Below are positions 1 through 36,948 of a stretch of DNA of 36,948 nucleotides, one piece after another. The number at the start of each line of letters is the position of its first letter. Positions within the stretch are counted from its first letter, which is position 1. A program made the translations under genes and the position numbers. The notes below the pieces were generated by a model. That model made no database searches, was not told the origin of the DNA, and saw nothing but the letters and a program-made list of their open reading frames with translations. The DNA is from a virus (lineage: Duplodnaviria; Heunggongvirae; Uroviricota; Caudoviricetes), in the IMG/VR virus record IMGVR_UViG_2778261353_000005. One strand, given 5' to 3'.

Positions 1-996
1 TTAACGAACCAGCCAGACCAGCATCAGGATAATCGCGACTAACAGTATCCACAGCGCGGGACGCGTTGCCATATTTTGCAACGTGTCCATCATCGGTGGA
101 AAAGGATTAAGCAGCGGTTGCATATCACGCGGATCAATCCCTTTAACCCGCCGTTGATAAAGCTGATTAAGAATATCCTCGGCCTGGGCAGAAGAAAGCG
201 ATGATTGCGCAGAAAGGCCATATTTTTGCTGGATATATGCCGATAACGCCGCCAGTTCACTGGCATCTAAAGGTTGTTTTAGCGCCATCTGTAGTGATTC
301 CAGCGTCGGCGTATTTTGCTGGCTTAGCGTCTGACGCGCCTGTAGCCAGGTCACCAGATGGTTAAACAGTTTCGCTGGAATTAACTCGCCATCTTTCACC
401 CCGGAAAGTTCCAGCATCGATTGCCAGATCTGTTTGCTGGGTTCCCCCGTTGCCGCCGCAAGTTTGGTCACCAGCTGTTTTAGCGCATTGTGCTCCGCCG
501 GTAATAAAGGACGGTCGGTCGCCTCGCGCTGCTGCGGTTGCGGAATAACCATCTTCCCTTCCTGCAACAGGGTGAGAATGGTTTTTAATTGCTCCGGTGA
601 GAGCTGATTCAGCGGCGTCTGACCAAAGTTATGACGGATATAATCCGTGACCGCCTGACGATTATTCCCCAGACGTAAATACTCCCCTAATTGCGCTAAA
701 AGCTGGCGGGCAGAATGGCTTTTTTGCGCGGCCAGCAGACGTTGCGCCAGATTATGCTCAGCGGCAGGGAAGTGACGCGAAAGCAGCGGTGAATCTCCCG
801 ACAGACCAATATCGTGCCTGATACCCGCCCACAGTTCTGCTCTTTGCTGTTGCGTCAGTGAGGTCACTTTCGTCATTAAGCTTTCCAGCGAAGTACGTTG
901 CTGACTGGATAAAGGCTGATTGCCCGCGCCAGACGGCAGGTTATCTCCCTGACCTGGTGGTTGCCCAGGAGGAGGGCCGGAAATAGGTTGTATCAT
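1..996 (-). CDS. flk: Flagellar regulator Flk (chromosomal, C-terminal membrane anchor)
   Basis: 331-aa ORF; N-terminus MIQPISGPPPGQPPGQ, Q/L-rich body and C-terminal hydrophobic anchor match my recollection of E. coli Flk; not search-confirmed. Confidence 0.7.
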   Translation of the reverse strand: MIQPISGPPPGQPPGQGDNLPSGAGNQPLSSQQRTSLESLMTKVTSLTQQQRAELWAGIRHDIGLSGDSPLLSRHFPAAEHNLAQRLLAAQKSHSARQLLAQLGEYLRLGNNRQAVTDYIRHNFGQTPLNQLSPEQLKTILTLLQEGKMVIPQPQQREATDRPLLPAEHNALKQLVTKLAAATGEPSKQIWQSMLELSGVKDGELIPAKLFNHLVTWLQARQTLSQQNTPTLESLQMALKQPLDASELAALSAYIQQKYGLSAQSSLSSAQAEDILNQLYQRRVKGIDPRDMQPLLNPFPPMMDTLQNMATRPALWILLVAIILMLVWLVR

Positions 997-1192
997 TACG
1001 TATCCTTATACCTGAAATCTTCGCAAGTATGCCTGGCCGCGAGATTATGGCACACTTGTCCGGTTAACTCTCGTCTCATACAGGTAACACAAACGTGAAA
1101 ATCCTTGTTGATGAAAAAAATGATGATTTAATTTATTGATATAAAAGGATTTATATCAGCACGTGTCCACGTAGTGACCACATTTTCGAGTT

Positions 1193-1236
1193 ACAGATAA
1201 CACAAAGCCCGTTTTCACGGGCTTTGTGTTATCTGT
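1193..1236. repeat. 18-bp perfect inverted repeat with 8-nt loop, between flk promoter region and the upstream operon
   Basis: acagataacacaaagccc / gggctttgtgttatctgt arms read directly; no flanking U-tract on either strand. Confidence 0.6.
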
Positions 1237-1263
1237 GATTGTGGCTAAGCCACATGATTTATG

Positions 1264-2157
1264 CTATTTCCAGTTACAAGCAGCTTGAAGTGGTTTTAGC
1301 GCGTTTGACAGGCCGTTTAAATTGAAAGTTGCACTTACAGGGCTCTCATTATAAGGAGTTATTTTTGTATACATTTTGTTTGAGTTGGCTAGTTTTCGGA
1401 TGAAATCAATGTCATTACCTTTATAAAAAACAGCCTTTGTATCTGTAGATACTAGCCAGTTTCGCTCAACTGCTTTCTGTTTATCAAGACGATAAAGCAT
1501 GCTGGTTTGTTCAAGGCCTAAATATACATCCCAACTAAGAAATACTTCGGTTTTCTTTTCTCGGCAAGCTATAAACAGAGTGGGAGTAACCGCTTCTCCA
1601 AATGGAGTTCTGATATAATCATCACTTTCTAACGATAAAATTACATTTTTCGAATCATCAATTGGCGATGTAGTAATGGATGTGTGCCATTTTCCTACAT
1701 CTGTGGCTTTCTCTAATTTTGATTCAGCTTGAACAGCTTTATCCTGTGGGAATAGTTTATCGTAGCAGTTTAGTCTGGCTTCTTTATCATTTTCTGCTCG
1801 GCATTTAGATATCTCAGAAAGATTTGGTTGCTGAGCCTCTGTTGTTACTGGCTTTTCCGTTTTAGATTTTGAGTTTACAGATGGAGTAAATGTTGGAGAA
1901 AAAAAACGATCATAACAAGATAAACGTCTGTCATCATCTTTCTCATCAGGGCATTGATCTCTGCTTTCGAATTTTTCAGCAACTTTCGTTCGAGTCGGTT
2001 GTATTGACTTATCGTAACAAGAAAGTCTGTCTTTATTATTTTCTATTGCTCGGCACTGGAGTACTGCATTGAAGTTATTATGTTCAGTTGCTGCGTGAAC
2101 AGGCAGTACACTAATTGATATAAATGATGCACCTATAGAAAAAATTATATTTTTCAT
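1264..2157 (-). CDS. Secreted protein with three Cys-containing repeats (C-x7-9-RLxCYD) and a ~150-aa C-terminal domain; function unknown
   Basis: 297-aa ORF; signal-peptide-like N-terminus ending VHA; repeats around RLSCYDK, RLSCYDR, RLNCYDK; AT-rich codon usage. Confidence 0.7.
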   Translation of the reverse strand: MKNIIFSIGASFISISVLPVHAATEHNNFNAVLQCRAIENNKDRLSCYDKSIQPTRTKVAEKFESRDQCPDEKDDDRRLSCYDRFFSPTFTPSVNSKSKTEKPVTTEAQQPNLSEISKCRAENDKEARLNCYDKLFPQDKAVQAESKLEKATDVGKWHTSITTSPIDDSKNVILSLESDDYIRTPFGEAVTPTLFIACREKKTEVFLSWDVYLGLEQTSMLYRLDKQKAVERNWLVSTDTKAVFYKGNDIDFIRKLANSNKMYTKITPYNESPVSATFNLNGLSNALKPLQAACNWK

Positions 2158-2161
2158 TTTG

Positions 2162-2494
2162 TTATCCTTTTGGTTTAGTAAGAAATACTAAAATTCCGAT
2201 AATGATATCGCCAATAACCCATAAACTTCCAATGGTAATTAAACCTAAGCCTGTACCAATAACTGCACCGGCTTTTTCGGCATCGGATGTAGCATTATTT
2301 ATTATTTCACTAGTGCCTCCCAGTCCAACTAAAAGCGTATAGATCATAAAAATATTAAATAATATAAATATCCACTTAATGAGCTTTCCAAAAAATGAAC
2401 GCTTAAGTTTTTTTATTTGTTTACCGCAAGCAGGGCAATACAATGCTGAATCGCTCACCTCTTTCTGGCATTCAGGACATTTGATTAATGCCAT
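2162..2494 (-). CDS. Zinc-ribbon (CPxC...CPxCG) membrane protein, likely co-transcribed with 1264..2157
   Basis: 110-aa ORF; N-terminal CPECQ-x11-CPACG then hydrophobic helices; stop 4 nt before downstream gene start. Confidence 0.65.
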   Translation of the reverse strand: MALIKCPECQKEVSDSALYCPACGKQIKKLKRSFFGKLIKWIFILFNIFMIYTLLVGLGGTSEIINNATSDAEKAGAVIGTGLGLITIGSLWVIGDIIIGILVFLTKPKG

Positions 2495-2755
2495 GTAATC
2501 CGCCTCCTTTGGATCAATACGAGTTGATATTTGTTACAAAACATTTTGATTTTATCAGATTTTTTTTTATTGATAAGTGTCAATTGATTAGCTGGTATAG
2601 AGTGAGACATATAGAAGGGCAGATCTGTATCAGTAGTGATGCAAAAATCCCACAGTTTCATGGAATTTTTGCATTTAGAGCCGTGAGATAGGGTGCCTTA
2701 TCGACCTTACCCTGGCAACCGATTGACGGGGGATTACTCCCCCGTCGCGGTTTCC

Positions 2756-2896
2756 TTACTGCTTACACTGTAAGAACGCCGCAAACTCCGCTCCCCAGAA
2801 ACTCATCCGTATTTCGCACAGCGAACCGTGCAACATCCAGATGATGAGGATTACCGTCACGCAGAACGTGATGGCTGTAAGCGATTTTTGCGACAT
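2756..2896 (-). CDS. Hok/Gef-family type I toxin-like small membrane peptide (46 aa)
   Basis: Hand-translated (below ORF-track size cut-off): MSQKSLTAITFCVTVILIIWMLHGSLCEIRMSFWGAEFAAFLQCKQ; AAGGAG 8 nt upstream; TM helix then SLCEIR...AAFLxCK as in Hok proteins; GC hairpin at about 2725..2746. Confidence 0.55.
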   Translation of the reverse strand: MSQKSLTAITFCVTVILIIWMLHGSLCEIRMSFWGAEFAAFLQCKQ

Positions 2897-3086
2897 AGCA
2901 CTTGCTCCTTTTCCGGAGAGGCGCTAACCTTTCACTTGCTTAGGGTAGACGGTTAGGGCCTCGGTTAAACAAAAGTGTTTTCCGGGGCCTTTCCACATCT
3001 GGCCTTCGGGTATTCCCTCCGACCATCAGCCGAAAGGCACCCGCGCGTAATCTATCGCTTTTTTGTTACTCCGGCAATTCTGCTTG

Positions 3087-3347
3087 TTAATTCTGAGGTA
3101 AAGGCAAACTCATCTGATTGTTTCCCCTGTGTGAAGCTGGTAGCTCATGCCACGGGATACCTTCTGAAGAGTGAACGCCGGAGGCGTGTTTCGATGTGAA
3201 TTTATGGAAAGCTTCCAGTGTTGAGAAGCATACGCCGCATTCCAGATTGTTACACTGGTAATACTTTTGCCGCACGGTGTTTGAATCATTTTCCGGACGA
3301 CTTGTGCGGATACGGGCAGATGCGCCACAAAGCGGACAACGGAACAT
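3087..3347 (-). CDS. ogr: Ogr/Delta-family zinc-finger late transcription activator
   Basis: 86 aa; MFRCPLCG...YYQCNNLECG gives C-x2-C-x22-C-x4-C as in P2 Ogr. Confidence 0.85.
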   Translation of the reverse strand: MFRCPLCGASARIRTSRPENDSNTVRQKYYQCNNLECGVCFSTLEAFHKFTSKHASGVHSSEGIPWHELPASHRGNNQMSLPLPQN

Positions 3348-3538
3348 AGCGACCTCCCTTAACGTGGTGTTGCCGCTATTCTAGATTGTACGATCCCTAA
3401 TTCCAACTAACAGCTCGCTCTGTGCGAAGAGTGAAAATTGAACTTTCAATAGTTGTTGAACTTCCATACATCCAATGTGAAAATTCATACGTTCATAATA
3501 GTTAAAATTTAAAATATTGTATATCAGGTGAATAAAGC

Positions 3539-4561
3539 ATGGGAAGAGATATAACGCTGTACCCTAAAAAAGCAACTAGAAACGAACTTAAAAATTACCT
3601 TGAAAATTTAGGTTTTAAAAGGTGTAAACATTTGTGGGAATGGCCCCAAGGAACGTTGAATTACTCTTGGTTTGATGATACGGACTTCAAATCTACAGAT
3701 GGAGTTTCGGCTGATATATATCCTGTTTCAAATGACGAATTACACATATCTGGTAATAAATGGGCATTGCATGTGCGTAATTTATATAGCGCTAGTTGGC
3801 ATGATGTAAAAATGCTTAATGATGTTCTAAAAGGCGCAAGGAGTCTTTTTGGTGGAACACTTATAGGTGATTATGGGAAAAATAGGTACGCTCCTCTATG
3901 GAAGGATTCTAGTAGTCCGATCAGTCGTGGCATTTCTTCAATATTTAATCATGTCCATCATGAGATTTCCGCTGTTAAACATGCCTTACCTGAACCTTCT
4001 ATTAAATTAAACCTACCGGAAGATGGCGGTTTATCCGAATACTTTGATTACATGCAATGTATGGATCCCAGTAGAGTTATATATAATGGATTAGTACCTT
4101 TTGCGGTTGCTATGTTTGAATACTTTTTCTCTAGAGCTTTTCAAATACTTATAAAGTACGATCCTTTCGCAATAGCAAAAAGAACATCGTATAAGCAAAA
4201 AGTTGATTTTGATATTCTGCTTGAGATAGAGAAAGGAAATATTTCAATAGAAAGTGTTATTGCAAGAAATTACACTTTTCAAAACTTAACCCACCTAAAC
4301 AAAGCATATAAAGAGTGGCTGGATATAGATGTGAGAGCGATTCTTTATAAGAAAAAAAGAATTGGAAAATCAGTTGATTTTCTTGAGAATCGAATTTCTG
4401 AAATCATACAATATAGACATGGGATAGTTCATCACTTTGAGTTGGATAGGACCTTAAATCGGGATGGATATATTCATATATTAGATGCGATAGAAAAAAG
4501 CATAATTGAATTTATCCATTACATAGAAGGCAAATACAAATTTAAATTAAATGCGTATTAA
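3539..4561 (+). CDS. AT-rich accessory (moron) gene, function unknown; possible HEPN-like C-terminal Rx4H motif
   Basis: 340-aa ORF of clearly lower GC than flanks, opposite strand to D and ogr; C-terminal ...ENRISEIIQYRHGIVHH... Confidence 0.7.
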   Translation: MGRDITLYPKKATRNELKNYLENLGFKRCKHLWEWPQGTLNYSWFDDTDFKSTDGVSADIYPVSNDELHISGNKWALHVRNLYSASWHDVKMLNDVLKGARSLFGGTLIGDYGKNRYAPLWKDSSSPISRGISSIFNHVHHEISAVKHALPEPSIKLNLPEDGGLSEYFDYMQCMDPSRVIYNGLVPFAVAMFEYFFSRAFQILIKYDPFAIAKRTSYKQKVDFDILLEIEKGNISIESVIARNYTFQNLTHLNKAYKEWLDIDVRAILYKKKRIGKSVDFLENRISEIIQYRHGIVHHFELDRTLNRDGYIHILDAIEKSIIEFIHYIEGKYKFKLNAY

Positions 4562-4589
4562 GCAATCAACCTTACATAGGGATGACAAA

Positions 4590-4627
4590 GTCCGCTTCTG
4601 ACACGGAGCGGACCGTCGTTTATGTTT
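4590..4627 (+). terminator. Putative intrinsic terminator after the AT-rich gene
   Basis: gtccgc...gcggac stem followed by T-rich cgtcgtttatgttt. Confidence 0.4.
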
Positions 4628-4681
4628 AATTCTATACTGTAAACTTGCCAGTTTAAGTTTGAGCTAATATGTCTAAGTTGC

Positions 4682-5791
4682 TCACTCTGTTTCTGCTATC
4701 CATTCCGGGATTTTTGCCTCAAGCTCAAGCTGTGTGGTAAAGCCGCTGTTATCAATGGTGTGCTCGGCTTTCGCAATAATCCAGTCCTGATTATCAATCT
4801 CGCTTTTAAATCCTGTTACCGTGCCATGCATTTCGGGGTAGAGTTCTGCACGTCCACGCACCAGCGTGATGGAAAATAATGCGGCTCCGCGTTGTAGCTG
4901 CTGCCACTTTGCCGCCGCTGCGCGTCTTGCTGCCTGCTCGTTCTGATAAGTCTTGCGTAACACAAACACATTGCCTTCCGCGCCTTCCATATAATCACCT
5001 TCACGGCTGCTGCTTTTCTCCTTTTTGGGTTTTGGCGGTTTGCGGCGTTTCACGCTGACTTTTTTCTTTTTCCCGTAATTAAGATCAAGCCAGTAAGCGC
5101 GTACCCCCGTATACGCCTCGCGGTCAGCAATGCGGAACTGATGGCGATCGCCGCTGCTGCGTGTGATGGCGAACGATGGCAACGGCTGGCCCTGTGCGTT
5201 CACGCCACCGCCGGGCATGATGAATAACAGATTACCGCTTTTTACCGTGGTGATTGCGCCCAGCATTTCCGCCATGCGCGTAAGGAAGGACATGTCGCTT
5301 TCTTCAGTCTGGTCGGCGTGGTCGATTTCGATATCCATCAGCATTTCGCTGATTTGCGGTTTCAGGCTGTACCGATGAGCGATGGCGGATACCACACGTT
5401 CAACGGTCACATCATGCCAGGACGCCTCACGTTTAACATTAAATTCATCCCGAAAATCTGCGCTTCTGGCTGAAACAGTCAGCCTGTCCGGCGGTCCTTC
5501 GTGAGCGATTTCATCAACAATGTAAGTGCCTTTTTCTGTCAGCGGTTCCCCTTTCCAGCCAATGAGAACCGTCAGGCGCGCGCCCCGTGGCGGTAGCTGC
5601 AACTGACCATCCGCATCATCCAGCGTGATGGTGAGCTGGTCCGCTTCAAATCCCCGGTTGTCGGTCAGTGACAGGCTCATCAGGCGCTCTGCCACGCCTG
5701 ACAGCGTTTTACCCTCCGCGAGAATATCAAAATCCGGCATTTTCACGGGGTCTGTGCCCTGACTGAGCAATTGCATGGTGGTATCGGTCAT
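4682..5791 (-). CDS. D: Late control / tail protein D
   Basis: Start placed at MTDTTMQLL; the ORF-track N-terminal 44 aa are R/S/P/T-rich and look non-coding; family assignment by recollection of P2 gpD. Confidence 0.8.
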   Translation of the reverse strand: MTDTTMQLLSQGTDPVKMPDFDILAEGKTLSGVAERLMSLSLTDNRGFEADQLTITLDDADGQLQLPPRGARLTVLIGWKGEPLTEKGTYIVDEIAHEGPPDRLTVSARSADFRDEFNVKREASWHDVTVERVVSAIAHRYSLKPQISEMLMDIEIDHADQTEESDMSFLTRMAEMLGAITTVKSGNLLFIMPGGGVNAQGQPLPSFAITRSSGDRHQFRIADREAYTGVRAYWLDLNYGKKKKVSVKRRKPPKPKKEKSSSREGDYMEGAEGNVFVLRKTYQNEQAARRAAAAKWQQLQRGAALFSITLVRGRAELYPEMHGTVTGFKSEIDNQDWIIAKAEHTIDNSGFTTQLELEAKIPEWIAETE

Positions 5792-5948
5792 CTGTTCCCT
5801 CCCTGTGCGGCATGGTCGCATGTGCGTGCGGAGGGGGTTACTGCTTTTTGTTGTCGCCGTGGCGGGAGAACGGCGCAGGGGTGAGATTACGCGCGTGGTG
5901 GGTGATGATTGTTGCCGAATCATTTAACGGATACAAGGGGCTGAAGCT

Positions 5949-7133
5949 ATGAGTGAAACTCGTTTTCATGGTGCCCGTGTTACGGAAAATACCGACCTGG
6001 TAACAGCGATTAACGATGTTGATTCCAGCGTTATCGGTATCGTGGCAACGGCGGATGATGCGGACGCGAAGCTGTTCCCGCTGAACAAGCCCACACTGCT
6101 GACCCGCGTCAATGACGTGCTGGGAAAATGCGGGACAACGGGGACGCTTTATCGTGCGCTTAAGGCCATCGCAGACCAGGTGAGCACAAAGGTGATCGTC
6201 GTTCGCGTGGCTGAACACAAAGAAGAAGACGGAAAGACGCAGGATCAACTGGTTATCGGTGGTTCTGAGGATGACGGCAGCTATACGGGGATGTATGCGC
6301 TGCTTGTTGCAGAGCAGGATGAAAGCATCGGATACCGTCCGCGTATTCTGGCCGCGCCGGAGCTGGACACGGAGGCTGTAACAAAATCCCTGTGCGTGAT
6401 TGCAGGTAAACTGCGCGCGTTTGTGTATGCCTCATGTCACGGCTGTAACACGATGGCTGAGGCGATTACCTACCGCCAGAAATTCAACGAACGTGAGGTG
6501 ATGCTCTTATGGCCGGACTTCATCGCCTACAACCCGAAAAGTGGCAAAAACGAAACGTTCCCCGCGTCTGCCTATGCGTGCGGCCTTCGTGCGTACATTG
6601 ACCATGAGCAGGGATGGCACAAATCACTGTCCAACGTTCCGGTTAAAAATGTGCTGGGGATGTCGAGGCATGTGTTCTGGTCGTTGCAGGCCGAAGACAG
6701 CGATGCCAACAGCCTCAACAACAAAGAAATCACGACCATTATTCGTCGCAACGGGTTCCGCTTCTGGGGCAACCGCACACCGGAAACGAACGCCTACATC
6801 TTTGAGGTGTATACCCGAACCGCACAGGTGCTGGCTGATTCAATTGCGGAAGCGCAGTTTGAAACCATCGACAGTCCACTGACGCCTGCGAACGTGAAGG
6901 ATGTTATCAGTGCCATCAGGGCAAAACTGGATTCACTGGTGACTGCCGGGAAACTGATTGGCGCGTCGTGCTGGTATGACGTGGTGGATAACAGCACCAC
7001 GGATTTACGTCAGGGGCGTGTGCGTATTCGCTACAAATATACGCCAGTTCCTCCGCTGGAAGATATGGAGCTTTACCAGACGTTTACTGATGAATACTTT
7101 GATCCCGCATTTGCGGTGCTGGGAGGTGTCTGA
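5949..7133 (+). CDS. FI: Contractile tail sheath protein
   Basis: 394 aa; conserved blocks FPLNKP, LRAF, WPDF, DHEQGWHK, IRRNGFRFWGNRT, YTPVPPLE as in P2 FI. Confidence 0.9.
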   Translation: MSETRFHGARVTENTDLVTAINDVDSSVIGIVATADDADAKLFPLNKPTLLTRVNDVLGKCGTTGTLYRALKAIADQVSTKVIVVRVAEHKEEDGKTQDQLVIGGSEDDGSYTGMYALLVAEQDESIGYRPRILAAPELDTEAVTKSLCVIAGKLRAFVYASCHGCNTMAEAITYRQKFNEREVMLLWPDFIAYNPKSGKNETFPASAYACGLRAYIDHEQGWHKSLSNVPVKNVLGMSRHVFWSLQAEDSDANSLNNKEITTIIRRNGFRFWGNRTPETNAYIFEVYTRTAQVLADSIAEAQFETIDSPLTPANVKDVISAIRAKLDSLVTAGKLIGASCWYDVVDNSTTDLRQGRVRIRYKYTPVPPLEDMELYQTFTDEYFDPAFAVLGGV

Positions 7134-7645
7134 TGGCTGTACCAAAACATCTTCGCTTTTTTACGCTGTTTGTGAATGGTGAAAACGAAGTGGGTAAGGT
7201 GACGTCCGTCACTCCACCTAAACTGACGCGCAAAACTGAAAGCTATCGTGGCGGTGGCATGATGGGGGCGGTGAGTATCGACCTCGGTCTTGACGACTCC
7301 GCGCTTGATGCGAGTTTTGTCATGGGGGGCGCAGTTCGTGAGCTGTTCCTTAAATATGGCGGCACGATTGACGGCACGTTGCTGCGTTTTGCGGGTGAAT
7401 ACTACACTGATGCAGAAAGCGATCTGTATGAAATCGAGATGCGCGGGCGTGTGACGGAAATTGATATGGGGGAAGCCAAACAGGGCGAAGCCACATCACA
7501 CACTTATGCTGTCAAAAACACCTACTACAAGCTGAGCGTTAACGATCGTCCGCTGTGGGAAATCGACCTGCTGAACCACATCTACCGGAAGGACGGCAAG
7601 GACATCGTGCCTGATCGCATCCGTTCCGCGCTTGGGCTTGGCTGA
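7133..7645 (+). CDS. FII: Tail tube protein
   Basis: 170 aa; ATG overlaps FI stop; position and size as P2 FII. Confidence 0.85.
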   Translation: MAVPKHLRFFTLFVNGENEVGKVTSVTPPKLTRKTESYRGGGMMGAVSIDLGLDDSALDASFVMGGAVRELFLKYGGTIDGTLLRFAGEYYTDAESDLYEIEMRGRVTEIDMGEAKQGEATSHTYAVKNTYYKLSVNDRPLWEIDLLNHIYRKDGKDIVPDRIRSALGLG

Positions 7646-7701
7646 TAAGTAATATGCAGGCGGCGCAGTGCGTCGCCTCTGACTGAAAAAGGAGACAACT
7701 G

Positions 7702-8076
7702 ATGCAAAACATCAATACTGAAACCCAGAATAACGCCGTGGCGGATGATGTGACGGCAGGTGAGGATATGGCTGTCGAACGTGGCGTAAAACTGGCCCGA
7801 CCAATTGAGCGCGGTGGCGAAAAAATCACGTATGTGGAAATTACCGGGGCTATTGAGCAGGCTGGATCTCTGCGTGGTCTGTCGCTTTCTGATGTGCTGA
7901 ATCTGAAAGCGGATACCATGTTCACGCTGTTGCCTCGCGTGACCTCGCCACGACTGGATGAAGTGATGATTAAAAAAATGTCGTCACGCGATTTTATTCA
8001 GTTGTGCGCTGTGGCTGTAAATTTTATGAGCGAGCCAGACTCTGGCGCGAAGAGCGTGCAGGAGACGGCAGCGTAA
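7702..8076 (+). CDS. E: Tail assembly chaperone E
   Basis: AGGAG 7 nt upstream of ATG; SLRGLSLSDVL...LLPRVTSP resembles P2 gpE. Confidence 0.8.
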   Translation: MQNINTETQNNAVADDVTAGEDMAVERGVKLARPIERGGEKITYVEITGAIEQAGSLRGLSLSDVLNLKADTMFTLLPRVTSPRLDEVMIKKMSSRDFIQLCAVAVNFMSEPDSGAKSVQETAA

Positions 8077-8240
8077 TCACCCTGGTGTGCTTTGAGCACA
8101 TCGAAGATCTGGTGGCGGATATTGCCGCCATTTTTAACTGGTCGCCCGCCGAAATCTTCATGATGACGCCCGGCGAAGTGGTTAGCTGGCGTGAGCGGGC
8201 GGCACTTCGCAGCGGGAATGCAGACAATGAAGACTCTTGA
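7702..8240 (+). CDS. E': E+E' fusion by programmed -1 ribosomal frameshift
   Basis: -1 frame ORF (8004..8240) overlaps the E 3' end; slippery heptamer A_AAT_TTT at 8019..8025 in the E zero frame. Confidence 0.7.
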
Positions 8241-11034
8241 TATCCGGGTCGCTTTCAGCGCCGTTGACAGACTGACCCGGCCTGCCGAAAACGCCCGCCG
8301 CCTGATGGGGCAGTTTGGTGACTCCATCCAGCGAACGCAGGGGGCGATCAAAAATCTCGAGCGTCAGGCGCGTTCATTTGAGCGCGCCCGTGACGCTGTC
8401 AGTAAAGCGGATGCGGGCATCGTGAAAGCACGACGCCAGCTTAACGCCCTTAATCAGTTACAACGCACGGGTACAGTGCTCAGCGAAAAACAACAAAAGC
8501 TGATGCAGCAGTTAAGCACCCGGCTTGAACGCCTGAATGAATCGCGCACACGGGAAATTCAGAAAATGCGGGAGCTTGGCGGAGAGCTGAAACGCCACGG
8601 CATTTCCCTGACAGGCAGCGATAACACCATCCAGCAGGCCATCAGACGCACCGAACAGTACAACAACCAGCTTGAACGCGAACGGCAGACGCTTGCGCGT
8701 GTAACGCGGGCGCGTGAGCGGTATTCGCGAGCGCAGGAAACTGCTGGAAAACTGAAAACAGGTGGTGCGCTGGCAATTGGTGCGGCAGCGGCTGGCGGCT
8801 ATGCTGCCGGGCGTTTTTTGCAGCCTGCGATCGGGTTCGGGAAAGAGATGTCCCGCGTTCAGGCACTGACGCGAATCGACCAGAACAGCCCACAGTTTAA
8901 GGCGCTGCGTGAGCAGGCGTTAAAACTTGGCTCTGAAACGCAGTTCACCGCAGGTGATGCCGCCAGTGGACAGGCATTTCTTGCAATGGCTGGCTTCACA
9001 CCACAGGCCATTCAGGCTGCGCTCCCTGGCGTACTGAGCATGGCAACGGCTGGCGGTATGGACCTCGGTGAGACGGCGGATATTGGCTCAAATATTCTGA
9101 CGCAGTTCGGTCTTTCTGCTGACCAGATGGACCGGGTCGGCGACACACTCACCGCAGCGTTTACCCGTACCAACACTGACCTTCGCGCACTGGGTGAAAC
9201 CATGAAATATGCAGGTCCGGTGGCGGGTAAGCTGGGAATATCGCTGGAGCAGGCCGCAGCGATGGCAGGCGTGCTGGCGAATATGGGTATCAGGGGGAGT
9301 GATGCCGGGACGGCAATGCGTGCCAGCCTGGCTCGTCTGGCATCACCGCCAAAGGCGGCAGCAGAGGCGCTGAAAGAGCTGGGCGTGTCTGTCTCGGATG
9401 CCGGGGGCAAAATGCGCCCGATGGAGGATGTGCTGGCCGACCTTTATAAAGCCACCCGCAAATACGGGGAAGTTGACCGGGTATCGTTCTTTAAGGACAT
9501 TGCCGGAGAAGAGGCTTTCACATCGTTTATGGCGCTCGTTGATGCAGCGGGTGACGGTTCCTTACCCAAACTGAGAAAAGAACTTGAAGGCGCGCGCGGT
9601 GAGGCTGAACGCACAGCAAAGGTTATGGCCAACAACCTTGACGGCGATCTGAAATCACTCGGCAGTGCATGGGAAGGGTTGCGCATCCGCATTGCAGATC
9701 TGATTGACGGTCCGCTGCGTTCTGTCACGCAGTGGCTCACGCGAGTGGTCTCAAAGGTGACGGCGCTGGCGCAGGCCCATCCCGCACTGACGCGCCAGCT
9801 ACTGATAGCAGGCGGTGCGTTGCTGGCAATGACTGCAACGGTTGGCTCGTTGTCGCTGGCTATTGGTGTGCTTGCTGGCCCGCTGGCAAAACTGCGTCTT
9901 GGTTTTTCTCTCCTGACCGGATCAATGAATGCTGTCAGGGTCCTGCCAGCACTATGGGGAATGGTGACGGGTTCCGTTTCTTTACTGGGAGGCGCTATCG
10001 GGGCGCTGTTCAGTCCGGTCGGGTTGATTGCTGCAGCGTTTGTCGCTGCGGCGGTTCTCATCTGGAAATACTGGGAACCCATCAAGGCGTTTTATGCCGG
10101 GGTGTTCAGTGGGATTATGGAGCGACTGGCCCCGTTGCGCGAAACCTTTGAACGGTTTGGCCCTGTTTTTGACGCAATCGGAAGCGGGATCAGCCAGGTG
10201 TTTAACTGGTTTAAATCGCTGCTGTCACCAATGGAGTCCAGCAAGGAAACGCTGGATAAATGTACCAGTGCTGGCGAGATATTCGGTAACGTTCTTGGCG
10301 GTGCGTTACAGCTTGTTCTGACACCTGCAAAAATGCTACTGGATACGCTGGCGTGGATACTTGAAAAACTTGGCGTCCTTCCGGATGAAGCGGAAAAGGC
10401 GCGCAAGAAAATCGAAGACGCACAGCGTGCGGCCATTCTTCAGGACAAGGTTGCCTTGCTTCAGGGGGACCTTGCGAAAATCAATCCGCCGAAGCCTGTG
10501 GAAAATGGCAATGGCACCGGAGGTGATAAACCCAAAGACAACAAACCGCTCACAGACAGCAATACCGGTACGCTACGCAGACTCAGCAAAATTGCTGATA
10601 ACACAGGTAAGCTGGTTGATGAGACGAAAAAACGCATTGGCCCCGGCGATATTGTCTTTAAGAACCTGCCCCGCGCACTTGCTGTTCGTGGGGAGTGGCA
10701 GGAGCGGAAGATTGCGCAGGTCAGTAAGCCTGCTTCCGCAATCAACATCACACCCGTGGTCCCGACTCCTCTGCCTCCGGCGCTGGTCCCTGTTGTTGCG
10801 GCCAGCTCCCGCCCGGTGGCGGAGGCCATACGATCGCCAGTGGCATCAGTTCCTGCAGCTTCCCGTAATCGGGAGCCTGCTGTCTCCGGATTTGGCGGTG
10901 AAATTCATGTTCATCTGCATAACGTTGTTACGCAGAATCCCCGCGAACTGGCGAAACTGGTCGGTGAAATGGTCAGGGCAGAGATGGAACGGCGCGCCCG
11001 TGCCGGACGTGGCAGTTTTTACGATAAAGATTGA
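8218..11034 (+). CDS. T: Tail tape measure protein
   Basis: About 938 aa from first in-frame ATG (MQTMKTL); coiled-coil N-terminal half, Gly/Ala-rich hydrophobic middle; sits between E' and U. Confidence 0.9.
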   Translation: MQTMKTLDIRVAFSAVDRLTRPAENARRLMGQFGDSIQRTQGAIKNLERQARSFERARDAVSKADAGIVKARRQLNALNQLQRTGTVLSEKQQKLMQQLSTRLERLNESRTREIQKMRELGGELKRHGISLTGSDNTIQQAIRRTEQYNNQLERERQTLARVTRARERYSRAQETAGKLKTGGALAIGAAAAGGYAAGRFLQPAIGFGKEMSRVQALTRIDQNSPQFKALREQALKLGSETQFTAGDAASGQAFLAMAGFTPQAIQAALPGVLSMATAGGMDLGETADIGSNILTQFGLSADQMDRVGDTLTAAFTRTNTDLRALGETMKYAGPVAGKLGISLEQAAAMAGVLANMGIRGSDAGTAMRASLARLASPPKAAAEALKELGVSVSDAGGKMRPMEDVLADLYKATRKYGEVDRVSFFKDIAGEEAFTSFMALVDAAGDGSLPKLRKELEGARGEAERTAKVMANNLDGDLKSLGSAWEGLRIRIADLIDGPLRSVTQWLTRVVSKVTALAQAHPALTRQLLIAGGALLAMTATVGSLSLAIGVLAGPLAKLRLGFSLLTGSMNAVRVLPALWGMVTGSVSLLGGAIGALFSPVGLIAAAFVAAAVLIWKYWEPIKAFYAGVFSGIMERLAPLRETFERFGPVFDAIGSGISQVFNWFKSLLSPMESSKETLDKCTSAGEIFGNVLGGALQLVLTPAKMLLDTLAWILEKLGVLPDEAEKARKKIEDAQRAAILQDKVALLQGDLAKINPPKPVENGNGTGGDKPKDNKPLTDSNTGTLRRLSKIADNTGKLVDETKKRIGPGDIVFKNLPRALAVRGEWQERKIAQVSKPASAINITPVVPTPLPPALVPVVAASSRPVAEAIRSPVASVPAASRNREPAVSGFGGEIHVHLHNVVTQNPRELAKLVGEMVRAEMERRARAGRGSFYDKD

Positions 11035-11040
11035 GGAGTC

Positions 11041-11535
11041 ATGGTCATGATGATGATCTACGGCATGTTTGTTTTTGAGCTGCGCACACTGCCGCATCAG
11101 CAGTTACAGCAAAACAAAAGCTGGCGGCATGTGAAAAATGAACGCGTTAACCGTTCAGCAAGCTGGCAGTATATCGGTGCAGGTGATGATCGCATCGTGC
11201 TTTCCGGCGTGCTTTATCCTGAAATTACAGGTGGTGAAGTGTCGCTTTCGTTACTGACCACGCAGGCATATACAGGACGCCCCTGGCCTCTGATTGATGG
11301 TGTCGGGCAGATTTACGGCATGTATGTGCTGACTGAAACGAATACGACCCGTTCCGAGTTTGATCGCTACGGTAAGGCGAAAAAGATAGAATTTTCACTG
11401 ACTCTTGAACGCTGTGATGAGGATTTGCGGGAGCGCCTGCAATCCTCATCATTCAGCGATATGCTGTCCGGCTTCAAAGATAAGGTGACATCATCTCTTA
11501 ACAGCGCGGCCAGTTCAGTTAAAGGGCTGTTCTGA
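11041..11535 (+). CDS. U: Tail protein U
   Basis: 164 aa; ...QQLQQNKSWRHVKNERVNRSASWQYIGAGDD... matches P2 gpU. Confidence 0.85.
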   Translation: MVMMMIYGMFVFELRTLPHQQLQQNKSWRHVKNERVNRSASWQYIGAGDDRIVLSGVLYPEITGGEVSLSLLTTQAYTGRPWPLIDGVGQIYGMYVLTETNTTRSEFDRYGKAKKIEFSLTLERCDEDLRERLQSSSFSDMLSGFKDKVTSSLNSAASSVKGLF

Positions 11536-11546
11536 TTTAACACAAA

Positions 11547-11572
11547 AACCGCTAATGGTCAGATTAGCGGTT
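11547..11572. terminator. Bidirectional intrinsic terminator between convergent U and invertase genes
   Basis: aaccgctaat-ggtcag-attagcggtt hairpin with T-rich flank on both strands. Confidence 0.55.
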
Positions 11573-12158
11573 ATTTTGTTTCCTGACTCTTCTCAATTGT
11601 TCCGCTTGATTCTCCTGCGAGGTGGTAACGATAAATCGTCGATATACCAATGCCGTAAATTATTGCCAGTTGTTTTCTGTCGTGCCCGTTTTTGATCAGC
11701 CTTGCTATTTGCTCATGCTGTTCTTTTGTCAGCTTCGGGCGACGTCCGCCTGTGCGCCCCCGTGCGCGCGCTGCCGCCAGTCCGGCCAGTGTGCGTTCAA
11801 CAATTAATTCACGTTCCATTTCTGCTAAAGCTCCCATGACGTGAAAAAAGAAACGCCCCATGGGTGTTGATGTGTCAATGCTGTCCGTCAGGCTACGGAA
11901 ATTAACACCTTTTTCCCGCAATTCCTCAATAAGCGTGATCAGGTGTTTCATACTCCTGCCCAGCCTGTCCAGCTTCCAGACAACCAGCGTATCTCCTTCT
12001 GATAGCGTTCTGAGCAGTTTTTTCAATCCCGGTCTGGCTGATTTCGTTCCGCTGATTTTATCTTCAAAAATCAGTTCACATCCTGCGCACTCCAGCGCGT
12101 TACGCTGCAATTCCGTGTTCTGGTCATTTGTTGATACGCGAACATAACCAATAAGCAT
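11571..12158 (-). CDS. Serine DNA invertase (Gin/Pin/Cin/Hin family)
   Basis: Near-identity to Gin-type invertases over the catalytic N-terminus (MLIGYVRVSTNDQ..., VWKLDRLGRSMKHL, MGRFFFHVMGALAEMERELI) and C-terminal HTH. Confidence 0.9.
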   Translation of the reverse strand: MLIGYVRVSTNDQNTELQRNALECAGCELIFEDKISGTKSARPGLKKLLRTLSEGDTLVVWKLDRLGRSMKHLITLIEELREKGVNFRSLTDSIDTSTPMGRFFFHVMGALAEMERELIVERTLAGLAAARARGRTGGRRPKLTKEQHEQIARLIKNGHDRKQLAIIYGIGISTIYRYHLAGESSGTIEKSQETK

Positions 12159-12214
12159 GAGCATCCCCCTGAATAAAAACCGGAGATGATGCCAGTTACC
12201 CGTTATCTCTGCAT

Positions 12215-12240
12215 TTTCACAAATGTTGGTTTAGGAGAAG
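12215..12240. repeat. Invertase crossover site (gix/cix-like), left boundary of invertible fibre segment
   Basis: ttggtttaggagaag at 12226..12240 is the reverse complement of cttctcctaaaccaa at 14108..14122; AAACC..GGTTT-type core. Confidence 0.7.
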
Positions 12241-12731
12241 GCTCAGCATTGCCTGTTGGCGTACCTGTTCCGTGGCCCTCAGCCACTCCGCCAACAGGCT
12301 GGCTGAAATGCAACGGAGCAGCTTTTTCTGCTGAAGAATACCCGGAACTGGCAAAGGCTTACCCGACAAATAAATTGCCTGATTTACGCGGTGAATTTAT
12401 TCGCGGCTGGGATGACGGGCGTGGGGTTGATTCGGGCCGAACTATATTGAACTCTCAGGGAGATGCAATCAGAAATATCACGGGGACAATTGGTGCAAGG
12501 CATGAAATATCAGCACTGTATTTTTTTGGCAATGGCTCTGGTGCATTTTTTGGGAATGATGAGGGAATGTATGATTCCGTTGTGATAAAAGCTGAATCTA
12601 CAGGTAAGTCATCAGTTTCTATGACAGATCGTCATATTTACGCTAATTTGGATGTCTCAAGAGTTGTTCCTACAGCGACAGAAAACAGACCTCGTAATAT
12701 TGCATTCAACTACATCGTGAGGGCGGCATAA
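12232..12731 (+). CDS. Alternative (currently silent) tail-fibre C-terminal segment, expressed only after inversion
   Basis: No credible independent start; frame runs through the crossover site encoding GLGE, the same tetrapeptide at the crossover in H; fibre-tip-like sequence. Confidence 0.65.
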
Positions 12732-13348
12732 TGCGCGAGGATACCATGAATACAGTCACACTGAATGAGGCCCTACTGGCGACTGTCGCGGGTGAAGTCG
12801 TCATATACAACTACGACAGCAAGACGCGGGAATATCTTTCCACATCAACTGAATATCTTGCGGTTGGCGTCGGCATCCCGGCATGTTCTTGTTTAGATGC
12901 ACCAGTTACACATAAAGCTGGTTATGCAATCTGCCGTTCTGCAGATTTTAACTCATGGGAATATGTGCCAGACCATCGCGGTGAAATCATCTATAGCACC
13001 GAAACAGGAGAATCGAAAGAAATCACAGCTCTGGGTGATTACCCTGAAAATACAACCACTATCGCCCCGTTAACGCCATATGATAAATGGGATGGTGAGA
13101 AATGGGTGACGAATACTGAGGCACAGCATAGCGCCGCAGTAGAAGCGGCAGAAGCACAGCGCCAGTCACTGATTGATGCAGCAATGGCTTCCATCAGTCT
13201 GATTCAACTGAAATTACAGGCCGGACGGAAGCTGACGCAGGCAGAAAACACCCGTCTAAACGCTGTGCTGGATTACATTGATGCGGTGACGGCAACAGAT
13301 ACCAGAACCGCGCCGGATGTCATCTGGCCTGAACTGCCGGAGGCGTAG
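12731..13348 (+). CDS. Tail fibre assembly protein (alternative copy inside invertible segment)
   Basis: 205 aa; ATG overlaps preceding stop (TAATG); C-terminal DYIDAVTATDT...PDVIWPELP parallels the convergent tfa copy. Confidence 0.75.
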   Translation: MREDTMNTVTLNEALLATVAGEVVIYNYDSKTREYLSTSTEYLAVGVGIPACSCLDAPVTHKAGYAICRSADFNSWEYVPDHRGEIIYSTETGESKEITALGDYPENTTTIAPLTPYDKWDGEKWVTNTEAQHSAAVEAAEAQRQSLIDAAMASISLIQLKLQAGRKLTQAENTRLNAVLDYIDAVTATDTRTAPDVIWPELPEA

Positions 13349-13760
13349 GCCATTCAATATCTGGCGCACCGGAAGTATCGACCAGTTCTAGTGCGTCCAG
13401 ATAATCCAGCCACAAATTATATTGCGCCAGTTCCTCACCTTTCAGGCGACCAATCGCCGCTTTACCAGGCCATTGCTTACTGTTTATGTATTCGTTGACC
13501 TGATTAATCAATTGCTGCTTTTCCAATTCGGCTGCGGCAATTTGTTCCTCATGAGTTGGCGGTGGAATATCAATCCATGCAGGCATTCCGTCGATGACAC
13601 CTCTGTATTTTCCTTCTGGTGCTTCCTTCATAAATTCGGCAGCAACAGTGTCGTCAATTTCGATTCCATCACCGGGCCATTCGCCGGATTCCTGATAAGC
13701 GATTTTAAGCTCCACAGGGAAAAACGCATTTTTATCAGCACTGAAAATATATTTCTGCAT
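13320..13760 (-). CDS. G: Tail fibre assembly protein (active orientation)
   Basis: 146 aa directly downstream of H; C-terminal LDYLDALELVDTSGAPDIEWP motif. Confidence 0.8.
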   Translation of the reverse strand: MQKYIFSADKNAFFPVELKIAYQESGEWPGDGIEIDDTVAAEFMKEAPEGKYRGVIDGMPAWIDIPPPTHEEQIAAAELEKQQLINQVNEYINSKQWPGKAAIGRLKGEELAQYNLWLDYLDALELVDTSGAPDIEWPTPPAVQAR

Positions 13761-13762
13761 TT

Positions 13763-15253
13763 CTACCGTCCTATCGAAACATAACTGAATCTGTATTGCT
13801 GTGAGATATCACTGGTTGCCACACGCCACGCTGAATTACTGATATGTTCAAAATTTACAGACAAAACCTGCGGGGCAGGATTCGACGGGTCTGACTGAAC
13901 GGCATCAGACATAACACTGACTGAAACCATCGGCTGATTAGGGAATGGTATAGGGAAGTGTCCACTGATAAAGCGGGTCGTGTTTCCTGAAAAAGTGCCA
14001 AACTGAACAATATATCCACCTGGTAGCCTGAACCATCCCGAACCAGAAGCGAATGCTCCCATATCCGGTATCTGATTATCTCCTGTGCCCACATCCCTTT
14101 TCGCCGCTTCTCCTAAACCAAGGTAATCAAGAACGCCCTGAGTGCTGGTTTTACCAAGAATGGCACGTCCAACACTTGTCAACGCGGTTAACGCGGCACG
14201 ATCTGCCCCTGTAAAATATGGGAGTTTATCTGCTGATGTAGCAAGCTCCGCCAGCGCCGTCAGGGTGGCATCCTTCGGTTGCTTACCCGCAAGCGCGTTA
14301 GTCATGGTGGTCGCAAAATTCGGGTCATTGCCCAGCGCCGCAGCCAGTTCGTTCAGCGTGTTCAGTGCATCAGGTGACGAATCTACAAGTGCGGCAATCG
14401 CGGCCATAACGAAAGCCGTGCTTGCGATCTGGGTACTATTAGTCCCCTGTGGCGCTGTTGGTGTTGTTGGCGTTCCGGTCAGTGCCGGGCTGTTTAATGG
14501 TGCTTTCTTGTTCGTTTCATCCATTACCGCCTTAACAGCTTTTGGTGTCGCTGCCAATGTTTCAGACGTGCTGTTCGTGGCGCTACTGAGCTGAACAATC
14601 CCTTTTTGTGTAGTGGTGGCGTTCTGGGCAGTATATTTCTCGTTAGCCAGGTCATATGCAGCCTTAACCGCTTTCGGTGTTGCGGCCAGTGTTTCTGATT
14701 CACTGTTAATTGCACTGCTTAACTGAGTAAAACCTTTTACGGTCAGCGAGGCGTCCGGGTGACGTCGTGACTGTTCGTGCTCTGATATTTTATCATCCAC
14801 ATATTTGCGGGTTGCCAGAACCACAGACGGGTCGATTTTCAGCGTGATGGCTTCGGTGTTCGTGACAACCAGAATCATGCGGATAGTCTGGGTGCGTCCA
14901 CTGCCTTCCTGCAACTGCGGTTTGTACGTTTCCGGGCAGTTTGCCACCGCAATGAGTACACCTTCATCATCATAAAGACCAATCTCACGGATCCAGAATC
15001 CTCCCTCGTTTTCAGGGATGATTTGCTCCGCAATAATCTGGCTCTGATTGTTAGGGTCAACACTCAGAAGATTCAGCGGTGCAATGCGTTTCTGGTTAAT
15101 CAGTTTTGTTTGTGCAGGGTCTGGTGTTGGTAACACACCATTTGCATCACCAACGGCCATTTGCGTCAGATTCAGCTTACTGCCGAGCATCGTCGCGTTA
15201 GCCAGTCGTGCCGCGCCCTGATTAGTCAGAATGGCGTAGTATTTCACTGTCAT
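13763..15253 (-). CDS. H: Tail fibre protein H (constant N-terminus plus currently joined variable C-terminus)
   Basis: N-terminal blocks MAVGD, GFW-RE-GLYDD-G-LIAVAN, YVDDKI-EHEQSRRHPDASLT-KGFTQLSSA, ETLAATPKAVKAAYDLA match P2 gpH. Confidence 0.85.
   Translation of the reverse strand: MTVKYYAILTNQGAARLANATMLGSKLNLTQMAVGDANGVLPTPDPAQTKLINQKRIAPLNLLSVDPNNQSQIIAEQIIPENEGGFWIREIGLYDDEGVLIAVANCPETYKPQLQEGSGRTQTIRMILVVTNTEAITLKIDPSVVLATRKYVDDKISEHEQSRRHPDASLTVKGFTQLSSAINSESETLAATPKAVKAAYDLANEKYTAQNATTTQKGIVQLSSATNSTSETLAATPKAVKAVMDETNKKAPLNSPALTGTPTTPTAPQGTNSTQIASTAFVMAAIAALVDSSPDALNTLNELAAALGNDPNFATTMTNALAGKQPKDATLTALAELATSADKLPYFTGADRAALTALTSVGRAILGKTSTQGVLDYLGLGEAAKRDVGTGDNQIPDMGAFASGSGWFRLPGGYIVQFGTFSGNTTRFISGHFPIPFPNQPMVSVSVMSDAVQSDPSNPAPQVLSVNFEHISNSAWRVATSDISQQYRFSYVSIGR
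14108..14133. repeat. Invertase crossover site, right boundary, inside H
   Basis: Inverted copy of the 12226..12240 site; encodes GLGE in the H frame. Confidence 0.7.
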
Positions 15254-15858
15254 GCGTTTACTCTCAGATTATCAATTAAATGAATGGCTGGGGCAGGGAA
15301 ATAATCCCCTTCGACAATAATGGACTCCGGGGTGTAGGGATAAACCGTCAGGGCATCGCCGTGATAGCATCCCGTACCAACGAAAATCTTTCCGTTCACA
15401 CTCAGGCTGATCGCCAGCCCCGTCAGATGGCGACTTACTGGTTTTGCATCCGCAATAAGGCGCTCAAGTTCCTGATACATTTCATCGGTGATGCCCTGAT
15501 CAAGTACTCCGACAACAATGCGAAATGTTCCCGGCTCCTCGTTGAGTTGCCACCACTCCTTTACTTCAATCAGGTAGCCGAGAGGCTCCACGGCTCTTCG
15601 CAGTGCGCTGATGGTCCCTTTGTGTCGGTGTATCAGCCATGCATCACGAATAACCTGTCGCTTTGTCTCTTCCGGCCAGTTGCGATCCCAGCGGTCAACG
15701 GAAAACGCCCAGGCGAGATAAGGCAGCAGGTGCACCGGGCAGGTGTCCGGCGACCACAGCGTGTTGAGGTCTACCGGGATGTCTGTAATGCGCGTTCCGA
15801 CAGCTTCGGCATAACGCATGAAATTGCTGGCTGATGGCGGTAACAGTGAATTACTCAT
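15250..15858 (-). CDS. I: Baseplate protein I
   Basis: Start at MSNSLLPP; WSPDTCP...LLPYLAWAFSVDRWD...IRDA...HKGTI...EPLGYLI matches P2 gpI. Confidence 0.8.
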   Translation of the reverse strand: MSNSLLPPSASNFMRYAEAVGTRITDIPVDLNTLWSPDTCPVHLLPYLAWAFSVDRWDRNWPEETKRQVIRDAWLIHRHKGTISALRRAVEPLGYLIEVKEWWQLNEEPGTFRIVVGVLDQGITDEMYQELERLIADAKPVSRHLTGLAISLSVNGKIFVGTGCYHGDALTVYPYTPESIIVEGDYFPAPAIHLIDNLRVNA

Positions 15859-16747
15859 TACGCCCACCTTCGCTGATGGTGAATGACTCACAGCGCGCCG
15901 CCTGTATGTCACTGATGGCCATATTCTGTGTGGGTTCGATTATCTCCACGCGTTGCACGCCGTGCACATGAAGTGCGGCAGCAATGGCGGACAGCGCCAC
16001 GTCCTGACCGATAAGCCCCTGTTCAGCCAGCCACTTCCTGAACGACGATTCAGCCGCAGCCAGAATAGGTTCGGATTCCGGGCCGGGGTAAAAGTACAGT
16101 TTTGCATTCAGCCGCCATGTCACGATTCTGGCGCTCTGTACCGTCAGGCGGTCGGCCACCGGGCGGGTATCCTCTGCATTCAGAACGGCGCGAACGGTAT
16201 TAAGCAACGCCTCCGTTGCTGTGCCGTCGCCTTCAGTGGACAGAATGGAAACCGTCACACAGGCCGGAGACGGGCTGATAGCTCGCGCATCGCGCACCAG
16301 ACCGCTGGCGCTGCGTGCAAAATACTCGTATGCACCTGACGGGCCAGCAACACTCAGGCCGTCGTACGCCCGCTGCGCCCGCAATCTCAGCGAGGTGTCG
16401 CTCTCCATCACCGCGTCGGTGGTATCCGTTGCCGGAGTGATAACCAGGCGCTTTGTGTTCATATTGCCCGCGAGGTTGTCCAGGTTTGTCCCTGAACCGT
16501 GGCTTAACATGCAGGCGCGTGCGCCCTCGTTAACCCGCTGGCGTAACAGCATTTCACGAAAAGACATGGTTTGAGCGATAACGTTCAGGGGTTCCGATTC
16601 CAGCTCCAGCGCGGCGGAGACGGCTTCACGCTGTTCGGCAGGATAGGACGCAATCATCATGGCCTTTGTGTCAGCCAGAATTGCCTCAAAGTCAGGCTCC
16701 GCTATGATGGCGGGTTCCGGTAACTGGGAAAGGTCAACGGCAGGCAT
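15851..16747 (-). CDS. J: Baseplate protein J
   Basis: 298 aa between W and I, typical gpJ size and position. Confidence 0.8.
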   Translation of the reverse strand: MPAVDLSQLPEPAIIAEPDFEAILADTKAMMIASYPAEQREAVSAALELESEPLNVIAQTMSFREMLLRQRVNEGARACMLSHGSGTNLDNLAGNMNTKRLVITPATDTTDAVMESDTSLRLRAQRAYDGLSVAGPSGAYEYFARSASGLVRDARAISPSPACVTVSILSTEGDGTATEALLNTVRAVLNAEDTRPVADRLTVQSARIVTWRLNAKLYFYPGPESEPILAAAESSFRKWLAEQGLIGQDVALSAIAAALHVHGVQRVEIIEPTQNMAISDIQAARCESFTISEGGRNE

Positions 16748-16750
16748 GAT

Positions 16751-17101
16751 TTACTCTCTCAGCGTAATGGTTAATTCAACATTCTGCATGGTCTGCATGA
16801 CAGTGCCCGACAGCGTCACCCCGGCGCGGCCTCCTGCTTTCCAGACAACATCGATGGCATCCAGGGCAATGCGGGGTTCCCATCGTGTCAGTGCAATCAC
16901 GGCAGCACTCATGCATTGCAGACGCGTGGTGTTATTCATGGGTTCGTCAATCAAATCAGGCACAAGGCTGCCATATTCCCGTCGCATAACCCGGCTGGCC
17001 AGCGGGGTGGTCAGGATGTCCCTGACTGACTGTTTCAGGTGCTCCATATCGTTCAGGTTTCCCGTTCCGTCCGGGTTCATTCCTGTGTAGCGGGTTGTCA
17101 C
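16751..17101 (-). CDS. W: Baseplate wedge protein W (gp25-like)
   Basis: 116 aa, position and size as P2 gpW. Confidence 0.8.
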   Translation of the reverse strand: MTTRYTGMNPDGTGNLNDMEHLKQSVRDILTTPLASRVMRREYGSLVPDLIDEPMNNTTRLQCMSAAVIALTRWEPRIALDAIDVVWKAGGRAGVTLSGTVMQTMQNVELTITLRE

Positions 17102-17679
17102 TGCGGGCCTCCTGTCGAATCGCTGCCACCTTTAACGCCACCGTGCTTATGCGTATGCACTGTGATGCCGTTTGAGGTGAAATCGCCGCCGCTGTGCGTG
17201 ATATTGCCGCTCATCTTTCCCCCTTTTGTGACGTCAAGCGTCGCTGTTCTCAGAAGGTTTGTGCATTCCACGACGGGCGTATCCAGTGTCACGCTGACGG
17301 ATGCCTGCAGGGTGGCTGTTTTCATGCCGCTGGCGCTCAGTGCGCCAGCGTCTGCGTCGTAGCGGAACACCGCGCCATCCGGCGCGCTGACCACGATTTC
17401 TTTCAGGCTTTTGCCGGGGGCCGGACTGGCATCACTCCACAGGCTGCCAATTATCATGGCGGTTTCCGGGTTGCCGCCAATGCAGGCAATTACCACCTGT
17501 TCGCCTGGTGATGGCGGCAGCCACACATTGAAGGCTCCCGCGCGCGTGGTGTTCCAGCGCAACCAGCCTGTTTCCAGTTCGCCGCTGCGAACGCGCACGC
17601 GCCAGGACTTCTCATCAACTTCAGAGATGATCCCGGTGCGGATGATATTGCTCAGCAGTCGCATGAGTTCTGCGCTCAC
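17098..17679 (-). CDS. V: Baseplate spike/hub protein V
   Basis: 193 aa; Gly/Thr-rich C-terminus; position as P2 gpV. Confidence 0.8.
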   Translation of the reverse strand: MSAELMRLLSNIIRTGIISEVDEKSWRVRVRSGELETGWLRWNTTRAGAFNVWLPPSPGEQVVIACIGGNPETAMIIGSLWSDASPAPGKSLKEIVVSAPDGAVFRYDADAGALSASGMKTATLQASVSVTLDTPVVECTNLLRTATLDVTKGGKMSGNITHSGGDFTSNGITVHTHKHGGVKGGSDSTGGPQ

Positions 17680-18320
17680 CGTACAGCCTCCGCAATCCGG
17701 CCCAGCACCGTGTTATAAATCAGGCGCTCATCTGCCTGGCTGATACCCAGCAGCTCACGTACCGGGTAATCGGTGAAAATGCCCGGCGCAACCTGATCGC
17801 GCTCACCGAACTGATGAACGCGGGCAATACGTGCGGCCACGCCGCTGTAACCCACCGTCACACCGGAAGCATCTGCACGGGCTTTCAGGTAGCGGGCGGT
17901 GCGCAGTTTTACGAACATGGGGACGCGCTTTGTGCTGTCCTGGTTGATGCGCCGGGTGCGTATTTCCAGAAAACGGTCGATGTCAGCCCGGTAAAACGTG
18001 CGGATATTGTTTTTATCCTCATCCCACCCGGTAATGGTTCGCCCGTATTTCCCCGTGTCGTGATGCCAGTTTTTCAGCGTGCGTGCTTCGTTATTCCAGA
18101 TAAAGCGAATGCGTTCCTGTATCCGGGTTACGCGGCGTCTGCGTGGTGTCCACGCGGTCCCGTCCGGCGCTTTCTGTGACCGGATACGCGCCTGCTGGGC
18201 GCGGCGTAAATCCTGTGCCAGCTTTCCGGCGATGTTATTGATGGCCTGCTGATTCAGGCTGTCGCGGATGGCCTCAAAGGTTTCATCCACGCGGGTGAAT
18301 GCCTTATCCATCGCTTTCAC
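17676..18320 (-). CDS. S: Virion morphogenesis / tail completion protein (gpS-like)
   Basis: Positional; 214 aa is longer than P2 gpS so assignment is tentative. Confidence 0.6.
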   Translation of the reverse strand: MKAMDKAFTRVDETFEAIRDSLNQQAINNIAGKLAQDLRRAQQARIRSQKAPDGTAWTPRRRRVTRIQERIRFIWNNEARTLKNWHHDTGKYGRTITGWDEDKNNIRTFYRADIDRFLEIRTRRINQDSTKRVPMFVKLRTARYLKARADASGVTVGYSGVAARIARVHQFGERDQVAPGIFTDYPVRELLGISQADERLIYNTVLGRIAEAVR

Positions 18321-18771
18321 CCCACGTCACATCCTGGAATACATGCGACCAGTCGCCTTCGGAAGATGGCAGGCGGGGTTTTGGCTCCGGCAGGTGTTCT
18401 GCCTGCGGCGTGCCCTGACTGCTGCGCGTGATGCGAACGCGTTCCCGCAGAGGGAGCGTAAACAGGAGATCGGCGCTGTCATCGTCATTGATAACGGCGG
18501 AGAATTTGATGTCCTGATTACGCTCAGGGTTGAGCAACAACTGTGGCTGATTTTCGGATAACCACGCCAGCAGCGGCAGCGTGAGGTCGTCCAGCTCCCC
18601 GGCGTAATCCATGACAAACATCACCATCTGATAGCGGTAAACAAACGATGGGGTTTCTCCTGTCGTTTCAATGTTGCCGCTCTCCACGAAAATGGTGAAT
18701 TTTTCCGGGTTGGCCTGACACCATCGGCATGAACGGGTCATGGCTTCACGCAGGGAATCAGTTTTCAGCAT
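18304..18771 (-). CDS. R: Tail completion protein R
   Basis: 155 aa, same size as P2 gpR; overlaps S start. Confidence 0.75.
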   Translation of the reverse strand: MLKTDSLREAMTRSCRWCQANPEKFTIFVESGNIETTGETPSFVYRYQMVMFVMDYAGELDDLTLPLLAWLSENQPQLLLNPERNQDIKFSAVINDDDSADLLFTLPLRERVRITRSSQGTPQAEHLPEPKPRLPSSEGDWSHVFQDVTWGESDG

Positions 18772-19048
18772 GGTTGTTATCCTCGTTGTTCAGTCGTTGC
18801 AGCCTGCGCTGTTCCAGTAATTCAATGGCCCGTTTATCCGCGTTACAGGTTTCCAGTGCATCCAGAAGGCGGTCGCCCCATATACCGAGACTTCCCCATG
18901 TGGGAGTATCAGGGAAGGGTGGCGGCGTTACCGGTATGGTCAGCGTCTGCGGTATAAGCCGGACTGACGGCGCTGGCAGTGGCGCGTTCTGCGTGCCTGC
19001 GCAGCCTGTCAGTAAAACGAGCGTCAGGCAAAGCGTGGGCGCATTCAT
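18758..19048 (-). CDS. lysC: o-spanin lipoprotein (LysC/Rz1-like), embedded in and extending past lysB
   Basis: Lipobox LLTGC after a short signal; Pro-rich; +1-frame overlap with lysB 3' half. Confidence 0.6.
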   Translation of the reverse strand: MNAPTLCLTLVLLTGCAGTQNAPLPAPSVRLIPQTLTIPVTPPPFPDTPTWGSLGIWGDRLLDALETCNADKRAIELLEQRRLQRLNNEDNNHAEN

Positions 19049-19316
19049 CTTTTGCAATATCGTTGCGTAGCTGTTCACGTCTTACCTCTCCGTCCTGATT
19101 GCGTTGCTGATTTTCCACGCGGAGTTGTGCCAGCACCTGCTGCATATCCTGTACCCCGGCGCTGATGATATTCAGGGTGTCGGCGGTACTTTTCAGGGTG
19201 CTGGCCTGCGCTTCGTTTCTGGCGTTCTCCCGGCCCAGCGACCACGACAGACGCATGGATGTTCCCCATCCGGCAATCAGAAGGAAAGCGACGCCAAGCG
19301 TGGGCCAGAGCTTCAT
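18909..19316 (-). CDS. lysB: i-spanin (LysB/Rz-like)
   Basis: Start at MKLWPTLGVAFLLIAGW (N-terminal TM) then coiled-coil region; ATGA overlap with endolysin stop. Confidence 0.65.
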   Translation of the reverse strand: MKLWPTLGVAFLLIAGWGTSMRLSWSLGRENARNEAQASTLKSTADTLNIISAGVQDMQQVLAQLRVENQQRNQDGEVRREQLRNDIAKDECAHALPDARFTDRLRRHAERATASAVSPAYTADADHTGNAATLP

Positions 19317-19705
19317 GCCGGATAGGCTCCGTGTGGTAACTGAAAATGCGGTCCGTCTTTCAGGGTCTTCCAGTCGCCGCCCCATTCCACCGGAATATTC
19401 AGTTCCCGGCTGGCCTGTCTGAATGCTGCTGCGATTTTTTCGTACAGCGGCCATTCCCATGACACCTGGCTGCCGATATAAGCCACAACATCCACGGCAT
19501 GCCCCGTAAGGTGGCGGCTGTTCATGGTCTGGCTCTTACCCGTGGCCACCAGTTGCTTCTGGCGGTAACGGCTGCGCAACCCTTCGGTGATACCAAAATC
19601 CACTTCCGAGATTTCCAGTGCCCGTCGGGTCACTTTCACCAGATCAGGATTTACGCCCTGCAAATTCTTTTCGCTCCGGCTGCTGAATTTAAATGTGTTG
19701 CTCAT
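19313..19705 (-). CDS. Endolysin, M15-type peptidase-like
   Basis: 130 aa; SRHLTGHAVDV metal-binding-like motif; sits between holin and spanins. Confidence 0.7.
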   Translation of the reverse strand: MSNTFKFSSRSEKNLQGVNPDLVKVTRRALEISEVDFGITEGLRSRYRQKQLVATGKSQTMNSRHLTGHAVDVVAYIGSQVSWEWPLYEKIAAAFRQASRELNIPVEWGGDWKTLKDGPHFQLPHGAYPA

Positions 19706-20040
19706 TCGTCCTTCTCCTTCACCCTGCGATTAAAGGCCGCAATAACCTTGTCGCGTGCTTTCTCTGCACCCATAAAACCGATTGATGCGCCGATAAACGT
19801 CACGGCATCTTCAGGAAACCCGAAGAAGCGCAACGACCCGGCCACGGCCATGGCAAGAACGCCGCACGCCAGCGATCCCGTTACGGTCTGAACCAGTGTT
19901 CGTCCGTCATAAAGACTCATCAGCGCGGAAATGCTGACCGCCGCGCCTACTGCATACACCGTTGGCAGGTGGTCAAAGAGCCACGCAATAACCTGCTCTG
20001 TGATCCCTGTTTGAATGGTGCTCACTGCTACTCCCCCCAC
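19702..20040 (-). CDS. Holin
   Basis: 112-aa ORF with hydrophobic helices and charged C-terminus (KARDKVIAAFNRRVKEKDE) immediately upstream of the endolysin. Confidence 0.6.
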   Translation of the reverse strand: MGGVAVSTIQTGITEQVIAWLFDHLPTVYAVGAAVSISALMSLYDGRTLVQTVTGSLACGVLAMAVAGSLRFFGFPEDAVTFIGASIGFMGAEKARDKVIAAFNRRVKEKDE

Positions 20041-20228
20041 AACTGAATCATTTCTCGTTTCTTCTTCTCCGGCTCCGGCATCTCAACTTCCTGCCCGGCG
20101 TCCAGAAATACCTGCTGACAGAGTCCGGGGTTGGCATCCAGCACCTTTTCGGTGACGCCCTGCGTCGTTCCGTAGTACCGGAAACAGAGCGAATCCACGG
20201 TGTCGCCTTCCAGTGCCTTCACTTTCAT
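20028..20228 (-). CDS. X: Tail protein X
   Basis: Start at MKVKALEGDT; GDTVDSLCFRYYG...ANPGL resembles P2 gpX. Confidence 0.75.
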   Translation of the reverse strand: MKVKALEGDTVDSLCFRYYGTTQGVTEKVLDANPGLCQQVFLDAGQEVEMPEPEKKKREMIQLWGE

Positions 20229-20731
20229 CAGCACAGCTCCGCAAAGATTCGCGGGCGGCACAGAATGTCAGAGATGGCCCAGCTCACATCACGCCACAAA
20301 TCCGATGTCTGTATATCCAGAGCGTCCGCCCGACGGTCGCCCTTGTCCGTTGTGTCTGCATCACGATAACGCTCCAGAATCAGGGCGCGCGTGGCGGTAT
20401 AAACAGCATTGCGCCAGTGCCAGAGATTGACGCTTTCTCCGTTAATTACGGGTGCCGGAACATCGGCCAGCGTCTGATGGCCAGCTGCCTGCTGTTCCTG
20501 CTGCCATGTTTCCAGCTCGCGGGTAACGTGTGCCACAGCCCCGGTGGCAGTATGCAGCAGGCGGGAGGTGGTCACGCGGCCCGGCAGTCGTACCGCCAGA
20601 CGCAGCTCGCGCAGCACAATATCCGGCCAGAATGCACCCGCTGAAATGCGGGTATCGCCATCATCGGTATCGGTGATGTCGTCCTCTGCGGGTCTGGGTT
20701 CAGTTCTGGCAACCATACTCATGGGGTTCAC
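20228..20731 (-). CDS. L: Head completion protein L
   Basis: 167 aa between M and X as in P2. Confidence 0.75.
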   Translation of the reverse strand: MNPMSMVARTEPRPAEDDITDTDDGDTRISAGAFWPDIVLRELRLAVRLPGRVTTSRLLHTATGAVAHVTRELETWQQEQQAAGHQTLADVPAPVINGESVNLWHWRNAVYTATRALILERYRDADTTDKGDRRADALDIQTSDLWRDVSWAISDILCRPRIFAELC

Positions 20732-20824
20732 TCCTGAAAAAAATCGGGCGGTGGGTGCGCGGTGTAAACGGTCACGGAGTCAAACCGGAACACCGCGCAC
20801 GCCGCCCGCTGACGGGGTCAGTCG

Positions 20825-21625
20825 TTAACCGCGCTTCGCCTTCTGCGTCGCGGTGGTTTTTCGTGTTGCAGGCTTCCGCGTTGTCTTTTTACTTTTGCTG
20901 CTTTCGTCCTGCGCCTGCTGTGCGCTGGCGTCTTCTGGTTCGGCTGCGGAATCGGCTTTTTTCAGGGCGCGGGAAAGGGTTGCAATCTCGCGTTTCACAC
21001 CTGCGTTCGGGTTCAGGTGCATCGCTTCGCGCAGCAGCTTCAGTGATAAGGCCATGTTGTCTGCATCGGTCAGACCACGACGGGCAAAGGCGCACGCCTT
21101 GCATAATTTGGCGCGTACTTCGTCCGGCATGTCCTGGTCGGTGACAATCTTCCGGAGGGTGTCCAGTGGTTCGATAAAGGCGGACAAATCCGCGTCGGCA
21201 TCCGCCCCGGCCTGCGTCAGTACCGGGTTGCAGATTTCTTCGGTCAGCACTGTGGCAGCAGTACGGCCAAAGTTATCCGGCATAATGAGGTTATGACGGA
21301 CCACATACGCACCAATACGCAACGCCAGCGGAAGATCGCCGCAGTCAATCGCCCACACCATCAGCGTGGCAATCACTTCATCCTGCTGCCCGCCGTCAGC
21401 CTCCAGCGTTCCCTCAATCCAGCCGGAAAAATCCGGCAACAACTCTTTTTTGATGGCGGCTTTCGCGCTTCTGGCCTGTACGCCCTTAAGCCGGGCCTGT
21501 GCCAGACGCAGACGATACAGCACCTCTTCATGCGCGGTACGCGCGGCGTGGTCCACGCCTTCATTCGCCCGGCCTGCGCGCTGTGCCATCACGTTCTGCC
21601 AGTGTTGCTGTGCAGGAGTAATCAT
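20825..21625 (-). CDS. M: Terminase endonuclease/small subunit M
   Basis: 266 aa, positional between N and L; basic Lys/Thr-rich C-terminal tail. Confidence 0.8.
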   Translation of the reverse strand: MITPAQQHWQNVMAQRAGRANEGVDHAARTAHEEVLYRLRLAQARLKGVQARSAKAAIKKELLPDFSGWIEGTLEADGGQQDEVIATLMVWAIDCGDLPLALRIGAYVVRHNLIMPDNFGRTAATVLTEEICNPVLTQAGADADADLSAFIEPLDTLRKIVTDQDMPDEVRAKLCKACAFARRGLTDADNMALSLKLLREAMHLNPNAGVKREIATLSRALKKADSAAEPEDASAQQAQDESSKSKKTTRKPATRKTTATQKAKRG

Positions 21626-21670
21626 TTGTTCTCTCCGTTACTGGCGGGCATGATGCCCGCCGTGAGTTGA

Positions 21671-22723
21671 TTAGCTGTCGGCGAACTTCAGGCCAGTGAC
21701 CATCGCGCACTTGCCATAGTCTTCAACGACATAAGCGTCATTGATGGACTGGTAGGTGGCGATGCGGTTGTATTCCGGCTCGTCTTTCATCAGGCGACGC
21801 ATTGAACCTTTCTGCCAGTAAATCGACAGGTTGTTGAACGAGGTGATCAGCATCGTTGCATCCGGGAAGAACGGCGCAAGGAACACGCCCAGCCCGCCAA
21901 TGGTGCGCGATGACAGGATGAGCTGCCCGGCGAGTAATTCCGCATTGGGATTCTGGCCGCTGATGCTGTTCAGCACGGGCAGACGCAGCGAGTTAAACAG
22001 GTTGCGCCCCATAATCACCACGAGGTCGTCAGCTTCCTTGTGCCATTCATCCAGCAGGGATGAACGCGCGTCCTGTACCAGTGCATCAGCGTTCGCATAC
22101 TTACCCGCGTGCGCCACGGTGTTGTCCATGTTGCGGGAGGTCAGCGTCACGTCATTCATAACGCGTTCGCTGGCGTCGGTTCTGATGTGCTCCAGCCAGC
22201 CCACGTTAACGTCCTGAAGCAGCTTGTTGGTGCTGAAGTTGGACTCATCCGCGTGAGACGTGCCGTTGAAACCGATCATGATGCGGTCAAGCGCCACCTG
22301 TCGGGCAATCTGTGCGCTGATGCGGGACTGAAAATCAGGGTGTGCCGACCAGGCATCAAGCTGCGGATACGAAATAAACGTGTCGTAGTTCACCTGTTCG
22401 CACTGGTATTTGCGGTTTTTCAGATCAACCACGTTATTCGGGTTACGGCGTTTTGTGCCGTCATAACTGGTATTCGTGCGCGCAATCGGCCCGGTGGTAT
22501 CCAGGAGGATTTTTTCGCCTTTCTGGTCGGTCACGCCGATCACGTTAATTCTTTTTGTAAATTCGGTGCTTTCCTTTGAGGCGTTTTCAAAACGCTGCTG
22601 TACCGAGGGTTCCACGGTAAATCGCGATACCAGTGCGGAAACCGGGATATTGTTAAGCGACGCCTGCTGCGCCATATAGCAACCCAGCTTGTTGCGGGTA
22701 ATATCTGACATCACCAGATTCAT
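21671..22723 (-). CDS. N: Major capsid protein N
   Basis: 350 aa; blocks FTVEPSV, GEKI, IMIGFNG, GWL, VVIMGR, NLSIY as in P2 gpN. Confidence 0.85.
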   Translation of the reverse strand: MNLVMSDITRNKLGCYMAQQASLNNIPVSALVSRFTVEPSVQQRFENASKESTEFTKRINVIGVTDQKGEKILLDTTGPIARTNTSYDGTKRRNPNNVVDLKNRKYQCEQVNYDTFISYPQLDAWSAHPDFQSRISAQIARQVALDRIMIGFNGTSHADESNFSTNKLLQDVNVGWLEHIRTDASERVMNDVTLTSRNMDNTVAHAGKYANADALVQDARSSLLDEWHKEADDLVVIMGRNLFNSLRLPVLNSISGQNPNAELLAGQLILSSRTIGGLGVFLAPFFPDATMLITSFNNLSIYWQKGSMRRLMKDEPEYNRIATYQSINDAYVVEDYGKCAMVTGLKFADS

Positions 22724-22746
22724 AAAAAATTTGCTCCTTTGTCTTA

Positions 22747-23583
22747 TCAGAAGTCAGCCAGCTGGTCGGAGGCTGCGCCCGTTGCGGTGAACCGATTCTG
22801 CGGATCGCCGTCCTGCGTGCGCAGTTTTTCCTTCAGTGCTGCCAGCTCTGTGGTCAGTAAAGTGATTTTCTGGCTGTCCTGCTGATGGCGGGTTTCCAGC
22901 ACATTAAAACGGTCGATAATGTCGGCCTGTGACGTTGCGACACCTTCCACCGCTTCCTGAATACGGGAGAAACTGGCGTCATCCGCTTTGCGGCCACGGC
23001 CAATAATCCCCATAACGCGGTTAAACCACTGGGTGCCTTCTTCCTGACGTTGTTCGGTGAGTTCGATAAGTTCTGACTCCATAGCGGCGGTAAACATCGC
23101 CACGTCTCCCTGCTGACAGTTGAATGTCATCAGTTGCATACGTTGTTGTGCCGCAAAGGCCAGACGTTCCGTGCCCAGGCTGGCAGGGGTGTCGGTCATT
23201 GCCAGCCCGCGCAGGTAAGGGCCTCCCGTGATGGTTGACTGTGGTTCCAGCTCAATACTGGAGTAAATTTTTTTACCATCGTTAAGCAGGGACATCATGC
23301 GAGCGGTCGGCTCAATTTCGGCATACAGTGCCGTGCGACCTGCCAGCGGGCCATCGGTTATGTCTTCGGTGCTCAATCCCACAACATCGCCCATAGCGGA
23401 AAACTCGCTACCGGGGAGTGGTGACAGGATGTGCTCAATATTCACACGTGCACCATAAACGGACGGGTTATAACTGGTGGCGGCAGCTTTCAGCATGTCG
23501 CCGTTGATTTCGCGCCCGTCTGCCGTTACACCGGAGACAGCCACGCGAAACTTTTTGCGGGATGTCTTTTTTTCATTAGCCAT
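22747..23583 (-). CDS. O: Capsid scaffolding protein O
   Basis: Start at MANEKK; ...FRVAVSGVTADGREI..., LAMTDTPASLGTERL match P2 gpO. Confidence 0.8.
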   Translation of the reverse strand: MANEKKTSRKKFRVAVSGVTADGREINGDMLKAAATSYNPSVYGARVNIEHILSPLPGSEFSAMGDVVGLSTEDITDGPLAGRTALYAEIEPTARMMSLLNDGKKIYSSIELEPQSTITGGPYLRGLAMTDTPASLGTERLAFAAQQRMQLMTFNCQQGDVAMFTAAMESELIELTEQRQEEGTQWFNRVMGIIGRGRKADDASFSRIQEAVEGVATSQADIIDRFNVLETRHQQDSQKITLLTTELAALKEKLRTQDGDPQNRFTATGAASDQLADF

Positions 23584-23737
23584 AGTTTTTGCCCCTCTGA
23601 CTGGTTCTTCAGTCATGATGGCAAAGCGTAACAGGCTGATACAAAGGGCTTTTGTTGTAAGAAAACGGCCAGAACAGGGGGTTAAGGAGAACAGTTTCGC
23701 GCGCGGGTAATCTTCCTGTAATTACTCAGGGGGAGCA

Positions 23738-25489
23738 ATGATTCAGGACGCTTTTGTGCGCCAGCGTGCGCGGCAACTTTACTGGCAGGGTTATCCGCCC
23801 GCAGAAATATCACGTCTGATGGGAATAAACCCGAACACGATTTATGCGTGGAAAAAACGCGACCAGTGGGATGAAACGCCACCCGTGCAGCGTGTCACGC
23901 AGTCCATCGATGCGCGCCTCATCCAGCTCACTGAAAAACAGAATAAAACAGGTGGTGACTTCAAGGAAATAGACCTGCTGACCCGGCAGCTTAAAAAACT
24001 GCATGATGGCCAGCCGGATGCGACGGCCACAGGAAAGAAAGGCCGGGCGAAAAAACTCAAAAATCATTTCACGCCGGAACAGATTGCCGCACTGCGGGAA
24101 AAAATCATCAGCAGGCTGGAGTGGCATCAGCGGGGCTGGTTTGACTCCCTGACCCTTTGCAGGGAAGCCGGGATACGTAACAGGATGATCCTGAAATCCC
24201 GACAGATTGGGGCGACCTGGTATTTTGCACAGGAAGCACTGCTGATGGCGCTGCGTGACGATGTGGCACAACCTTACCAGCGTAACCAGATTTTTTTGTC
24301 TGCGTCGCGTCGTCAGGCGTTCCAGTTTAAAAGCATTATTCAGAAGGCCGCGGCTGAAGTTGATGTGGAGCTGAAAGGGGGCGATAAAATCATCCTCTCC
24401 AACGGCGCAGAGCTGCATTTTCTCGGCACTTCTGCTGCGTCGGCACAGTCCTATACGGGCAATTTTTATTTTGATGAATTTTTCTGGGTCAGTCGCTTTG
24501 CTGAACTGCGCAAGGTGGCTGGCGCTATGGCAACCCTCAGCGGACTGCGGCGCACCTACTTCTCCACGCCATCCACCGAAACGCACGAGGCATACGTCTA
24601 TTGGAACGGCGACCGCTGGAACGAGAAAAAGGCCGCGCATAAACGCCAGCGTTTTTCTGTGGACTGGAAAACGCTGCATAACGGGCTTATCTGCCCCGAC
24701 CGGACGTGGCGGCAAATTGTCACGCTGGAAGATGTGGTTAATCACGGCTGGAAACACACCGATATTGATGAAATTCGTGATGAAAACACCGAAGACGAGT
24801 TCCGCAATCTCTATATGTGTGAGTTTGTCCGCGAAGGGGAATCGGCATTTAACCTGAATATCCTGATTGGCTGCGGTGTTGATGGATACGACGACTGGAA
24901 AGACTGGAAACCTTTTGCTCCCCGCCCGATGGGGAATCGTCCGGTATGGATTGGGTATGACGCAAACGGCAGCAGTGGCAACGGCGACAGCGGCGCTGTG
25001 TCCGTGGTGGTTCCTCCGGCTGTTCCTGGTGGCCGTTTTCGAACGGTGGAGACGCGACGCGTTCAGGGGCTGGAGTTTGAAGAACAGGCCAGAGTCATTG
25101 AAGAGTTCACGTATCGCTACAACGTGGAACACATCGGCATTGATGTGACGGGCGGGAACGGGGAGGCTGTTTATCAGATAGTGAAACGGTTTTTCCCTGC
25201 AGCTATTCCGTACACCTTCACCCTGTCATCAAAACGGTCGCTGGTACTGAAAATGCTGCAAATAATGCGTGCCGGGCGGTGGGAATACGATCGCGCCGAA
25301 CGCGAGCTGGTCGCGGCCTTTAACGCCGTGCGTAAGGTGAAAACACCGGGCGGCTTTATCACTTACGAAACGGACCGTGCGAGGGGGATCAGCCACGGCG
25401 ACCTTGCGTGGGCAACCATGCTTGCTGTCATTAACGAACCGATTGGCGGCGAAGGAGAAAACGAGCGTTTCACGGTTATGGAGTTCTGA
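23738..25489 (+). CDS. P: Terminase large (ATPase) subunit P
   Basis: 583 aa divergent from O; N-terminal HTH-like region then ATPase/nuclease-size body. Confidence 0.85.
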   Translation: MIQDAFVRQRARQLYWQGYPPAEISRLMGINPNTIYAWKKRDQWDETPPVQRVTQSIDARLIQLTEKQNKTGGDFKEIDLLTRQLKKLHDGQPDATATGKKGRAKKLKNHFTPEQIAALREKIISRLEWHQRGWFDSLTLCREAGIRNRMILKSRQIGATWYFAQEALLMALRDDVAQPYQRNQIFLSASRRQAFQFKSIIQKAAAEVDVELKGGDKIILSNGAELHFLGTSAASAQSYTGNFYFDEFFWVSRFAELRKVAGAMATLSGLRRTYFSTPSTETHEAYVYWNGDRWNEKKAAHKRQRFSVDWKTLHNGLICPDRTWRQIVTLEDVVNHGWKHTDIDEIRDENTEDEFRNLYMCEFVREGESAFNLNILIGCGVDGYDDWKDWKPFAPRPMGNRPVWIGYDANGSSGNGDSGAVSVVVPPAVPGGRFRTVETRRVQGLEFEEQARVIEEFTYRYNVEHIGIDVTGGNGEAVYQIVKRFFPAAIPYTFTLSSKRSLVLKMLQIMRAGRWEYDRAERELVAAFNAVRKVKTPGGFITYETDRARGISHGDLAWATMLAVINEPIGGEGENERFTVMEF

Positions 25490-26535
25490 TGAGCAGAAAA
25501 AATAAAAAATTGCGCATGAGTTCACGCATTGATCTCGCTGATGCGCTCAGGAAAGAATCGTCGCTCAGTGCATTCACATTTGATGGTCCTTACCGCCTGA
25601 CCGGGCATGACCTGCTGGACAATATGTACTGTGCTGATAACGGTCGGTGGTATGAAACCCCGGTGGACTGGTACGGTCTGGCAAGAGCTGCCCGGCAAAC
25701 GTCCTGGCATCAGTCTGCGCTTTACTTTAAGCGCAATGTATTACTCGGTTGCTACATCCCGCACCCGCTGCTTTCCCGGCAGGATTTCTCGGCGCTGGCG
25801 CTGGACTGGTTTGTGTTCGGTAACGCATTTCTTGAGCTTCGAAGCAATATGCTCGGCGAACCGCTTAAATTACGGCACGCACTGGCGAAATACATGCGAC
25901 GCGGAAGCGATCTTGAATCATGGTGGTATGTGCAGGATGGCAAGGACGCGTTTCGGTTTCGCCCTGGCAAAGTGTGCCACCTGATGAATCCGGACATTAA
26001 CCAGGAAATTTACGGCATGCCGGAATATCTCGGCGCATTACTCTCGGCCAGCCTGTCTCATTCGGCGGACATGTTCAGAAAACTGTATTACGACAATGGA
26101 TCCCACGCCGGGTGCATCATCTACATCGGTGCAGCGCAGGTGAACCGCGAAAGCATGGACTCCCTGAAAGAAACGTTACAGGGTGCGCGTGGTGGTGGTG
26201 CGTTTAAAAACGTGCTCATCCATGCGCCCAACGGGGGCAAAGAGGGGGTGCAAATTTTGCCGTTCCAGCAGATCACCGCAAAGGATGAGTTCATGAATGT
26301 TAAGGCGGCATCCCGTGATGATGTGCTGGCTGCGCACCGCGTTCCGCCGCAACTGATGGGGGCGATGCCGGGTGAAAAAAGTGCGTTTGGTGATGTGGAG
26401 AAGGCCGCGCGGGTTTACGCAATTAACGAGCTGATGCCCGTCATGGAGGCCATGAAGCACATCAATGACTGGCTTGGCGAAGAGGTGATCCGCTTTAACC
26501 CTTACGCACTGTTAGACACCCAGCCCACATCCTGA
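25489..26535 (+). CDS. Q: Portal protein Q
   Basis: 348 aa immediately after P, start overlapping P stop. Confidence 0.85.
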   Translation: MSRKNKKLRMSSRIDLADALRKESSLSAFTFDGPYRLTGHDLLDNMYCADNGRWYETPVDWYGLARAARQTSWHQSALYFKRNVLLGCYIPHPLLSRQDFSALALDWFVFGNAFLELRSNMLGEPLKLRHALAKYMRRGSDLESWWYVQDGKDAFRFRPGKVCHLMNPDINQEIYGMPEYLGALLSASLSHSADMFRKLYYDNGSHAGCIIYIGAAQVNRESMDSLKETLQGARGGGAFKNVLIHAPNGGKEGVQILPFQQITAKDEFMNVKAASRDDVLAAHRVPPQLMGAMPGEKSAFGDVEKAARVYAINELMPVMEAMKHINDWLGEEVIRFNPYALLDTQPTS

Positions 26536-26549
26536 CGCGCTTCGCTTGT

Positions 26550-26598
26550 CTGCTGCTTCGCCGGGGCATAAAAAATTTATGCCCCGGCGAAGCAGCTC
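26550..26598. repeat. ~49-bp near-perfect palindrome 15 bp downstream of portal stop; candidate terminator and/or cos-proximal protein-binding site
   Basis: ctgctgcttcgccggggcataaaa | ttttatgccccggcgaagcagcag arms paired by hand with one central mismatch. Confidence 0.6.
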
Positions 26599-26990
26599 CT
26601 GTATCAATCAGATAATTTCACGACGCTTTTCTGCTTATTGCCATCATCGGCGGTCAGACTCTTACGCAATCCCACCGCGTTGACTGCATGTTCTTCGCCG
26701 CCTCAGTGCGATTTTGACGGCCTTACCTTTCACCCCATCAAACCAGAATCCCTCACGTATTTTTCACGCTCAGCGTGAGAAATACGGCCATTCTGTCGTG
26801 TCGCTGCGACATCGTTAAGGGAACGCTATTTACCCCCTGAAACGCGGGCTGTTCCCCCGTCACCTGCGCGCAGAAAAAACGCGTTTTTTTGTGCACGTAC
26901 GGATCCTTGACGGATCCAGCCACCACGCGGGCCGGAAGTACAAAAAGTCGTTCAAAAAAATTGTGCAAACTTGTGCACTATCGTGCAAAC

Positions 26991-27012
26991 AAAAAAAGCG
27001 CCTTATCGGCGC
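26991..27012 (-). terminator. Intrinsic terminator ending the A-parM-parR/89-aa gene transcription unit
   Basis: On minus strand gcgccGATAAggcgc followed by TTTTTTT, 10 nt after the 89-aa gene stop. Confidence 0.6.
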
Positions 27013-27022
27013 TTCAAAAGTA

Positions 27023-27292
27023 TCAATTGTTGCTGTGTATTAATCGCCAACCACGAACATATGCTTCATAGGCATCTCTGTGCCTTACAGTTCCAGCCTG
27101 GCTAAACGGAATGTTAGCTAAAACTAAATCATTCTGAGCCATAGCGCGTCCTTCAAGCGCATCTTTTATGCCTAGCTCAAAAGCACAGGCAGCGCATTTG
27201 TGCCGACCTTCTTGTCCTTGATATTCAGGGAGAGACAGAAATGTTGGATTATAACGATGAGGGTTCTTGCAAATACCTGTTTTAGCCCGCAC
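27023..27292 (-). CDS. Hypothetical 89-aa cargo protein with own promoter (GTG start)
   Basis: ORF-track ORF; strong sigma70-like promoter about 200 bp upstream; no family recognised. Confidence 0.55.
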   Translation of the reverse strand: MRAKTGICKNPHRYNPTFLSLPEYQGQEGRHKCAACAFELGIKDALEGRAMAQNDLVLANIPFSQAGTVRHRDAYEAYVRGWRLIHSNN

Positions 27293-27313
27293 TTTATTTA
27301 CCTCATAGGAAAA

Positions 27314-27454
27314 ATATGCGTGCCTTTACAGAGGTGCGTGTAAGCAATAAAATATACGACGCACATTTTGATTTACTTCGGAAGGCACGCATATCAGGTT
27401 AAGTGAGTCCGACCGAGTTTTACGCCCCAATAGTTGCTGCTATTGGGGCGTTTT
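27314..27454 (+). ncRNA. Candidate structured cis-antisense RNA / leader element
   Basis: 13-bp perfect long-range stem (27314..27326 with 27382..27394), nested gtgcgt/acgcac stem, then cgccccaatag...ctattggggcg hairpin plus TTTT (27423..27454) that is a terminator only on the plus strand. Confidence 0.3.
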
Positions 27455-27500
27455 GCATGGACAATGCCGCGCAATTATCTTGTCGCTCACAATGCGAACG

Positions 27501-27528
27501 ATCTTACAAAAAGGCACATTACTGTCAA
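27501..27528 (-). promoter_or_regulatory. Sigma70-like promoter (TTGACA-16-TAAGAT) driving the 89-aa gene
   Basis: Minus-strand -35 and -10 hexamers read directly; followed by AT-rich palindromic operator-like sequence. Confidence 0.4.
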
Positions 27529-27656
27529 GATAATTGATCGTTTTAATCGATAGATAATAGACAATCTATTTGTTTAACAGATCGATTATTGAAGTAAGTG
27601 TGCCAAGTGGAATGATACTGTCTCTATAAACGTGAGCATTTTTCGCGCAGATGCTT

Positions 27657-27968
27657 TTACTCAGGAAATAACGCCCGGATATTCCCAGCCATCTGGCTGG
27701 TTATCTTAGCCACTGGTGCAGACTGTGCTTCAAACTTTTTTGAGCTGATTTGTGTCACAGGTAACATCTCATCATCAGCCCATGCGGCCAGTCGGTAAGC
27801 CTCTGCCGGATTCGTCTTCAGAAGTGCCAGCCCGGCCAGAAAAGCCACGCGTTGGCCGCTTTTGCGGGCTTCTGGTGTAAGGCTGTCCAGCCAGGCGCAT
27901 GCTTCTCCTTCGTTCTTGACGGCAGCTGGCTTCAGATAGAAACTTATCCGTCTGGTTGGTGTTGTCAT
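27657..27968 (-). CDS. parR: ParR-like centromere-binding protein
   Basis: Start 5 nt after parM stop with AAGGAG SD; RRISFYLKP...LDSLTPE...AFLAGLAL resembles plasmid R1 ParR. Confidence 0.7.
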   Translation of the reverse strand: MTTPTRRISFYLKPAAVKNEGEACAWLDSLTPEARKSGQRVAFLAGLALLKTNPAEAYRLAAWADDEMLPVTQISSKKFEAQSAPVAKITSQMAGNIRALFPE

Positions 27969-27972
27969 TGGT

Positions 27973-28932
27973 TTACTCCTTGTCCATTGCGTACAGCCCA
28001 TTAACCAGAGCAAACTGTGGCACCCCGTCCGCGATGAAAGTCGCATTAACTCCGCAGGCTTCGCGGATAGCGGGTGCCACAATCTCCGCCCCGCCACCGA
28101 CAACCATCACCCGCCCGTAACCCGAAAAACCCGCCAGCGCGCGGATCACGCGTTGTTTCAGTGTTTCTTCCTTTTCACGAATAACCGCCATCAGGCTGTC
28201 GTAATGCGCGTCATTGTGGATGTGCTGGCGCAGCCAGGCTTCATCATGGCGATGTTCGATAATGGTATTGGCGATGTGGTGACTGGTACGCATACCGTTA
28301 GTGGCCATCACCGACAGTACGGCATCGGCCATCAGGGAAACGCCTACGTGTGGATCGCAAAACACCTGGCTGATACCTGCCAGTTGTCCCTGAACCTTTG
28401 CCACATCCAGCGTGGTTCCGCCTAAATCCACAATCAGCAGGGATTCAAACGGACTCATGTCAGCCAGTGCTTTAAAGCCAGCCGGAATGGATTCAGGCAT
28501 AACCCGTACGTTACGGATAGTGAATGCTTCGCCGTTCTGGTACTCCACCGGGCGCATGACGTTCGCTTTTTTGCGGTTGATGTTGGCCATGTCCGGCTGT
28601 GCGTTTGTGTCGAAATATTCGCTCAGTGGCAGAGTGACAACCACATCCACTTCCTGTGGTGTGATGCCTGATTTGACCAGCGCGTGATGAATGGCAATGA
28701 CATTCACATCGCTGTACTGGTATTGCGTGTCGGTCGTCTGGACAAAGCGATCGCTGACCGGATCAAAACCATAGCGCACGCCATCAAGCATGTAGTTCGC
28801 GGGCTGCGTGCCACCGAACGGCGCAGACCATTCCGACTTGAAGCTGTTCGGGCTGATGGCGTTGCGGCGTTCGCCGTTCTCAGTCCATGCCAGCTTGATG
28901 TTGGTGGAGCCGTCATCGATACAAATTTTCAT
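27973..28932 (-). CDS. parM: ParM/StbA-like actin-family partition ATPase
   Basis: 319 aa; IDDGSTNIKLAW, ISPNSFK, YSDVNVIAIHHAL, NRKKAN, VMPESIPAG, LLIVDLGGTTLDV, GVSL, GFSGY, VMVVGGGAE, LVNGLY blocks as in R1 ParM. Confidence 0.85.
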   Translation of the reverse strand: MKICIDDGSTNIKLAWTENGERRNAISPNSFKSEWSAPFGGTQPANYMLDGVRYGFDPVSDRFVQTTDTQYQYSDVNVIAIHHALVKSGITPQEVDVVVTLPLSEYFDTNAQPDMANINRKKANVMRPVEYQNGEAFTIRNVRVMPESIPAGFKALADMSPFESLLIVDLGGTTLDVAKVQGQLAGISQVFCDPHVGVSLMADAVLSVMATNGMRTSHHIANTIIEHRHDEAWLRQHIHNDAHYDSLMAVIREKEETLKQRVIRALAGFSGYGRVMVVGGGAEIVAPAIREACGVNATFIADGVPQFALVNGLYAMDKE

Positions 28933-28963
28933 GTCGCTTTTCCTTATGTTGATTAATTAATCG

Positions 28964-29072
28964 CTTACGGGATTCTGAAATCCCGTTTTTGCCTGTTTTA
29001 TGCGCGCTTCATATATCGCGGCGCGTTTTTTGCTCATTTACGGGATTTGTGAATCCCGTTTCTGTCTGTTTT
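28964..29072. repeat. Two 36-bp direct repeats, each with a 20-bp palindrome (acgggatt..aatcccgt), upstream of parM; parC-like centromere/operator candidate
   Basis: Copies at about 28964..28999 and 29037..29072; second copy overlaps the last codons of gene A. Confidence 0.45.
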
Positions 29073-31831
29073 TTGTTTCCACTGGTCAGGCCACCCCGCA
29101 GCAGGTCTGCTTTGCGGCGGGCGTGTTCAGTGGTTTCACTGATTCTCTGTGCGTGCTCTGCGTCGCGGATGGCGCGCAGCATGTCAGAAAGCACGGTAAC
29201 GGGTGTTTTCATGGTGTTCTGGTCCTGCTGAAGTGTGGATGCCAGGCGTGCGGCGGCTTCGGGGTCTGATGCCCCCAGCTGTTCCAGATAGCTGGCGACC
29301 GGGTTATGGCGGATCTCCGTGCTGCTTACGCCGTGGTTACGGCTCAGGCGCTGCCAGAGCTGCGTGATCCGGCTGTCCGGTCGGGTATCCGGTTTGCGTA
29401 CAATTTCAAATCCCTGCGGTGCAATGATGCTGCCGTCGACGTACAGACTGCCGCCCCGTAACAGGTGCTGCATCTGCTGTTCACCGATAGGCAGGCCGAG
29501 AGATTCAGCAGACTCCCGCCATTCTTTAGCGAGTAACTCGTGGTTATCAGGCAAAGGCCGTGGCTGTTTGCGGCTCTGTGTCCAGTTCTGCATTTCATCA
29601 CTGCTGTTTTTTGCCTGTTTGTCACGCAGCGAACGCATCAGCGCCCGGCGTTCGTGCCGTTTCAGTGAGCGCATCCATTCATTCACGTCAACGCCGTCAG
29701 GAAGCTGCGGCCACGGTGCTGGCCGTTCTTCCAGCTGTTCTGTCCCGTTGTTGTCCGTTTCCTGTACACGGGGACAGTTATTGCCACGAGTCCAAGGGGC
29801 GGCAGGGCCGCCCTGAAGGTCAAAACCATTTTCGCGGGCGCTGTCTTCCGCTTCCGGTTTACGTCTTACCAGCTTCCAGTTATCCGGATGTGTGCACACA
29901 CGGGAAGACTCCCCGATGAGCGGTGACCAGATCCCGTAAATCTGTACGCTCTGTTCGCCGTAATCGTTCAGCTCATCTGCGAGGTCGTAGGCGGTGCGAA
30001 TCAGGTAGTCTTTGCGTGGAACAAGTACGCCGCCCTGTTTTTCAATGTAGGAGGCAAAACACCCGGCATCAGCGGCAGCGAGCACTGCATCCATTGCGTC
30101 ATCCTTCAGTCGTTGCGGGCCTTCCGGGTTGCGTGCCATCTGGCTGGCAAGGCGGCGCAGTTCACGCCACACCTGACGGGAGGGGATGCCAAAGAACTGG
30201 AACTGGCGGACCCGGTGAAGGCGCGCCCAGCCGATGGCGCGCTCCACGCTCTCGGCCATTGATTTTCCGGTTTCGTGGTCAACGCGTGGCTTGCCCGTTT
30301 TCGGGTCGATACCATCCACGGCGCGGCTGTCCAGGTTCTTTCCGATGTAGGTGGCGATGTAGCTGGTTGGCGTGCCTTTTGAGCCGTCGACGTACTCCGC
30401 CTTAAAACGCGGAGTTATGTCATCGCCCAGCTCGTGGCGGTCTTCCTGAATGGCAATATCGCAGACGTGGGACACGATGGTTTCAATCTCGTCCGGATGT
30501 GCAAAGACCATCATATGCCAGTGCACAGTGCCGTCATGGTGAGGCTCCACCGTGCGGATGCCATACCAGCGAAGACCGTCGCGGTTCAGTTTTTTGCGGA
30601 CCGCCGCAAAAAACGTGTTAACCAGGTAATCGCTGGAGTCGCGCATGGTGGCCCCGTTCCATTTGGGATTCGGATGACCGTTCTCTGTTGTGGCGTGGTA
30701 TTTTGACGGGCAGGTGACAGTCAGAAACACCGCTCTGTCGCCACGGGCTTCGGCCAGAAGTTCCAGTCCCTTCATGGTGGCCATCATTTCTGCCTTACGG
30801 TGAACCGGGTTACTTACTCCCGCGTAATACACCGTCTCGAGATCAATCGTGAACCCGTCTTCATTTTCCAGCATGAAACTTTTCAGGAAATCGCGTGTTT
30901 TCTCGCGCTGTGCGCGAAACTCGCTTAACGCGTCCTGGCTCAGATAGGGTGATGTTTTTCTGGAAACCAGACAGGCGGCGCGGAGTTGTTCTTCTCTCCA
31001 CTCGCAACGTAACAGCCACAGTTTGCGTTTCCACCATTCCGCACAGGTCAGGCGAAGGATTGCGCCCGGCAGCAGCTCCGTGTCCGGTTCGTTCCTCCGG
31101 TCTTTGTCTGTTGTCAGTGCGTCATAATGTGGAGGCATGGCGTGCAGGTGTAACGCCATGCGGGCCAGCATCTGATACGCCTTCAGCGTTACATCCATGG
31201 TCAGTTCGCCATCAGTAGCGCCAAAGCCATCGCAGAGTTTTTCGAAGGTGCTGCTGAACATCGCCGCCGTCATGGTGGCCAGCGTCTGTATCTGGTGTTT
31301 GTTGAGCTGCGGCAGGTAAAGCAAATCGTTCAGGCGTTCGCGTCCGGCAAGGGAGCGATAACCCGGTGTCAGCCAGCGGTGATCGGTGCGGTCCAGACGT
31401 TCGAATATTTTGCGCAGGGTTCCGCGCGCGTAGCGTTCCGCCTGCCAGCTCTTTTTGCCTTTCTGACGATCGGCTTCCTGCTTCTTGCGCAGGAAGGAGA
31501 GGTGGCGAATAAGCGGATCGCGCAGATAGGACGGCAGCAGGCGCAGCGAGGCCATGGCTTCATCCACCGCGCCGCGTGCCTGTTTTCTGGCGTCTCCTGC
31601 CAGTGTGATGGTTTTGTCCTGTTTTTCCTGTGCGTCCAGGCTTTTATTAATCAGGTTGCCCAGCGGCGTGGCGGAGAACGCCGCATCAGCCATTTCCTGG
31701 AGGCGCTCGTTCTCTACCCGGTAGGCATCCAGCCAGGAGGAAAGCGCGGATTCAGGAGCGGAGATCCCCGTTCCTTCACGCCCCACTGCGTGGCGCGGTT
31801 GTTGCCAGTCCCTGATGTACTCTGCCGTCAT
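29009..31831 (-). CDS. A: Replication initiation endonuclease A (rolling-circle HUH nickase); true start may be internal
   Basis: 940-aa ORF; FLTVTCPSKYH and RTVEPHHDGTVHWHMMVF as in P2 gpA; longer than P2 A, mainly at the C-terminus. Confidence 0.85.
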   Translation of the reverse strand: MTAEYIRDWQQPRHAVGREGTGISAPESALSSWLDAYRVENERLQEMADAAFSATPLGNLINKSLDAQEKQDKTITLAGDARKQARGAVDEAMASLRLLPSYLRDPLIRHLSFLRKKQEADRQKGKKSWQAERYARGTLRKIFERLDRTDHRWLTPGYRSLAGRERLNDLLYLPQLNKHQIQTLATMTAAMFSSTFEKLCDGFGATDGELTMDVTLKAYQMLARMALHLHAMPPHYDALTTDKDRRNEPDTELLPGAILRLTCAEWWKRKLWLLRCEWREEQLRAACLVSRKTSPYLSQDALSEFRAQREKTRDFLKSFMLENEDGFTIDLETVYYAGVSNPVHRKAEMMATMKGLELLAEARGDRAVFLTVTCPSKYHATTENGHPNPKWNGATMRDSSDYLVNTFFAAVRKKLNRDGLRWYGIRTVEPHHDGTVHWHMMVFAHPDEIETIVSHVCDIAIQEDRHELGDDITPRFKAEYVDGSKGTPTSYIATYIGKNLDSRAVDGIDPKTGKPRVDHETGKSMAESVERAIGWARLHRVRQFQFFGIPSRQVWRELRRLASQMARNPEGPQRLKDDAMDAVLAAADAGCFASYIEKQGGVLVPRKDYLIRTAYDLADELNDYGEQSVQIYGIWSPLIGESSRVCTHPDNWKLVRRKPEAEDSARENGFDLQGGPAAPWTRGNNCPRVQETDNNGTEQLEERPAPWPQLPDGVDVNEWMRSLKRHERRALMRSLRDKQAKNSSDEMQNWTQSRKQPRPLPDNHELLAKEWRESAESLGLPIGEQQMQHLLRGGSLYVDGSIIAPQGFEIVRKPDTRPDSRITQLWQRLSRNHGVSSTEIRHNPVASYLEQLGASDPEAAARLASTLQQDQNTMKTPVTVLSDMLRAIRDAEHAQRISETTEHARRKADLLRGGLTSGNKKQTETGFTNPVNEQKTRRDI

Positions 31832-31837
31832 AGTGAT

Positions 31838-32203
31838 TTACTTCGTCATGCCATTCAGGGTGTCGCGGCAGACTGTAGCCAGCCGCTGAATTTCCAGCAC
31901 GGTGTCTTCTGTGTCGGCATGGCGATGTGTGATGCTGATGCTGTCGGCAATCACATCGACGATTGCAGAGGATGGGCGCTGGTAAATGCCAATAACGGAC
32001 GGGGTGCCACCTTCAATGCGGTAAAGCCTGTAATTTCCCTCGTGGCTGTCAATCATGTAGCGACCATCAATAACAATCTTTCCGTCAGCGAGCTGCGGTA
32101 CAGGCAGGGATTTCAGGTACATGTCATAACGATCACGCACGCGAGCGGCAAGATCACGCTCTGTGTTGAGCAGGTATTCAAGAAAGTCGTTGGCGAGAAT
32201 CAT
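31838..32203 (-). CDS. Hypothetical early-operon protein (121 aa) upstream of A
   Basis: Protein-like composition, tight spacing to A. Confidence 0.55.
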   Translation of the reverse strand: MILANDFLEYLLNTERDLAARVRDRYDMYLKSLPVPQLADGKIVIDGRYMIDSHEGNYRLYRIEGGTPSVIGIYQRPSSAIVDVIADSISITHRHADTEDTVLEIQRLATVCRDTLNGMTK

Positions 32204-32275
32204 TGCGGCAATCCTCTTGTTACAGATGTGCGAAGGCCTCCCGCCGCAAGGTGCAGGAAAGGCCCGGAACAGGAA

Positions 32276-32506
32276 TTAATGGAGTTTGTTTTGCTGCTGG
32301 ATGAGCTGTTGAAGCTCGTGCAGATCATCCGCCAGATAGCTGAAAACAGAGGCGGAATAAATGTTTGATAGTGCGTGGCTGCGCTCATGCAACATATTGA
32401 TGTGCATGATTTGCGCGACGCGTGATGCGCGGGAAAGTCTGCGGTTGATTTCAGTCTGGATGTGACGACGCTCCGCGATAGCGCGGTGTGGTTTGCGGTT
32501 TGCCAT
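32276..32506 (-). CDS. Hypothetical small basic early protein (76 aa)
   Basis: ORF-track ORF with plausible helical composition. Confidence 0.45.
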   Translation of the reverse strand: MANRKPHRAIAERRHIQTEINRRLSRASRVAQIMHINMLHERSHALSNIYSASVFSYLADDLHELQQLIQQQNKLH

Positions 32507-32685
32507 GGTGTGGCCCCTTGTGTAGTAAGTTGTGAAAACTCACCATCCAGAGCTGCGAAACTGTGGGTGGCGAGACGTACGAGGTTCGCAGTACCGGCTA
32601 CACAAGAACCCGGCCCGACCGAAGTCGGCCCCGTACGCCCCGCCATAATTCTGACGCGAAAAAAACGTGGCAATACAGTACGCAC

Positions 32686-32706
32686 AAAAAAACCGCTGGC
32701 GCGGTT
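32686..32706 (-). terminator. Possible intrinsic terminator/attenuator inside the early-operon noncoding island
   Basis: Minus strand aaccgc-gcca-gcggtt hairpin followed by TTTTTTT. Confidence 0.35.
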
Positions 32707-32828
32707 GTGCGCTTGTGTAGTCAGCAGGCTGCGAAACCCGGCACCCGTTTTGTGAGGTGCAGCGGAAATGTAACCTGACTGATTGCGGCATGGCAAGCGG
32801 TTTTTTTGTGTGTGCATGTTCTGGTTTC

Positions 32829-33128
32829 TTAGTGGTTCAGAAAAAAATCAAAAACCTTGTCAATGCGTTGCAGCAGCTCTTGCTGTATTGCTTTCGGCGT
32901 TTCCGGTTCGCCTGGCGCCTCCAACGTCGCGCAGAAATCCTCGATTTCATGACGGAGCGTCAGGCGAATGGCGAGAGGTGTGGTTCTGGCGTGCTCCAGC
33001 TCATCCAGCAGCGCCAGCACAGCAGACGGCGAGAGCATTGCGCGAAACGCCAGTAATTTTTGAGGCGTTGCCATTCGTTGCAGGTCAGTCGCCAGTTCGC
33101 GTAATTCCTGGTGGTTGATGACGCTCAT
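32829..33128 (-). CDS. Hypothetical early protein (99 aa)
   Basis: ORF-track ORF, start overlaps upstream gene stop. Confidence 0.5.
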   Translation of the reverse strand: MSVINHQELRELATDLQRMATPQKLLAFRAMLSPSAVLALLDELEHARTTPLAIRLTLRHEIEDFCATLEAPGEPETPKAIQQELLQRIDKVFDFFLNH

Positions 33129-33370
33129 GCTCTGGCTTCCTTCAGTAGCTGGTTAAACGTGTTGGTAAGTGGATTGCCGCACCCGAACGGCATCGGGTTT
33201 ATCTGGTAAGAAAAGCGACCGCCTGTTTTGCGCTCTTTTCTTATGACTGAACCGCTGCGCCAGAGTCGGCGTAACTCCGCATTAATGGCTGTGGTTGGGG
33301 TATTCAGTGCTGCGGCGATTTCTCCACCGCTACACCCCGGATTGGCGGCGATATAGTCCAGAATGGTCAT
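33125..33370 (-). CDS. Small winged-helix-like DNA-binding protein (81 aa)
   Basis: YIAANPGCSGGEIAAALNTPTTAINAELRRLWRSG resembles wHTH recognition region; start/stop overlap with neighbours. Confidence 0.55.
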   Translation of the reverse strand: MTILDYIAANPGCSGGEIAAALNTPTTAINAELRRLWRSGSVIRKERKTGGRFSYQINPMPFGCGNPLTNTFNQLLKEARA

Positions 33371-33570
33371 CTGCGTGACTCCTGTACCTGTCGGATAAGG
33401 TTCACCCGCACCACATTCGTGGCGCAGAAGTAAGTGCCGTCAGTGAGATAGATGTGATGTGCATCCTTTTCTGAACGGTGTTTGTCGATTGTGGTAATCA
33501 GGCGTTCGTCGACTTCGTATTCACGCCCTCTGGAGGTAAAACGAACGACAGGAAAATGCTTAATTGCCAT
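33367..33570 (-). CDS. Hypothetical early protein (67 aa)
   Basis: ORF-track ORF; 4-nt overlap with downstream gene. Confidence 0.5.
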   Translation of the reverse strand: MAIKHFPVVRFTSRGREYEVDERLITTIDKHRSEKDAHHIYLTDGTYFCATNVVRVNLIRQVQESRR

Positions 33571-33656
33571 TACGCCTCCTTGGCGTGTGCGAATACCTCC
33601 GCGAATGCGGATTGTTTTTACATTTTCTTATTTAATCTGTGGTTTTATTTGCTCTG

Positions 33657-33770
33657 TTATTCGCCAGTGAAAAAGCGTTCAATCTTTTTTATTGAATGAA
33701 TAATTCGCATAATCCCAATAGCGCAGGCCACCGAAATAATCAGAACAAGCCATGAGATAAATATACTCAT
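33657..33770 (-). CDS. Small membrane peptide (37 aa), translationally coupled
   Basis: Hand-translated MSIFISWLVLIISVACAIGIMRIIHSIKKIERFFTGE; ATG overlaps upstream stop as ATGA. Confidence 0.35.
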   Translation of the reverse strand: MSIFISWLVLIISVACAIGIMRIIHSIKKIERFFTGE

Positions 33771-34009
33771 GCGATATTCCCCAGCTCATACGGTTCAATA
33801 TGTTCCCCGCATTCTGCGGCACAGATCAGCTCGGAAAGTTCGTTAAGTGCATCCAGATCATCAGCGTAAAAAGCCACGTCATACAGACTTCGGATTGCTC
33901 TGGTCAATGAGTCACGGGCCGCACGTTCAGCATGAGCGCCTGATGCACTTAAGCGAAAATAAAAGCGCTCAAGTGCTTTGTTAATGAGAGTTTTATATTC
34001 TTTGCCCAT
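33767..34009 (-). CDS. Small acidic early protein (80 aa)
   Basis: ORF-track ORF with helical, acidic composition. Confidence 0.55.
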   Translation of the reverse strand: MGKEYKTLINKALERFYFRLSASGAHAERAARDSLTRAIRSLYDVAFYADDLDALNELSELICAAECGEHIEPYELGNIA

Positions 34010-34020
34010 CGCAACGCCCT

Positions 34021-34308
34021 TTAATCTGCTTTCTGAATTTCAGTTTCTGAATCCATACAGATAATTTCGATATAGGGTTTATCGCCATTAACCTGACGAG
34101 CCTTTTCAGCTTCGCTAATGATTTCGCGTACGGTCTGGTACGGAAGTTCCACGATCAGTCGCGTGCTGTTCAGATAAACGTAAGTGGCTTCGGCGGCTCC
34201 GTTTTTCCCCGCCGGAGCCACTCCATCAATAGCGGATGCGCGTAATAACAGTTCACCGCGAAAATCAATAAAGCGGATAAATACACCTTGAGTATGGTCT
34301 TTAGTCAT
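34021..34308 (-). CDS. Hypothetical early protein (start at MTKDHTQG)
   Basis: Internal start chosen to avoid overlap with upstream gene; protein-like composition. Confidence 0.5.
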   Translation of the reverse strand: MTKDHTQGVFIRFIDFRGELLLRASAIDGVAPAGKNGAAEATYVYLNSTRLIVELPYQTVREIISEAEKARQVNGDKPYIEIICMDSETEIQKAD

Positions 34309-34318
34309 AAAGCACCTG

Positions 34319-34660
34319 TTATAAATCAGCCTGTTTAATAAAACTCTGTCCACGCAGCAGACGATCAACCGTGCGAAGCGCTTCGTATAATGTGAAATCC
34401 TGCCCGAACTGATTGTCGCCGCTGCTCAGAGCAAAAATGCGGTTTCCGGTAAACGGATTGCGCGGGCATTTGTGGACCACGATTCCAGCTTTCTCAATCA
34501 GCCAGGCATGCTCGCCGATTTGTTTTACTGGGTAGCCATCCGGCGTTGCGTGTGTATCACTCAGGCTGTAGCGGATGTTGCTGCGTGATGCACTGGTAGC
34601 AAAACGGTTAGCGTGGCGTTCTGCACCATTGCGAAAGCGTGAATTACGTTGCTGTTTCAT
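34319..34660 (-). CDS. Hypothetical early protein (113 aa), possible regulator
   Basis: ORF-track ORF with basic N-terminus. Confidence 0.55.
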   Translation of the reverse strand: MKQQRNSRFRNGAERHANRFATSASRSNIRYSLSDTHATPDGYPVKQIGEHAWLIEKAGIVVHKCPRNPFTGNRIFALSSGDNQFGQDFTLYEALRTVDRLLRGQSFIKQADL

Positions 34661-34661
34661 G

Positions 34662-34769
34662 TTAAAGACTCTGTACAGATTTAATTATTCCGGCATAGAG
34701 GCCGAACTCAAAATATTTGCGATTAAATCGCATCGCATTGTTTTCACGTTTTGCGGACTGCTGGTTCAT
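34662..34769 (-). CDS. Small basic protein (35 aa) with GGAGG RBS
   Basis: Hand-translated MNQQSAKRENNAMRFNRKYFEFGLYAGIIKSVQSL; stop 1 nt before the next ATG. Confidence 0.35.
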   Translation of the reverse strand: MNQQSAKRENNAMRFNRKYFEFGLYAGIIKSVQSL

Positions 34770-34912
34770 TTTCGTTTGCCTCCGCACATGAGAATTGCGC
34801 CGCTTAAGATGTAACCGAAGTTAATTGATAGTATTACAATTAACATAAGGTCCAATTTGTCCATGCCACACATAATTACCCTCATTGCAGTAGTTGTGGG
34901 TTGTCAGGTTTC

Positions 34913-35119
34913 TCACCCGATAAACCAGATAACAAACGCTATCAACATCGCCCCAATAGCTGCCGGGAAAAGTCCTTTGGTATAAGCGGCGATATATTCA
35001 ATGCTGAGTTCAATAAAGCGTTCTTTATGTCCCGTTAACTTGCGAAACAAATAGATCTCTATTACGCCTATCTCAATAAAAACAAGGGTCAGAATGGCGC
35101 TGATGATATGGCTGGTCAT
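34913..35119 (-). CDS. Small membrane protein (68 aa) just downstream of cox
   Basis: Two hydrophobic segments. Confidence 0.5.
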   Translation of the reverse strand: MTSHIISAILTLVFIEIGVIEIYLFRKLTGHKERFIELSIEYIAAYTKGLFPAAIGAMLIAFVIWFIG

Positions 35120-35125
35120 TTATGA

Positions 35126-35413
35126 CTAAAGTCCCAGCCACAACAACCATGCGTCGCGGCGTTCTTTCGGTTGCTCAAAAAACGCTTTGCGCATGCCTTC
35201 GTTAAATGCTGGCAGATATACCCAGTTTTCTGATGCACGCGTCTTTACTGAACCTGGTTTCACAAAGTCAATTGTTGGTAGCTTTGCTGCGTCAATCATG
35301 GTTCTGACTGTGGATTCCTTGCGGCCGATCATCTTGGCGAATAGTTGATATGGCACCGCTTCAAGTGGATATGGTGCTACCTGAATGAACCCCCCAAGCT
35401 CTGATTCGCTCAT
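35126..35413 (-). CDS. cox: Cox-like excisionase / lytic-switch regulator
   Basis: 95 aa; PYQLFAKMIG, MIDAAKLPTIDF, WVYLPAFNEG, AWLLWLGL match P2 Cox. Confidence 0.8.
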   Translation of the reverse strand: MSESELGGFIQVAPYPLEAVPYQLFAKMIGRKESTVRTMIDAAKLPTIDFVKPGSVKTRASENWVYLPAFNEGMRKAFFEQPKERRDAWLLWLGL

Positions 35414-35487
35414 TGTGGTAATCTCCCTAATTCGTTCGAATGGCTCAAAATGGCTTATATCGGCTTATTTGAGTGTTTTTATGTTTG

Positions 35488-35533
35488 TGCCCGATGTGGC
35501 ATGTTGTGATGGAGGATATGCCCGATATGGCAT
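35488..35533. promoter_or_regulatory. Two 15-bp direct repeats (tgcccgatRtggcat) in the C/cox switch region; candidate operators
   Basis: Copies at 35488..35502 and 35519..35533 (1 mismatch); second overlaps the C start codon. Confidence 0.4.
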
Positions 35534-35847
35534 CTTTGTCAAGCATGGGTGAAAAATTTCGCCTGATTCGTGAAGCAGAAGGTATGACCCGCCAGGAGTT
35601 TGCGGATTGTGTTGGGCTGCCTTATGGGACGGTAACTAACTATGAGGTGAGGGGGAAGCAAGTAACAGAGGGTGCCTTACTTAAGGTTACGAAACACCCT
35701 AAATTTAAGAAGTATGCTTATTGGTTATCAACAGATGAAACGATGCCGGAGGTCGGGCAAATTTCTCCGGCTCTCTCTCTTGATGGTTCCTGCAATTCGG
35801 AGGGAGATCGCGTTTCAACCGAAACAATCCAAAAATTATCCCGCTGA
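35527..35847 (+). CDS. C: Immunity repressor C (P2 C-like)
   Basis: Start at MASLSSMGEKF (GGAGG 12 nt upstream); LSRQQ/TRQEF and GLPYGT HTH region aligns with P2 C. Confidence 0.75.
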   Translation: MASLSSMGEKFRLIREAEGMTRQEFADCVGLPYGTVTNYEVRGKQVTEGALLKVTKHPKFKKYAYWLSTDETMPEVGQISPALSLDGSCNSEGDRVSTETIQKLSR

Positions 35848-35943
35848 GGCCAGAAAACTGGTTAGACCTGCTTTTTGTCTGGTCTGATTATTGCTGGAAA
35901 GAGGCTGGAGAAATTGTAGAGCGGTTCATTGGAGGGCTTCGTA

Positions 35944-36948
35944 ATGTCGATTAAGAAGCTCGAAGATGGTCGTTATTTGCTGGACATCAGGCCGAACGGA
36001 CGCAAGGGAAAGCGCGTGCGTAAGGTATTTGACAAAAAATCGGTAGCGGTGGCCACTGAACGCTACATCATGGCGAACGCTGAAAAGCGGGAATATATAC
36101 AGGGCTACCGTGATCGTCGAACGCTAAATGATTTGCTTGAGTTGTGGTGGATGTATCACGGCCAGCACAGGCGTAAGGCGGAAGAAGACCGAAAACAACT
36201 GCGCAACATAATCAATGAGCTTGGCGCTGATATGCAGGCTGTGGATCTTGATAAGCTGAAAATTATCGCGTGGCGTTCTCAAAAGATAGCTGATGGATTG
36301 AAACCGTCATCTGCTAACAGGTACATGAATCGGTTATCCGGAATGTTTACCGTGCTGAAAAAAATAGGTCTTTGGGATGCAGAACATCCAGTAAGGGGAA
36401 TTTCTATTCTTTATGTATCTCCACGAGAAATGGCGTTCCTGTCACAGAAGGAAGTGGCGCTATTGCTCGATACACTGGAGGGCGACTACTGGCGTGTTGC
36501 GCTTTTGTGTTTAAGCACAGGGGCGCGCTGGAGTGAAGCTTGTAAGCTTCGTGGTGAACAGATAGTTCATAACCGTGTAACGTTTCTTGAAACCAAAAAT
36601 GGCCGGAAGAGAACAGTGCCAATTTCGCAGGCAGTTTGTGAGGCGATCAAAACCAGAGAAACAGGCGGCTTGTTTGAGGTGAAGTACCGGGAATTCTGCC
36701 TGGCGCTGAAAAGAGTTAAGCCCGATTTACCAAAAGGCCAGGCTGCACATGTGCTGCGGCATACGTTCGCCAGCCATTTTGTGATGAACGGAGGAAACAT
36801 TATTGCGCTTCAGAAGATTCTTGGTCACGCAACCATTCAGCAAACAATGGCATATGCGCATTTTGCACCGGATTACCTGCAGGATGCGGTGGCCCTTAAT
36901 CCGCTGAAAGGTGGCGTAAGTGTCCACGCAGTGTCCACGGGGGATTAA
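35944..36948 (+). CDS. int: Tyrosine integrase (P2 Int family), complete
   Basis: Start MSIKKLEDGRY; LCLSTGARWSEA, NRVTF, RTVPIS, HVLRHTFASHF, GGNII-LQ-ILGH, MAYAHFAP-YLQDA match P2 Int. Confidence 0.9.
   Translation: MSIKKLEDGRYLLDIRPNGRKGKRVRKVFDKKSVAVATERYIMANAEKREYIQGYRDRRTLNDLLELWWMYHGQHRRKAEEDRKQLRNIINELGADMQAVDLDKLKIIAWRSQKIADGLKPSSANRYMNRLSGMFTVLKKIGLWDAEHPVRGISILYVSPREMAFLSQKEVALLLDTLEGDYWRVALLCLSTGARWSEACKLRGEQIVHNRVTFLETKNGRKRTVPISQAVCEAIKTRETGGLFEVKYREFCLALKRVKPDLPKGQAAHVLRHTFASHFVMNGGNIIALQKILGHATIQQTMAYAHFAPDYLQDAVALNPLKGGVSVHAVSTGD

Follow-up and report, generated by a model that had tools for sequence, protein, structure and literature searches.

A VasI/TagO-family gene and a zinc-ribbon membrane protein gene form an exchangeable cargo cassette at the attR end of a P2-like prophage beside flk

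Two small AT-rich genes lie next to flk near one end of the stretch of DNA analysed here (36,948 bp in full, hereafter the window). They were originally predicted to be a horizontally acquired pair situated immediately outside a prophage, and to encode a membrane sensor together with a secreted periplasmic partner of no recognised family. The locus raises the question of whether this pair belongs to the host chromosome or to the prophage, what the two proteins are, and what they may do.

Results and discussion

The pair lies inside a P2-like prophage

The features that define the ends of the prophage are:

1..996, minus strand: flk, host gene of 331 aa (ORF; annotated as flk in identical loci)
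1098..1117, no strand: att core, forming the attR junction within the 5' end of pdxB, AAAATCCTTGTTGATGAAAA
1118..1190, no strand: conserved phage attP arm, by homology to phage Chuche
35929..36948, plus strand: prophage integrase gene (ORF) at the far end of the window, with attL beyond the window

In a sequence comparison, the empty site of E. coli K-12 matches the window up to position 1117 and diverges beyond it. The att core has a single exact match in the window, and the same 20 bp are found at the int-side junction of strain A8, where the gene order is int - attL - pdxB. The 17-bp attP reported for phage ΦSM, ATCCTTGTTGATGAAAA (PMC6456863), corresponds to positions 1101-1117, within the att core. 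Positions 1098-1190 are 95.7% identical to a stretch of the isolated phage Chuche that directly adjoins its integrase gene. As the host/phage junction is at 1098-1117, the prophage includes both genes, with ogr/hok on one side of them and attR on the other; they are not outside it as had been predicted, though flk was rightly named as the neighbour. The apparent island next to flk corresponds to the cargo slot at the att end of a P2-like prophage of the ΦSM/P88 type. The RefSeq record 'Escherichia phage 500465-2' was considered as proof of packaging and set aside; it contains the host genes flk, yfcJ and fabB, and is therefore an over-extended prophage prediction.

The pair is an exchangeable cargo cassette

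The features of the cassette and of the conserved phage genes next to it are:

1191..2682, minus strand: cargo cassette of 1,492 bp, ~36% GC, in the slot bounded by the attP arm and hok/ogr
1196..1237, minus strand: putative operon terminator, an 18-bp perfect hairpin downstream of the stop codon of the VasI-like gene
1264..2157, minus strand: gene for an exported VasI/TagO-family protein of 297 aa, with signal peptide, hairpin motifs and beta-sandwich
1899..1906, minus strand: run of eight A on the plus strand (T8 in the coding strand), where a 1-nt deletion splits the VasI-like gene in a sub-lineage
2162..2494, minus strand: gene for an inner-membrane protein of 110 aa with weak likeness to DrpB/YedR, in which two TM helices follow a cytoplasmic C4 zinc ribbon at the N-terminus
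2549..2576, minus strand: candidate promoter of the sigma-70 type, TTATCA-16-TAAAAT with extended TG, upstream of the pair (consensus scan)
2756..2896, minus strand: hok-like type I toxin gene (HOK_GEF 30.1 bits; phrog_251)
2883..3042, minus strand: sok-like antitoxin RNA region (Rfam RF01794, 51.9 bits against a gathering score of 59, E 6.6e-10)
3087..3347, minus strand: ogr, P2 late-gene activator (Ogr_Delta 52.4 bits)

Homology to Chuche ends at 1190 and restarts at 2683, and between these same flanks Chuche carries a DNA methyltransferase and Com. The pair is present in 17 of 80 related viral contigs, and elsewhere in this set the slot contains a YafO toxin, a methylase or a zinc-ribbon/TM2 protein; in E. 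coli L003, a RES-domain gene accompanies the pair in the same slot. The two genes are co-directional, with a 4-nt gap, and the GC content of 1264-2494 is 35.7%, as compared with 53.4% for the remaining prophage. The predicted low-GC, horizontally acquired two-gene unit was thus borne out, in the form of mobile prophage cargo that is swapped between constant flanks.

The cassette includes strong Shine-Dalgarno sequences, among them AAAGGAGG for the 110-aa gene. The hairpin downstream of the pair was read directly from the sequence as CAGATAACACAAAGCCCG-TTTTCA-CGGGCTTTGTGTTATCTG; it was missed by the consensus scan because it has no T-run. As the number of hits in the promoter scan did not exceed the shuffle expectation, the element at 2549..2576 is given as a candidate promoter only. 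The pair thus has the characters of a P2-family cargo cassette (moron), namely a position flanked by the att core on one side and conserved phage genes on the other, exchange for unrelated cargo, a base composition that departs from the phage backbone and expression signals of its own, of which the promoter is a candidate. The cassette is exchangeable prophage cargo, and it has already been annotated and published for ΦSM. As judged by dN/dS values of 0.08-0.17 for the two genes (0.16-0.17 for the 110-aa gene), both are real genes under purifying selection.

The adjoining hok-like gene had also been noted, and the HOK_GEF and sok matches listed above agree with that assignment. A hok-like tblastn match follows ogr in 75 of the 80 related viral contigs, although six of these matches are at only 48% identity, which indicates that the gene is part of the conserved phage lineage and not of the cassette. 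Compared with ΦSM, the prophage in the window has one gene more, of 340 aa, located between ogr and gpD.

The larger gene encodes a VasI/TagO-family protein

As judged by eye, the N-terminus of the 297-aa protein is of the Sec type, MKNIIFSIGASFISISVLPVHA|A, and it is followed by three C-x8-RLxCYD motifs at residues 35-49, 69-83 and 119-133. The secreted protein with three repeats that had been predicted is therefore retained, but not the regular spacing of ~40 aa, the motifs being 34 and 50 aa apart. One full motif was obtained in 1 of 200,000 shuffles of the protein. The motifs correspond to predicted helical hairpins of the disulphide type (C35/C47, C69/C81 and C119/C131), which are joined by flexible linkers to a C-terminal beta-sandwich (~153-297, with C198/C294) of the IalB/VasI fold.

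The protein scores 89.6 bits against the Pfam VasI model PF11319 (gathering score 26.5) over three stretches, the best of which aligns residues 118-296 with model positions 1-184. It is named 'TagO' by PGAP, the pair falls into PHROG 1848 and 6586, the latter being the group of the 110-aa protein, and ORF1 of ΦSM is 99% identical. Hence, the family that had not been recognised is an annotated one, and the apparent mystery of the large gene is gone. A PDB sequence search with the family profile found nothing meaningful, the best match being a TIM21 fusion at E 0.074.

The family assignment invites the reading that the phage supplies a genuine type VI secretion system (T6SS) accessory protein (TagO/VasI), which would plug into or modulate the host T6SS and bring a competitive or virulence gain. 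In addition to the Pfam score and the PGAP name, this is favoured by 26% identity (E 5e-11), across the last Cys motif and all of the beta-domain, to VasI of the E. coli O157 T6SS-2 cluster (ECs_0222), and by the listing of ΦSM ORF1, a predicted cargo gene, as 'T6SS VasI family protein - virulence' (Table 2 of PMC6456863). However, the score of 75.9 bits for the NCBIfam equivalog TIGR03360 does not reach the cut-off of 124.2, whereas the in-cluster O157 VasI scores 257.4 and other phage-borne members 35-57. T6SS genes are absent from all eight contexts of the VasI-like gene that were examined, and, rather than being encoded in a T6SS cluster beside clpV/vasH and tssA/tssM, the gene comes last in the prophage, both in the window and in all related loci examined. 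The phage also spreads among hosts whatever their T6SS content, and the function of TagO/VasI in the T6SS itself was given as 'Unknown' in a 2026 review. The cassette is probably not part of a type VI secretion system, and a role of its product as a T6SS accessory is unlikely.

The smaller gene encodes a zinc-ribbon membrane protein

In the 110-aa protein, the CPEC...CPAC ribbon scores 31.2 bits against Pfam Zn_Ribbon_1 (PF13240; cut-off 25) and is followed by hydrophobic segments at about 38-58 and 78-104, in agreement with the zinc-ribbon/TM architecture originally described. All of 32 family members have C6, C20 and C23, and C9 is nearly invariant. The periplasmic loop is ~14 residues long.

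In 27 of 32 species-representative loci, the zinc-ribbon gene has no VasI-like gene within 5 kb, and in Pantoea and Haemophilus it is chromosomal and alone. An ORF upstream of the homologue in Succinatimonas matches the VasI profile weakly (E 5.6e-5) and was not counted as co-occurrence because it has no Pfam hit. The protein was accordingly rejected as an obligate partner or sensor. Most members of its family are chromosomal and stand alone, so that the two products do not have to work as a unit. The VasI-like gene is likewise found alone or beside a zinc-ribbon/TM2 protein on the opposite strand. Tight, operon-like spacing and the differing cellular locations of the products would suit the earlier idea of a chromosomal island with a membrane sensor and a periplasmic partner; but the pair is within an att-bounded prophage and moves with it, the 110-aa protein lacks a sensor domain and has the ~14-residue loop, and the idea, already refuted as to location, is hardly credible.

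A second reading draws on DrpB, a cell-division protein. The pair could be a module for the phage life cycle or host physiology, in which a DrpB-like protein and a periplasmic protein tune division, peptidoglycan or lysis timing for the phage. The weak similarity to DrpB extends over the membrane part in its entirety, with the TRPK/TRPR motif at the C-terminus, some members of the zinc-ribbon family have precomputed PF28000 hits, and the tail genes of Pasteurella phage Pmp14 have a VasI-family gene among them. However, the DrpB match is below every threshold (22.1 bits for NF038392 against a cut-off of 50; hhalign to K-12 DrpB with a probability of 16% and E 0.0015 over 77 columns), and DrpB homology was rejected as too weak. 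The cassette is also dispensable for the phage cycle, because P2 and many close relatives are without it and the slot can hold unrelated cargo. A life-cycle role is therefore regarded as improbable.

Distribution and loss of the cassette

The pair is carried by 240 of 5426 complete E. coli genomes (~4%) and, in line with the original prediction, is accessory and not core. P2-like prophages with the VasI-like gene were found in E. coli, Klebsiella, Raoultella, Dickeya and Salmonella. Whichever of five different chromosomal sites the P2-like prophage occupies, the pair (or a lone VasI-like gene) always comes last after ogr, and a remnant of ogr precedes it on ETEC plasmids too. Elsewhere, the VasI-like gene is alone or accompanied by a different zinc-ribbon/TM2 protein on the opposite strand. 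Phage records that include the cassette are ΦSM, PhiR44_2, P884B11 and 3LV2017.

Alignment of the window with L005 revealed the 1-nt deletion in the run at 1899..1906, and relatives are annotated with split CDSs. All 11 plasmid copies in PLSDB fall into the class with 91.9-92.0% identity and, where annotated, have the same split. The VasI-like gene is frameshifted in about one sixth of the sampled E. coli carriers and in all plasmid copies, and its loss is therefore tolerated.

Possible function of the cassette

The reading that we prefer, at a probability of about 0.4, is that the cassette is a lysogen-expressed envelope module for phage exclusion resembling SDIC4B of Serratia. The cassette would be expressed from the resident prophage and confer a lysogenic-conversion function in the cell envelope. 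The periplasmic VasI-fold protein would be the active component and disturb the passage of incoming phages across the periplasm, resulting in superinfection exclusion or defence; other contractile injection devices might be hindered too. The 110-aa membrane protein may be an optional helper or anchor.

An envelope location is indicated by the signal-peptide-like N-terminus and paired cysteines of the 297-aa protein and by the two TM segments of the 110-aa protein. Expression in the lysogen is plausible by analogy with Brucella BiPBO1 and Klebsiella ST11-VIM1phi8.1, unrelated temperate phages in which short VasI-family genes are located directly downstream of the repressor. The YafO toxin, RES toxin, DNA methylase and hok that relatives carry at this position are also consistent with exclusion. 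SDIC4B (from Serratia defence island candidate 4; 157 aa, with a signal peptide and a VasI-like fold) alone gave 10-200-fold protection against phage (bioRxiv 10.1101/2024.01.28.577318).

Counting against exclusion are the frameshifted copies, the mostly stand-alone zinc-ribbon family, an IalB/VasI fold without known molecular activity, and a promoter scan that did no better than shuffles and is not counted as evidence of expression. Moreover, homology of the 297-aa protein to SDIC4B was not detected by BLASTP (E 56), by profile-versus-sequence search (E 0.36) or by profile-profile comparison using an SDIC4B family alignment built beforehand (probability ~1%). The search for a sequence bridge was thus abandoned, and what is left is resemblance at the level of the fold. 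Neither SDIC4A nor a WYL/BrxR gene is present in the neighbourhood of the pair, and PADLOC gave no matches for either protein of the pair, for the hok-like protein or for the 340-aa neighbour.

The same periplasmic protein might instead resemble a non-cognate immunity factor, serving as a shield or decoy when the envelope is attacked by an incoming T6SS or otherwise damaged, and not against phage. The family is otherwise tied to T6SS loci, prophage cargo often helps the host, and P2 tails and the T6SS are both contractile injection systems. The protein nevertheless bears no likeness to known immunity families, and such a role appears quite unlikely.

A broader form of the exclusion reading is doubtful, though it would bring these observations together. 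P2-like phages of Enterobacterales may maintain a dedicated barrier in the envelope, in which a periplasmic VasI/IalB-fold protein, its reach set by one to three disulphide-stapled hairpins, would block the tip of incoming contractile machines (the tails of superinfecting myophages or T6SS spikes), optionally anchored by the zinc-ribbon two-TM protein. If so, this would be the first molecular function for the VasI/TagO fold, and would place the T6SS accessory, the Serratia SDIC4 defence and a prophage exclusion gene under one mechanism. If exclusion or defence alone is true, the ogr-attP slot would join the known P2 defence hotspots and a widespread family would gain a phenotype. In either case, the phage-borne clade offers a handy route to the function of the VasI/IalB fold, being compact, self-contained and under purifying selection, with a natural knock-out lineage and with ΦSM already known to lysogenise E. 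coli K-12.

Comparison with known systems

The closest known relatives are ΦSM of Citrobacter rodentium, PhiR44_2, Xuanwuvirus P884B11 and Klebsiella phage 3LV2017. ΦSM has the same cassette at the same att end, with the same 17-bp attP in pdxB; nucleotide identity is 96.4% over 1118-3090, amino-acid identity of the VasI-like proteins is 99%, and the cassettes show no material difference.

VasI/TagO proteins of the T6SS (V. cholerae VCA0118 and E. coli O157 ECs_0222) likewise combine a C-x8-RLxCYD hairpin on the N-terminal side with the same beta-sandwich, and share the conserved Cys pair and the C-terminal C-x-W with the 297-aa protein. They differ in having one hairpin motif instead of three and in being encoded in a T6SS cluster instead of a prophage cargo slot.

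SDIC4B (PF27224) is a small, Sec-exported protein encoded on mobile or defence-type DNA, as the 297-aa protein is predicted to be, and the two appear to share an order of secondary structure elements (7β-α-2β-α) in which the third strand carries a Cys and the C-terminal helix has a Cys at its end. However, it lacks the Cys-hairpin repeats, and its partner SDIC4A is a secreted protein of 150 aa, whereas the upstream gene here encodes a zinc-ribbon two-TM protein. Anti-phage activity has been measured for SDIC4B, whereas for the 297-aa protein such activity is a prediction.

IalB (invasion-associated locus B) of Bartonella (PDB 3DTD; PF06776) has the beta-sandwich fold in common, at only 14-18% identity, but no Cys-hairpin region, and is an alphaproteobacterial chromosomal gene. 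An IalB-like role in virulence or host interaction is very unlikely, given that no host niche is common to the carriers (E. coli of commensal, environmental and animal origin, Klebsiella, and Dickeya, a plant pathogen) and that IalB itself is without a known molecular role.

DrpB (YedR; NF038392/PF28000), a non-essential divisome protein of E. coli, resembles the 110-aa protein in its two-TM topology, the length of its membrane part and a C-terminal (Y/L)TRP(R/K) motif; it has no zinc ribbon, and the match is below thresholds.

Published descriptions of an ogr-att hotspot in P2-like phages were looked for, with no relevant result. The conversion genes of P2 (old, tin and fun/Z) and other att-proximal morons are likewise low-GC, self-contained and replaceable cargo of a variable slot. 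The known exclusion genes of P2 have tested phenotypes. Old, tin and fun/Z occupy another slot and encode unrelated proteins, whereas the cassette described here is in the ogr-attP slot and is predicted to act in the envelope.

Position of the gene pair relative to the prophage

The two open reading frames are co-directional, lie 4 nt apart and have a GC content of 35.7%, that of the prophage backbone being 53.4%:

1264-2157, minus strand, gene for a VasI-like exported protein of 297 aa
2162-2494, minus strand, gene for a zinc-ribbon membrane protein of 110 aa

At its N-terminus, the 110-aa protein has CPEC-x10-CPAC. Its match to Pfam Zn_Ribbon_1 scores 31.2 bits (cut-off 25), and it has two hydrophobic segments, at approximately residues 38-58 and 78-104. 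The N-terminus of the 297-aa protein, judged by eye, is of Sec type (...SVLPVHA/A), and the motif C-x8-RLxCYD is found at residues 35-49, 69-83 and 119-133; when the protein was shuffled 200,000 times, at least one such motif arose only once. The pair encodes one inner-membrane and one exported protein. The original prediction was correct in its description of the sequence, namely two low-GC genes with a 4-nt gap, a zinc-ribbon/transmembrane protein, a signal-peptide protein and a hok-like neighbour. Of its three ~40-aa Cys repeats, the motif stands but the regular spacing does not, as successive copies are 34 and 50 residues apart.

The location immediately outside the prophage, beside flk, was wrong. 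In an alignment with the K-12 flk-pdxB region, the window is identical to K-12 from flk past the pdxB start codon to ...GATGAAAA at 1117, and then diverges. An identical prophage in strain A8 has the same AAAATCCTTGTTGATGAAAA at its integrase-side junction, and intact pdxB follows there. The junction 20-mer, which occurs once in the window (1098-1117), includes the experimentally determined 17-bp attP ATCCTTGTTGATGAAAA of Citrobacter rodentium phage ΦSM, and ΦSM integrates at the 5' end of pdxB in E. coli K-12 lysogens (Magaziner et al., PMC6456863). Between ΦSM and window 1118-3090 the identity is 96.4%, and the 297-aa protein has a ΦSM counterpart of 99% identity. Given this att core, the ΦSM attP and the identity with ΦSM, both genes belong to the prophage and lie between ogr/hok and attR. 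With its location refuted, the earlier reading of the pair as an island beside the prophage with a membrane sensor is highly improbable.

The original pdxB start, GTG at 1095, reads on into phage DNA and reaches a stop after 14 codons (VKILVDEKNDDLIY; window 1095-1140). In strain A8, pdxB receives a new in-frame start, TTG, from the phage; this lies at the integrase end, beyond the window, as described for ΦSM.

Boundaries of the cassette and neighbouring cargo

In the isolated phage Chuche, cox - C - int - attP - (DNA methyltransferase, Com) - hok - ogr - D follow one another without a break. Chuche aligns with the window over 1098-1190 (att core and arm) and 2683-3383 (hok, ogr), with no match between, and the pair therefore occupies a replaceable slot of 1,492 bp (1191-2682). 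Strong Shine-Dalgarno sequences precede both genes. It is virtually certain that the pair is a phage cargo cassette. Other features of this region are:

1196-1237, 18-bp perfect hairpin, 3' of the second gene
2549-2576, promoter-like site, a consensus match no better than in shuffled sequence
2756-2896, minus strand, hok-like toxin gene (HOK_GEF, 30.1 bits)
2756-3042, minus strand, module of the hok-like gene with a sok-like RNA (Rfam RF01794, 51.9 bits, gathering score 59, E 6.6e-10)
3539-4561, plus strand, AT-rich 340-aa open reading frame that occupies another cargo slot, flanked by ogr and gpD

The 340-aa product gave a weak match to RiboL-PSP-HEPN (22.5 bits, under the gathering score of 28.4) and none in PADLOC, PHROG or NCBIfam; its candidate role is in abortive infection or defence. 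Strain C9 has no gene in the ogr-gpD slot, and another P2-like prophage (L019) has one for an alpha/beta hydrolase there.

The record NC_049343.1, 'Escherichia phage 500465-2', shares 99.9% identity with window 1118-3090 and, like the window, has the open reading frame between ogr and gpD. It was rejected as a packaged genome; it includes host flk, yfcJ and fabB, and is therefore an over-extended prophage prediction.

Distribution and variation

The pair is not core in E. coli, being present in 240 of 5426 complete genomes (a single match spans at least 80% of it in 237 of the 240), while the hok-ogr phage end is present in 1179. Among 80 viral contigs with near-identical ogr, a hok-like protein match (tblastn) directly follows ogr in 75, six of them at only 48% identity, so that the hok/sok-like type I toxin-antitoxin module is near-constant in this phage lineage. 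The pair is found in 17 of the 80; other contents of the slot are a YafO toxin, a DNA methylase, a small Cys-rich secreted protein and a zinc-ribbon/TM2 protein, and one E. coli locus has an additional RES-domain gene there. In every context examined, the VasI-like gene lies at the end of a P2-like prophage, as the last gene past ogr:

E. coli, P2-like prophage at flk/pdxB
E. coli, P2-like prophage at tamB/ytfP
Klebsiella, P2-like prophage at yccJ/wrbA
Klebsiella, P2-like prophage at fieF/pfkA
Dickeya, prophage adjoining pflB
Salmonella, P2-like prophage
Raoultella, P2-like prophage
ETEC plasmids, ogr/gpD remnant

When intact variants were compared, dN/dS was 0.08-0.17 for both genes, which are under purifying selection and maintained. 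In a lineage of 91.9% identity, approximately 7 of 40 evenly sampled E. coli carriers, loss of one T from a T8 run (A8/T8, window 1899-1906) just past the second motif splits the VasI-like gene. All 11 PLSDB plasmid copies fall in the 91.9-92.0% class, and all ten that are annotated have a split CDS. Either simple decay or a switch prone to slippage could account for this.

The two protein families

The 110-aa protein belongs to phrog_6586, a tightly conserved family (mean column identity 73%). In this family, the zinc ribbon is invariant, the loop in the periplasm is short, and the C-terminus has a TRPK motif. For the cassette as a whole, a role in modulating the phage cycle or division is unlikely. 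Kinship with the divisome protein DrpB was considered and rejected, as the similarity was under thresholds. The zinc-ribbon family occurs widely in Proteobacteria, for the most part as stand-alone genes, as in Haemophilus, where the gene lies between uvrB and a dehydrogenase gene; at 27 of 32 species-representative loci, no VasI-like gene was found within 5 kb. The Pantoea orthologue is chromosomal, between cueR and copA (L025:5001-6846, L134:5149-6795), and the integrase end of a P2-like prophage abuts the gene in two Pantoea genomes. If a prophage excised aberrantly from such a site, the host gene would end up in precisely the ogr-attP slot, a plausible route of capture.

A second E. coli cassette variant (L019:5001-6126; also downstream of ogr in L070 and L089) combines a two-motif VasI-like gene with a zinc-ribbon/TM2 gene on the opposite strand. 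This partner, too, carries a zinc ribbon at its N-terminus but combines it with a TM2 domain (PF05154), is unrelated to the 110-aa protein, and is found also without a VasI-like gene. In Salmonella, the VasI-like gene is alone, without a small membrane protein. Across these cassettes, therefore, it is the VasI-like gene that stays constant, with the small membrane protein as an optional addition.

The 297-aa protein, of a family that the original prediction did not recognise, scores 89.6 bits against Pfam VasI (PF11319) and matches IalB weakly; its PHROGs family, phrog_1848, is listed as of unknown function. In the family alignment, one, two or three hairpin motifs give proteins of ~210, 250 or 297 aa, and are followed by a conserved domain in which the Cys pair C198/C294 is invariant. 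In the AlphaFold2 model, paired Cys bracket each of three helix-turn-helix hairpins (pLDDT 75-85); low-confidence linkers join the hairpins, and a beta-sandwich (pLDDT >90) follows.

Though VasI/TagO proteins are associated with type VI secretion (T6SS), the 297-aa protein scores 75.9 bits against the equivalog model TIGR03360, under the cut-off of 124.2, and other phage-borne members score 35-57 bits. In contrast, the VasI of E. coli O157 T6SS-2, encoded between clpV and tssA, scores 257.4 bits and is only 26% identical. As judged by these scores, the 297-aa protein is not the T6SS equivalog. A genuine T6SS accessory role is accordingly unlikely, and protection from T6SS attack, to which the same family membership could point, is slightly more so. 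In Photobacterium phosphoreum (L014:7001-8513), a single-motif VasI-family gene adjoins a gene with an LprI (lysozyme-inhibitor-like) domain. As it lies within neither a T6SS cluster nor a prophage, the family is broader than 'T6SS-associated'.

Proposed role and comparison with known systems

The VasI-like gene is already known from RefSeq annotation, from the Pfam and PHROGs families, and from publication as ΦSM cargo ORF1. No published account was found of the exact cassette boundaries, the expansion from one to three hairpins, the recurring yet optional pairing with zinc-ribbon two-TM proteins, or the phage clade under the T6SS equivalog threshold, and these are modest additions.

The cassette would provide a lysogenic-conversion function acting at the envelope, most likely the exclusion of incoming phages; we give this mechanism a probability of about 40%. 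It is suggested by the slot, a moron slot whose contents elsewhere are toxins and a methylase. Genes for short VasI-family proteins (167-201 aa) are also found in the unrelated temperate phages Brucella BiPBO1 (L190:2629-4046) and Klebsiella ST11-VIM1phi8.1 (L188:2513-3929), directly downstream of the repressor gene and co-directional with it (9-bp gap in BiPBO1); of the two, only the BiPBO1 gene keeps the Cys hairpin. This position is classical for exclusion genes expressed in lysogens, and thus also points to exclusion. The VasI fold is recurrent temperate-phage cargo beyond P2-like phages. Against exclusion count the PADLOC search, which found nothing, the tolerance of frameshifted copies, and a fold without known activity, the function entry for TagO/VasI being 'unknown' in a 2026 review.

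In Supplementary file 3 of bioRxiv 10.1101/2024.01.28.577318, the sequence of pGM248 (labelled SDIC3) contains only a 157-aa open reading frame, the second gene of the SDIC4 insert of pGM249, and the rows of the plasmid table therefore seem offset. The 157-aa frame was taken here as SDIC4B, consistent with the IalB-like fold predicted for that protein. An IalB-like host-interaction role for the cassette is improbable.

A parallel for exclusion is Serratia SDIC4B, a 157-aa signal-peptide protein with a VasI-like fold according to its authors, which alone protects E. coli 10-200-fold from several phages (bioRxiv 10.1101/2024.01.28.577318). Its anti-phage activity favours the exclusion reading, and the cassette is a tractable lead toward a phenotype for the VasI/IalB fold.

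Follow-up and report, generated by a model that had tools for sequence, protein, structure and literature searches.

The window analysed here, a 36,948-nucleotide stretch of E. coli DNA, almost certainly carries a Hok-family type I locus as prophage cargo. The explanation that best accounts for the locus is, taken as a whole statement, likely to be correct: a hok/sok-type cassette of about 390 bp would be the accessory cargo of a P2-like prophage seated in the 5´ end of pdxB, and would be governed by an RNA switch in the style of plasmid R1. The functional unit extends from the -35 hexamer at position 3077 to the end of the fbi box at 2691. The span of 2700-3086 proposed by the first-pass annotation was nearly right, with both of its ends now moved to these positions.

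The toxin gene and its ribosome-binding site were located as follows:

2756..2896, minus strand: hok coding sequence, 46 codons encoding 46 amino acids, taken from the list of open reading frames.
2905..2910, minus strand: hok Shine–Dalgarno (SD) sequence AAGGAG, 8 nt ahead of the ATG, read from the sequence.

The translation of 2756..2896 is MSQKSLTAITFCVTVILIIWMLHGSLCEIRMSFWGAEFAAFLQCKQ, a peptide with one N-terminal membrane helix and a C-terminus that reads SLCEIR...AAFLQCKQ. The Pfam profile HOK_GEF (PF01848) matches it with 30.1 bits (E 3.7e-7, cut-off 22), aligning peptide residues 7-44 with positions 5-42 of the 42 in the profile. The literature names M1, C, T, LCE and E as the Hok residues with more than 80% conservation, and the window peptide has every one of them, as M1, C12, T14, L26-C27-E28 and E37; its second C-terminal cysteine is C44. 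The best NCBIfam match is HokA (NF007290), at 35.8 bits against an equivalog cut-off of 89, a threshold that the peptide does not reach; the NCBIfam Hok subfamily gives 23.6 bits, well under its cut-off. Across five diverged copies all 46 codons are retained and dN/dS is 0-0.62, with five synonymous and no non-synonymous differences between the window and phage P88. The window peptide is a Hok/Gef family member under purifying selection.

These results support the first-pass annotation in its 46-residue open reading frame with a strong SD sequence and in its assignment to the Hok toxins, which is backed by the HOK_GEF score, the RefSeq label and the Rfam leader match described below. A lack of Hok similarity on search, together with no transcript or toxicity, had been named there as the outcome that counts against this assignment, and the search returned HOK_GEF above its curated cut-off. 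The frame had been called unannotated, which is incorrect: RefSeq already holds it as WP_000078920.1, “Hok/Gef family protein”. Two plus-strand open reading frames that lie over the hok locus, 2828-2956 and 2841-2927, are unsupported.

The closest named paralogue is HokA of E. coli K-12, with 43% identity over 47 residues. Both peptides share the MxQK start, WM, SLCE and AAFLxCK. In HokA, as in the window hok, both cysteines are directly encoded, and no RNA editing is therefore needed. HokA differs in its genomic site, on the E. coli K-12 chromosome, and in having an annotated mokA pseudogene.

Existing records already cover the gene, the family to which it belongs and its enrichment in prophages; the feature is common, annotated and catalogued. 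The exact peptide is alignment entry 1628 in Hok cluster 72 of Escalera-Maurer et al. 2026 (bioRxiv 10.1101/2025.08.07.668861). Two variants of it, 72_1621 (V15A, one residue) and 72_1589 (the Stx-phage form), were cloned among the 45 homologues tested in that study; toxicity in E. coli was reported for 42 of the 45, and neither variant is among the three non-toxic ones (bioRxiv 10.1101/2025.08.07.668861). The catalogue does not describe the location of the gene between ogr and att. The 397-nt locus was matched in 1750 of 5426 complete genomes, and the contiguous hok–ogr pair is present in 1179 of the 5426 complete E. coli genomes (about a fifth).

The leader of the gene was recognized by Rfam below its curated threshold. 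At gathering thresholds, Rfam reported nothing at the hok locus. At an E-value threshold, RF01794 (“sok”) matched 2883-3042 on the minus strand from end to end (model positions 1-157), with 51.9 bits (E 1.2e-10) against a gathering score of 59. Four further cluster-72 loci scored 42-51 bits on the same model. A control R1-type plasmid locus, which encodes a Hok identical to R1 Hok, gave 87.2 bits; the match is on the hok-sense strand and covers the stretch between the mRNA start and the hok ATG, so that RF01794 represents the hok leader and not Sok. The curated threshold of RF01794 misses the present hok lineage. The covariance-model search suggested by the first-pass annotation has in this way yielded a full-length match with a score that falls short of the gathering value.

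The elements that were assigned to the promoters, to the hok mRNA and to its antisense RNA are listed below:

3049..3077, minus strand: putative hok promoter, with -35 TTGCCG at 3077-3072, a 17-nt spacer and -10 TAGATT at 3054-3049.
2688..3042, minus strand: full-length hok mRNA of about 355 nt with an approximate 3´ end, placed by the Rfam leader start at 3042, Stx-phage homology and the fold.
3034..3042, minus strand: tac element, 5´ GGGUGCCUU, with partners at 2699-2691 in the full-length fold and at 2994-2984 in the 3´-trimmed fold.
2984..2994, minus strand: ucb-like box GGAAAGGCCCC, the alternative tac partner after 3´ trimming in the predicted fold.
2957..2962, minus strand: GAGGCC, the positional counterpart of the R1 mok SD sequence in the R1-type alignment, without a following start codon.
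2915..2924, minus strand: dcb-like box GCGCCUC (2924-2918) overlapping the anti-SD sequence CUCUCC (2920-2915), from the folds.
2725..2746, minus strand: 3´ GC hairpin of 9 bp directly past the stop codon, GACGGGGGA/UCCCCCGUC, from the fold and a terminator scan.
2691..2699, minus strand: fbi element AAGGCACCC, the 3´ partner of tac, from the fold.
2902..2930, plus strand: putative Sok promoter, with -35 TTGCTC at 2902-2907, a 17-nt spacer and -10 TAACCT at 2925-2930.
2937..2992, plus strand: putative Sok antisense RNA of about 55 nt, consisting of an unpaired 5´ tail and then a hairpin at 2955-2991.

A scan for consensus sigma-70 promoters found no site on either strand of the locus, and the putative hok and Sok promoters are proposed from positional homology. 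The hexamers of the hok promoter are conserved in the five-locus alignment, with the same spacing to +1 (predicted at G3042) as in the R1-type locus. The homology of the window to the Stx-phage copies covers 2691-3063.

For the 355-nt RNA spanning 3042-2688 the folding energy is -160.1 kcal/mol, compared with -117.3 +/- 6.1 in dinucleotide shuffles (z = -7.0), and none of 100 shuffles folds as well, in agreement with the structured leader seen in the first-pass annotation. The tac/fbi pairing forms the closing helix of the minimum-energy fold, in which nucleotides 1-15 pair with the 3´ end; the hok RNA, as modelled, shows the 5´–3´ end pairing that is a hallmark of the Hok family. In this full-length fold, the CUCC of the anti-SD sequence CUCUCC (2920-2915) pairs with the GGAG of the hok SD sequence. 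The dcb-like/anti-SD region, GGTTAGCGCCTCTC, is unchanged in five loci. The GC hairpin that had also been noticed 3´ of the gene is located at 2746-2725 on the minus strand. It is the only terminator-like stem within 2600-3150, its terminator score comes solely from the plus strand, on which it has a T-rich tail, and it is probably the limit of 3´ trimming.

When the fbi element is removed (fold of 3042-2722), tac switches to 2994-2984. The GAGGCC at 2962-2957, which pairs with ucb in the full-length fold, then pairs with 2922-2918: the trimmed fold joins GAGGC (2962-2958) to GCCUC (2922-2918) and leaves the SD sequence mostly unpaired.

Both structures were examined in a set of five loci with 75-100% identity. 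The full-length structure is paired in 89.7% of cells (39-45% with slid partners), with 16 pairs changed on both sides, and the 3´-trimmed structure in 92.3% (40-44% with slid partners), with 13 pairs changed on both sides; these and the following pair figures are biased in favour of the structures, because both were drawn from a single member of the alignment. The tac/fbi helix is 81% paired across the five loci despite misalignment at the 3´ end, the GAGGC/GCCUC helix is 94.5% paired in the trimmed structure, and four of the nine pairs of the 3´ hairpin change on both sides. The tac/ucb helix has 12 pairs that are 100% paired and do not vary among the five loci, and it contributes no covariation signal. 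The copies on an E. albertii plasmid and in CP043018 were left out of this set as decayed pseudogenes, which are uninformative.

On the opposite strand, a Sok-type antisense promoter and hairpin can be placed, putatively, at positions homologous to those of R1. The position, spacing and strand of the promoter match the R1-type TTGCGC-17-TATCCT, and the complement of its -10 hexamer, AGGTTA, is invariant in five loci. The Sok-type RNA folds at -23.8 kcal/mol (z = -3.1) and is complementary to nucleotides +51 to +106 of the hok mRNA.

The locus resembles hok/sok of plasmid R1 (the parB locus) in its Hok/Gef peptide with an LCE motif; in an mRNA predicted to be locked by tac/fbi and, once its 3´ end is trimmed, to form a tac/ucb helix together with a GAGG.../...GCCUC hairpin; in a putative antisense promoter with 17-nt spacing that overlaps the hok translation start region; and in a GC hairpin past the stop codon. 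The R1 tac/fbi pair, GGCGCUU/AAGCGCC, is a different sequence, equally self-complementary and in the same places. Further differences are found in the length of the peptide (46 residues in the window, 52 in R1), in the distance from the SD sequence to the ATG (8 nt, which is better than the 11 nt of the R1-type locus), in the RF01794 leader score (52 bits compared with 87 for the R1-type locus), in the location (prophage in the window, plasmid in R1) and in the mok frame, which is present in the R1 locus and absent from the window locus.

A sequence of events can be proposed from R1 homology (PMC9841398) and folding. A weak promoter (3077-3049) would give rise to a stable mRNA of about 355 nt, closed by tac/fbi end pairing and with CUCUCC paired to its hok ribosome-binding site. 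The fbi element would be lost as the 3´ end is slowly trimmed as far as the hairpin at 2746-2725, and the freed 5´ end (tac) would pair with GGAAAGGCCCC at 2994-2984. The GAGGCC at 2962-2957, released by this exchange, would capture GCGCCUC (2924-2918) and loosen the block on the hok ribosome-binding site. A short, unstable Sok transcribed from the opposite strand (about 2937-2992) would pair with +51 to +106 of the mRNA, which should reverse the activating refolding and make the duplex accessible to RNase III. Hok would be made only once Sok synthesis stops, and would then insert into the inner membrane and collapse it. With no mok, the effect of Sok is probably exerted on RNA structure and decay, and not by way of a blocked leader peptide.

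If the locus is functional, its role would be somewhat more probably than otherwise prophage addiction and/or abortive defence against other phages at transcription shut-off, the two being taken jointly and as a rough share of the functional reading. According to a citation in the hokW-sokW literature, R1 hok/sok reduces the plating of T4. PADLOC gave no defence-system match for hok or its neighbours.

The absence of mok is the main departure from this scheme to be weighed. Hok synthesis in R1 depends strictly on mok being translated as far as the hok SD sequence (PMC9841398). A frame starting with ATG, GTG or TTG and entering the hok SD/start region was found neither in the window nor in four relatives. 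The position of the R1 mok AUG reads AAG in the window locus, and an in-frame UAG (2926-2924) is invariant in five intact copies. The mok-equivalent frame is open across the hok start and has no start codon. Frames that begin at an upstream AUG at +45 vary in length and terminate between +49 and +119, before the SD sequence. Other candidate leader frames, of 24 residues (2924-2998) and 28 residues (2940-3026), together with a GUG-AAA-GGU-UAG mini-frame, were rejected as unconserved among relatives. Since R1 needs mok translation and the window has no such frame, native translation of the window hok can be regarded only as putative.

The strongest rival explanation takes this absence at face value: having lost mok, the locus would be a translationally silent relic, with a hok that cannot be translated from its own mRNA and that persists by hitch-hiking on prophages. 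The missing frame and the invariant UAG agree with such a relic, as do the requirement for mok in R1, the reported inability of chromosomal E. coli hok loci to mediate post-segregational killing and the existence of decayed plasmid copies, one with a stop at codon 2 and one frameshifted. However, a silent gene is hard to reconcile with exactly 46 codons kept under the dN/dS values given above and with an SD spacing better than that of the R1-type locus, nor does it account for RNA switch elements that are invariant or change in a compensatory manner. The distribution of the cassette also speaks against it. Related copies with 75-95% DNA identity occur in at least four genomic contexts: P2-like phages have them between ogr and att, a lambdoid prophage between gpJ and a tail-fibre gene, Stx phages beside lom, and O157 beside ykgM and the ure island. 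In each of these four settings the homology runs from the -35 hexamer to just beyond the fbi box, and the mobile unit coincides exactly with the functional hok locus. A silent relic is for these reasons considered unlikely.

Instead, a functional, mok-independent variant, with Sok acting on RNA folding and decay, is favoured, because the peptide is under purifying selection despite the absent mok frame. In its full extent, the proposal would be that cluster 72 is a phage-borne Hok lineage without mok that has kept the tac/fbi, ucb, SD-like and dcb boxes, and in which Sok steers refolding and RNase III decay as a mok-independent variant of the classic mechanism; this broader claim is offered tentatively, with doubt weighing more than assent. 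If the missing mok is functionally real, one of the commonest E. coli hok lineages would work without the leader-peptide coupling of R1; this single departure from the R1 scheme is a minor lead. Only coding sequences are treated in the catalogue of Escalera-Maurer et al., which explicitly leaves Mok, Sok and mRNA structure undefined (bioRxiv 10.1101/2025.08.07.668861). A literature search found no prior statement on mok-less hok loci, which is not proof that none exists.

A second rival explanation holds that the window locus is the hokW-sokW of Stx phages, speeding lysis on induction. The hokW-sokW system of Sakai prophage 5 (Sp5) is likewise a prophage-borne hok-family type I system, the only one tested for a role in the phage life cycle, and it raises the release of Sp5 phage about two-fold (PMC8621323). 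This explanation is encouraged by RefSeq phage records, which label the window frame “MokW-like host killing”, and by Stx phages that carry a copy with 82% DNA identity. Nevertheless, identity with hokW-sokW was rejected on the basis of the published primers (PMC8621323): HokW is a different, Gef/HokC-like peptide of 51 residues (MKQQKAM...DYESEK), and the hokW leader (GCGGGTGCTTGAGGCTATCTGCC) differs from that of the window hok. The Stx-phage relative of the window hok is itself a separate 46-residue gene beside lom. The label “MokW-like” is a transferred name only and is misleading, the frame not being the hokW that was studied. It is accordingly very improbable that the two loci are the same. 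Help with lysis on induction, by analogy with hokW-sokW, is a possible role for the window hok, to which a rather low rough share of the functional reading may be given.

The prophage boundary and the neighbouring genes bear on the status of hok as cargo, and were placed as follows:

1098..1117: attR core AAAATCCTTGTTGATGAAAA, the true prophage/host junction, in the first codons of pdxB (start GTG at 1096).
1264-2157, minus strand: VasI/TagO-like cargo protein (Pfam VasI, 89.6 bits).
2162-2494, minus strand: zinc-ribbon membrane protein, cargo (Pfam Zn_Ribbon_1, 31.2 bits).
3087..3347, minus strand: ogr/delta-type zinc-finger late activator (Pfam Ogr_Delta, 52.4 bits).

The window begins at flk. 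A search for direct repeats inside the window gave nothing useful, the int-side att copy being located beyond the window end, and the att sites were solved through the int flank of strain B7A together with comparison with empty sites. In the B7A lysogen pdxB comes after int, and a second copy of the AAAATCCTTGTTGATGAAAA 20-mer directly precedes pdxB, about 180 nt past the int stop. Among the matches listed with flk and pdxB adjacent, homology to the empty site ends at 1117. The end of empty-site homology and the identical 20-mer beyond int beside pdxB place attR at 1098-1117. The first codons of pdxB are thus the integration site of the phage, all sequence to the right of 1117 is prophage, and attR is some 1.6 kb to the left of hok. 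The first-pass annotation had put hok where attR should be, which is contradicted by this distance, while its suggestion to locate the att sites by comparison with an empty site led to the 20-nt core at both places.

Phage records give further support to the inclusion of hok in the prophage. Two of them are bounded close to window position 1118, each to within about 20 nt: the PhiR44_2 record (host E. coli C) has its end there and the record of Citrobacter phage Shae_phiSM its start, and both contain hok and the two genes to its left. In P88, whose record is circular, about 0.85 kb separates hok from int, with the origin of the record between them. Phage 500465-2, which is 100% identical to the window here, was rejected as evidence of packaging: the host genes flk, yfcJ and fabB are part of its record, a sign of loose prophage borders.

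The remaining rival explanation, in which hok is host DNA or a separate resident islet beside which the phage inserted, so that hok marks attR, can draw on the position of hok as the last recognisable module at the ogr end, on the AT-rich, foreign-looking DNA to its left and on the end of P88 homology at 2709, just left of hok, but it is already contradicted, and extremely improbable, given that empty flk/pdxB sites contain none of the sequence to the right of 1117, that the att core is repeated at 1098-1117 and beside pdxB, that the 303 genomes matching across the filled left junction correspond to the 282-319 that carry this int, that the PhiR44_2 and Shae_phiSM records are bounded near 1118 with hok and both neighbours inside, and that P88 has hok so close to int.

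Of the two options left by the first-pass annotation, junctional cargo or the locus of integration, the first holds, with the module present in the P88, PhiR44_2 and Shae_phiSM records, and the second is refuted. The hok gene is cargo in the 2-kb interval from ogr to att, with the VasI/TagO-like and zinc-ribbon genes between it and attR. The region of these two genes (1264..2494) is AT-rich, with 32-39% GC. At the other side, ogr adjoins the locus, its stop codon being 10 nt from the hok -35 hexamer, which agrees with the earlier placement of the locus at the ogr end of the prophage. For annotation, the value of these results is that the prophage ends at 1098-1117 in pdxB, and not at hok.

The assignment of the prophage to the P2-like group (Peduoviridae) was judged by an Ogr/Delta activator, Cox, a C-type repressor, a tyrosine integrase, gpD and tail genes, and a duplicated att core. 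The Pfam families Ogr_Delta, Phage_Cox, Phage_integrase and Phage_GPD were found, together with the 20-nt att core at both ends, and the window is 92-100% identical to Peduoviridae records over the stretches compared.

The R1-type control clarified what the Rfam model RF01794, named "sok antitoxin", describes. The control was matched on the hok-sense strand, from the 5' end of the mRNA to the hok ATG, and on this ground RF01794 is a model of the hok leader rather than of the Sok RNA. All five copies of the hok lineage carried by the prophage, at 42-52 bits, fell short of its gathering score.

The R1-type locus of an IncFII plasmid variant (NZ_CP128973.1, positions 345-403 of the extracted locus) has the mok ATG 57 nt 5' of the hok ATG, in contrast to the 58 nt of R1 proper. 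Because the offset is 57 nt, mok is in frame with hok, and so Mok, as read from the sequence, would be a Hok protein extended at its N terminus. The PGAP annotation of this mok covers only a 33-codon fragment. The plasmid copies of the prophage hok lineage (pEA5_1 of E. albertii and CP043018.1 of E. coli) are decayed, one by a stop at codon 2 together with a deletion and the other by a frameshift, with the leaders of both still recognisable.

The prophage integrates at the very start of the pdxB coding sequence, within its first codons (start codon GTG, 1096; site 1096-1117, and 6232-6260 in locus L002), and the 5' end of the gene is rebuilt from phage DNA in lysogens. PGAP starts the lysogen pdxB at a downstream ATG, giving a gene of 1113 nt. 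Of the 5426 complete genomes of E. coli, about 300 are occupied at this site.

Other features of the prophage are as follows.

1264-2494, minus strand: gene for a VasI/TagO-like protein and gene for a 110-aa zinc-ribbon membrane protein, AT-rich, between hok and attR
3539-4561, plus strand: 340-aa ORF in an island of 31-38% GC between ogr and gpD
11571-13348: Hin/Gin-type serine invertase (197 aa; Resolvase, 175.9 bits) and adjoining ORFs of opposite orientation
32563-32760, minus strand: C4 antisense RNA and isrK, next to each other within the early region

The VasI/TagO-like protein (Pfam VasI, 89.6 bits) has a T6SS accessory domain, for which a phage is an odd setting; its gene is frameshifted in strain H1. 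The 340-aa ORF, absent from P88, looks like a second cargo gene and is possibly a defence gene. It gave a weak RiboL-PSP-HEPN match (22.5 bits, under the threshold of 28.4) and no match in PADLOC.

The F operon of P2 is single and co-directional, whereas here gpD and ogr lie on the minus strand and the sheath, tube, E, tape-measure and U genes (5949-11535) on the plus strand (region 4682-11535). Since P88 and strain H1 share this opposed arrangement, it is characteristic of the phage group rather than an artefact of assembly. Further along, the invertase adjoins oppositely oriented ORFs beside what are presumably tail-fibre genes, which suggests an invertible host-range segment. Finally, C4 (83.2 bits) and isrK (64.1 bits), both gathering-level Rfam matches, form an immunity RNA pair of the P1/P7 type, here in a P2-like genome.

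Follow-up and report, generated by a model that had tools for sequence, protein, structure and literature searches.

The window, by which we mean the whole 36,948-nucleotide stretch of viral DNA analysed here (Caudoviricetes; IMG/VR record IMGVR_UViG_2778261353_000005), contains a P2-like prophage of the Gemsvirus type (Peduoviridae), a relative of P2 rather than canonical P2, which is essentially identical to Escherichia phage 500465-2, with an integration site adjoining flk. The sheath-to-U tail block of this prophage (5949–11535) is inverted relative to D, an arrangement that differs from canonical P2. Between the late-gene activator ogr and a gpD-like tail/baseplate hub gene (whose true start may lie downstream of 5923) sits a gene on the strand opposite to both, referred to here as the cargo gene, which encodes a 340-residue protein composed of an N-terminal alpha/beta domain and a C-terminal HEPN domain (Table 1). 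In P2 itself (NC_001895), D (22791–23954) and ogr (24036–24254) are only 81 bp apart, with the ogr promoter in between, and most related E. coli prophages, for example that of UTI89, have an empty junction with an ogr–D distance of ~42 bp. Alignment of empty against filled junctions delimits an insert of 1,292 bp (~3384–4675). This 1.29-kb insert holds one ORF; it contains neither a second ORF of note nor tandem repeats, and nothing in it matched an Rfam RNA. It is also distinct in composition: GC is 0.339 in the insert (0.335 in the ORF, with a GC3 of 0.26), whereas the prophage outside it has 0.534 and the flanking genes ogr and D have 0.483 and 0.543, respectively.

Table 1 Features of the filled ogr–D junction (window coordinates)
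Feature	Position	Strand	Basis or remark
ogr, late-gene activator (left flank)	3087–3347	−	Pfam Ogr_Delta (5.1e-14) and RefSeq annotation
Promoter-like site toward ogr, TTGGAA-N17-TAGAAT	3378–3406	−	Promoter scan
Left insert boundary, TCTAGATTG	3380–3388		Imperfect copy of the right boundary; compare the empty junction CGCTATTCTAAGTTGCTCAC of UTI89
Candidate cargo-gene promoter (weak), TTGAAC (3456–3461)-N17-GAAAAT (3479–3484), TG at 3476–3477	3456–3484	+	Relaxed sigma-70 scan, 8/12 matches
Shine–Dalgarno AGGTG of the cargo gene	3526–3530	+	8 nt 5' of the ATG, from sequence
Cargo gene, 340-residue two-domain protein	3539–4561 (including stop codon)	+	ATG start; 295 homologues
N-terminal alpha/beta domain (residues 1–125)	3539–3913	+	Two-domain architecture
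Connecting helix (residues 127–149) and variable linker (residues ~151–175)	3914–4063	+	AF2 secondary structure
C-terminal HEPN domain (residues ~176–335)	4064–4543	+	Pfam PF18735 and conserved residues
Predicted catalytic Rx4H motif, R293-H294-G-I-V-H298	4415–4432	+	Invariant R/H pair
GC-rich hairpin between the convergent cargo gene and D	4590–4613	Both	9-bp stem, 6 GC pairs
Right insert boundary, TCTAAGTTG	4672–4680		Abuts the D stop codon (4682–4684)
gpD-like tail/baseplate hub gene (right flank)	4682–5923	−	Pfam Phage_GPD (1.2e-16) and annotations; stop codon 4682–4684

The start of the cargo ORF can be regarded as fixed, because the N-terminal sequence MGRD is the same in 36 of 36 homologues. 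Its start codon lies 191 bp from that of ogr, and the intervening DNA carries a promoter-like site directed toward ogr. The −35 element of this site (ATTCCAAC on the plus strand) is kept at the left end in five of five cargo variants of the junction, and the empty junction retains only the −10. The ~45 bp at the left end are common to all filled variants; a recombination site was considered for this segment and set aside, as the −35/−10 region of the site toward ogr would offer the simpler reading. In the opposite direction, all sigma-70 candidates toward the ORF are weak, and the one listed in Table 1, which a stricter promoter scan did not report, is a weak candidate for the cargo-gene promoter. 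Downstream, the hairpin folds on the plus strand with −22.3 kcal/mol (z = −4.3, with none of 200 shuffles as good) and on the minus strand with −16.4 kcal/mol (z = −3.1). As it folds on both strands, it could act as an insulator between D and the cargo gene, which converge on it, and it is a possible two-way terminator with an imperfect T tail. The locus had been described in the original prediction as a low-GC, single-gene moron inserted on the opposite strand between two genes that are adjacent in canonical P2, with divergent promoter space toward ogr and a terminator-like hairpin. Each element of this description is borne out, by the comparison with empty junctions and with NC_001895, by the composition (33.5% GC against 53%) and Pfam identification of the flanks, by the promoter-like site within the 191 bp, and by the 9-bp stem.

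With ogr, the insert and the end of D as the query, 1,205 records were retrieved from 1,202 of 5,426 complete E. coli genomes. Only 65 of these ~1,200 genomes contain the insert, and ~95% of near-identical backbones are without the cargo gene; the carriers (65 of 5,426) include ETEC and ST131 strains. Where the junction is filled by something else, the occupant is again a single gene, encoding a 305-residue, bSEFIR-like TIR/SEFIR protein (PADLOC bSEFIR, 1.4e-44), a 390-residue DUF3800 protein, a 253-residue alpha/beta hydrolase, or a 222-residue protein that matched no family. Counted genome-wide and at any position, the cargo gene occurs in 65 complete E. coli genomes, the gene for the 222-residue protein in 58, the DUF3800 gene in 36, the hydrolase gene in 6 and the bSEFIR-like gene in 5. 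Experiments have validated a SEFIR protein as a defence encoded by one gene (Millman et al. 2022, bioRxiv 10.1101/2022.05.11.491447), and type VII retrons use DUF3800 as their effector domain (PMC7736814). The bSEFIR-like gene offers a positional parallel to the cargo gene: it occupies the identical junction on the same strand, again as a single gene followed by a hairpin, and the stem GTCCGCT/AGCGGAC is common to the cargo-gene hairpin and to that after the bSEFIR-like cassette (locus L007). The two proteins, by contrast, are unrelated and differ in effector chemistry (TIR/SEFIR versus HEPN). The ogr–D junction is a variable cargo hotspot of a mobile element and is also home to a known defence gene. 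The hotspot literature on P2-like prophages that we found names the gpA–portal, Z/fun, int–att and int–primase sites; it names neither the ogr–D junction nor the cargo gene, although the broader 'tail protein to CI regulator' interval of one hotspot paper would take in ogr–D. The insert can be described as an accessory cassette, complete in itself and acquired horizontally, that occupies a variable cargo site of Gemsvirus-type prophages.

The encoded protein is identical to gp34 of Escherichia phage 500465-2 and to RefSeq WP_000532200, both labelled 'hypothetical protein'. A search of a 5.8-billion-protein set gave 295 homologues, the top 120 of which align over the full length at 64–99% identity, and 284 clusters, mostly of ~330–350 residues and with the same two-domain coverage down to ~25% identity, emerged when representatives at 50% identity were searched exhaustively. 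On the strength of this conservation, a chance ORF in AT-rich DNA was rejected. Neither the protein nor a 70-sequence profile matched any PDB sequence, PADLOC 2.0 contains no model that recognizes the protein at E ≤ 1, NCBIfam gave no hit and PHROGs nothing significant. In the literature, no paper was found that mentions the protein or WP_000532200 or that tests its family.

On computational evidence, the C-terminal domain has the all-alpha helical-bundle fold of HEPN proteins. Residues 181–329 match Pfam HEPN_RiboL-PSP (PF18735) over positions 29–189 of a 191-position profile (22.5 bits, E = 1.2e-4). Against the curated gathering threshold of 28.4 bits, the full-length protein scores 22.5 and the isolated domain 23.5; 45 of 70 relatives match the same profile at E ≤ 0.01 (best 4.3e-10), and a precomputed PF18735 match is on record for the majority of close homologues. 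The cargo protein appears to be a member, borderline by score, of the PF18735 HEPN clade. In the 70-sequence alignment, which reaches down to ~20% identity, invariance is confined to E194, F247, R293 and H298, with H294, N183 and Q248 conserved in at least 90% of sequences. The R293-x4-H298 pair lies in ENRISEIIQYRHGIVHH (residues 283–299), the stretch from which the original prediction had recognized an Rx4-6H signature and proposed a HEPN RNase domain; this proposal gains support from the match over most of the profile and from the invariance of both residues. We infer RNase activity and, by analogy with other HEPN RNases, dimerization. The AF2 model has a pLDDT below 50 at residues 293–299 only, and probable dimerization could explain why a model of the monomer is uncertain at exactly these residues.

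The original prediction had passed over the N-terminal half, a domain conserved to the same degree. The N-terminal domain averages 77% identity versus 71% for the HEPN domain in the close set, and 30% versus 29% in the distant set, so the former is at least as conserved as the latter. The linker is the least conserved segment, with mean identities of 31% (alignment A1) and 10% (alignment A2). Residues S52, G55, S86, D89, N94, F104-G105-G106, D111 and G113 are conserved family-wide, and their pattern suggests that they may form a pocket. Residues 1–125 matched no family, and an L-PSP domain was not detected even at E ≤ 5. A profile of this domain alone retrieved no other architecture or fusion, within the sensitivity of a search that required shared 5-residue words, but fragments and broken copies of the same gene. 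The two broken full-length copies are those of Pseudomonas sp. 15A4, with a frameshift, and Geovibrio thiophilus, with an in-frame stop, as expected if the gene is costly. The N-terminal domain is more conserved than would be typical of a sensor for fast-evolving phage proteins, which counts against reading the protein as a defence system and leaves the trigger unexplained.

To a pattern scan with one genome per species, 185,579 species representatives yielded 33 loci, with identities mostly of 56–88%, a count in which distant family members are under-sampled because the scan used the close alignment A1. The distribution is sporadic, across Gamma-, Beta- and Deltaproteobacteria, Bacteroidota, Acidobacteriota, Spirochaetota, Cyanobacteria, Verrucomicrobiota, Gemmatimonadota, Latescibacterota and Patescibacteria. 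Wherever this was compared (28 of 28 loci), the cargo gene is lower in GC than its flanks (mean 39% versus 50%; Wilcoxon p = 7e-9) and so looks foreign everywhere; across loci its GC tracks that of the host (r = 0.81). When the 368 ORFs within 6 kb were clustered, no neighbour family was present in more than 3 of 32 loci, and there is no recurrent partner: the cargo gene is autonomous. Among its mobile settings are the P2-like prophage, a lambdoid prophage in which SIR2 lies alongside, an AlpA/DUF927 island and smpB-adjacent islets, and several homologues are plain chromosomal insertions among housekeeping genes, with no defence or mobile context.

Among the 149 nearest neighbours (within 4 kb), PADLOC identified HamB (E = 0), ThsA (4e-202), M, S and R subunits of type I restriction–modification (R–M) systems, a DrmD-like helicase, a CBASS cyclase, a defence-type reverse transcriptase, and PDC and other candidate families; Pfam matches in this set include integrases and transposases. 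Five loci with defence neighbours were mapped one by one. HamB (Hachiman) lies directly upstream of the homologue in L044 and ThsA (Thoeris) upstream in L036, a DrmD-like helicase is found in L038 and a PDC-M36A match near the homologue in L043, and in L046 the homologue lies between hsdM and hsdR, within a type I R–M operon. The association with defence neighbours is suggestive; it rests on raw counts, with several loci having no defence neighbour.

The features of the cargo protein can be set against those of known HEPN systems. The 2013 HEPN survey (Anantharaman et al., PMC3710099) described the 'Ribo L-PSP-HEPN' clade as Rx4-6H-positive and distantly related to AbiD/AbiF, its nearest neighbours among the lactococcal Abi proteins, and predicted that it is Abi-like and cleaves mRNA. 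The C-terminal domain of the cargo protein aligns to most of the PF18735 profile and has the Rx4-6H motif, but the endoRNase L-PSP fusion that gave the clade its name and the ParB operon are absent, an alpha/beta domain of its own taking their place; the 25 Pfam families most frequent in the 149 neighbours do not include ParB. The literature search found no experimental study of any member of this clade. The lactococcal HEPN Abi proteins (AbiD/AbiD1/AbiF, AbiJ, AbiU2) are likewise encoded by single, AT-rich genes on mobile elements and carry Rx4-6H, whereas the cargo protein has a different N-terminal domain and hosts that are mainly Gram-negative and belong to many phyla; no match to Abi_2 (AbiD/AbiF) was seen in Pfam at E ≤ 1, nor one to a PADLOC Abi model. 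RnlA and LsoA (RNase LS, anti-phage toxins of E. coli) need the adjacent antitoxins RnlB and LsoB, and have two N-terminal domains instead of one and no sequence similarity to the cargo protein. More generally, the adjacent antitoxin of type II HEPN toxins (RnlA/LsoA, HEPN–MNT) is found neither in the 1.29-kb insert nor in the 32 loci. In the prr locus, the latent RNase PrrC lies within a type I R–M operon as a second line of defence. The L046 homologue between hsdM and hsdR resembles this arrangement; by contrast, PrrC/RloC anticodon nucleases have an ABC-ATPase N-terminal domain rather than a small alpha/beta module, and the E. coli copy is unlinked to R–M. Nor does the protein possess the Rossmann-like CARF or SAVED sensor that stands N-terminal to HEPN in ligand-activated RNases of the Csm6/Csx1 type. 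By analogy, the cargo protein would work like AbiD/F/J, RnlA/LsoA and PrrC, yet it lacks features that define membership of each of these groups.

Taken together, these data lead us to assign a probability of roughly 55% to the cargo gene being a lysogen-expressed, single-protein abortive-infection or defence nuclease. The original prediction of a candidate undescribed defence or abortive-infection gene is upheld as to 'candidate', with a good circumstantial case, given that PADLOC, NCBIfam and PHROGs do not recognize the protein, that a bSEFIR-like gene uses the same junction, and that Hachiman, Thoeris, DrmD-like helicase and R–M genes are neighbours of homologues. 'Undescribed' has to be qualified, the HEPN clade having been catalogued in silico in 2013 (PMC3710099); what is new is a two-domain family built on that clade, in a cargo site not singled out before. 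In the mechanism that we infer, from RNA target to anti-phage phenotype, the RNase would be latent in the uninfected lysogen, with the N-terminal domain either restraining it or binding a conserved cellular or phage-induced cue. A competing phage, on infecting the lysogen, would switch the RNase on, and the HEPN domain would cleave RNA (tRNA, mRNA or rRNA) via R293 and H298, probably after pairing into a homodimer whose two halves together make up a composite Rx4H site, by analogy with other HEPN RNases. RNA cleavage would then stop translation, and phage production would be blocked.

Four other explanations have to be weighed, all of them less consistent with the lack of a partner, the ~95% of backbones that are gene-free, and the occurrence of the gene, with its strict catalytic pair, in non-phage defence islands. 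The protein might be a selfish toxin or addiction module, in which a HEPN toxin, with either its own N-terminal domain or an unlinked factor as the brake, would be kept because losing or misregulating it is harmful to the cell; it would stabilize the prophage or island and contribute nothing to defence. We regard this as unlikely, because the insert contains no antitoxin candidate, none recurs in the 32 loci, and most related prophages do well without the gene. A type III (RNA) antitoxin was rejected, the insert having neither tandem repeats nor an Rfam match. Addiction and defence are not mutually exclusive.

A little less likely again is an RNase that benefits the phage itself, by shutting off host mRNA, processing phage transcripts, or interfering with P4-like satellites that exploit late genes controlled by ogr/delta. 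The gene does have a late tail gene on one side and ogr on the other, with a control region in common with ogr, and P2-like phages are constantly in conflict with P4 satellites (PMC9122126). Such a role is hard to reconcile with its absence from ~95% of near-identical prophage backbones, with an orientation opposite to the late genes and a hairpin that insulates it from D, or with close homologues that occupy non-phage chromosomal islets and defence islands across phyla.

The carrier is a temperate phage, anti-defence genes also group in variable phage loci, and the putative N-terminal pocket could bind a conserved signalling molecule, all of which would suit a counter-defence RNase that destroys RNAs or signals of host immunity (crRNAs, retron ncRNA, nucleotide second messengers). 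However, the position of non-phage homologues beside Hachiman and Thoeris and within an R–M operon is one expected of defence rather than anti-defence, and the ogr–D junction itself carries the defence gene bSEFIR, which makes this explanation improbable. Least probable, by a narrow margin, is a non-catalytic or non-RNase HEPN-fold protein, such as a nucleotide- or protein-binding regulator in phage-unrelated host physiology: some HEPN domains are inactive or ligand-binding (PMC3710099), both domains are very highly conserved across phyla and some loci have housekeeping surroundings, but the catalytic R and H are strictly invariant family-wide and the gene is sporadic (33 loci in 185,579 species representatives, 65 of 5,426 E. 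coli genomes) and foreign in appearance everywhere.

The reading of the cargo gene as a single-protein defence nuclease can be taken a step further, to a proposal that we consider possible rather than probable. The protein may be the founding member of an autonomous 'sensor–HEPN' immune family, its N-terminal domain a new module that reads a universally conserved cue (for instance a small nucleotide, or the condition of the ribosome or of the tRNA pool) rather than a variable phage protein, and ogr–D may be an unexploited defence hotspot of P2-like prophages whose 222-residue, DUF3800 and hydrolase occupants are further candidate systems. A universally conserved cue would explain how one gene could work, at 56–88% identity, from E. 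coli to Bacteroidota, Spirochaetota, Cyanobacteria and Patescibacteria.

A further HEPN defence candidate in a prophage is not in itself surprising; what is unusual is the conservation of the presumed sensor domain across phyla, the autonomy of the gene, and its place in a new junction shared with three other cargo genes. If protective, the cargo gene would add to the defence repertoire of E. coli a single-protein HEPN system that is invisible to PADLOC, and the ogr–D junction of P2-like prophages is a cargo site to mine. With no partner gene, a spread over many phyla and a putative sensor domain as conserved as the nuclease, the protein may also be of value as a model: the conservation of this putative sensor points to a conserved trigger or target, and would be informative on how latent HEPN RNases are switched.

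Two features mark the end of the prophage that lies beyond ogr (coordinates in the table below). A hok/sok-type addiction module, kept in every related prophage examined, lies nearest to ogr; for the sok antitoxin RNA, the match to Rfam RF01794 scores 51.9 bits (E = 4e-10) and does not reach the gathering score of 59. Between this module and the host gene flk lies a second AT-rich island, with a GC content of 35.6% across 1264-2700. Of its two products, one is TagO/VasI-like (Pfam VasI, 2.6e-25; phrog_1848) and the other is a membrane protein with a zinc ribbon (phrog_6586); neither is matched by the defence-system profiles of PADLOC. The gene pair is absent from prophages at serS, ihfA or tRNA sites, and in strain 4600 it is replaced at the same place by a TM2-domain gene. 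The island looks like a further variable cargo site, located at the prophage end.

The portal-gpA interval, known in P2 as the classical hotspot for defence genes, here contains a 148-aa ORF in addition to a gene for a ParM-like ATPase. Plasmid-partition cargo is reported by Rousset et al. for about one-quarter of P2-like phages, and the content of the hotspot in this prophage appears to correspond to such cargo rather than to a defence system.

The tail genes also depart from the P2 arrangement. Whereas FI-FII-E-T-U-D-ogr are collinear in P2, the block comprising sheath, tube, E, tape measure and U (5949-11535, plus strand) is here inverted relative both to D (4682-5923, minus strand) and to the baseplate and fibre genes (13763-18320, minus strand). 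Because this inversion is common to all relatives examined, it is a fixed feature of the lineage, not a recent event. The adjacent region containing the DNA invertase gene is probably a Cin/Gin-type switch whose inversion changes the host range.

For Escherichia phage 500465-2, an essentially identical prophage, the record deposited as a "complete genome" (NC_049343.1) contains a transposase together with the host genes flk, fabB, mnmC and one for an MFS transporter (region 25946-32936), and its portal and terminase are broken into fragments; the boundaries and annotation of this record are unreliable.

Homologues of the HEPN gene occur in other settings. In a Spirochaetia genome (L046, 6698-16267), the homologue lies within a type I restriction-modification operon, in the order hsdM, a gene for a 572-aa unknown protein, the HEPN gene, a probable hsdS and hsdR, a layout that resembles the prr locus with its PrrC anticodon nuclease. 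Two other copies are disrupted: that of Pseudomonas sp. 15A4 (L059, 4001-5022) is frameshifted at about residue 200, and that of Geovibrio thiophilus (L060, 4001-5077), which adjoins smpB and an integrase, has an in-frame stop within a small duplication. A protein 100% identical to that of the window (tblastn) is encoded on a 4.2-kb contig (L023) of a metagenome-assembled genome labelled Planococcaceae (Firmicutes); this copy most likely stems from E. coli DNA that was mis-binned, and does not count as evidence of transfer.

Features of the prophage and of ogr-D junctions in other E. coli loci
Feature	Sequence	Coordinates	Strand	Remarks
AT-rich island no. 2	window	1264-2494	-	between hok/sok and host flk
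hok/sok-type module (Hok/Gef CDS, sok RNA)	window	2750-3042	-	just past ogr
DNA invertase gene	window	11571-12164	-	adjoins tail-fibre-assembly ORFs on both strands; region 11571-13760
Portal-gpA hotspot	window	26536-29008		classical P2 defence hotspot
ParM-like actin-type ATPase gene	window	27973-28932	-	inside portal-gpA hotspot
bSEFIR-like gene	L007	2005-2919		ogr-D junction
Alpha/beta hydrolase gene	L008	2115-2873		ogr-D junction
222-aa protein gene	L009	1911-2576		ogr-D junction; 58 genomes, including EPEC E2348/69
Stand-alone DUF3800 protein gene	L010	1994-3163		ogr-D junction; 36 genomes, including O104:H4

The ogr-D junction itself harbors different cargo in other E. coli loci. The 222-aa protein has no match in Pfam or PADLOC, and its gene, the DUF3800 gene and the alpha/beta hydrolase gene are each candidates in their own right.

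Follow-up and report, generated by a model that had tools for sequence, protein, structure and literature searches.

Probable inheritance of a flipped tail-shaft operon in a P88-type prophage of the P2 family

The window, i.e., the whole stretch of 36,948 nucleotides analysed here, holds a complete P2-type set of virion, lysogeny, and replication genes: tblastn searches with P2 proteins found Q, P, O, N, M, L, X, R, S, V, W, J, I, H, FI, FII, E, T, U, D, ogr, int, C, cox, and A. In these searches H, I, J, W, and V fall on the minus strand together with D and ogr, and G and gin share that strand with them. The ogr gene (3087 to 3347, minus strand) encodes an ogr-type late activator of 86 aa (Pfam Ogr_Delta, 5e-14; 41.5% identical to P2 Ogr over 53 aa by tblastn) and lies downstream of D, an inserted plus-strand gene standing in between. 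The D gene encodes gpD, the baseplate hub or "late control D" protein (4682 to 5791, minus strand; 369 aa; Pfam Phage_GPD; 48 to 52% identical to P2 gpD). Although its frame is open over 4682 to 5923, the gene actually begins at the ATG at 5791, preceded by a GGGAGGG ribosome-binding site, and the resulting protein has the length annotated in phiSM and PhiR44_2. With this start, the spacer between D and FI spans positions 5792 to 5948, confirming the 157-bp divergence of the two genes that had been described in a first-pass annotation.

On the plus strand, the spacer is followed by the tail-shaft genes: FI, the tail sheath (5949 to 7133; 394 aa; Pfam sheath domains; 46% identical to P2 FI by tblastn); FII, the tail tube (7133 to 7645; 170 aa; Pfam Phage_tube, 7e-46; 44% to P2 FII); E, the tail assembly chaperone (7702 to 8076; a weak Pfam Phage_TAC_7 match; 35% to P2 E); its frameshift extension E' in a second frame (8004 to 8240), matching the separately annotated E' coding sequences of P88 and PhiR44_2; T, the tape measure (8227 to 11034; 935 aa; Pfam PhageMin_Tail, 4e-58; 33% to P2 T); and U, a tail protein (11041 to 11535; 164 aa; Pfam Phage_P2_GpU, 6e-39; 46% to P2 U), with which the operon ends. 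The frame of T is open from a GTG at 8191, and the ATG at 8227 is most likely its start, judging from the correspondence with the P88 coding sequence. Facing U on the minus strand is the gene of a Gin/Hin/Pin-type serine DNA invertase (11571 to 12164; 197 aa; Pfam Resolvase, 7e-52, and HTH_7, 2e-12). As had been stated previously, the two genes converge, with the stops at 11535 and 11571 separated by 35 bp, and a hairpin resembling a two-way intrinsic terminator occupies the interval (11547 to 11572; an inverted repeat, positive on both strands in a terminator scan).

In P2 itself, FI-FII-E-T-U-D run in the same direction as V-W-J-I-H-G, and the earlier reading of FI to U as inverted relative to that order is correct; only its size needs to be amended, as the flipped unit measures about 5.8 kb (5792 to approximately 11570) and the 6.4-kb span given before takes in gin as well. 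The gpD gene is still on the ancestral strand, yet it is divergent from FI. The tail-shaft proteins and D are 33 to 48% identical to those of P2, most of the other structural genes 26 to 60%, and the N terminus of H 72%; since the block and the remaining virion genes have diverged from P2 to a similar degree, the block appears to be a native module and not a foreign one.

The invertase gene, which shares 80 to 89% nucleotide identity with the invertase genes of many phages, has its 5' end pointing toward an invertible tail-fibre cassette of 1.9 kb (12216 to 14131), bounded by gix-like sites in inverted orientation (12216 to 12239, minus; 14108 to 14131, plus) that share a 15-nt perfect inverted repeat. 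Inside the cassette, the plus strand carries genes for an alternative fibre C terminus and its assembly (12186 to 12731 and 12731 to 13348; Pfam Collar and Caudo_TAP), and the minus strand carries G (13320 to 13760) and the C terminus of H, the identity to P2 H ending at 14096 by tblastn. The arrangement is that of the G segment of Mu with Gin, the C segment of P1 with Cin, Pin of e14, and Hin of Salmonella, in which the serine invertase gene likewise adjoins an invertible cassette, and it shares with these systems the alternative fibre C termini and assembly genes, the inverted sites of 24 to 26 bp, and the AAACC core.

It is conceivable that the block was turned recently in this prophage alone, possibly by the adjacent invertase acting at cryptic sites, leaving the element defective or switching orientation: the block ends 35 bp from the invertase gene, and serine invertases sometimes act on pseudo-sites. 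The first-pass annotation had implied a noteworthy rearrangement of this prophage, perhaps linked to the invertase or affecting viability, while reporting that gix-like sites were absent from the breakpoints. The latter observation holds, as the search of both junctions for degenerate crossover sites gave no match to the 14-nt gix core with up to 3 mismatches near 5792 to 5948 or 11536 to 11570. In the whole scan (24-nt site and 14-nt core, up to 3 mismatches), 5 matches were obtained against 2.75 expected, namely, the two sites bounding the fibre cassette, the only segment flanked by a gix pair, and three chance-level matches elsewhere. Around FI to U, the search for flanking inverted repeats returned only imperfect pairs of 17 to 25 nt at chance level, none of which joins the two junctions. 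The Gin-like system of the window thus covers 12216 to 14131 only and neither bounds nor moves the block; the invertase flips the 1.9-kb fibre cassette alone and is unrelated to the orientation of FI to U.

Comparison with related P2-like phages speaks further against a recent event. The region from 4600 to 12300 matched P88, P884B11, and phiSM as a single piece (97% covered, 94 to 96% identity) and was colinear with PhiR44_2 and Chuche (90% coverage, 94 to 96% identity), as had been suggested for verification, and the annotated gene order of P88, phiSM, and PhiR44_2 is that of the window. In particular, P88 (Xuanwuvirus) shows D on the minus strand, FI-FII-E-E'-T-U on the plus strand, the invertase on the minus strand, and an invertible fibre cassette, with 94.3% identity over 97% of the 7.7-kb query, a regional value to be distinguished from the whole-genome identity on which the ICTV genus criterion is based. 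Infective particles are made both by P88, a mitomycin-inducible, plaque-forming phage whose burst size is about 65 and whose virions have been seen in the electron microscope (PMC5285337), and by phiSM, a temperate phage reported to be fully functional (PMC6456863). PhiR44_2 and Chuche, different from the window, have no invertase, and in PhiR44_2, phiT5282H, 3LV2017, and SEN5 the inversion is present with no invertase beside U.

The same order is widespread in bacterial genomes. Of 5,426 complete E. coli genomes, 1,109 carry the D-FI junction and 1,104 the entire 7.7-kb stretch, whereas the U-gin junction is found in only 620; an artificial D-U junction in P2 order was present in none of the 1,423 E. 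coli genomes containing both halves. With an identical order in plaque-forming phages and in all these genomes, the reverse orientation in no E. coli genome, relatives that have the order and lack an invertase, and junctions free of gix matches and flanking repeats, a recent inversion of this prophage is very improbable. The thought that the block was mis-oriented during contig building, a generic possibility for any inversion with nothing specific in its favour here, deserves even less credence, because over 1,100 complete genomes, each assembled independently, have identical junctions, as do several phages whose genomes were sequenced from virions, and the junctions have no repeats able to mislead an assembler.

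Outside the P88 type, the flipped order was found in three more genera of Peduoviridae, namely, Novemvirus, Reginaelenavirus, and Senquatrovirus. In their phages phiT5282H, 3LV2017, and SEN4/SEN5, respectively, FI to U is flipped and D diverges from FI in the same way, with D 63 to 76% identical to that of the window; different from the window, the fibre-assembly gene converges directly on U with no invertase at that place, and these phages, which belong to other genera, have different early regions. The first-pass annotation had considered that functional relatives sharing the orientation as a family norm would speak against its reading; P88 and phiSM are such relatives, and the phages of these three genera share the orientation. 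Furthermore, the flipped order is seen in prophages from over 20 genera of Enterobacterales, mostly without an invertase. Among the best 80 loci of the genome scan, all 48 species-representative loci with a D at least 61% identical to that of the window are inverted; they come from Salmonella, Edwardsiella, Serratia, Erwinia, Pantoea, Klebsiella, Kosakonia, Pectobacterium, Xenorhabdus, Photorhabdus, Providencia, Yersinia, Morganella, and others. Every scorable locus whose D is no more than 54% identical has the canonical order. The protein distances of D, FI, and U, clustered by UPGMA on p-distances and not by a rooted likelihood tree, separate exactly along the line between inverted and canonical loci.

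With regard to polarity, the P2 order is found in SopEPhi (Felsduovirus) and in Pseudomonas phiCTX, the latter being the single distant outgroup compared, which suggests that the flipped order is the derived state, that the P2 order is older, and that a single flip is the most economical history. SopEPhi resembles the window in having H-G, an invertase (as a remnant), the tail-shaft genes thereafter, and D-ogr at the prophage end; in SopEPhi and other canonical P2-like phages bearing an invertase, however, FI-U-D are co-directional behind the invertase, whereas FI to U of the window is reversed. The distance split and the gene order of phiCTX point to one old and fixed inversion. It could also be hypothesized that an FI-U(-D) cassette of another P2-like lineage was inserted in reverse by an old module exchange, or that the P2 order derives from a flipped ancestor. 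P2-like genomes are mosaic, the baseplate and fibre genes J and I depart from the split by arrangement, some inverted and canonical pairs are just 8% apart in I, and D, FI, and U are co-inherited as one module, all of which would suit an exchange. Yet the block and the remaining virion genes have diverged evenly from P2, D is in its ancestral position and on its ancestral strand, and the geometry of PF is kept exactly, while the P2 order of phiCTX and SopEPhi argues against a flipped ancestor; we regard this pair of histories as unlikely. It is thus very probable that the window is a P88-type (Xuanwuvirus-like) prophage of the P2 family in which the flip of FI to U is a fixed, inherited order that goes back to one old inversion in place. 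A protein-level comparison of the two lineages, meant to map the breakpoint, was uninformative: the C termini of U showed a loose similarity within either group, and upstream read-through dominated the output for the N termini of D.

In P88-type phages, the flipped order is an ordinary arrangement and not an anomaly. The P2 gene order is not universal among Peduoviridae. P88-type prophages, present in about one-fifth of complete E. coli genomes, and several sister genera normally have the tail-shaft operon flipped and D divergent, so this layout should not be taken for a rearrangement, a defect, or a product of the invertase. Moreover, the orientation of the block can serve as a synteny marker dividing the P2-like phages of Enterobacterales into two lineages. 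In the literature on Xuanwuvirus, P88, phiSM, P2-like diversity, and xenorhabdicin or tailocins, we found no remark on the flipped order; a paper on Xenorhabdus locates the variable region in the interval separating the sheath gene from the fibre N terminus, which we take to mean that its locus is of the canonical type and so differs in arrangement from the window.

The D-FI spacer, a divergent control region in which the alignment of 48 related spacers reveals conserved blocks, contains a predicted Ogr/Delta-type activator dyad, TGTCGCCGTGGCGGGAGA (TGT-N12-AGA; 5852 to 5869, centre 5860.5), recognized by a one-mismatch scan and phylogenetic footprinting. The dyad departs from the consensus TGT-N12-ACA at one position (AGA for ACA); in a scan of the whole window, the strict consensus matched none of the late-promoter regions, and the annotated sites of P2 miss it as well. 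A -10-like GATGAT lies on the FI side (5904 to 5909) and a -10-like GACCAT on the D side (minus strand, 5817 to 5812), and the start sites predicted from the two hexamers are each about 55 nt from the centre of the dyad. Among related inverted loci, 46 have a predicted site, and nearly all of these show TGT-N12-A(C/G)A 80 to 88 nt from the FI ATG; the distance from dyad to D start is about 67 to 80 nt; most canonical relatives having a predicted site show it 79 to 86 nt from the FI ATG, and the centre of the P2 PF site is 83 nt from the P2 FI ATG. The P2 F operon (FI-FII-E-E'-T-U-D, promoter PF) encodes the same seven products in the same internal order at 33 to 48% identity, and in both an Ogr-type site, predicted in the window, precedes FI by about 83 to 88 nt; different from the window, the P2 operon follows H-G co-directionally and includes D, which in the window is left behind as a divergent unit of its own.

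The predicted arrangement resembles PP/PO of P2, where a single dyad-symmetric site between two divergent late genes is centred 56 nt from one mapped start and 55 nt from the other. Whereas PP/PO was mapped experimentally, the pair proposed here, which would drive D and FI, is deduced from sequence and conservation. Given this resemblance, D may have gained a late promoter of its own, and the spacer would hold two back-to-back Ogr-dependent late promoters, with the dyad as the putative Ogr-binding site between the two predicted start sites; the D-side promoter, its -10, and its dependence on Ogr are suggested by motif position and conservation. The window encodes a cognate zinc-finger activator of the Ogr/Delta type in ogr (3087 to 3347, minus strand). 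The extended motif TTTTGTTGT-N12-AGAAC recurs in the P/O region of the window (23656 to 23673). There, the centre of the dyad and the first ATG in the O frame are no more than about 48 nt apart, and a rule of 55 nt in both directions does not fit this region unless the start of O is moved. On balance, we lean toward the view that the old inversion split the F operon in two and made a second bidirectional promoter like PP/PO, the dyad driving FI to U rightward and D leftward; a literature search found no description of a shared bidirectional D/FI late promoter for P88-type phages.

According to the history proposed here, about 5.8 kb would have been flipped in place, once and long ago, in a large subclade of Peduoviridae infecting Enterobacterales, with one break between U and D and the other upstream of the PF late promoter, which would have been carried along with the block. 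The dyad-symmetric Ogr site would now lie midway between FI and D and serve two back-to-back late promoters, so that FI to U and D would be separate Ogr-activated transcription units, and the two-way terminator at 11547 to 11572 may shield U from gin. A testable prediction is that D is under its own Ogr-dependent promoter, sharing the activator site of PF; if true, the rearrangement would have been tolerated since a symmetric activator site is reusable in both directions.

As to the gene content nearby, phiSM and PhiR44_2 have VasI/zinc-ribbon cargo genes in common with the window, and the cargo genes gave no match in PADLOC. Between D and ogr the window carries an additional plus-strand gene (3539 to 4561); PhiR44_2 does not have it, and P88 carries a hok-like gene in that area.

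A P2-family prophage fills nearly the whole window and runs backward with respect to the P2 map. In tblastn searches with every P2 protein as the query, the right end matched int, C, cox, and A, while P and Q mapped to the plus strand (23738 to 26535) and O-N-M-L-X-R-S-V-W-J-I-H to the minus strand, reaching down to 13763. In P2 itself, FI-FII-E-E'-T-U-D come after V-W-J-I-H-G on one strand. By Pfam and tblastn, the plus strand of the window carries the FI sheath gene (5949 to 7133), the FII tube gene (7133 to 7645), the E chaperone gene (7702 to 8076, with the E' frame running to 8240), the T tape measure gene (open frame 8191 to 11034, probable ATG at 8227), and the gpU gene (11041 to 11535), while the gpD gene (4682 to 5791) and the Gin-type serine invertase gene, gin (11571 to 12164), lie on the minus strand, as does ogr (3087 to 3347). 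The D start at 5791 carries a strong ribosome-binding site; a listed D frame of 413 amino acids is an overextension. We could thus confirm the first-pass annotation in that the FI-U block is flipped relative to P2, with D, ogr, gin, G, and H keeping the ancestral strand, that 157 bp (spacer 5792 to 5948) separate the divergent D and FI genes, and that U and the invertase gene converge, across a gap of 35 bp. The size needs correction, as the flipped unit measures about 5.8 kb and the 6.4-kb span first proposed takes in the invertase gene.

The flipped order is ordinary and lineage-wide. Over the stretch 4600 to 12300, Escherichia phage P88, Xuanwuvirus P884B11, and Citrobacter phage phiSM each align in one colinear piece (97% of the length, 94 to 96% identity), PhiR44_2 and Chuche match over 90% of it, and all five are annotated with the same order and strands as the window. 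The locus belongs to the P88-type group, the high identity holding for the tested 7.7 kb. Among 5,426 complete E. coli genomes, 1,104 contain at least 80% of this stretch in colinear form, and the D|FI junction occurs in 1,109. In a wider scan with gpD as the query against one genome per bacterial species, where the loci of the best 80 matches were typed for arrangement by tblastn, the flipped block was found in 48 of 48 loci with a D at least 61% identical to that of the window (in Salmonella, Trabulsiella, Edwardsiella, Symbiopectobacterium, Serratia, Erwinia, Citrobacter, Enterobacter, Pantoea, Kosakonia, Pectobacterium, Brenneria, Klebsiella, Xenorhabdus, Photorhabdus, Providencia, Rouxiella, Hafnia, Yersinia, and Morganella), and the P2 order was found in all scorable loci with a D at most 54% identical. 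Furthermore, the flipped order is seen in named phages from three additional ICTV genera (Novemvirus phiT5282H, Reginaelenavirus 3LV2017, and Senquatrovirus SEN5); Felsduovirus SopEPhi and phiCTX, a distant Pseudomonas phage, keep that of P2. The arrangement, plain in GenBank/RefSeq records of at least four ICTV genera, is not new biology, even though no paper found in our literature search remarked on it. One record, a 226-kb contig labeled "Vagococcus sp. WN89Y" (NZ_JBQPOM010000071.1), encodes a prophage gpD 97% identical to that of the window; Vagococcus is Gram positive, and the record is most likely contamination or a mislabeled enterobacterial assembly.

The D, FI, and U proteins of 85 loci (52 flipped and 33 canonical) cluster exactly by arrangement under average linkage, and the clusters of the baseplate and fiber-proximal proteins J and I cut across this split. 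This pattern shows recent exchange of the baseplate/fiber module between the two lineages, with FI-U-D remaining lineage specific. Protein I differs by only 8% between some flipped and canonical prophages (loci L005-L084). The simplest reading is that the block inverted once, long ago, and is now fixed in a lineage that nests among canonical ones. In tblastn comparisons, identity to the P2 counterparts is 33 to 48% for FI, FII, E, T, U, and D and comparable for most of the other virion proteins (26 to 60%; H N terminus, 72%); judged by these identities, the FI-U block and D are a native module rather than a foreign one.

The first-pass annotation had also noted that one breakpoint lies next to the invertase gene; a rearrangement linked to this enzyme is not supported. 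The clear substrate of the invertase is a 1.9-kb fiber cassette, containing alternative fiber C termini and Caudo_TAP assembly genes and enclosed by two inverted sites that share TTCTCCTAAACCAA (12216 to 12239, minus strand; 14108 to 14131, plus strand), the right-hand one coinciding with the end of P2 gpH identity. With up to three mismatches allowed, no core of the gix crossover site was present in the vicinity of the two FI-U block ends, and no inverted repeats pairing these ends were found. The flipped block also occurs in relatives with no invertase beside U (PhiR44_2, phiT5282H, 3LV2017, and SEN5), and in E. coli the U|gin junction was detected in only 620 genomes, versus 1,109 with D|FI. 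Finally, a chimeric query in which the 5' end of D abuts the 3' end of U, representing the P2 order, was not recovered intact from any of the 1,423 E. coli genomes containing both halves; it follows that the block does not switch. The same counts (1,109 for D|FI, 0 of 1,423 for D|U) exclude a misassembly.

The flipped order is compatible with function, since phages sharing it are active: P88 is induced by mitomycin C, forms plaques with a burst size of about 65, and has been imaged by electron microscopy (PMC5285337), and phiSM, a P88-like phage released spontaneously from C. rodentium, has been termed a fully functional temperate phage (PMC6456863). Working relatives with this orientation are what the first-pass annotation had named as grounds for refuting it, and its view of the block as a remarkable rearrangement is not supported. 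Insertion sequences (IS100/IS21 family, IS30, and IS1203) are found in the sheath/tape measure block of several P88-type prophages (E. coli genomes H43/H44, phages 520873 and 503458), so a fraction of these prophages is likely defective. As for phiSM, its genome encodes a sheath, despite its classification as a siphovirus by TEM in a 2019 paper. The GenBank product names of Citrobacter phage Shae_phiSM (OR565851.1) are shifted across 2294 to 4745, where the gpD homologue is named "ogr/Delta-like zinc finger family protein" and the sheath gene "late control gene D protein."

With the block flipped, D would be out of reach of transcription from PF, the P2 promoter ahead of FI, through U, and 5.6 kb of opposing genes would stop antisense read-through from the H-G-gin side, as would a hairpin (11547 to 11572) scored on both strands as an intrinsic terminator, so that D would need a promoter within 5792 to 5948. 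This spacer contains a single dyad of the type recognized by the late activator Ogr/Delta, TGTCGCCGTGGCGGGAGA (5852 to 5869), with one mismatch to the consensus, embedded in TTTTGTTGT-N12-AGAAC, an extended motif also present in the P/O divergent region of the window (23656 to 23673). The element is conserved across 48 aligned related spacers, as are a CGCGCG block and -10-like hexamers to either side. Nearly all of the 46 related loci that yielded such a site have TGT-N12-A(C/G)A 80 to 88 nt from the ATG of FI and about 67 to 80 nt from the predicted D start. In most canonical-order relatives with the dyad, SopEPhi included, it lies 79 to 86 nt upstream of FI, and the annotated activator site of P2 PF is centered 83 nt upstream of FI; the shared distance indicates that PF moved with the block.

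From the -10-like hexamers GATGAT (5904 to 5909) and GACCAT (5817 to 5812, minus strand), with positions counted by hand, a start is predicted on each side at about 55 nt from the dyad center. This geometry, here with predicted starts, is the same as that of the P2 divergent late promoters PP/PO, which share one annotated activator site, 56 and 55 nt away from their two mapped starts. Given this likeness and the conservation of the dyad, we propose that FI-U and D could form two divergent Ogr-activated units with one activator site in common; this putative shared late promoter may be the only part of the arrangement still undescribed. In the P/O divergent region of the window (23600 to 23760), which has only 121 bp, the dyad center (23664.5) lies only about 48 nt from the first O-frame ATG (23616), and the simple 55-nt rule therefore misfits unless the O start differs: either the start of O lies farther downstream, or the layout of PO departs from that in P2.

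A 340-amino-acid gene of low GC content (about 38 to 41%; 3539 to 4561, plus strand) is inserted in the D-ogr interval, opposite in strand to both of these genes, with a terminator-like hairpin (4590 to 4613). Its product has a subthreshold Pfam match to HEPN RiboL-PSP (22.5 bits versus a cutoff of 28.4) and no match in PADLOC. Different from the window, ogr immediately follows D in PhiR44_2, and a hok-like gene occupies this area in P88; the D-ogr interval looks like a variable cargo or defense hotspot. Near the prophage end, the minus strand encodes a VasI-domain (type VI secretion-associated) protein (1264 to 2157) and a small zinc-ribbon protein (2162 to 2494; TagO in the phiSM annotation), and phiSM and PhiR44_2 have genes of equal sizes and positions. 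Between the portal gene and replication gene A lies a plasmid-type partition pair (27657 to 28932, minus strand), consisting of a ParM/StbA actin-like ATPase (E value, 2e-82) and a Plasmid_stab_B protein, unusual cargo for an integrating P2-like prophage. In the early region, adjacent Rfam matches at gathering level to the C4 antisense RNA (32563 to 32650, minus strand; 83 bits) and the Hfq-binding small RNA isrK (32686 to 32760, minus strand; 64 bits) suggest a P1/P7-style antisense immunity or antirepressor control module in this P2-like phage.

Follow-up and report, generated by a model that had tools for sequence, protein, structure and literature searches.

The 89-aa protein gene between the parR-like gene and the cos-side DNA of the prophage studied here is best explained as a self-contained, antisense-controlled and probably Dam-modulated moron, encoding a two-repeat Cys/His protein, probably of GATC-methylation-linked defence, rather than a canonical toxin-antitoxin system, a reading to which we assign a probability of roughly 60%. 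A conserved antisense RNA and GATC (Dam) sites around the promoter seem to restrain expression of the gene, and the protein would most likely bind nucleic acid and serve as an accessory or regulatory module in defence systems linked to GATC methylation. The DNA analysed is a stretch of 36,948 nucleotides (here called the window) from a tailed virus of the class Caudoviricetes (IMG/VR record IMGVR_UViG_2778261353_000005). For comparison, homologues of the gene and their flanks were taken from species-representative genomes and viral contigs, and the comparison took in about 60 divergent copies from prophages of the P2-like, P22-like and lambdoid types.

The prophage is of the P2-like, P88-like type (Xuanwuvirus, Peduoviridae) of E. 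coli, and its genes follow the order terminase, portal, cos-side DNA, cassette, Plasmid_stab_B (parR-like), parM and the gpA replication gene. The cargo interval, about 650 bases at 27003-27656, fills a variable slot that has the parR-like gene on one side and the cos-side backbone on the other. In BLASTN comparisons, backbone homology to phage P88 and to Citrobacter phage Shae_phiSM stops at 27002-27006 and restarts at 27657, exactly at the parR stop codon. The slot holds two different small genes in P88 and a membrane-protein gene on the opposite strand in Shae_phiSM. Since the homology breaks on both sides and these phages carry different genes at the same place, the interval is a discrete cargo cassette. 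The features discussed below are the following (the window is numbered from its first letter).

27003 to 27656, no strand assigned: cargo (moron) cassette, delimited by the homology breaks against P88 and Shae_phiSM and found whole in 166/5426 complete E. coli genomes.
26995 to 27015, minus strand: intrinsic terminator of the 89-aa gene, lying on the junction of cassette and backbone (stem GAAGCGCC/GGCGCTT, then TTTTTGTTT).
27023 to 27292, minus strand: gene of the 89-aa protein, with a GTG start, GAGG 8 nt upstream and two tandem repeats of ~35 aa; matches PHROG 3941.
27301 to 27304, minus strand: Shine-Dalgarno GAGG, 8 nt before the GTG, within a weak hairpin (UUUUCCU/AGGUAAA) of the minimum-free-energy structure.
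27314 to 27326, minus strand: 3' arm of a long-range 5'UTR stem (13-nt perfect inverted repeat), beginning inside an invariant GTAAAG.
27325 to 27353, plus strand: putative antisense promoter, TTTACA-17-TAAAAT, from a promoter scan and from comparison.
27360 to 27455, plus strand: predicted cis-antisense RNA of ~95 nt, its approximate ends taken from the promoter, from the hairpin with its U4 tail and from the fold.
27382 to 27394, minus strand: 5' arm of the long-range 5'UTR stem (13-nt perfect inverted repeat), within the stretch covered by the predicted antisense RNA.
27422 to 27455, plus strand: GC hairpin of 12 bp (perfect inverted repeat, arms 27422-27433 and 27440-27451) followed by TTTT, candidate terminator or 3' stem-loop of the antisense RNA.
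27501 to 27528, minus strand: sense promoter, TTGACA (27528-27523)-16-TAAGAT (27506-27501), with 10/12 consensus matches; conserved.
27497 to 27583, no strand assigned: three GATC sites around the sense promoter (27500-27503, 27536-27539 and 27580-27583), read from the sequence.
27530 to 27589, no strand assigned: imperfect AT-rich dyad of 26 nt, candidate operator (arms 27530-27555 and 27564-27589, 73% complementary).

Escherichia phage 520873 is 98.8% identical to the window over the 1.2 kb surrounding the cassette, and the whole cassette is present in about 3% of the complete E. coli genomes, at 95-100% identity and always in the chromosome, with O157:H7, O111 and ETEC strains among the carriers; E. 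coli 503025, B7A and 14EC047 are examples with an identical copy. Other P2-like phages (L119-L123) also have a copy in the parR-cos position, and homologous cassettes are found in two classic moron positions: in a P22-like phage the cassette follows cI, and in Providencia phages Q and the lysis genes lie on either side of it. The slot is variable and flanked by conserved backbone genes, and the promoter and terminator that the gene has of its own, identified as consensus matches, are conserved across lineages. Morons and defence hotspots such as the P2 tin/old/fun slot, or rexAB and bstA downstream of cI, likewise combine a variable slot with an own promoter and terminator; they differ from this cassette in that the latter gave no PADLOC match.

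The 89-aa open reading frame and the promoter in AT-rich, dyad-bearing DNA that a preliminary description had reported from the sequence are both present. The DNA around the sense promoter has 28% GC, and transcription is predicted to start near 27494, which gives a leader of 201 nt. Among the unique upstream sequences the promoter recurs as TTGnnn-16/18-TAnnAT, 165-201 nt upstream of the start codon. The dyad contains a perfect core, TAATCGAT/ATCGATTA, and is 75% identical in L119-L123, although there the leader is divergent and parR identity drops to 54%; judged by these sequences, the dyad travels with the cassette. This large dyad is restricted to the lineage formed by the window and L119-L123. 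We also considered it as the centromere of parMR and rejected this, because the homology to P88, in which the parR-parM DNA is ~90% identical, ends precisely with the stop codon of parR, and because in L119-L123 the dyad is better conserved than parR. Besides the dyad, an 11-nt perfect inverted repeat (CAATTATCTTG/CAAGATAATTG) flanks the promoter; it is not conserved in L119-L123.

A regulatory region of 170-200 nt precedes the gene in prophages of Enterobacterales and Gilliamella and falls into at least five sequence-divergent lineages; what is conserved across the divergent copies is the topology of this region, not its sequence. A single consensus RNA structure for all lineages was discarded, as the lineages diverge too far for an alignment and RNAalifold accordingly gave no pairs; structures were therefore compared per lineage and by topology.

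The plus-strand promoter at 27325-27353, which the preliminary description had missed, supplies the start of the proposed antisense RNA. Of the 67 unique upstream sequences, 55 have the motif TTTAC(A/T)-17-TAnnnT on the antisense strand, at a distance of 28-41 nt before the start codon, and its spacer is 17 nt throughout except for one sequence with 18 nt. Eleven different -10 hexamers occur (TAAAAT, TACGAT, TAGAAT, TACAAT, TAGACT, TAGTCT, TAATCT, TAAACT, TACTCT, TAACCT and TAGTAT); the T, the A and the final T are kept and the middle bases vary, which is the signature of a promoter under selection. The invariance of GTAAAG on the sense strand results from this conserved antisense promoter. 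By number, promoter-like sites are no commoner than chance in 1.6 kb of the window (2 found, 1.8 expected from shuffled sequence), so that both the sense and the antisense promoter are significant only through their conservation.

The GC hairpin also holds up as described, with its U-tract on the strand opposite to the gene: the sequence after it reads TTTTG on the plus strand and AAAAC on the minus strand. The plus-strand tail has only four U and failed the terminator scan, and antisense terminators in general have only 2-4 U here. The position of the hairpin is constant in every lineage and its stem sequence differs; within one lineage, compensatory double changes were seen in 5-9 of 15 sequences per pair. 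In the lineages checked, UUUCC or UUUUG follows the hairpin on the antisense strand, and an A-rich tail follows it on the sense strand. Internal G-U pairs number 7 on the antisense strand against 2 on the sense strand, the mismatches of imperfect stems being G-U on the former and C-A on the latter. The hairpin is stabler on the antisense strand in 19 of 29 versions and on the sense strand in the other 10, so this strand test leans towards the antisense strand without being decisive.

Antisense RNA transcribed from the promoter to the hairpin would be fully complementary to the middle of the 5'UTR, would keep a distance of at least 68 nt from the start codon on one side and of ~40 nt from the mRNA 5' end on the other, and would leave the ribosome-binding site outside its span. 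Its predicted fold has -35.6 kcal/mol (z = -4.2). The conservation of promoters, hairpin and stem in divergent copies makes this ~95-nt RNA well supported in silico; together with the discrete cassette, the antisense promoter and the one-sided hairpin, conserved in at least five lineages, it supports the proposal of an antisense-controlled cargo gene. No known RNA family accounts for it: Rfam gave no match at the gathering threshold for 26950-27700 (only hairpin-level matches at E up to 10) and none for six homologous cassettes, and was thus negative for both. STnc1310, a non-coding RNA of prophage ST64B located downstream of cI, was followed as a lead and dropped, ST64B having no homologue of the protein in the phage search.

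These data also bear on the simpler idea that no antisense RNA is made and that the hairpin does no more than structure or stabilise the sense leader, or insulate the gene from cos-side read-through, in a simple moron with a long leader. The short U-tract with its failed terminator scan, the hairpin versions that are stabler on the sense strand and a window promoter scan no better than chance would all suit it. We nevertheless consider it highly improbable, for it is hard to reconcile with a TTTACA-17-TAnnnT promoter whose conservation combines fixed spacing with variable -10 interiors and extends over flanking contexts that are unrelated. The G-U pairs that imperfect hairpins form on the antisense strand, where the sense strand has C-A mismatches, and the A-rich instead of U-rich sense strand after the hairpin in the lineages checked count against it as well.

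The leader of about 200 nt with a 13-bp long-range stem, the remaining structural element of the preliminary description, was found as a perfect 13-nt inverted repeat in the 201-nt leader. The sampled lineages have topological equivalents of this stem with different sequences, in which the 3' arm always starts in GTAAAG and finds its partner 40-70 nt upstream, under the antisense RNA. With the 5' arm under the antisense RNA and the 3' arm in GTAAAG, the antisense transcription start would sit in the loop of the stem. The leader as a whole folds with -71.4 kcal/mol (shuffles -54.9 +/- 4.1, z = -4.0). A hairpin occluding the Shine-Dalgarno sequence is predicted in most lineages, strong in several and weak in the window. 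When the stretch covered by the antisense RNA was computationally forced to be unpaired in 19 representatives, accessibility fell at the Shine-Dalgarno in 11 of them and at the start codon in 13; in the window itself the effect is negligible (accessibility 0.42 to 0.48). No leader open reading frame, mok-like or other, is conserved across lineages, and the 34-codon TTG frame of the window is absent from most of them, for which reason we rejected a leader peptide.

GATC sites are a further recurrent feature of the control region. The three sites of the window lie within 84 bp, one overlapping the -10 hexamer (TAAGATC at 27506-27500), one 7 nt upstream of the -35 and one in the dyad, and the first two form AACGATC/GATCGTT arms that bracket the core promoter. 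In other lineages the -10 reads TAGGATC or TATGATC, and a GATC is found 6-8 nt upstream of the sense -35 in essentially all lineages; sites are also frequent at or just after the -10 hexamer and beside the antisense -35 hexamer. Each lineage has 2-5 GATC sites in 260 nt. Of the 256 4-mers, GATC shows the strongest enrichment over dinucleotide shuffles (71 observed, 16 expected) in the upstream regions of 19 cassettes chosen as representatives, with a z-score of 15.2 that is inflated by the relatedness of the sequences; the next 4-mer has 7.3. Enteric and related Gammaproteobacteria carry Dam, and the hosts named in the records belong to them. A Dam borne by the phage was rejected: there is no methyltransferase among the annotations of the near-identical phage 520873.

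A close known parallel is IS10, in which the RNA-IN/RNA-OUT pair is combined with Dam methylation of pIN and RNA-OUT covers the 5' end and the ribosome-binding site of RNA-IN. Both systems have a GATC overlapping the sense -10 hexamer and a convergent antisense RNA, predicted in our case; they differ in that the antisense RNA would here cover only the middle of the leader and that the gene is not a transposase. By analogy with pIN, the promoters of the cassette may be Dam-sensitive, and the GATC sites overlapping the -10 and flanking the -35 suggest that Dam methylation would tune promoter activity.

In the mechanism that we propose, the mRNA would start ~201 nt upstream of the GTG and its leader would fold into the long-range stem and the weak hairpin that occludes the Shine-Dalgarno sequence. 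From the convergent promoter in the stem loop, an antisense RNA of ~95 nt, ending at the GC hairpin, would be made that can pair with the 5' arm of the stem and with the part of the leader preceding that arm. Its pairing would remodel or destabilise the leader, or else convergent transcription would interfere with the sense promoter, and either would keep protein synthesis low. The Dam methylation state of the host may in addition tune the promoter through the GATC sites overlapping the -10 and flanking the -35.

A small gene with its own promoter, a long structured leader, an occluded ribosome-binding site and a predicted short convergent antisense RNA recalls tisB/istR-1, zorO/orzO and hok/sok. 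As in type I antisense RNAs, an own promoter and terminator and an overlap with the mRNA can be recognised, here in silico. In such systems the structured 5'UTR keeps the primary mRNA untranslated; here the leader is strongly folded, and the Shine-Dalgarno hairpins are strong in several lineages and weak in the window. IstR-1 on tisB and OrzO on zorO pair upstream of the ribosome-binding site. The architecture differs from these systems in that the protein is not a small hydrophobic peptide and the leader contains no open reading frame.

The protein matches PHROG 3941, an entry without assigned function, over its full length (E 6.3e-49), and has the residues invariant in this two-repeat Cys-His family, namely the ligands C8/H12/C33/C36 together with R30/H31 and Q65/R70/H71. 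The family comprises 172 clusters at 50% identity in an exhaustive HMMER search and 1598 clusters at 90% identity, across many phyla, in a profile search; the 120 of the 1598 that were listed are all unnamed or 'hypothetical'. The internal repeat is well supported (hhalign probability 97%, E 5.8e-11), with the Cys ligands kept only in the first half, and AlphaFold2 predicts the structure with a pLDDT of 88. The protein is hydrophilic (GRAVY -0.57; maximum 19-residue Kyte-Doolittle window 0.58), has no transmembrane window and carries 12 K+R and 8 D+E for a net charge of +4. It gave no match in Pfam above noise, NCBIfam or PADLOC, no recognisable fold relative in PDB or BFVD, and neither a Pfam helix-turn-helix nor a known DNA-binding fold. 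Judged by its invariant ligands, the protein is probably zinc-binding; domain fusions of its relatives and its charge suggest that it may bind nucleic acid or DNA.

The genomic company of the relatives gives a further indication. In about 32-39 of 80 species-level loci (about 40%), a relative lies within or beside a restriction-modification operon of the DpnII type, specific for GATC, with a D12 Dam-like methyltransferase, the DpnII endonuclease and an N6_N4 methyltransferase as partners. These loci are spread over Bacteroidota, Firmicutes, Spirochaetes and others, and the place of the gene in the operon varies, often being last or on the opposite strand. The other loci are mixed and often mobile elements. 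The domain is also found fused C-terminally to DndB, within restriction-modification operons, fused N-terminally, in some cases as a tandem pair of half-units, to nuclease domains of the NOV_C/DUF3883 or HNH_2 type, and fused to a WYL domain. The upstream regulatory module of the cassettes was not found at the relatives in restriction-modification operons, nor was any enrichment or clustering of GATC in the linked loci, and a GATC operator in these operons was rejected on that account. Two independent lines of observation suggest an association with GATC, namely the operon linkage seen in other phyla and the density of GATC in the control regions of Dam+ hosts. The lack of GATC clusters in the restriction-modification loci means that the sites in the cassettes may reflect Dam regulation only and not the target of the protein. 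As a separate matter, the association with GATC does not amount to GATC binding by the protein.

Embedding of a small gene in type II operons of the DpnII type, in many phyla, is shared with the controller (C) proteins of restriction-modification systems. The protein could accordingly be a controller-type transcription factor that autoregulates by binding the GATC-bearing dyad of its own promoter and reads GATC methylation, and the DpnII linkage, the pseudo-symmetric two-repeat protein, the GATC enrichment, and a dyad and GATC-bracketed promoter that are conserved and travel with the gene would agree with this. C proteins differ from it, however, in that here a Cys/His two-repeat protein stands in place of a helix-turn-helix, with no PDB relative or known DNA-binding fold, and in that its gene is not consistently upstream of the endonuclease gene; at the present locus it adjoins parR and the cos-side backbone and no restriction-modification genes. 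The variable gene position in the operons, the missing GATC clusters there and the confinement of the large dyad to one lineage also speak against such a role, which we regard as possible but doubtful.

The same protein data argue against a true type I toxin-antitoxin system, the other reading offered in the preliminary description. In that case the 89-aa protein would inhibit growth, for instance through attachment to GATC-rich DNA where the host is Dam+, and the antisense RNA would be its antitoxin, serving prophage stabilisation or abortive infection. Such a system would be in keeping with a conserved cis-antisense RNA opposite a long structured 5'UTR, an occluded Shine-Dalgarno and pairing upstream of the ribosome-binding site, as well as with the weak GTG start codon, the frameshifted copy in phage 503458 and the location of the cassette at positions used by exclusion and abortive-infection genes. 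Type I toxins, however, are usually hydrophobic membrane peptides of <60 aa, or of the nuclease type (SymE, RalR), and this protein is a hydrophilic one of 89 aa from a two-repeat Cys/His family, with no membrane segment and no PADLOC match. Remote homology searching led to PHROG 3941, and to no match in Pfam, PDB or BFVD. Its relatives are co-transcribed in DpnII operons of many phyla, at which the upstream module did not turn up, or form part of fusions with nuclease, DndB or WYL domains. Further, the predicted antisense RNA misses the ribosome-binding site, a mok-like leader frame is wanting, and nearly all copies in E. coli and IMG/VR are intact. The type I reading thus fits the RNA architecture and not the protein, and we consider it unlikely.

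We return to the antisense-controlled, Dam-modulated moron as the preferred explanation. Its regulatory principle, a cis-antisense RNA against a structured leader together with promoter GATC sites, is known; here it takes the form of a conserved and portable module, absent from Rfam, that moves between unrelated temperate phages. The protein family is large and has no counterpart in Pfam, NCBIfam or PDB. The description of PHROG 3941 mentions neither the restriction-modification linkage nor the fusions nor the regulatory module, and in the literature searched we found nothing on the protein accessions, on Xuanwuvirus cargo or on DpnII-associated small proteins, nor the linkage to DpnII-type systems, nucleases and DndB.

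A bolder version, which we offer as speculation with the odds well against it, is that the two-repeat Cys/His protein of ~85 aa represents a previously unrecognised DNA-binding fold, which reads GATC sites or their N6-adenine methylation and in many phyla serves DpnII-type systems, alone or fused to nucleases or DndB. Temperate phages of Dam+ Enterobacterales and Orbales would have acquired it as an independent cassette, with Dam-sensitive convergent promoters and a cis-antisense RNA gating its synthesis, and it would act there as an epigenetic sensor or effector, either in superinfection exclusion or in the control of the prophage. Once its role is worked out, the protein could prove to be a new kind of accessory or sensor in restriction-modification systems, and the cassette a new class of prophage cargo, carried by about 3% of the complete E. 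coli genomes.

The first observations concern copies of the cassette (the cargo between the parR-like gene and the cos-side backbone), the annotation of its 89-aa gene and a phage record. In Escherichia phage 503458 the gene is matched in two pieces that together cover 65% of the protein (NC_049341.1, ~24996-25169; matches H19 and H20), and this copy, which carries no annotation in the phage record, is probably frameshifted. RefSeq is inconsistent for the 89-aa ORF: identical cassettes in complete E. coli genomes (matches H25-H64) have either a 'hypothetical protein' or no feature, depending on the genome. At the end of the record of the near-identical phage 520873, a 'MokW-like host killing' gene, of the hok/sok type of type I toxin-antitoxin systems, is annotated (NC_049344.1, 37476-37583). 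Three of the closest diverged cassettes (L119, L120 and L122) contain an extra ORF of 95 aa 3' of the family gene (3334-3621 in L119) and ~690 additional bp, both of which are absent from the window.

In a fifth cassette lineage, formed by L031, L033, L034, L048 and L051 from Klebsiella, Citrobacter and Buttiauxella, GATCATGTAAACC lies ~70 nt upstream of the gene. On the antisense strand it reads TTTACA, directly followed by GATC, with a weak -10 hexamer, CACAAT, which the TAnnnT pattern used to search for the antisense -10 failed to catch. DpnII operons of Chitinophagaceae/Bacteroidota encode a fusion of DndB to the family domain (loci L020 2849-5996, L082 2864-4261, and L019); L020 additionally encodes a NOV_C nuclease with two tandem half-units of this domain.

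The features at the cassette edge, at the sense promoter, in the adjacent partition genes and elsewhere in the prophage are as follows.

26957-26990: three direct repeats, (A/C)TTGTGCA(A/C) / ATCGTGCAAAC, families D4 and D5 (repeat search)
27472-27482 and 27526-27536: 11-nt perfect inverted repeat, CAATTATCTTG/CAAGATAATTG (repeat search)
27657-27971: parR-like gene
27973-28932: parM
28933-29008: gap of 76 bp between gpA and parM
32563-32650, minus strand: C4 antisense RNA match (Rfam, gathering level, 83 bits)
32686-32760, minus strand: isrK Hfq-binding RNA match (Rfam, gathering level, 64 bits)

The inverted repeat straddles the start of the sense transcript: its upstream arm shares bases with the promoter's -35 hexamer, and its second arm falls at about +12 to +22. 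In the comparison with L119-L123, the closest diverged cassettes, the repeat was not kept. The direct repeats lie close together in the conserved cos-side backbone, immediately beyond the cassette, and are a possible protein-binding site near cos.

The integrated P2-like prophage also carries a plasmid partition pair of the ParM/ParR type. No obvious centromere repeats were seen at this locus, where gpA and parM are separated by just 76 bp. Relatives whose parR is 48-55% identical keep parM at 97-99.7% identity.

Finally, the C4 and isrK matches adjoin each other, and this pair looks like a P1/P7-type antisense immunity element residing in a P2-like prophage.

Follow-up and report, generated by a model that had tools for sequence, protein, structure and literature searches.

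A ParMRC-type segregation cassette with paired parC-like dyads in the backbone of P88-like, P2-family prophages

Immediately past its replication gene A, a P88-like (Xuanwuvirus, P2-family) prophage carries an R1-family ParM/ParR module that is complete and is accompanied by two parC-like repeats. The cassette is real and is probably functional: both proteins are homologous to the R1 partition proteins, the genes are intact and under purifying selection, the cis-sites are conserved, and the linkage to gpA is retained in related prophages. We consider it rather likely that it is a working type II (ParMRC, actin-type) cassette that forms part of the backbone of P88-like and related P2-family phages and acts on extrachromosomal replicating DNA.

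The window, that is, the whole stretch of DNA analyzed (36,948 nt), is the prophage together with the adjoining host gene flk, and both the integrase gene and cox are intact. In E. coli K_EC180, the same prophage is flanked by flk and pdxB. A search with the P2 cos sequence gave no match. As a preliminary description of this DNA had it, the module follows gene A immediately, and the prophage is integrated and bears an integrase gene.

The ParM and ParR proteins

ParM matches the Pfam StbA_N (E 1.8e-82) and ParM C-terminal (E 1e-68) domains and aligns end to end with ParM of plasmid R1 (PDB 1MWK; E 1.3e-92, ~50% identity), while ParR matches Pfam PF10784, Plasmid_stab_B (E 1e-23; bit score of 83, with the cut-off at 25), and thus belongs to the R1 ParR/StbB family. 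Taken with the two dyads described below, these matches confirm the earlier identification of both proteins and of a complete R1-family module with parC-like repeats. ParM also falls in PHROG 691 ("partition protein"); in a search of NCBIfam it gave subthreshold matches only, and ParR gave none. The nucleotide-binding motifs DDGSTNIK, PESIPAG, DLGGTTLD, and GGGAE are all kept in the alignment to the R1 protein. We take PESIPAG and DLGGTTLD to correspond to E148 and D170 of R1 ParM, respectively, with residue roles as established for that protein.

A 148-aa open reading frame starting at TTG was considered as parR and rejected in favor of the 103-aa frame listed in Table 1. The N-terminal part of the protein includes the strand TRRISFYLKP; a hypervariable linker follows, and the C-terminal tail, NIxxLFPE, is conserved. 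ParRs of IncF plasmids and phage D6 share its terminal motif, (R/K)NIxxLFP(E/D). By its sequence, this tail is a candidate for the C-terminal peptide that docks on ParM. Among solved structures, including solved ParR chains, ParR found no match by sequence, and its single-sequence AlphaFold model (mean pLDDT, 44) was too unreliable for a fold search. From the Pfam membership and the conserved TRRISFYLKP strand, the N-terminal domain may have a ribbon-helix-helix fold.

The parR start codon follows the parM stop by 4 nt, an arrangement shared by 88 of 91 related loci, and AAGGAG is located at the 3' end of parM, ahead of parR; translational coupling, as claimed previously, is therefore plausible, although the two genes do not overlap. 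In the relatives from Serratia and Enterobacter, parM and parR overlap by 4 nt.

Both genes carry the mark of selection on the protein. For parM, pN/pS is 0.058, compared with 0.26 for the C-terminal 299 codons of gpA, which signifies strong purifying selection, and the gene is intact in 90 of the 91 related copies. For parR, the values are 0.14 in the N-terminal part, 0.5 to 0.7 in the linker, and 0.04 to 0.17 in the tail; hence, the N-terminal DNA-binding part and the tail are constrained, whereas the linker is free. This analysis already contradicts the view that the cassette is a decaying, functionless relic of past plasmid recombination. Certainly, decay is visible around it: the integrase of the K_EC180 prophage is frameshifted and its head genes are deleted, many host prophages are degraded, and the cassette of O157:H7 is part of a remnant adjoining IS1203. 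However, besides the low pN/pS and the near-universal intactness of parM, the linkage to gpA persists in five genera at 54 to 63% ParM identity and active plaque-forming phages retain the cassette, which makes the relic view extremely improbable.

Paired dyads at the gene A-parM junction

Each of the two repeats contains a perfect dyad, ACGGGATT-N4-AATCCCGT, with 8-bp arms. The repeats are 82% identical and 73 bp apart from start to start. Their description as two 36-bp palindrome-containing direct repeats upstream of parM needs adjustment in two respects: they are 38 nt long and, while both are upstream of parM, only the proximal one is intergenic, the distal one being located inside gene A. 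Within the window, the dyad pattern is restricted to these two sites even when up to three mismatches are permitted, and none of 100 shuffled sequences contained two matches. The A-rich 17-nt element of direct-repeat family D2, which has three copies, has its third copy at 29024-29040.

Table 1. Features of the window relevant to the cassette and its setting
Feature	Position	Strand	Remarks
flk	1-996		Host gene
parR	27657..27968	minus	Putative centromere-binding adaptor, 103 aa; Pfam PF10784, PHROG 2515
parM	27973..28932 (including stop codon)	minus	Actin-like segregation ATPase, 319 aa; assigned by Pfam, R1 alignment, and PHROG
AT-rich box ATTAATTAATCAAC	28944..28962	minus	Between proximal dyad and parM Shine-Dalgarno sequence
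Proximal parC-like repeat	28965..29002	minus	Dyad at 28967-28986; within the 76 nt separating gene A from parM
Spacer between dyads	29003..29037	minus	Gene A stop codon (29009-29011), third A-rich element, and an imperfect palindrome rich in GC
Distal parC-like repeat	29038..29075	minus	Dyad at 29040-29059; within the last ~21 codons of gene A
Gene A	29009..31831	minus	Replication endonuclease, 940 aa; Pfam Phage_GPA, E 2e-129
Integrase	35929-36948		Intact

For the proximal repeat, a dyad of the form GGG-N10-CC[CT] at a spacing of 73 bp is present in 87 of 89 related loci, and the two dyads are retained at this spacing in 86 of the 89; they also outlast the sequence around them. In Plesiomonas, where ParM is 63% identical, two GGG-N10-CCC dyads are kept at a spacing of 72 to 73 bp while the surrounding sequence has diverged; likewise, both dyads are present between diverged flanks in Hafnia (ParM, 62% identical). 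A further possibility, that the repeats are part of gene A or of its replication origin, was rejected on two grounds. Replacement of gpA leaves the dyads attached to parMR, as in locus L069, where gpA is only 31% identical and the junction lies just upstream of the distal repeat; and the P2 ori nick site is situated 427 nt inside gene A rather than at its end.

Alternatively, the palindromic repeats might be RNA or terminator hairpins that shield gene A and parM from late transcription in the antisense direction or give structure to the transcript spanning the two genes. On the plus strand, T-rich runs follow both dyads with terminator-like scores, and the E. coli sense RNA folds unusually well (z = -4.9 to -5.5). 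This behavior is not shared by the relatives, though: in Plesiomonas and Hafnia only the outer GGG/CCC and the 72- to 73-bp spacing are kept, the inner stem is lost, and the RNAs fold no better than shuffled sequences (z = -1.4 and +0.3, respectively). In addition, E. coli variants such as ACGGGACT and GAGGGATT disrupt pairing without compensation, and Rfam has no match at the position of the repeats. A hairpin function thus seems quite remote to us, and we continue to regard the dyads as the candidate cis-site of the parMR cassette.

On the minus strand, neither a terminator-like site nor a recognizable sigma-70 promoter was detected from the gene A stop to the parM start, and the promoter scan found no sigma-70 consensus match in the spacer between the dyads. 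Because of this absence, parMR is probably cotranscribed with gene A. The AT-rich box in front of the parM Shine-Dalgarno sequence scores below the threshold of the promoter scan, but its ATTAAT is invariant in the alignment of Escherichia, Plesiomonas, and Hafnia, and the box may represent a weak -10 region. Conceivably, a weak autoregulated promoter lies over the proximal dyad and the ATTAAT box, and expression of parMR would then also be possible in lysogens.

Distribution, lineage constancy, and lifestyle

The cassette is present in 1303 of 5426 complete E. coli genomes (~24%), and gene A of the type found here in ~1320 to 1440 of the same genomes, so that parMR accompanies this gene A type almost one to one. 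Among 91 loci in which gpA is 82 to 100% identical, ParM is 97.8 to 100% identical, including ten loci in which the portal protein is only ~30% identical. Instead, variability is concentrated in the interval between parR and the portal gene, which ranges from 1.0 to 4.2 kb and has 38 different lengths among 60 loci. Furthermore, parMR is co-oriented with gene A, as is orf91 of P2, whereas tin and old are oppositely oriented. These data do not agree with the notion that parMR is variable cargo of the tin/old type; in the P88-like lineage, the cassette belongs to the backbone and is nearly constant, and the variable part begins past parR.

The order gpA-parM-parR-cargo-portal is common to P2-like prophages of five genera, divergent prophages with gpA-parM-parR being found in Plesiomonas, Hafnia, Serratia, and Enterobacter. 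These divergent relatives were recovered by protein searches and contig look-ups; a single ParM query against GTDB species representatives returned only three near-identical loci. One of the latter is labeled Vagococcus and is probably a contamination. In a neighbor-joining tree, the ParMs of P2-like prophages cluster together, separate from plasmid ParMs. Active phages, among them P88 and phiSM, carry the cassette.

The position of parMR in the gpA-gpQ interval, a known hotspot for anti-phage systems (Rousset et al. 2022, PMC9122126), invites a different interpretation, in which ParR and ParM of the prophage exclude related phages or ParMRC plasmids by titrating or mis-segregating their DNA. 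Such cross-talk is conceivable in view of the likeness between the tail motif of ParR and that of its counterparts on IncF plasmids. Nothing in the data supports a co-opted interference or defense role of the kind suggested in the preliminary description. None of ParM, ParR, and the neighboring 89-aa open reading frame had a match in PADLOC; the cassette is constant within the lineage, unlike defense cargo; all features of a bona fide partition system are retained, its own cis-site included; and there is no recognizable promoter for expression in the lysogen. We therefore consider exclusion or incompatibility very unlikely and favor a function of the cassette in the segregation of the phage's own DNA.

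Plasmid prophages of the P1, N15, SSU5, or D6 type persist in the lysogen as autonomous replicons and typically lack an integrase. It has been proposed that the phages carrying the present cassette may also live as plasmids (Rousset et al. 2022, PMC9122126), i.e., as stable low-copy plasmids like P1, N15, and D6. Such a state might take the place of integration, for instance when no free attachment site is available. Two observations fit this proposal. PLSDB holds one circular record, pZ1323PEC0009-2 (NZ_CP148288.1; 34,461 bp), that comprises a whole P88-like genome with integrase and parMR, and the P1-like plasmid prophage D6 (91 kb) uses a StbA/StbB pair of which the ParM is 48% identical, a similarity to P88 StbA that was remarked upon by the D6 annotators. 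However, of the 1451 copies of parMR in the 5426 E. coli genomes, 1449 are on the chromosome; the remaining two belong to prophages that have inserted into large plasmids (129 and 439 kb). Likewise, only one of the six PLSDB matches at 95% identity or more is phage sized, and this single record may represent an excised replicative form that was assembled separately. In contrast to D6, P88-like phages integrate: the integrase is intact, the prophage in the window is integrated next to flk, and lysogens of phiSM, which release virions, are integrated at pdxB. Moreover, no plasmid-type replication or copy control module is evident, and the rolling-circle replication initiated by gpA is a lytic mode. 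Given the almost exclusively chromosomal location, stable plasmid lysogeny is unlikely, and of the episomal phase envisaged earlier only a transient replicative state remains plausible.

Proposed role and comparison with known systems

How, then, might the cassette work? We suggest that the two GGG-N10-CCC dyads ahead of parM are the binding sites of ParR dimers and would serve as a centromere and probably as an operator too. The conserved C-terminal tail of ParR would capture the ends of ATP-ParM filaments, and the growing filaments would push paired circles of phage DNA apart. Most likely, parMR is transcribed with the early replication operon by read-through from gene A. Once infection or induction has set in, its products would act on phage DNA replicating outside the chromosome, and the quiescent prophage in its integrated state would not be their target. 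Possibly, the circles are thereby dispersed or positioned for replication and packaging, and/or both daughter cells inherit copies, similar to what is known for AlpAC and SrpMRC (see below). What a phage would gain from this during a short lytic cycle is not readily apparent.

In a more far-reaching version of this model, which we put forward tentatively and hold to be less probable than the model itself, a ParMRC system was captured once, in the distant past, by a branch of the P2 family now spread over at least five Enterobacterales genera. It would have stayed fused to the end of the replication operon since then and would serve a viral role rather than plasmid inheritance. With its minimal centromere of two dyads, the machine might position the monomeric rolling-circle products that are the packaging substrate of P2 or, alternatively, ensure that both daughters of an infected dividing cell receive phage genomes before integration or lysis. 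If true, actin-driven genome positioning would be routine biology of a phage group found in about one quarter of E. coli genomes.

As many as ~24% of complete E. coli genomes hold the cassette in a P2-like prophage. Culturable carriers exist in P88 and phiSM, and since the cassette is a close homologue of the best-understood bacterial DNA segregation machine, reagents, assays, and structural knowledge can be transferred. With a clear phenotype, AlpAC would cease to be the single example, known from actinobacteria, and a major group of temperate phages of enterobacteria would join it; such a phenotype would also show an integrating virus using a cytoskeletal motor, while a negative outcome in plasmid maintenance would correct published speculation. 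For the delimitation of P2 defense islands, it follows from the constancy of parMR that it should be excluded from the hotspot cargo and that the variable slot begins past parR.

The cassette has been annotated and reported before, and its presence in an integrated prophage is less unexpected than the preliminary description held, given the precedents of Rousset et al. 2022, AlpAC of prophage CGP3, and SrpMRC of SXT/R391 integrative and conjugative elements (ICEs). Rousset et al. 2022 (PMC9122126) noted a "putative plasmid partitioning system" in the gpA-gpQ interval of about one quarter of E. coli P2-like phages, P2 itself and the other three quarters or so being without it. Their locus table lists StbA and Plasmid_stab_B under accessions WP_000686485 and WP_000211282; an ST131 locus (L006) in our set has these very proteins as its ParM and ParR. 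This is the same system, treated there as one of the hotspot contents with a function that was only speculated on; the present analysis adds the cis-dyads, the selection pattern, the lineage constancy, and the conservation across genera. Searches of the literature on P88 with StbA and on Xuanwuvirus yielded no mention of the cassette, and the ParM in a paper on ST95 was rejected as an instance of it, being a plasmid ParM.

By analogy, AlpAC-alpS of the Corynebacterium glutamicum prophage CGP3 is the best functional counterpart of the P88-like cassette, as it likewise combines an actin-like ATPase and an adaptor in an integrated prophage. Early induction is characteristic of AlpAC; repeats in front of the operon are bound by the adaptor, and efficient replication of the excised circular CGP3 DNA requires the system (Donovan et al. 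2015, PMC4446434). However, AlpC is a distant actin-like protein of an unrelated actinobacterial prophage, and the adaptor gene comes first. SrpMRC is another ParMRC-like system in a normally integrated element. It is expressed only upon ICE activation, SrpR binds the srpC site upstream, and the system stabilizes the excised replicating ICE as well as a test plasmid (Carraro et al. 2015, PMC4489591). Its host, however, is an ICE and not a phage, and the relationship of SrpM and SrpR to R1 ParM and ParR is distant, while that of the phage proteins is close.

With the ParMRC (parA/stb) systems of R1 and IncF plasmids, the phage cassette shares the protein families and the order cis-site, parM, parR. 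The differences concern the replicon, an integrating P2-family phage instead of a plasmid, the size of ParR (103 aa versus ~117 to 143 in R1/IncF), and the cis-site. Whereas parC of R1 is made up of ten 11-bp iterons, the phage site comprises two dyads of 16 to 20 bp, 73 bp apart, with the distal one inside the upstream gene and no clear promoter within the site. Two dyads and a degenerate third A-rich unit in place of ten iterons would thus constitute a centromere with an architecture unlike those characterized to date.

Identity of the cassette and its upstream repeats

The window is a P88-like prophage of the genus Xuanwuvirus, family Peduoviridae. It begins in flk and closes with an intact tyrosine integrase, which is adjoined by Cox and a C-type repressor. 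The region is 95 to 98% identical to phages P88, phiSM, 520873, PhiR44_2, Chuche, and others and 99% identical to the prophage between flk and pdxB in E. coli K_EC180. Homology searches confirmed the complete ParM/ParR module of the preliminary description. ParM matched both Pfam ParM domains (E, 1.8e-82 and 1e-68) and could be aligned end to end with ParM of plasmid R1 (PDB 1MWK; E, 1.3e-92; ~50% identity), an alignment in which the phosphate-binding, catalytic, and adenosine motifs are kept. Likewise, ParR matched PF10784, the R1 StbB/ParR family (E, 1e-23). The proposed translational coupling is plausible, because only 4 nt separate the parM stop from the parR ATG and the end of parM carries AAGGAG, but the genes do not overlap here, whereas those of the relatives from Serratia and Enterobacter share 4 nt.

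Features of the cassette and of the regions discussed in the text
Feature	Position	Strand	Remarks
VasI/TagO-like and zinc-ribbon proteins	1264-2494	minus	flk-side prophage end; Pfam VasI E 3e-25
Hok/Gef toxin gene	~2754-2894		flk-side prophage end
340-aa ORF	3539-4561	plus	between ogr and gpD tail gene
Terminator-like hairpin	27015-26995		just downstream of 89-aa ORF
89-aa ORF, PHROG 3941 (unknown function)	27023-27292	minus	E 6e-49; occupant of gpA-gpQ variable slot
Promoter-like TTGACA-16-TAAGAT	27528-27501		upstream of 89-aa ORF
AT-rich stretch	27530-27600		just downstream of parR
parR	27657-27968	minus	103 aa; downstream of parM
parM	27973-28932	minus	319 aa; 76-nt gap after gene A
Proximal direct repeat	28965-29002	minus	38 nt; perfect dyad ACGGGATT-N4-AATCCCGT
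Gene A (gpA)	29009-31831	minus	940 aa; Pfam Phage_GPA E 2e-129
Distal direct repeat	29038-29075	minus	38 nt; perfect dyad ACGGGATT-N4-AATCCCGT
Ash-family ORF	32200-32817		upstream of gene A
C4 antisense RNA (Rfam)	32563-32650	minus	83 bits
isrK Hfq-binding sRNA (Rfam)	32686-32760	minus	64 bits

The two direct repeats, described earlier as lying upstream of parM, were correctly located, except that the distal one does not precede the end of gene A but falls within its last ~21 codons. They are 82% identical to each other and 73 bp apart, and their A-rich 17-nt half has a third copy between them. The dyad pattern was found nowhere else in the 36.9-kb window, even at three mismatches, and no shuffle had two matches. 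Exactly two GGG-N10-CC(C/T) dyads were present in 87 of 89 loci, with the 73-bp spacing in 86 of those. In locus L069 (IMGVR_UViG_3300029762_000213, 3044-6000), parM is preceded by a different replication gene, encoding a 773-aa protein 31% identical to this gpA, and by an extra 159-aa ORF, yet the sequence running from shortly before the distal dyad to the end of parMR is unaltered. The repeats therefore belong to parMR rather than to gene A, and the locus demonstrates modular exchange of the cassette among P2-like backbones.

Two GGG-N10-CCC dyads also occur in one prophage each of Plesiomonas (ParM 63% identical; 72-bp spacing; distal dyad likewise inside the end of the upstream ORF) and Hafnia (ParM 62% identical), where the surrounding sequence has diverged. 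A hairpin or terminator is disfavored, since in both genera only the outer GGG/CCC positions are kept and the inner stem is not, their RNA has no folding advantage over shuffled sequences (z = -1.4 and +0.3, versus -5.5 for the E. coli version), and dyad variants within E. coli disrupt base-pairing without compensation. Rfam gave no match at the repeat position. Taken together, the pattern argues for a putative protein-binding dyad. The relatives from Serratia and Enterobacter carry other repeats upstream, together with a ParR whose N terminus differs slightly, as co-evolution of adaptor and site would predict.

Conservation and origin of parMR

The cassette had been placed at the tin/old position of P2, as variable cargo. 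In P2, however, orf91 is co-oriented directly after A, whereas tin and old are transcribed oppositely, from near cos; parMR thus occupies the orf91 position and not that of tin/old, as a probable extension of the A transcription unit. It is also near-constant with this gene A: parMR (at least 90% identity) is present in 1,303 of 5,426 complete E. coli genomes, and this gene A type is present in ~1,320 to 1,440. Across 91 loci, ParM is 97.8 to 100% identical and gpA 82 to 100%, apart from the 31%-identical replacement in L069, and in ten of them the portal protein is just ~30% identical. Hence, parMR is lineage backbone and not hotspot cargo. Matches to other phages end exactly at the parR stop codon. 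The variable slot proper is the parR-to-portal interval, which ranges from 0.99 to 4.17 kb and has 38 distinct lengths among 60 loci. Here it measures 1,122 nt and holds the 89-aa ORF with its own promoter-like and terminator-like sequences; this ORF had no PADLOC or Pfam match and is not annotated by PGAP in K_EC180. The AT-rich stretch adjoining its promoter-like site contains nested inverted repeats (TAATCGAT...ATCGATTA and ATAGAT...ATCTAT) and several GATC sites and is part of the variable segment, not of parMR. Elsewhere, the 340-aa ORF, placed by comparison with the K_EC180 annotation, has a weak, sub-threshold HEPN_RiboL-PSP match (E, 1e-4) and is a candidate accessory or defense gene in a second cargo position.

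The pattern of selection suggests that the cassette is functional. Copies of parM are intact in 90 of 91 cases, with a pN/pS of 0.058 over 76 alleles; the C-terminal 299 codons of gpA are under looser constraint (0.26). While ParM and the dyads barely vary, the 91 loci encode 49 distinct ParR proteins. The N-terminal strand TRRISFYLKP of ParR is invariant and its helices are constrained (0.14), but the linker is hypervariable (0.5 to 0.7), a pattern that would be expected of an adaptor. This parR and those of loci L005 to L007 and L011 to L093 fall into at least two allele families, identical over ~17 initial codons and divergent beyond them, where recombination has left a breakpoint near codon 18; both have the hypervariable linker, and the second is carried by many O157:H7 and ST131 genomes. 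In R1, the ParR C terminus docks on ParM. The constrained C-terminal motif NIxxLFPE, common to the ParRs of IncF plasmids and of the P1-like plasmid prophage D6, would fit such a role.

Outside Escherichia, Salmonella, and Citrobacter, the closest ParMs are 54 to 63% identical. Every such relative with context examined (Plesiomonas, Hafnia, Serratia, and Enterobacter) has the order gpA-parM-parR-(cargo)-portal, in a P2-like prophage with an integrase or on a chromosome-sized contig. In a midpoint-rooted neighbor-joining tree without bootstrap support, ParMs of P2-like prophages cluster together, apart from those of R1, IncF, D6, and other plasmids. The simplest reading of these sequences would be that a P2-family phage acquired the cassette once, long ago, and that it has been inherited vertically since. 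A Dickeya homologue is 49% identical and has an ICE-like context; its ParM/ParR pair (CM001975.1, 8001-9373) lies in a chromosomal region with TraG_N, TraU, and an integrase, so that a type II partition system is present in a further integrated element. A 226-kb contig labeled Vagococcus sp., a Gram-positive genus (NZ_JBQPOM010000071.1), contains a P88-like prophage whose ParM and portal protein are 98% and 99% identical, respectively; the label almost certainly reflects enterobacterial contamination or assembly mislabeling.

A partition system at this locus is less unexpected than the preliminary description held, as the kind is well known and its presence already published: the locus table of Rousset et al. 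(PMC9122126) has the same ParM and ParR accessions as the ST131 locus that we examined. PGAP, PHROGs, and several phage records also name parM and parR, the D6 annotation records similarity to P88 StbA, and in the phiSM paper the gene is classed under "fitness" factors. We found no experimental work on the cassette in the literature. The observation of the module is confirmed and its interpretation partly supported; new are the two-dyad candidate cis-site, its cross-genus conservation, the selection pattern, the assignment of parMR to the lineage backbone, and the argument against stable plasmid lysogeny.

Prophage state and stage of action

An episomal phase had been proposed. Stable plasmid lysogeny is unlikely, because 1,449 of 1,451 parMR copies in complete E. 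coli genomes are chromosomal; the other two are in prophages integrated in large plasmids. One circular PLSDB record of 34,461 bp (NZ_CP148288.1, pZ1323PEC0009-2) comprises a whole P88-like phage, including integrase, cox, parMR, and a Com/methyltransferase pair. It may represent a replicative form that had excised or, alternatively, a rare but genuine episomal carrier. Lysogens of phiSM, which has the same parMR, are integrated at the pdxB 5' end in E. coli K-12 and release virions spontaneously.

Further observations concern the records and the flanking genes. The linear RefSeq "phage genome" of Escherichia phage 520873 (NC_049344.1) starts in host gene yecA, its ORFs for integrase and gene A are split, and an IS100 lies within that for the tail sheath. 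These features mark it as a prophage region, probably a defective one, and not a virion genome. The flk-side prophage end encodes a VasI-family protein tied to type VI secretion, also found as phiSM ORF1, and a zinc-ribbon protein; comparison with K_EC180 places a Hok/Gef toxin gene there as well. The C4 and isrK matches, both above the gathering score, lie inside or adjoining the Ash-family ORF and suggest possible P1/P4-like RNA-based immunity or antirepressor control in a P2-family phage.

Between the gene A stop and the parM start, a consensus scan found no sigma-70 promoter and no sense-strand terminator, from which we infer that parMR transcription comes mainly by read-through from the early operon of the replication genes. 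Besides the dyads, conservation there is limited to an ATTAAT box, a possible weak -10 that follows the proximal dyad and precedes the ribosome-binding site. With such read-through, the parMR products would be made while phage DNA is extrachromosomal and replicating. This timing would agree with two systems that have been studied experimentally. In prophage CGP3, AlpAC is switched on early and its adaptor binds DNA ahead of the operon that encodes it; circular phage DNA needs AlpAC to replicate efficiently (PMC4446434). SrpMRC of the SXT/R391 ICEs is expressed only on activation and stabilizes the excised ICE as well as a test plasmid (PMC4489591).

Follow-up and report, generated by a model that had tools for sequence, protein, structure and literature searches.

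The window analysed here is a 36,948-nt (36.9-kb) stretch of DNA, IMGVR_UViG_2778261353_000005, and its source is a Xuanwuvirus (P88-like, Peduoviridae, P2 family) prophage of E. coli. The genes that surround the island described below (32828..32507) are all encoded on the minus strand. Upstream lies a 99-aa ORF (33128..32829) with its stop codon at 32829, and the ATG of a 76-aa gene is at 32506, in agreement with the location between two small early genes that was given in an earlier reading made from the DNA alone (the sequence-only reading). Further downstream are a 121-aa ORF (32203..31838, minus strand), joined by an ATGA overlap to the long Eta-like frame that crosses the island, and the gene for the 940-aa replication endonuclease gpA (31831..29009, minus strand; Pfam Phage_GPA, 431 bits). 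The 121-aa ORF had no match in Pfam and NCBIfam searches, and its assignment as the counterpart of P4 orf151 was rejected when the comparison gave no similarity. Polarity or translational coupling across the 121-aa ORF and gpA (29009..32203) is likely. The plus strand encodes a P2 C-type immunity repressor (35545..35847; phmmer to the P2 C structures 2xcj and 2l49, E 1.2e-15).

A 931-bp query around the island was 99.6% identical to the 37-kb Peduoviridae phage Xuanwuvirus P884B11, which has int, C and cox, and it matched 1279 of 5426 complete E. coli genomes, approximately one quarter. The island itself was found in all 85 related loci that were compared, as 46 distinct sequences with 86–100% identity, and the variation among these 46 is confined mainly to exactly three places, where it is coordinated. 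In spite of the abundance of this prophage type, the region is mis-annotated or blank. RefSeq NC_049391 carries a 205-aa "transcriptional regulator" across the island and misses the 76-aa gene, PGAP annotation leaves a gap at the island and names the 76-aa gene "derepression protein", and one database record at the island reads "similar to ash family protein".

The sequence-only reading had drawn attention to short repeats. Three copies of CTTGTGTAG were claimed, and exactly three are present in the window, all of them in the island (plus strand 32517 and 32712, minus strand 32598); 0.16 copies are expected by chance, and three copies occurred in none of 100 shuffles. The two claimed copies of GCTGCGAAAC were located at 32552 and 32728 (0.23 expected by chance; two copies in 2 of 100 shuffles). 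A third copy, partial and inverted, CTGCGAA(C), lies on the minus strand at 32591..32584 and had been overlooked. The motifs of the island are non-random.

Two RNA families and a downstream target

An Rfam scan of the whole window returned exactly two matches above the gathering score, both in the island and on the minus strand, which is consistent with the earlier suggestion that the island might encode an sRNA. The first is an IsrK/P4 seqA-like RNA (RF01394, 32760..32686), matched over its full length (model positions 1–77 of 77) with 64.1 bits against a gathering score of 50. It begins with a 5' hairpin (32760..32741), carries the heptamer UUCGCAG, here termed a1, in the loop of a second hairpin (32735..32729), and includes a further segment, b1 (CUACACAAG, 32720..32712). 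The terminator scan identified a hairpin followed by U7 at 32706..32691. The sequence-only reading had described a hairpin with a T7 run here, and it was indeed found on the minus strand (AACCGCGCCAGCGGTT+TTTTT, 32706..32685); it forms the 3' end of the IsrK unit.

A sigma-70-like internal promoter-like site (TTGCCA-18-TACATT, 32796..32767, minus strand) stops 7 nt short of the 5' end of the IsrK match. Its −35 hexamer TTGCCA (32796..32791) and −10 hexamer TACATT (32772..32767) are separated by an 18-nt spacer and together match the consensus at 9 of 12 positions. Both hexamers are invariant in the 46 variants, even when the upstream gene is a different one, and in the alignment the predicted terminator hairpin with its U7 run is as invariant as the promoter-like site. 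The site is the positional counterpart of P4 PLE, P4 having TTGCCT...TATAGT at the equivalent place, and it lies inside the Eta-like ORF, downstream of the ATG of that ORF. A second promoter-like site (32673..32645) overlaps the 5' end of the next RNA. It was rejected because its −35 is unconserved, with C replacing T in most other classes, and because transcription begun at this site would shorten the stem of that RNA.

The second match is a C4/P4 CI-like antisense RNA (RF01695, 32650..32563, minus strand; 83.2 bits against a gathering score of 45, E 4e-15), again full length (model positions 1–87 of 87). It has the C4 architecture of a 17-bp outer stem enclosing two hairpins. Hairpin 1 (32628..32615) is the UUCG hairpin that had been noted on the transcribed strand, CCGAC-UUCG-GUCGG. 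Hairpin 2 (32614..32593) carries in its loop the segment b' (CUUGUGUAG, 32606..32598), and a second segment, a' (CUGCGAA, 32591..32585), is single stranded 3' of it. Covariance analysis and structure prediction had been proposed as a check on the island. When the C4 segment was folded alone, its minimum-free-energy fold was the family consensus (−47.7 kcal/mol, z = −4.46), and the repeats showed the three-way covariation described below. Among the 46 islands the outer stem is 99.9% paired, with three pairs changed on both sides, and two pairs of hairpin 1 have changed on both sides. The closing stem is followed by an ACC-like 3' tail. By analogy with related systems, C4 would be a stable RNA processed (RNase P type) from a longer transcript. 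In one locus, L076, the b' hairpin is doubled; either rare recombination or faulty assembly may explain this, and no contiguous match to the doubled hairpin was found in the 5426 complete E. coli genomes.

Downstream of C4 lies a seqC-like target region (32559..32514, minus strand), composed of a2 (UUCGCAG, 32559..32553), a spacer hairpin and b2 (CUACACAAG, 32525..32517), the last extendable by two G:U pairs to 32515. The b2 segment overlaps the Shine-Dalgarno sequence AAGGGG of the 76-aa gene (32519..32514), which is 7 nt before the AUG at 32506. In the window, b' of C4 is complementary to both b1 of IsrK and b2 over exactly 9 nt, and a' is complementary to both a1 of IsrK and a2 over exactly 7 nt.

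Coordinated change of the recognition sites

The complementarity was examined in alignment A1, which comprises the 46 distinct islands. The b1:b' helix is paired in 100% of cells and has changed on both sides at 6 of its 9 pairs, and b':b2 is 96% paired, with 5 of 11 pairs changed in this manner; a1:a' and a':a2 are each paired in 92% of cells and changed on both sides at 4 of 8 pairs. The whole tested structure is 97–98% paired, a value that drops to 37–45% after the partners are slid by 1–3 columns. Such coordinated change at three sites is strong evidence, drawn from the alignment, for RNA-RNA pairing. Conservation of the repeats in related prophages, which the sequence-only reading had named among its tests, takes a particular form: the sites are present in all, and their sequences change, but coordinately. 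At the level of sequence comparison, this three-way covariation shows that the "repeats" are antisense/target recognition elements.

The same data bear on the suggestion that the island is a plain cis attenuator similar to lambda tR1, in which the hairpin and U7 end a fraction of the early transcripts and the other hairpins and repeats are incidental. A canonical intrinsic terminator is certainly present on the transcribed strand, between the early genes and gpA, and the description of a structured RNA element upstream of replication genes was correct in this respect. Yet the region is covered by two above-threshold Rfam RNA families, the terminator closes an IsrK-like unit that has its own conserved promoter-like site, and an attenuator cannot explain compensatory covariation among three sites. 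P2-family phages are not known to use an N/nut system. Since the three-site change refutes both chance and a simple terminator, a tR1-type attenuator is very improbable as an account of the island.

The distinct islands fall into 10 b classes and 5 a classes, which occur in 12 combinations, and comparison among them shows that the three sites co-evolve as a two-part specificity code. Mean pairing of the b'/b2 core is 8.7 of 9 positions for cognate partners versus 6.2 for non-cognate ones. Further a/b classes were observed in distant relatives, the epsilon homologue of which is 35–60% identical, and there the geometry is nucleotide-exact: counted from the ATG, the positions are −107 for C4 hairpin 2, −53 for a2 and −19 for b2, with b1 near −208 and a1 near −223. 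Searching IMG/VR with the b' loop CCGGNNNCTTGTGTAGCCGG returned only the same cassette, including those of the distant relatives L088 and L093. A single match in L101 lies within a coding region and is a chance occurrence.

The a/b classes reassort independently of the C allele. One class is found with C proteins ranging from at least 95% down to 30–50% identity, and the same C allele was seen with two a/b classes. This independence fits a second immunity determinant, as in P1. Seven genome pairs of co-resident elements gave a mixed picture: three shared an a/b class, which does not speak for strict exclusion, although the contigs concerned may be duplicates.

Class diversity is also relevant to the idea that C4 or the epsilon-like protein is a weapon or shield acting mainly on P4-like satellites, which parasitise P2-family phages, or on other P2-like prophages, whose C repressor it would counteract. 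In its favour are the homology of the cassette to the P4 immunity/epsilon region, the co-occurrence of P88-like and P4-like elements within genomes, and the exact complementarity of one P88-like a' class (GUGGAAA) to a P4-like one (UUUCCAC); protection against satellites by prophage IsrK-C4 has also been speculated upon (PMC3632133). However, none of the 10 b' and 5 a' classes of P88-like phages equals a class in the 79 P4-like loci, the b2/SD register differs from that of P4-like loci, and no predicted cross-repression was found. The cis targets are, moreover, always present and cognate, so that self-regulation suffices to account for their conservation. A role directed mainly at other elements is accordingly improbable, if less so than the attenuator. 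Cross-immunity with P4-like satellites as such was rejected as unsupported, given that no class is common to the two sets (79 P4-like loci) and the b2/SD register differs.

The epsilon-like gene and the frame that encloses it

The 76-aa gene (32506..32276, minus strand) matches the Pfam family Derepression (PF25738; 32.5 bits against a gathering score of 27), and its product shares 29% identity with P4 epsilon across 66 aa (E 4e-9); by this similarity it is a homologue of the epsilon anti-repressor. Protein searches for wider epsilon homologues returned only close relatives. Epsilon (E) of P4 serves as an anti-repressor, with the C repressor of P2 as its binding partner (PMC2995052), and the prophage's own C is therefore a candidate target of the 76-aa protein. 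By analogy with the systems compared below, this gene would be the first under control of the RNA module, and by the example of P4 and P1 that control may extend to the 121-aa ORF and gpA.

The sequence-only reading had held that there is no credible ORF in the island. A frame of 205 aa (32817..32200, minus strand), which is kept open and coupled to its neighbours, nevertheless matches the Pfam family Phage_ASH (PF10554), marginally, with 26.5 bits against a gathering score of 26; the P4 eta ORF reaches 82.2 bits, and 39 bits were obtained for a distant relative. The 205-aa ORF is also matched by several PHROG "transcriptional regulator" families. The frame contains the promoter-like site, IsrK, C4, a2/b2 and, in +1 relative to epsilon, the whole of the epsilon-like gene. 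Its ATG (32817) follows the upstream ORF's stop by 11 nt and precedes the −35 hexamer (32796), and its stop overlaps the ATG of the 121-aa ORF as ATGA (32203..32200).

This arrangement is maintained in the relatives. The frame is open over C4, a2/b2 and the epsilon-like gene in all 56 relatives and is fully open, from upstream of the promoter-like site to about +300/+310, in 52 of them; of the remaining four, three have a break upstream of C4 and one stops short, at +232. Within the overlap with epsilon there are zero +1-frame stops in 41 of 41 distinct homologues. A stop-free +1 frame arises in 0.4–27% of synonymous shuffles, typically in about 5%, and the third frame contains 1–5 stops. An in-frame ATG approximately 21 nt upstream of the −35 is conserved even when the upstream gene is a different one, and the ATGA overlap between the stop of the frame and the ATG of the next gene is found almost everywhere. 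In distant loci the ATG of the frame also overlaps the upstream stop as ATGA, behind an AAGGGAG Shine-Dalgarno sequence; in the window's own lineage the Shine-Dalgarno sequence before the Eta-like ATG is weak. Judged from this pattern of open frames, the 205-aa frame is under selection.

A purely protein-coding account, in which the 205-aa ORF is an Ash-family transcriptional regulator and the repeats are coding features, could draw on the Pfam and PHROG matches, on the annotation of NC_049391 and on the conserved openness of the frame. Against it, family similarity is confined to the portion in which the conserved RNAs are encoded, four relatives have a broken or shortened frame, and the changes are compensatory in RNA and not conservative in protein. 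Where the two genes overlap, the ORF205 frame shows 8.9 amino-acid changes against 5.2 for epsilon and 7.6 for the third frame, and the variable sites of the 76-aa gene number 19, 16 and 33 at codon positions 1, 2 and 3. Change at the third position of epsilon codons, together with the larger change in ORF205, indicates that epsilon is the conserved protein and that the long frame is kept translatable. It is thus scarcely credible that a regulatory protein alone accounts for the island. Since the amino-acid sequence of ORF205 is unconserved, the "non-protein composition" that had been attributed to it was a fair impression; it is the frame itself that is selected. A precedent is found in P4, where translation of eta from upstream transcripts prevents CI-dependent termination (as summarised in PMC10111431).

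Proposed working and comparison with known systems

Taken together, the island is best explained as the RNA core of an immunity module of the P4 type (and likewise of the P1 immI type) in a P2-family prophage, a reading to which we assign a probability of about 80%. The RNA processing, repression and immunity that it entails are inferred by analogy with P4, P1 and Gifsy-1. In a lysogen, C would shut the early promoter and the internal promoter would fire. As the ATG of the Eta-like frame is upstream of this promoter, its transcripts would lack Eta-like translation and, being untranslated, would fold. Most of them would end at the IsrK terminator; the read-through RNA would be processed (RNase P type) into stable C4, which would pair with a2/b2 and, on the nascent RNA, with a1/b1. 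This pairing would block translation of the epsilon-like gene and bring about premature termination, probably Rho-dependent. The anti-repressor, the 121-aa protein and gpA would in this manner be kept off in cis, and incoming phages with an identical a/b class would be subject to this block in trans. During lytic growth, transcripts would start at the upstream early promoter, and ribosomes coupled from the upstream gene would traverse the terminator, C4 and the targets as they translate the Eta-like frame, preventing folding, pairing and Rho entry, before the ATGA junction hands them on to the 121-aa and gpA genes. IsrK, which carries a1/b1, could act as a decoy of C4 and tune the release of the anti-repressor. 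Such titration of C4 would correspond to the activation mode of Gifsy-1 and could make the cassette an induction trigger.

The last point can be taken further, to an induction switch in which IsrK made under stress opens the C4 read-through RNA in trans, the epsilon-like anti-repressor is produced, C is inactivated and the prophage is induced. In Gifsy-1, IsrK has its own promoter and a leaky terminator, a processed RNA of ~80 nt (STnc1160) lies downstream, and IsrK in trans activates a downstream anti-repressor that is reached by ATGA coupling; translation of orf45-anrP is activated at least 100-fold and induction is promoted (PMC4825925). The window has the IsrK-C4 order of Gifsy-1 with a gene of an anti-repressor family directly downstream, the pairing of a1/b1 with a'/b' is maintained as strictly as that with a2/b2, the phage's repressor belongs to the P2 C type, with which P4 epsilon is known to interact, and P88 was recovered following mitomycin C treatment. 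On the other hand, the homologous RNA is a repressor in P4 and P1, and the many a/b classes that are independent of C are more easily explained by a trans-acting immunity specificity. We regard the induction switch as a possible but less probable account. It overlaps the P4-type immunity module proposed above, and the two may be faces of one device.

More tentatively, P2-family helper-type phages might possess a second, RNA-based immunity layer with a two-key (a × b) code independent of C, built as an overlap of three layers: the small RNAs, the nested anti-repressor gene and a "conduit" frame that is open only for the passage of ribosomes. If so, translation of the conduit frame would decide between folding of the RNA (immunity) and expression of the replication genes, and the immunity/epsilon cassette of P4 and that of the prophage would share a recent origin. 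Helper and satellite could then communicate through RNAs, an example being the a' GUGGAAA of P88-like phages, which mirrors the a' UUUCCAC of P4-like elements.

A C/Cox switch made of proteins only is the textbook picture of P2-like phages. Under the immunity-module reading, one P2-like lineage would also have an RNA immunity device of the P4/P1 type before an anti-repressor homologue and a replication gene, with a bearing on prophage induction, superinfection exclusion and the evolutionary link between P4 satellites and their helpers. The 10 × 5 natural classes would provide a ready set of orthogonal antisense/target pairs. As the RNA families, the pairing logic and the mechanisms of P4 and Gifsy-1 are already known, this is not a new kind of system. 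No description of the cassette in P2-like phages was found in the literature searched, the incomplete coverage of which makes this absence weak evidence. Three features appear undescribed in that literature: the occurrence of the P4-like immunity/epsilon cassette, in complete form and in front of gpA, in a helper-type phage of the P2 family; the out-of-frame nesting of epsilon within an Eta-like conduit frame; and the size of the natural specificity repertoire.

The intrinsic terminator that invited the comparison with lambda tR1 is the 3' end of the IsrK unit. Among known systems, the likeness to Gifsy-1 lies in the order isrK - orf45 (STnc1160) - anrP, that is, IsrK, then a C4-like RNA, then an anti-repressor. 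The island has ~70% DNA identity to cassettes in Stx phages, mEp460 and ST64B that are upstream of Ant/Rha anti-repressors. Those of Gifsy-1 and the Stx phages differ in that they reside in lambdoid phages ahead of Ant/Rha-type anti-repressors, and in Gifsy-1 IsrK is documented as an activator, with an output that feeds the antiterminator AntQ.

The immI region of P1/P7 (a1 b1 - c4 - a2 b2 - icd - ant) likewise has a C4-family RNA with a' and b', target sites on both sides of it, a b2 that lies over the ribosome binding site of the first downstream ORF, and an anti-repressor as the regulated output. Citron & Schuster 1990 and Biere et al. 1992 are said to have found that a few a'/b' bases set the heteroimmunity of P1 and P7. 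In the prophage, by contrast, the output is an epsilon-family protein, domain searches of the downstream 76-aa and 121-aa ORFs finding no member of the Ant or Icd families, and a1/b1 form part of an IsrK-type unit that ends in a terminator of its own; the Rfam c4-a1b1 model remained below threshold in the window (20.9 against 46.7).

P4 is the closest parallel. In P4 (NC_001609), isrK (60.8 bits) and C4 (74.9 bits) fall inside the old "cI protein" CDS, and epsilon, orf151, orf106 and alpha follow directly downstream. IsrK and C4 are the counterparts of P4 seqA and CI (PMC3632133), and the pairing of CI with seqA and seqC stops transcription before the replication genes (PMC4825925). The order of promoter, seqA (a1/b1), CI (b'/a') and seqC, followed by epsilon, is common to both, in identical orientation. 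In both, a2 and b2 are split by a short hairpin spacer and b2 lies over a Shine-Dalgarno sequence, the module is embedded in a Phage_ASH (Eta) frame that starts upstream of the internal promoter, and an epsilon-family gene is next, followed by a replication gene. P4-like satellites (79 loci) also show the combinatorial diversity of a/b classes seen in P88-like phages. The differences concern both the cassette and its carrier. The spacer between IsrK and C4 is 35 nt in the prophage and about 107 nt in P4. Unlike P4, the prophage has no kil-like ORF between the target and epsilon, so that b2 covers the Shine-Dalgarno sequence of the epsilon-like gene itself, and this gene is nested out of frame in the Eta-like frame, whereas P4 epsilon follows eta. 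The replication gene is gpA in the prophage and the alpha primase in P4, and P4 is a satellite, whereas the prophage is a full-size P2-family phage with C/Cox. With Phage_GPA downstream and a full-size phage as its relative, the element would work in the manner of P4, yet it is not a P4-like satellite.

Annotation of the region and genes downstream of the epsilon-like gene

Public records conflict in their annotation of the minus-strand region 32200..32817 and, in the related locus L001, of 5358-5618. In RefSeq NC_049391 the 205-aa Eta-like frame (window 32200..32817, minus strand; HYP18_gp51) carries the label 'transcriptional regulator', and the epsilon-like gene nested in it is missing; in PGAP genomes the 76-aa gene is listed as a 'derepression protein' and the island is left blank; and PV468777 labels the region 'similar to ash family protein'. 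Neither IsrK nor C4 is annotated in any of the records compared (NC_049391, the PGAP genomes and PV468777).

The epsilon-like gene is separated by a 72-nt spacer from an open reading frame of 121 amino acids. The spacer includes a GC-rich hairpin, GGGCCUUUCCUGCACCUUGCGGCGGGAGGCCU (32265..32234, minus strand), that lacks a U-tract, and its fold energy is ordinary (z = -0.8). Translational coupling links the 121-aa ORF (31838..32203, minus strand) to the Eta-like frame, and 6 nt separate it from gpA, the replication endonuclease gene that follows. It had no matches in Pfam or NCBIfam and matched only PHROG 3237, a family of unknown function; no similarity to P4 orf151 was found. Directly downstream of the replication gene, the annotation of near-identical relatives shows a ParM-type plasmid segregation protein and a partition/stability protein, which would correspond to about 27658..28933 (minus strand) in the window, with coordinates transferred from the homologue. 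The arrangement hints at a P2-family prophage with a plasmid-like maintenance option.

Specificity classes and variant loci

Comparison of the distinct P88-like islands (alignment A1) with the P4-like satellite loci L210-L289 revealed 'a' classes that mirror each other. In P88-like class 2 the C4 element a' reads GUGGAAA and its target UUUCCAC, whereas in a common P4-like class the two are reversed (a' UUUCCAC, target GUGGAAA). A second mirror-image comparison sets GUUGAGAA/UUCUCAAC of the P88-like islands against UUCUCAC/GUGAGAA of the P4-like loci. Judging from these pairs, the P88-like and P4-like antisense RNAs of mirror 'a' classes would themselves be complementary over 6-7 nt.

Two loci depart from a uniform class. 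The P4-like locus L259 carries a1/b1 of one class in seqA, together with CI and seqC of another; its upstream target is therefore mismatched, and the element looks like a recombinant. In the related locus L076 (IMGVR_UViG_2582580934_000004), a 17-nt insertion in the C4 region, equivalent to a position after window 32610, duplicates C4 hairpin 2. The loop of the extra hairpin, AUUCUUUGCUCU, is the b' of another class, that of locus L051, yet b1 and b2 of L076 still belong to the class of the window. Such a C4 RNA would possibly have dual specificity. Since the doubled hairpin had no contiguous match in 5426 complete E. coli genomes, it may have arisen through rare recombination or as an artefact of assembly.

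The 5' edge of C4

The C4 5' flank is overlapped by another site that resembles a promoter, the second such match (TTGCCA-17-AATTAT; 32673..32645, minus strand). Its -35 element reads TCGCCA in most other specificity classes, so that conservation of this site as a promoter is improbable.

Where the closing stem of C4 begins on its 5' side there is also an AUG, within AAUUAUGG (32646..32644, minus strand), that is in the Eta-like frame. This AUG is kept in all 46 island variants, and the Rfam consensus has it as well (AuGG). On read-through transcripts it may serve as a nested start of the kil/orf45 type. P4 has an AUG at the same C4-edge position (CAAUGG), in frame with eta. Relative to the predicted IsrK start the AUG of the window is located at about +115, close to the start codons of Gifsy-1 orf45, which were reported at +107 and +120 (PMC4825925).
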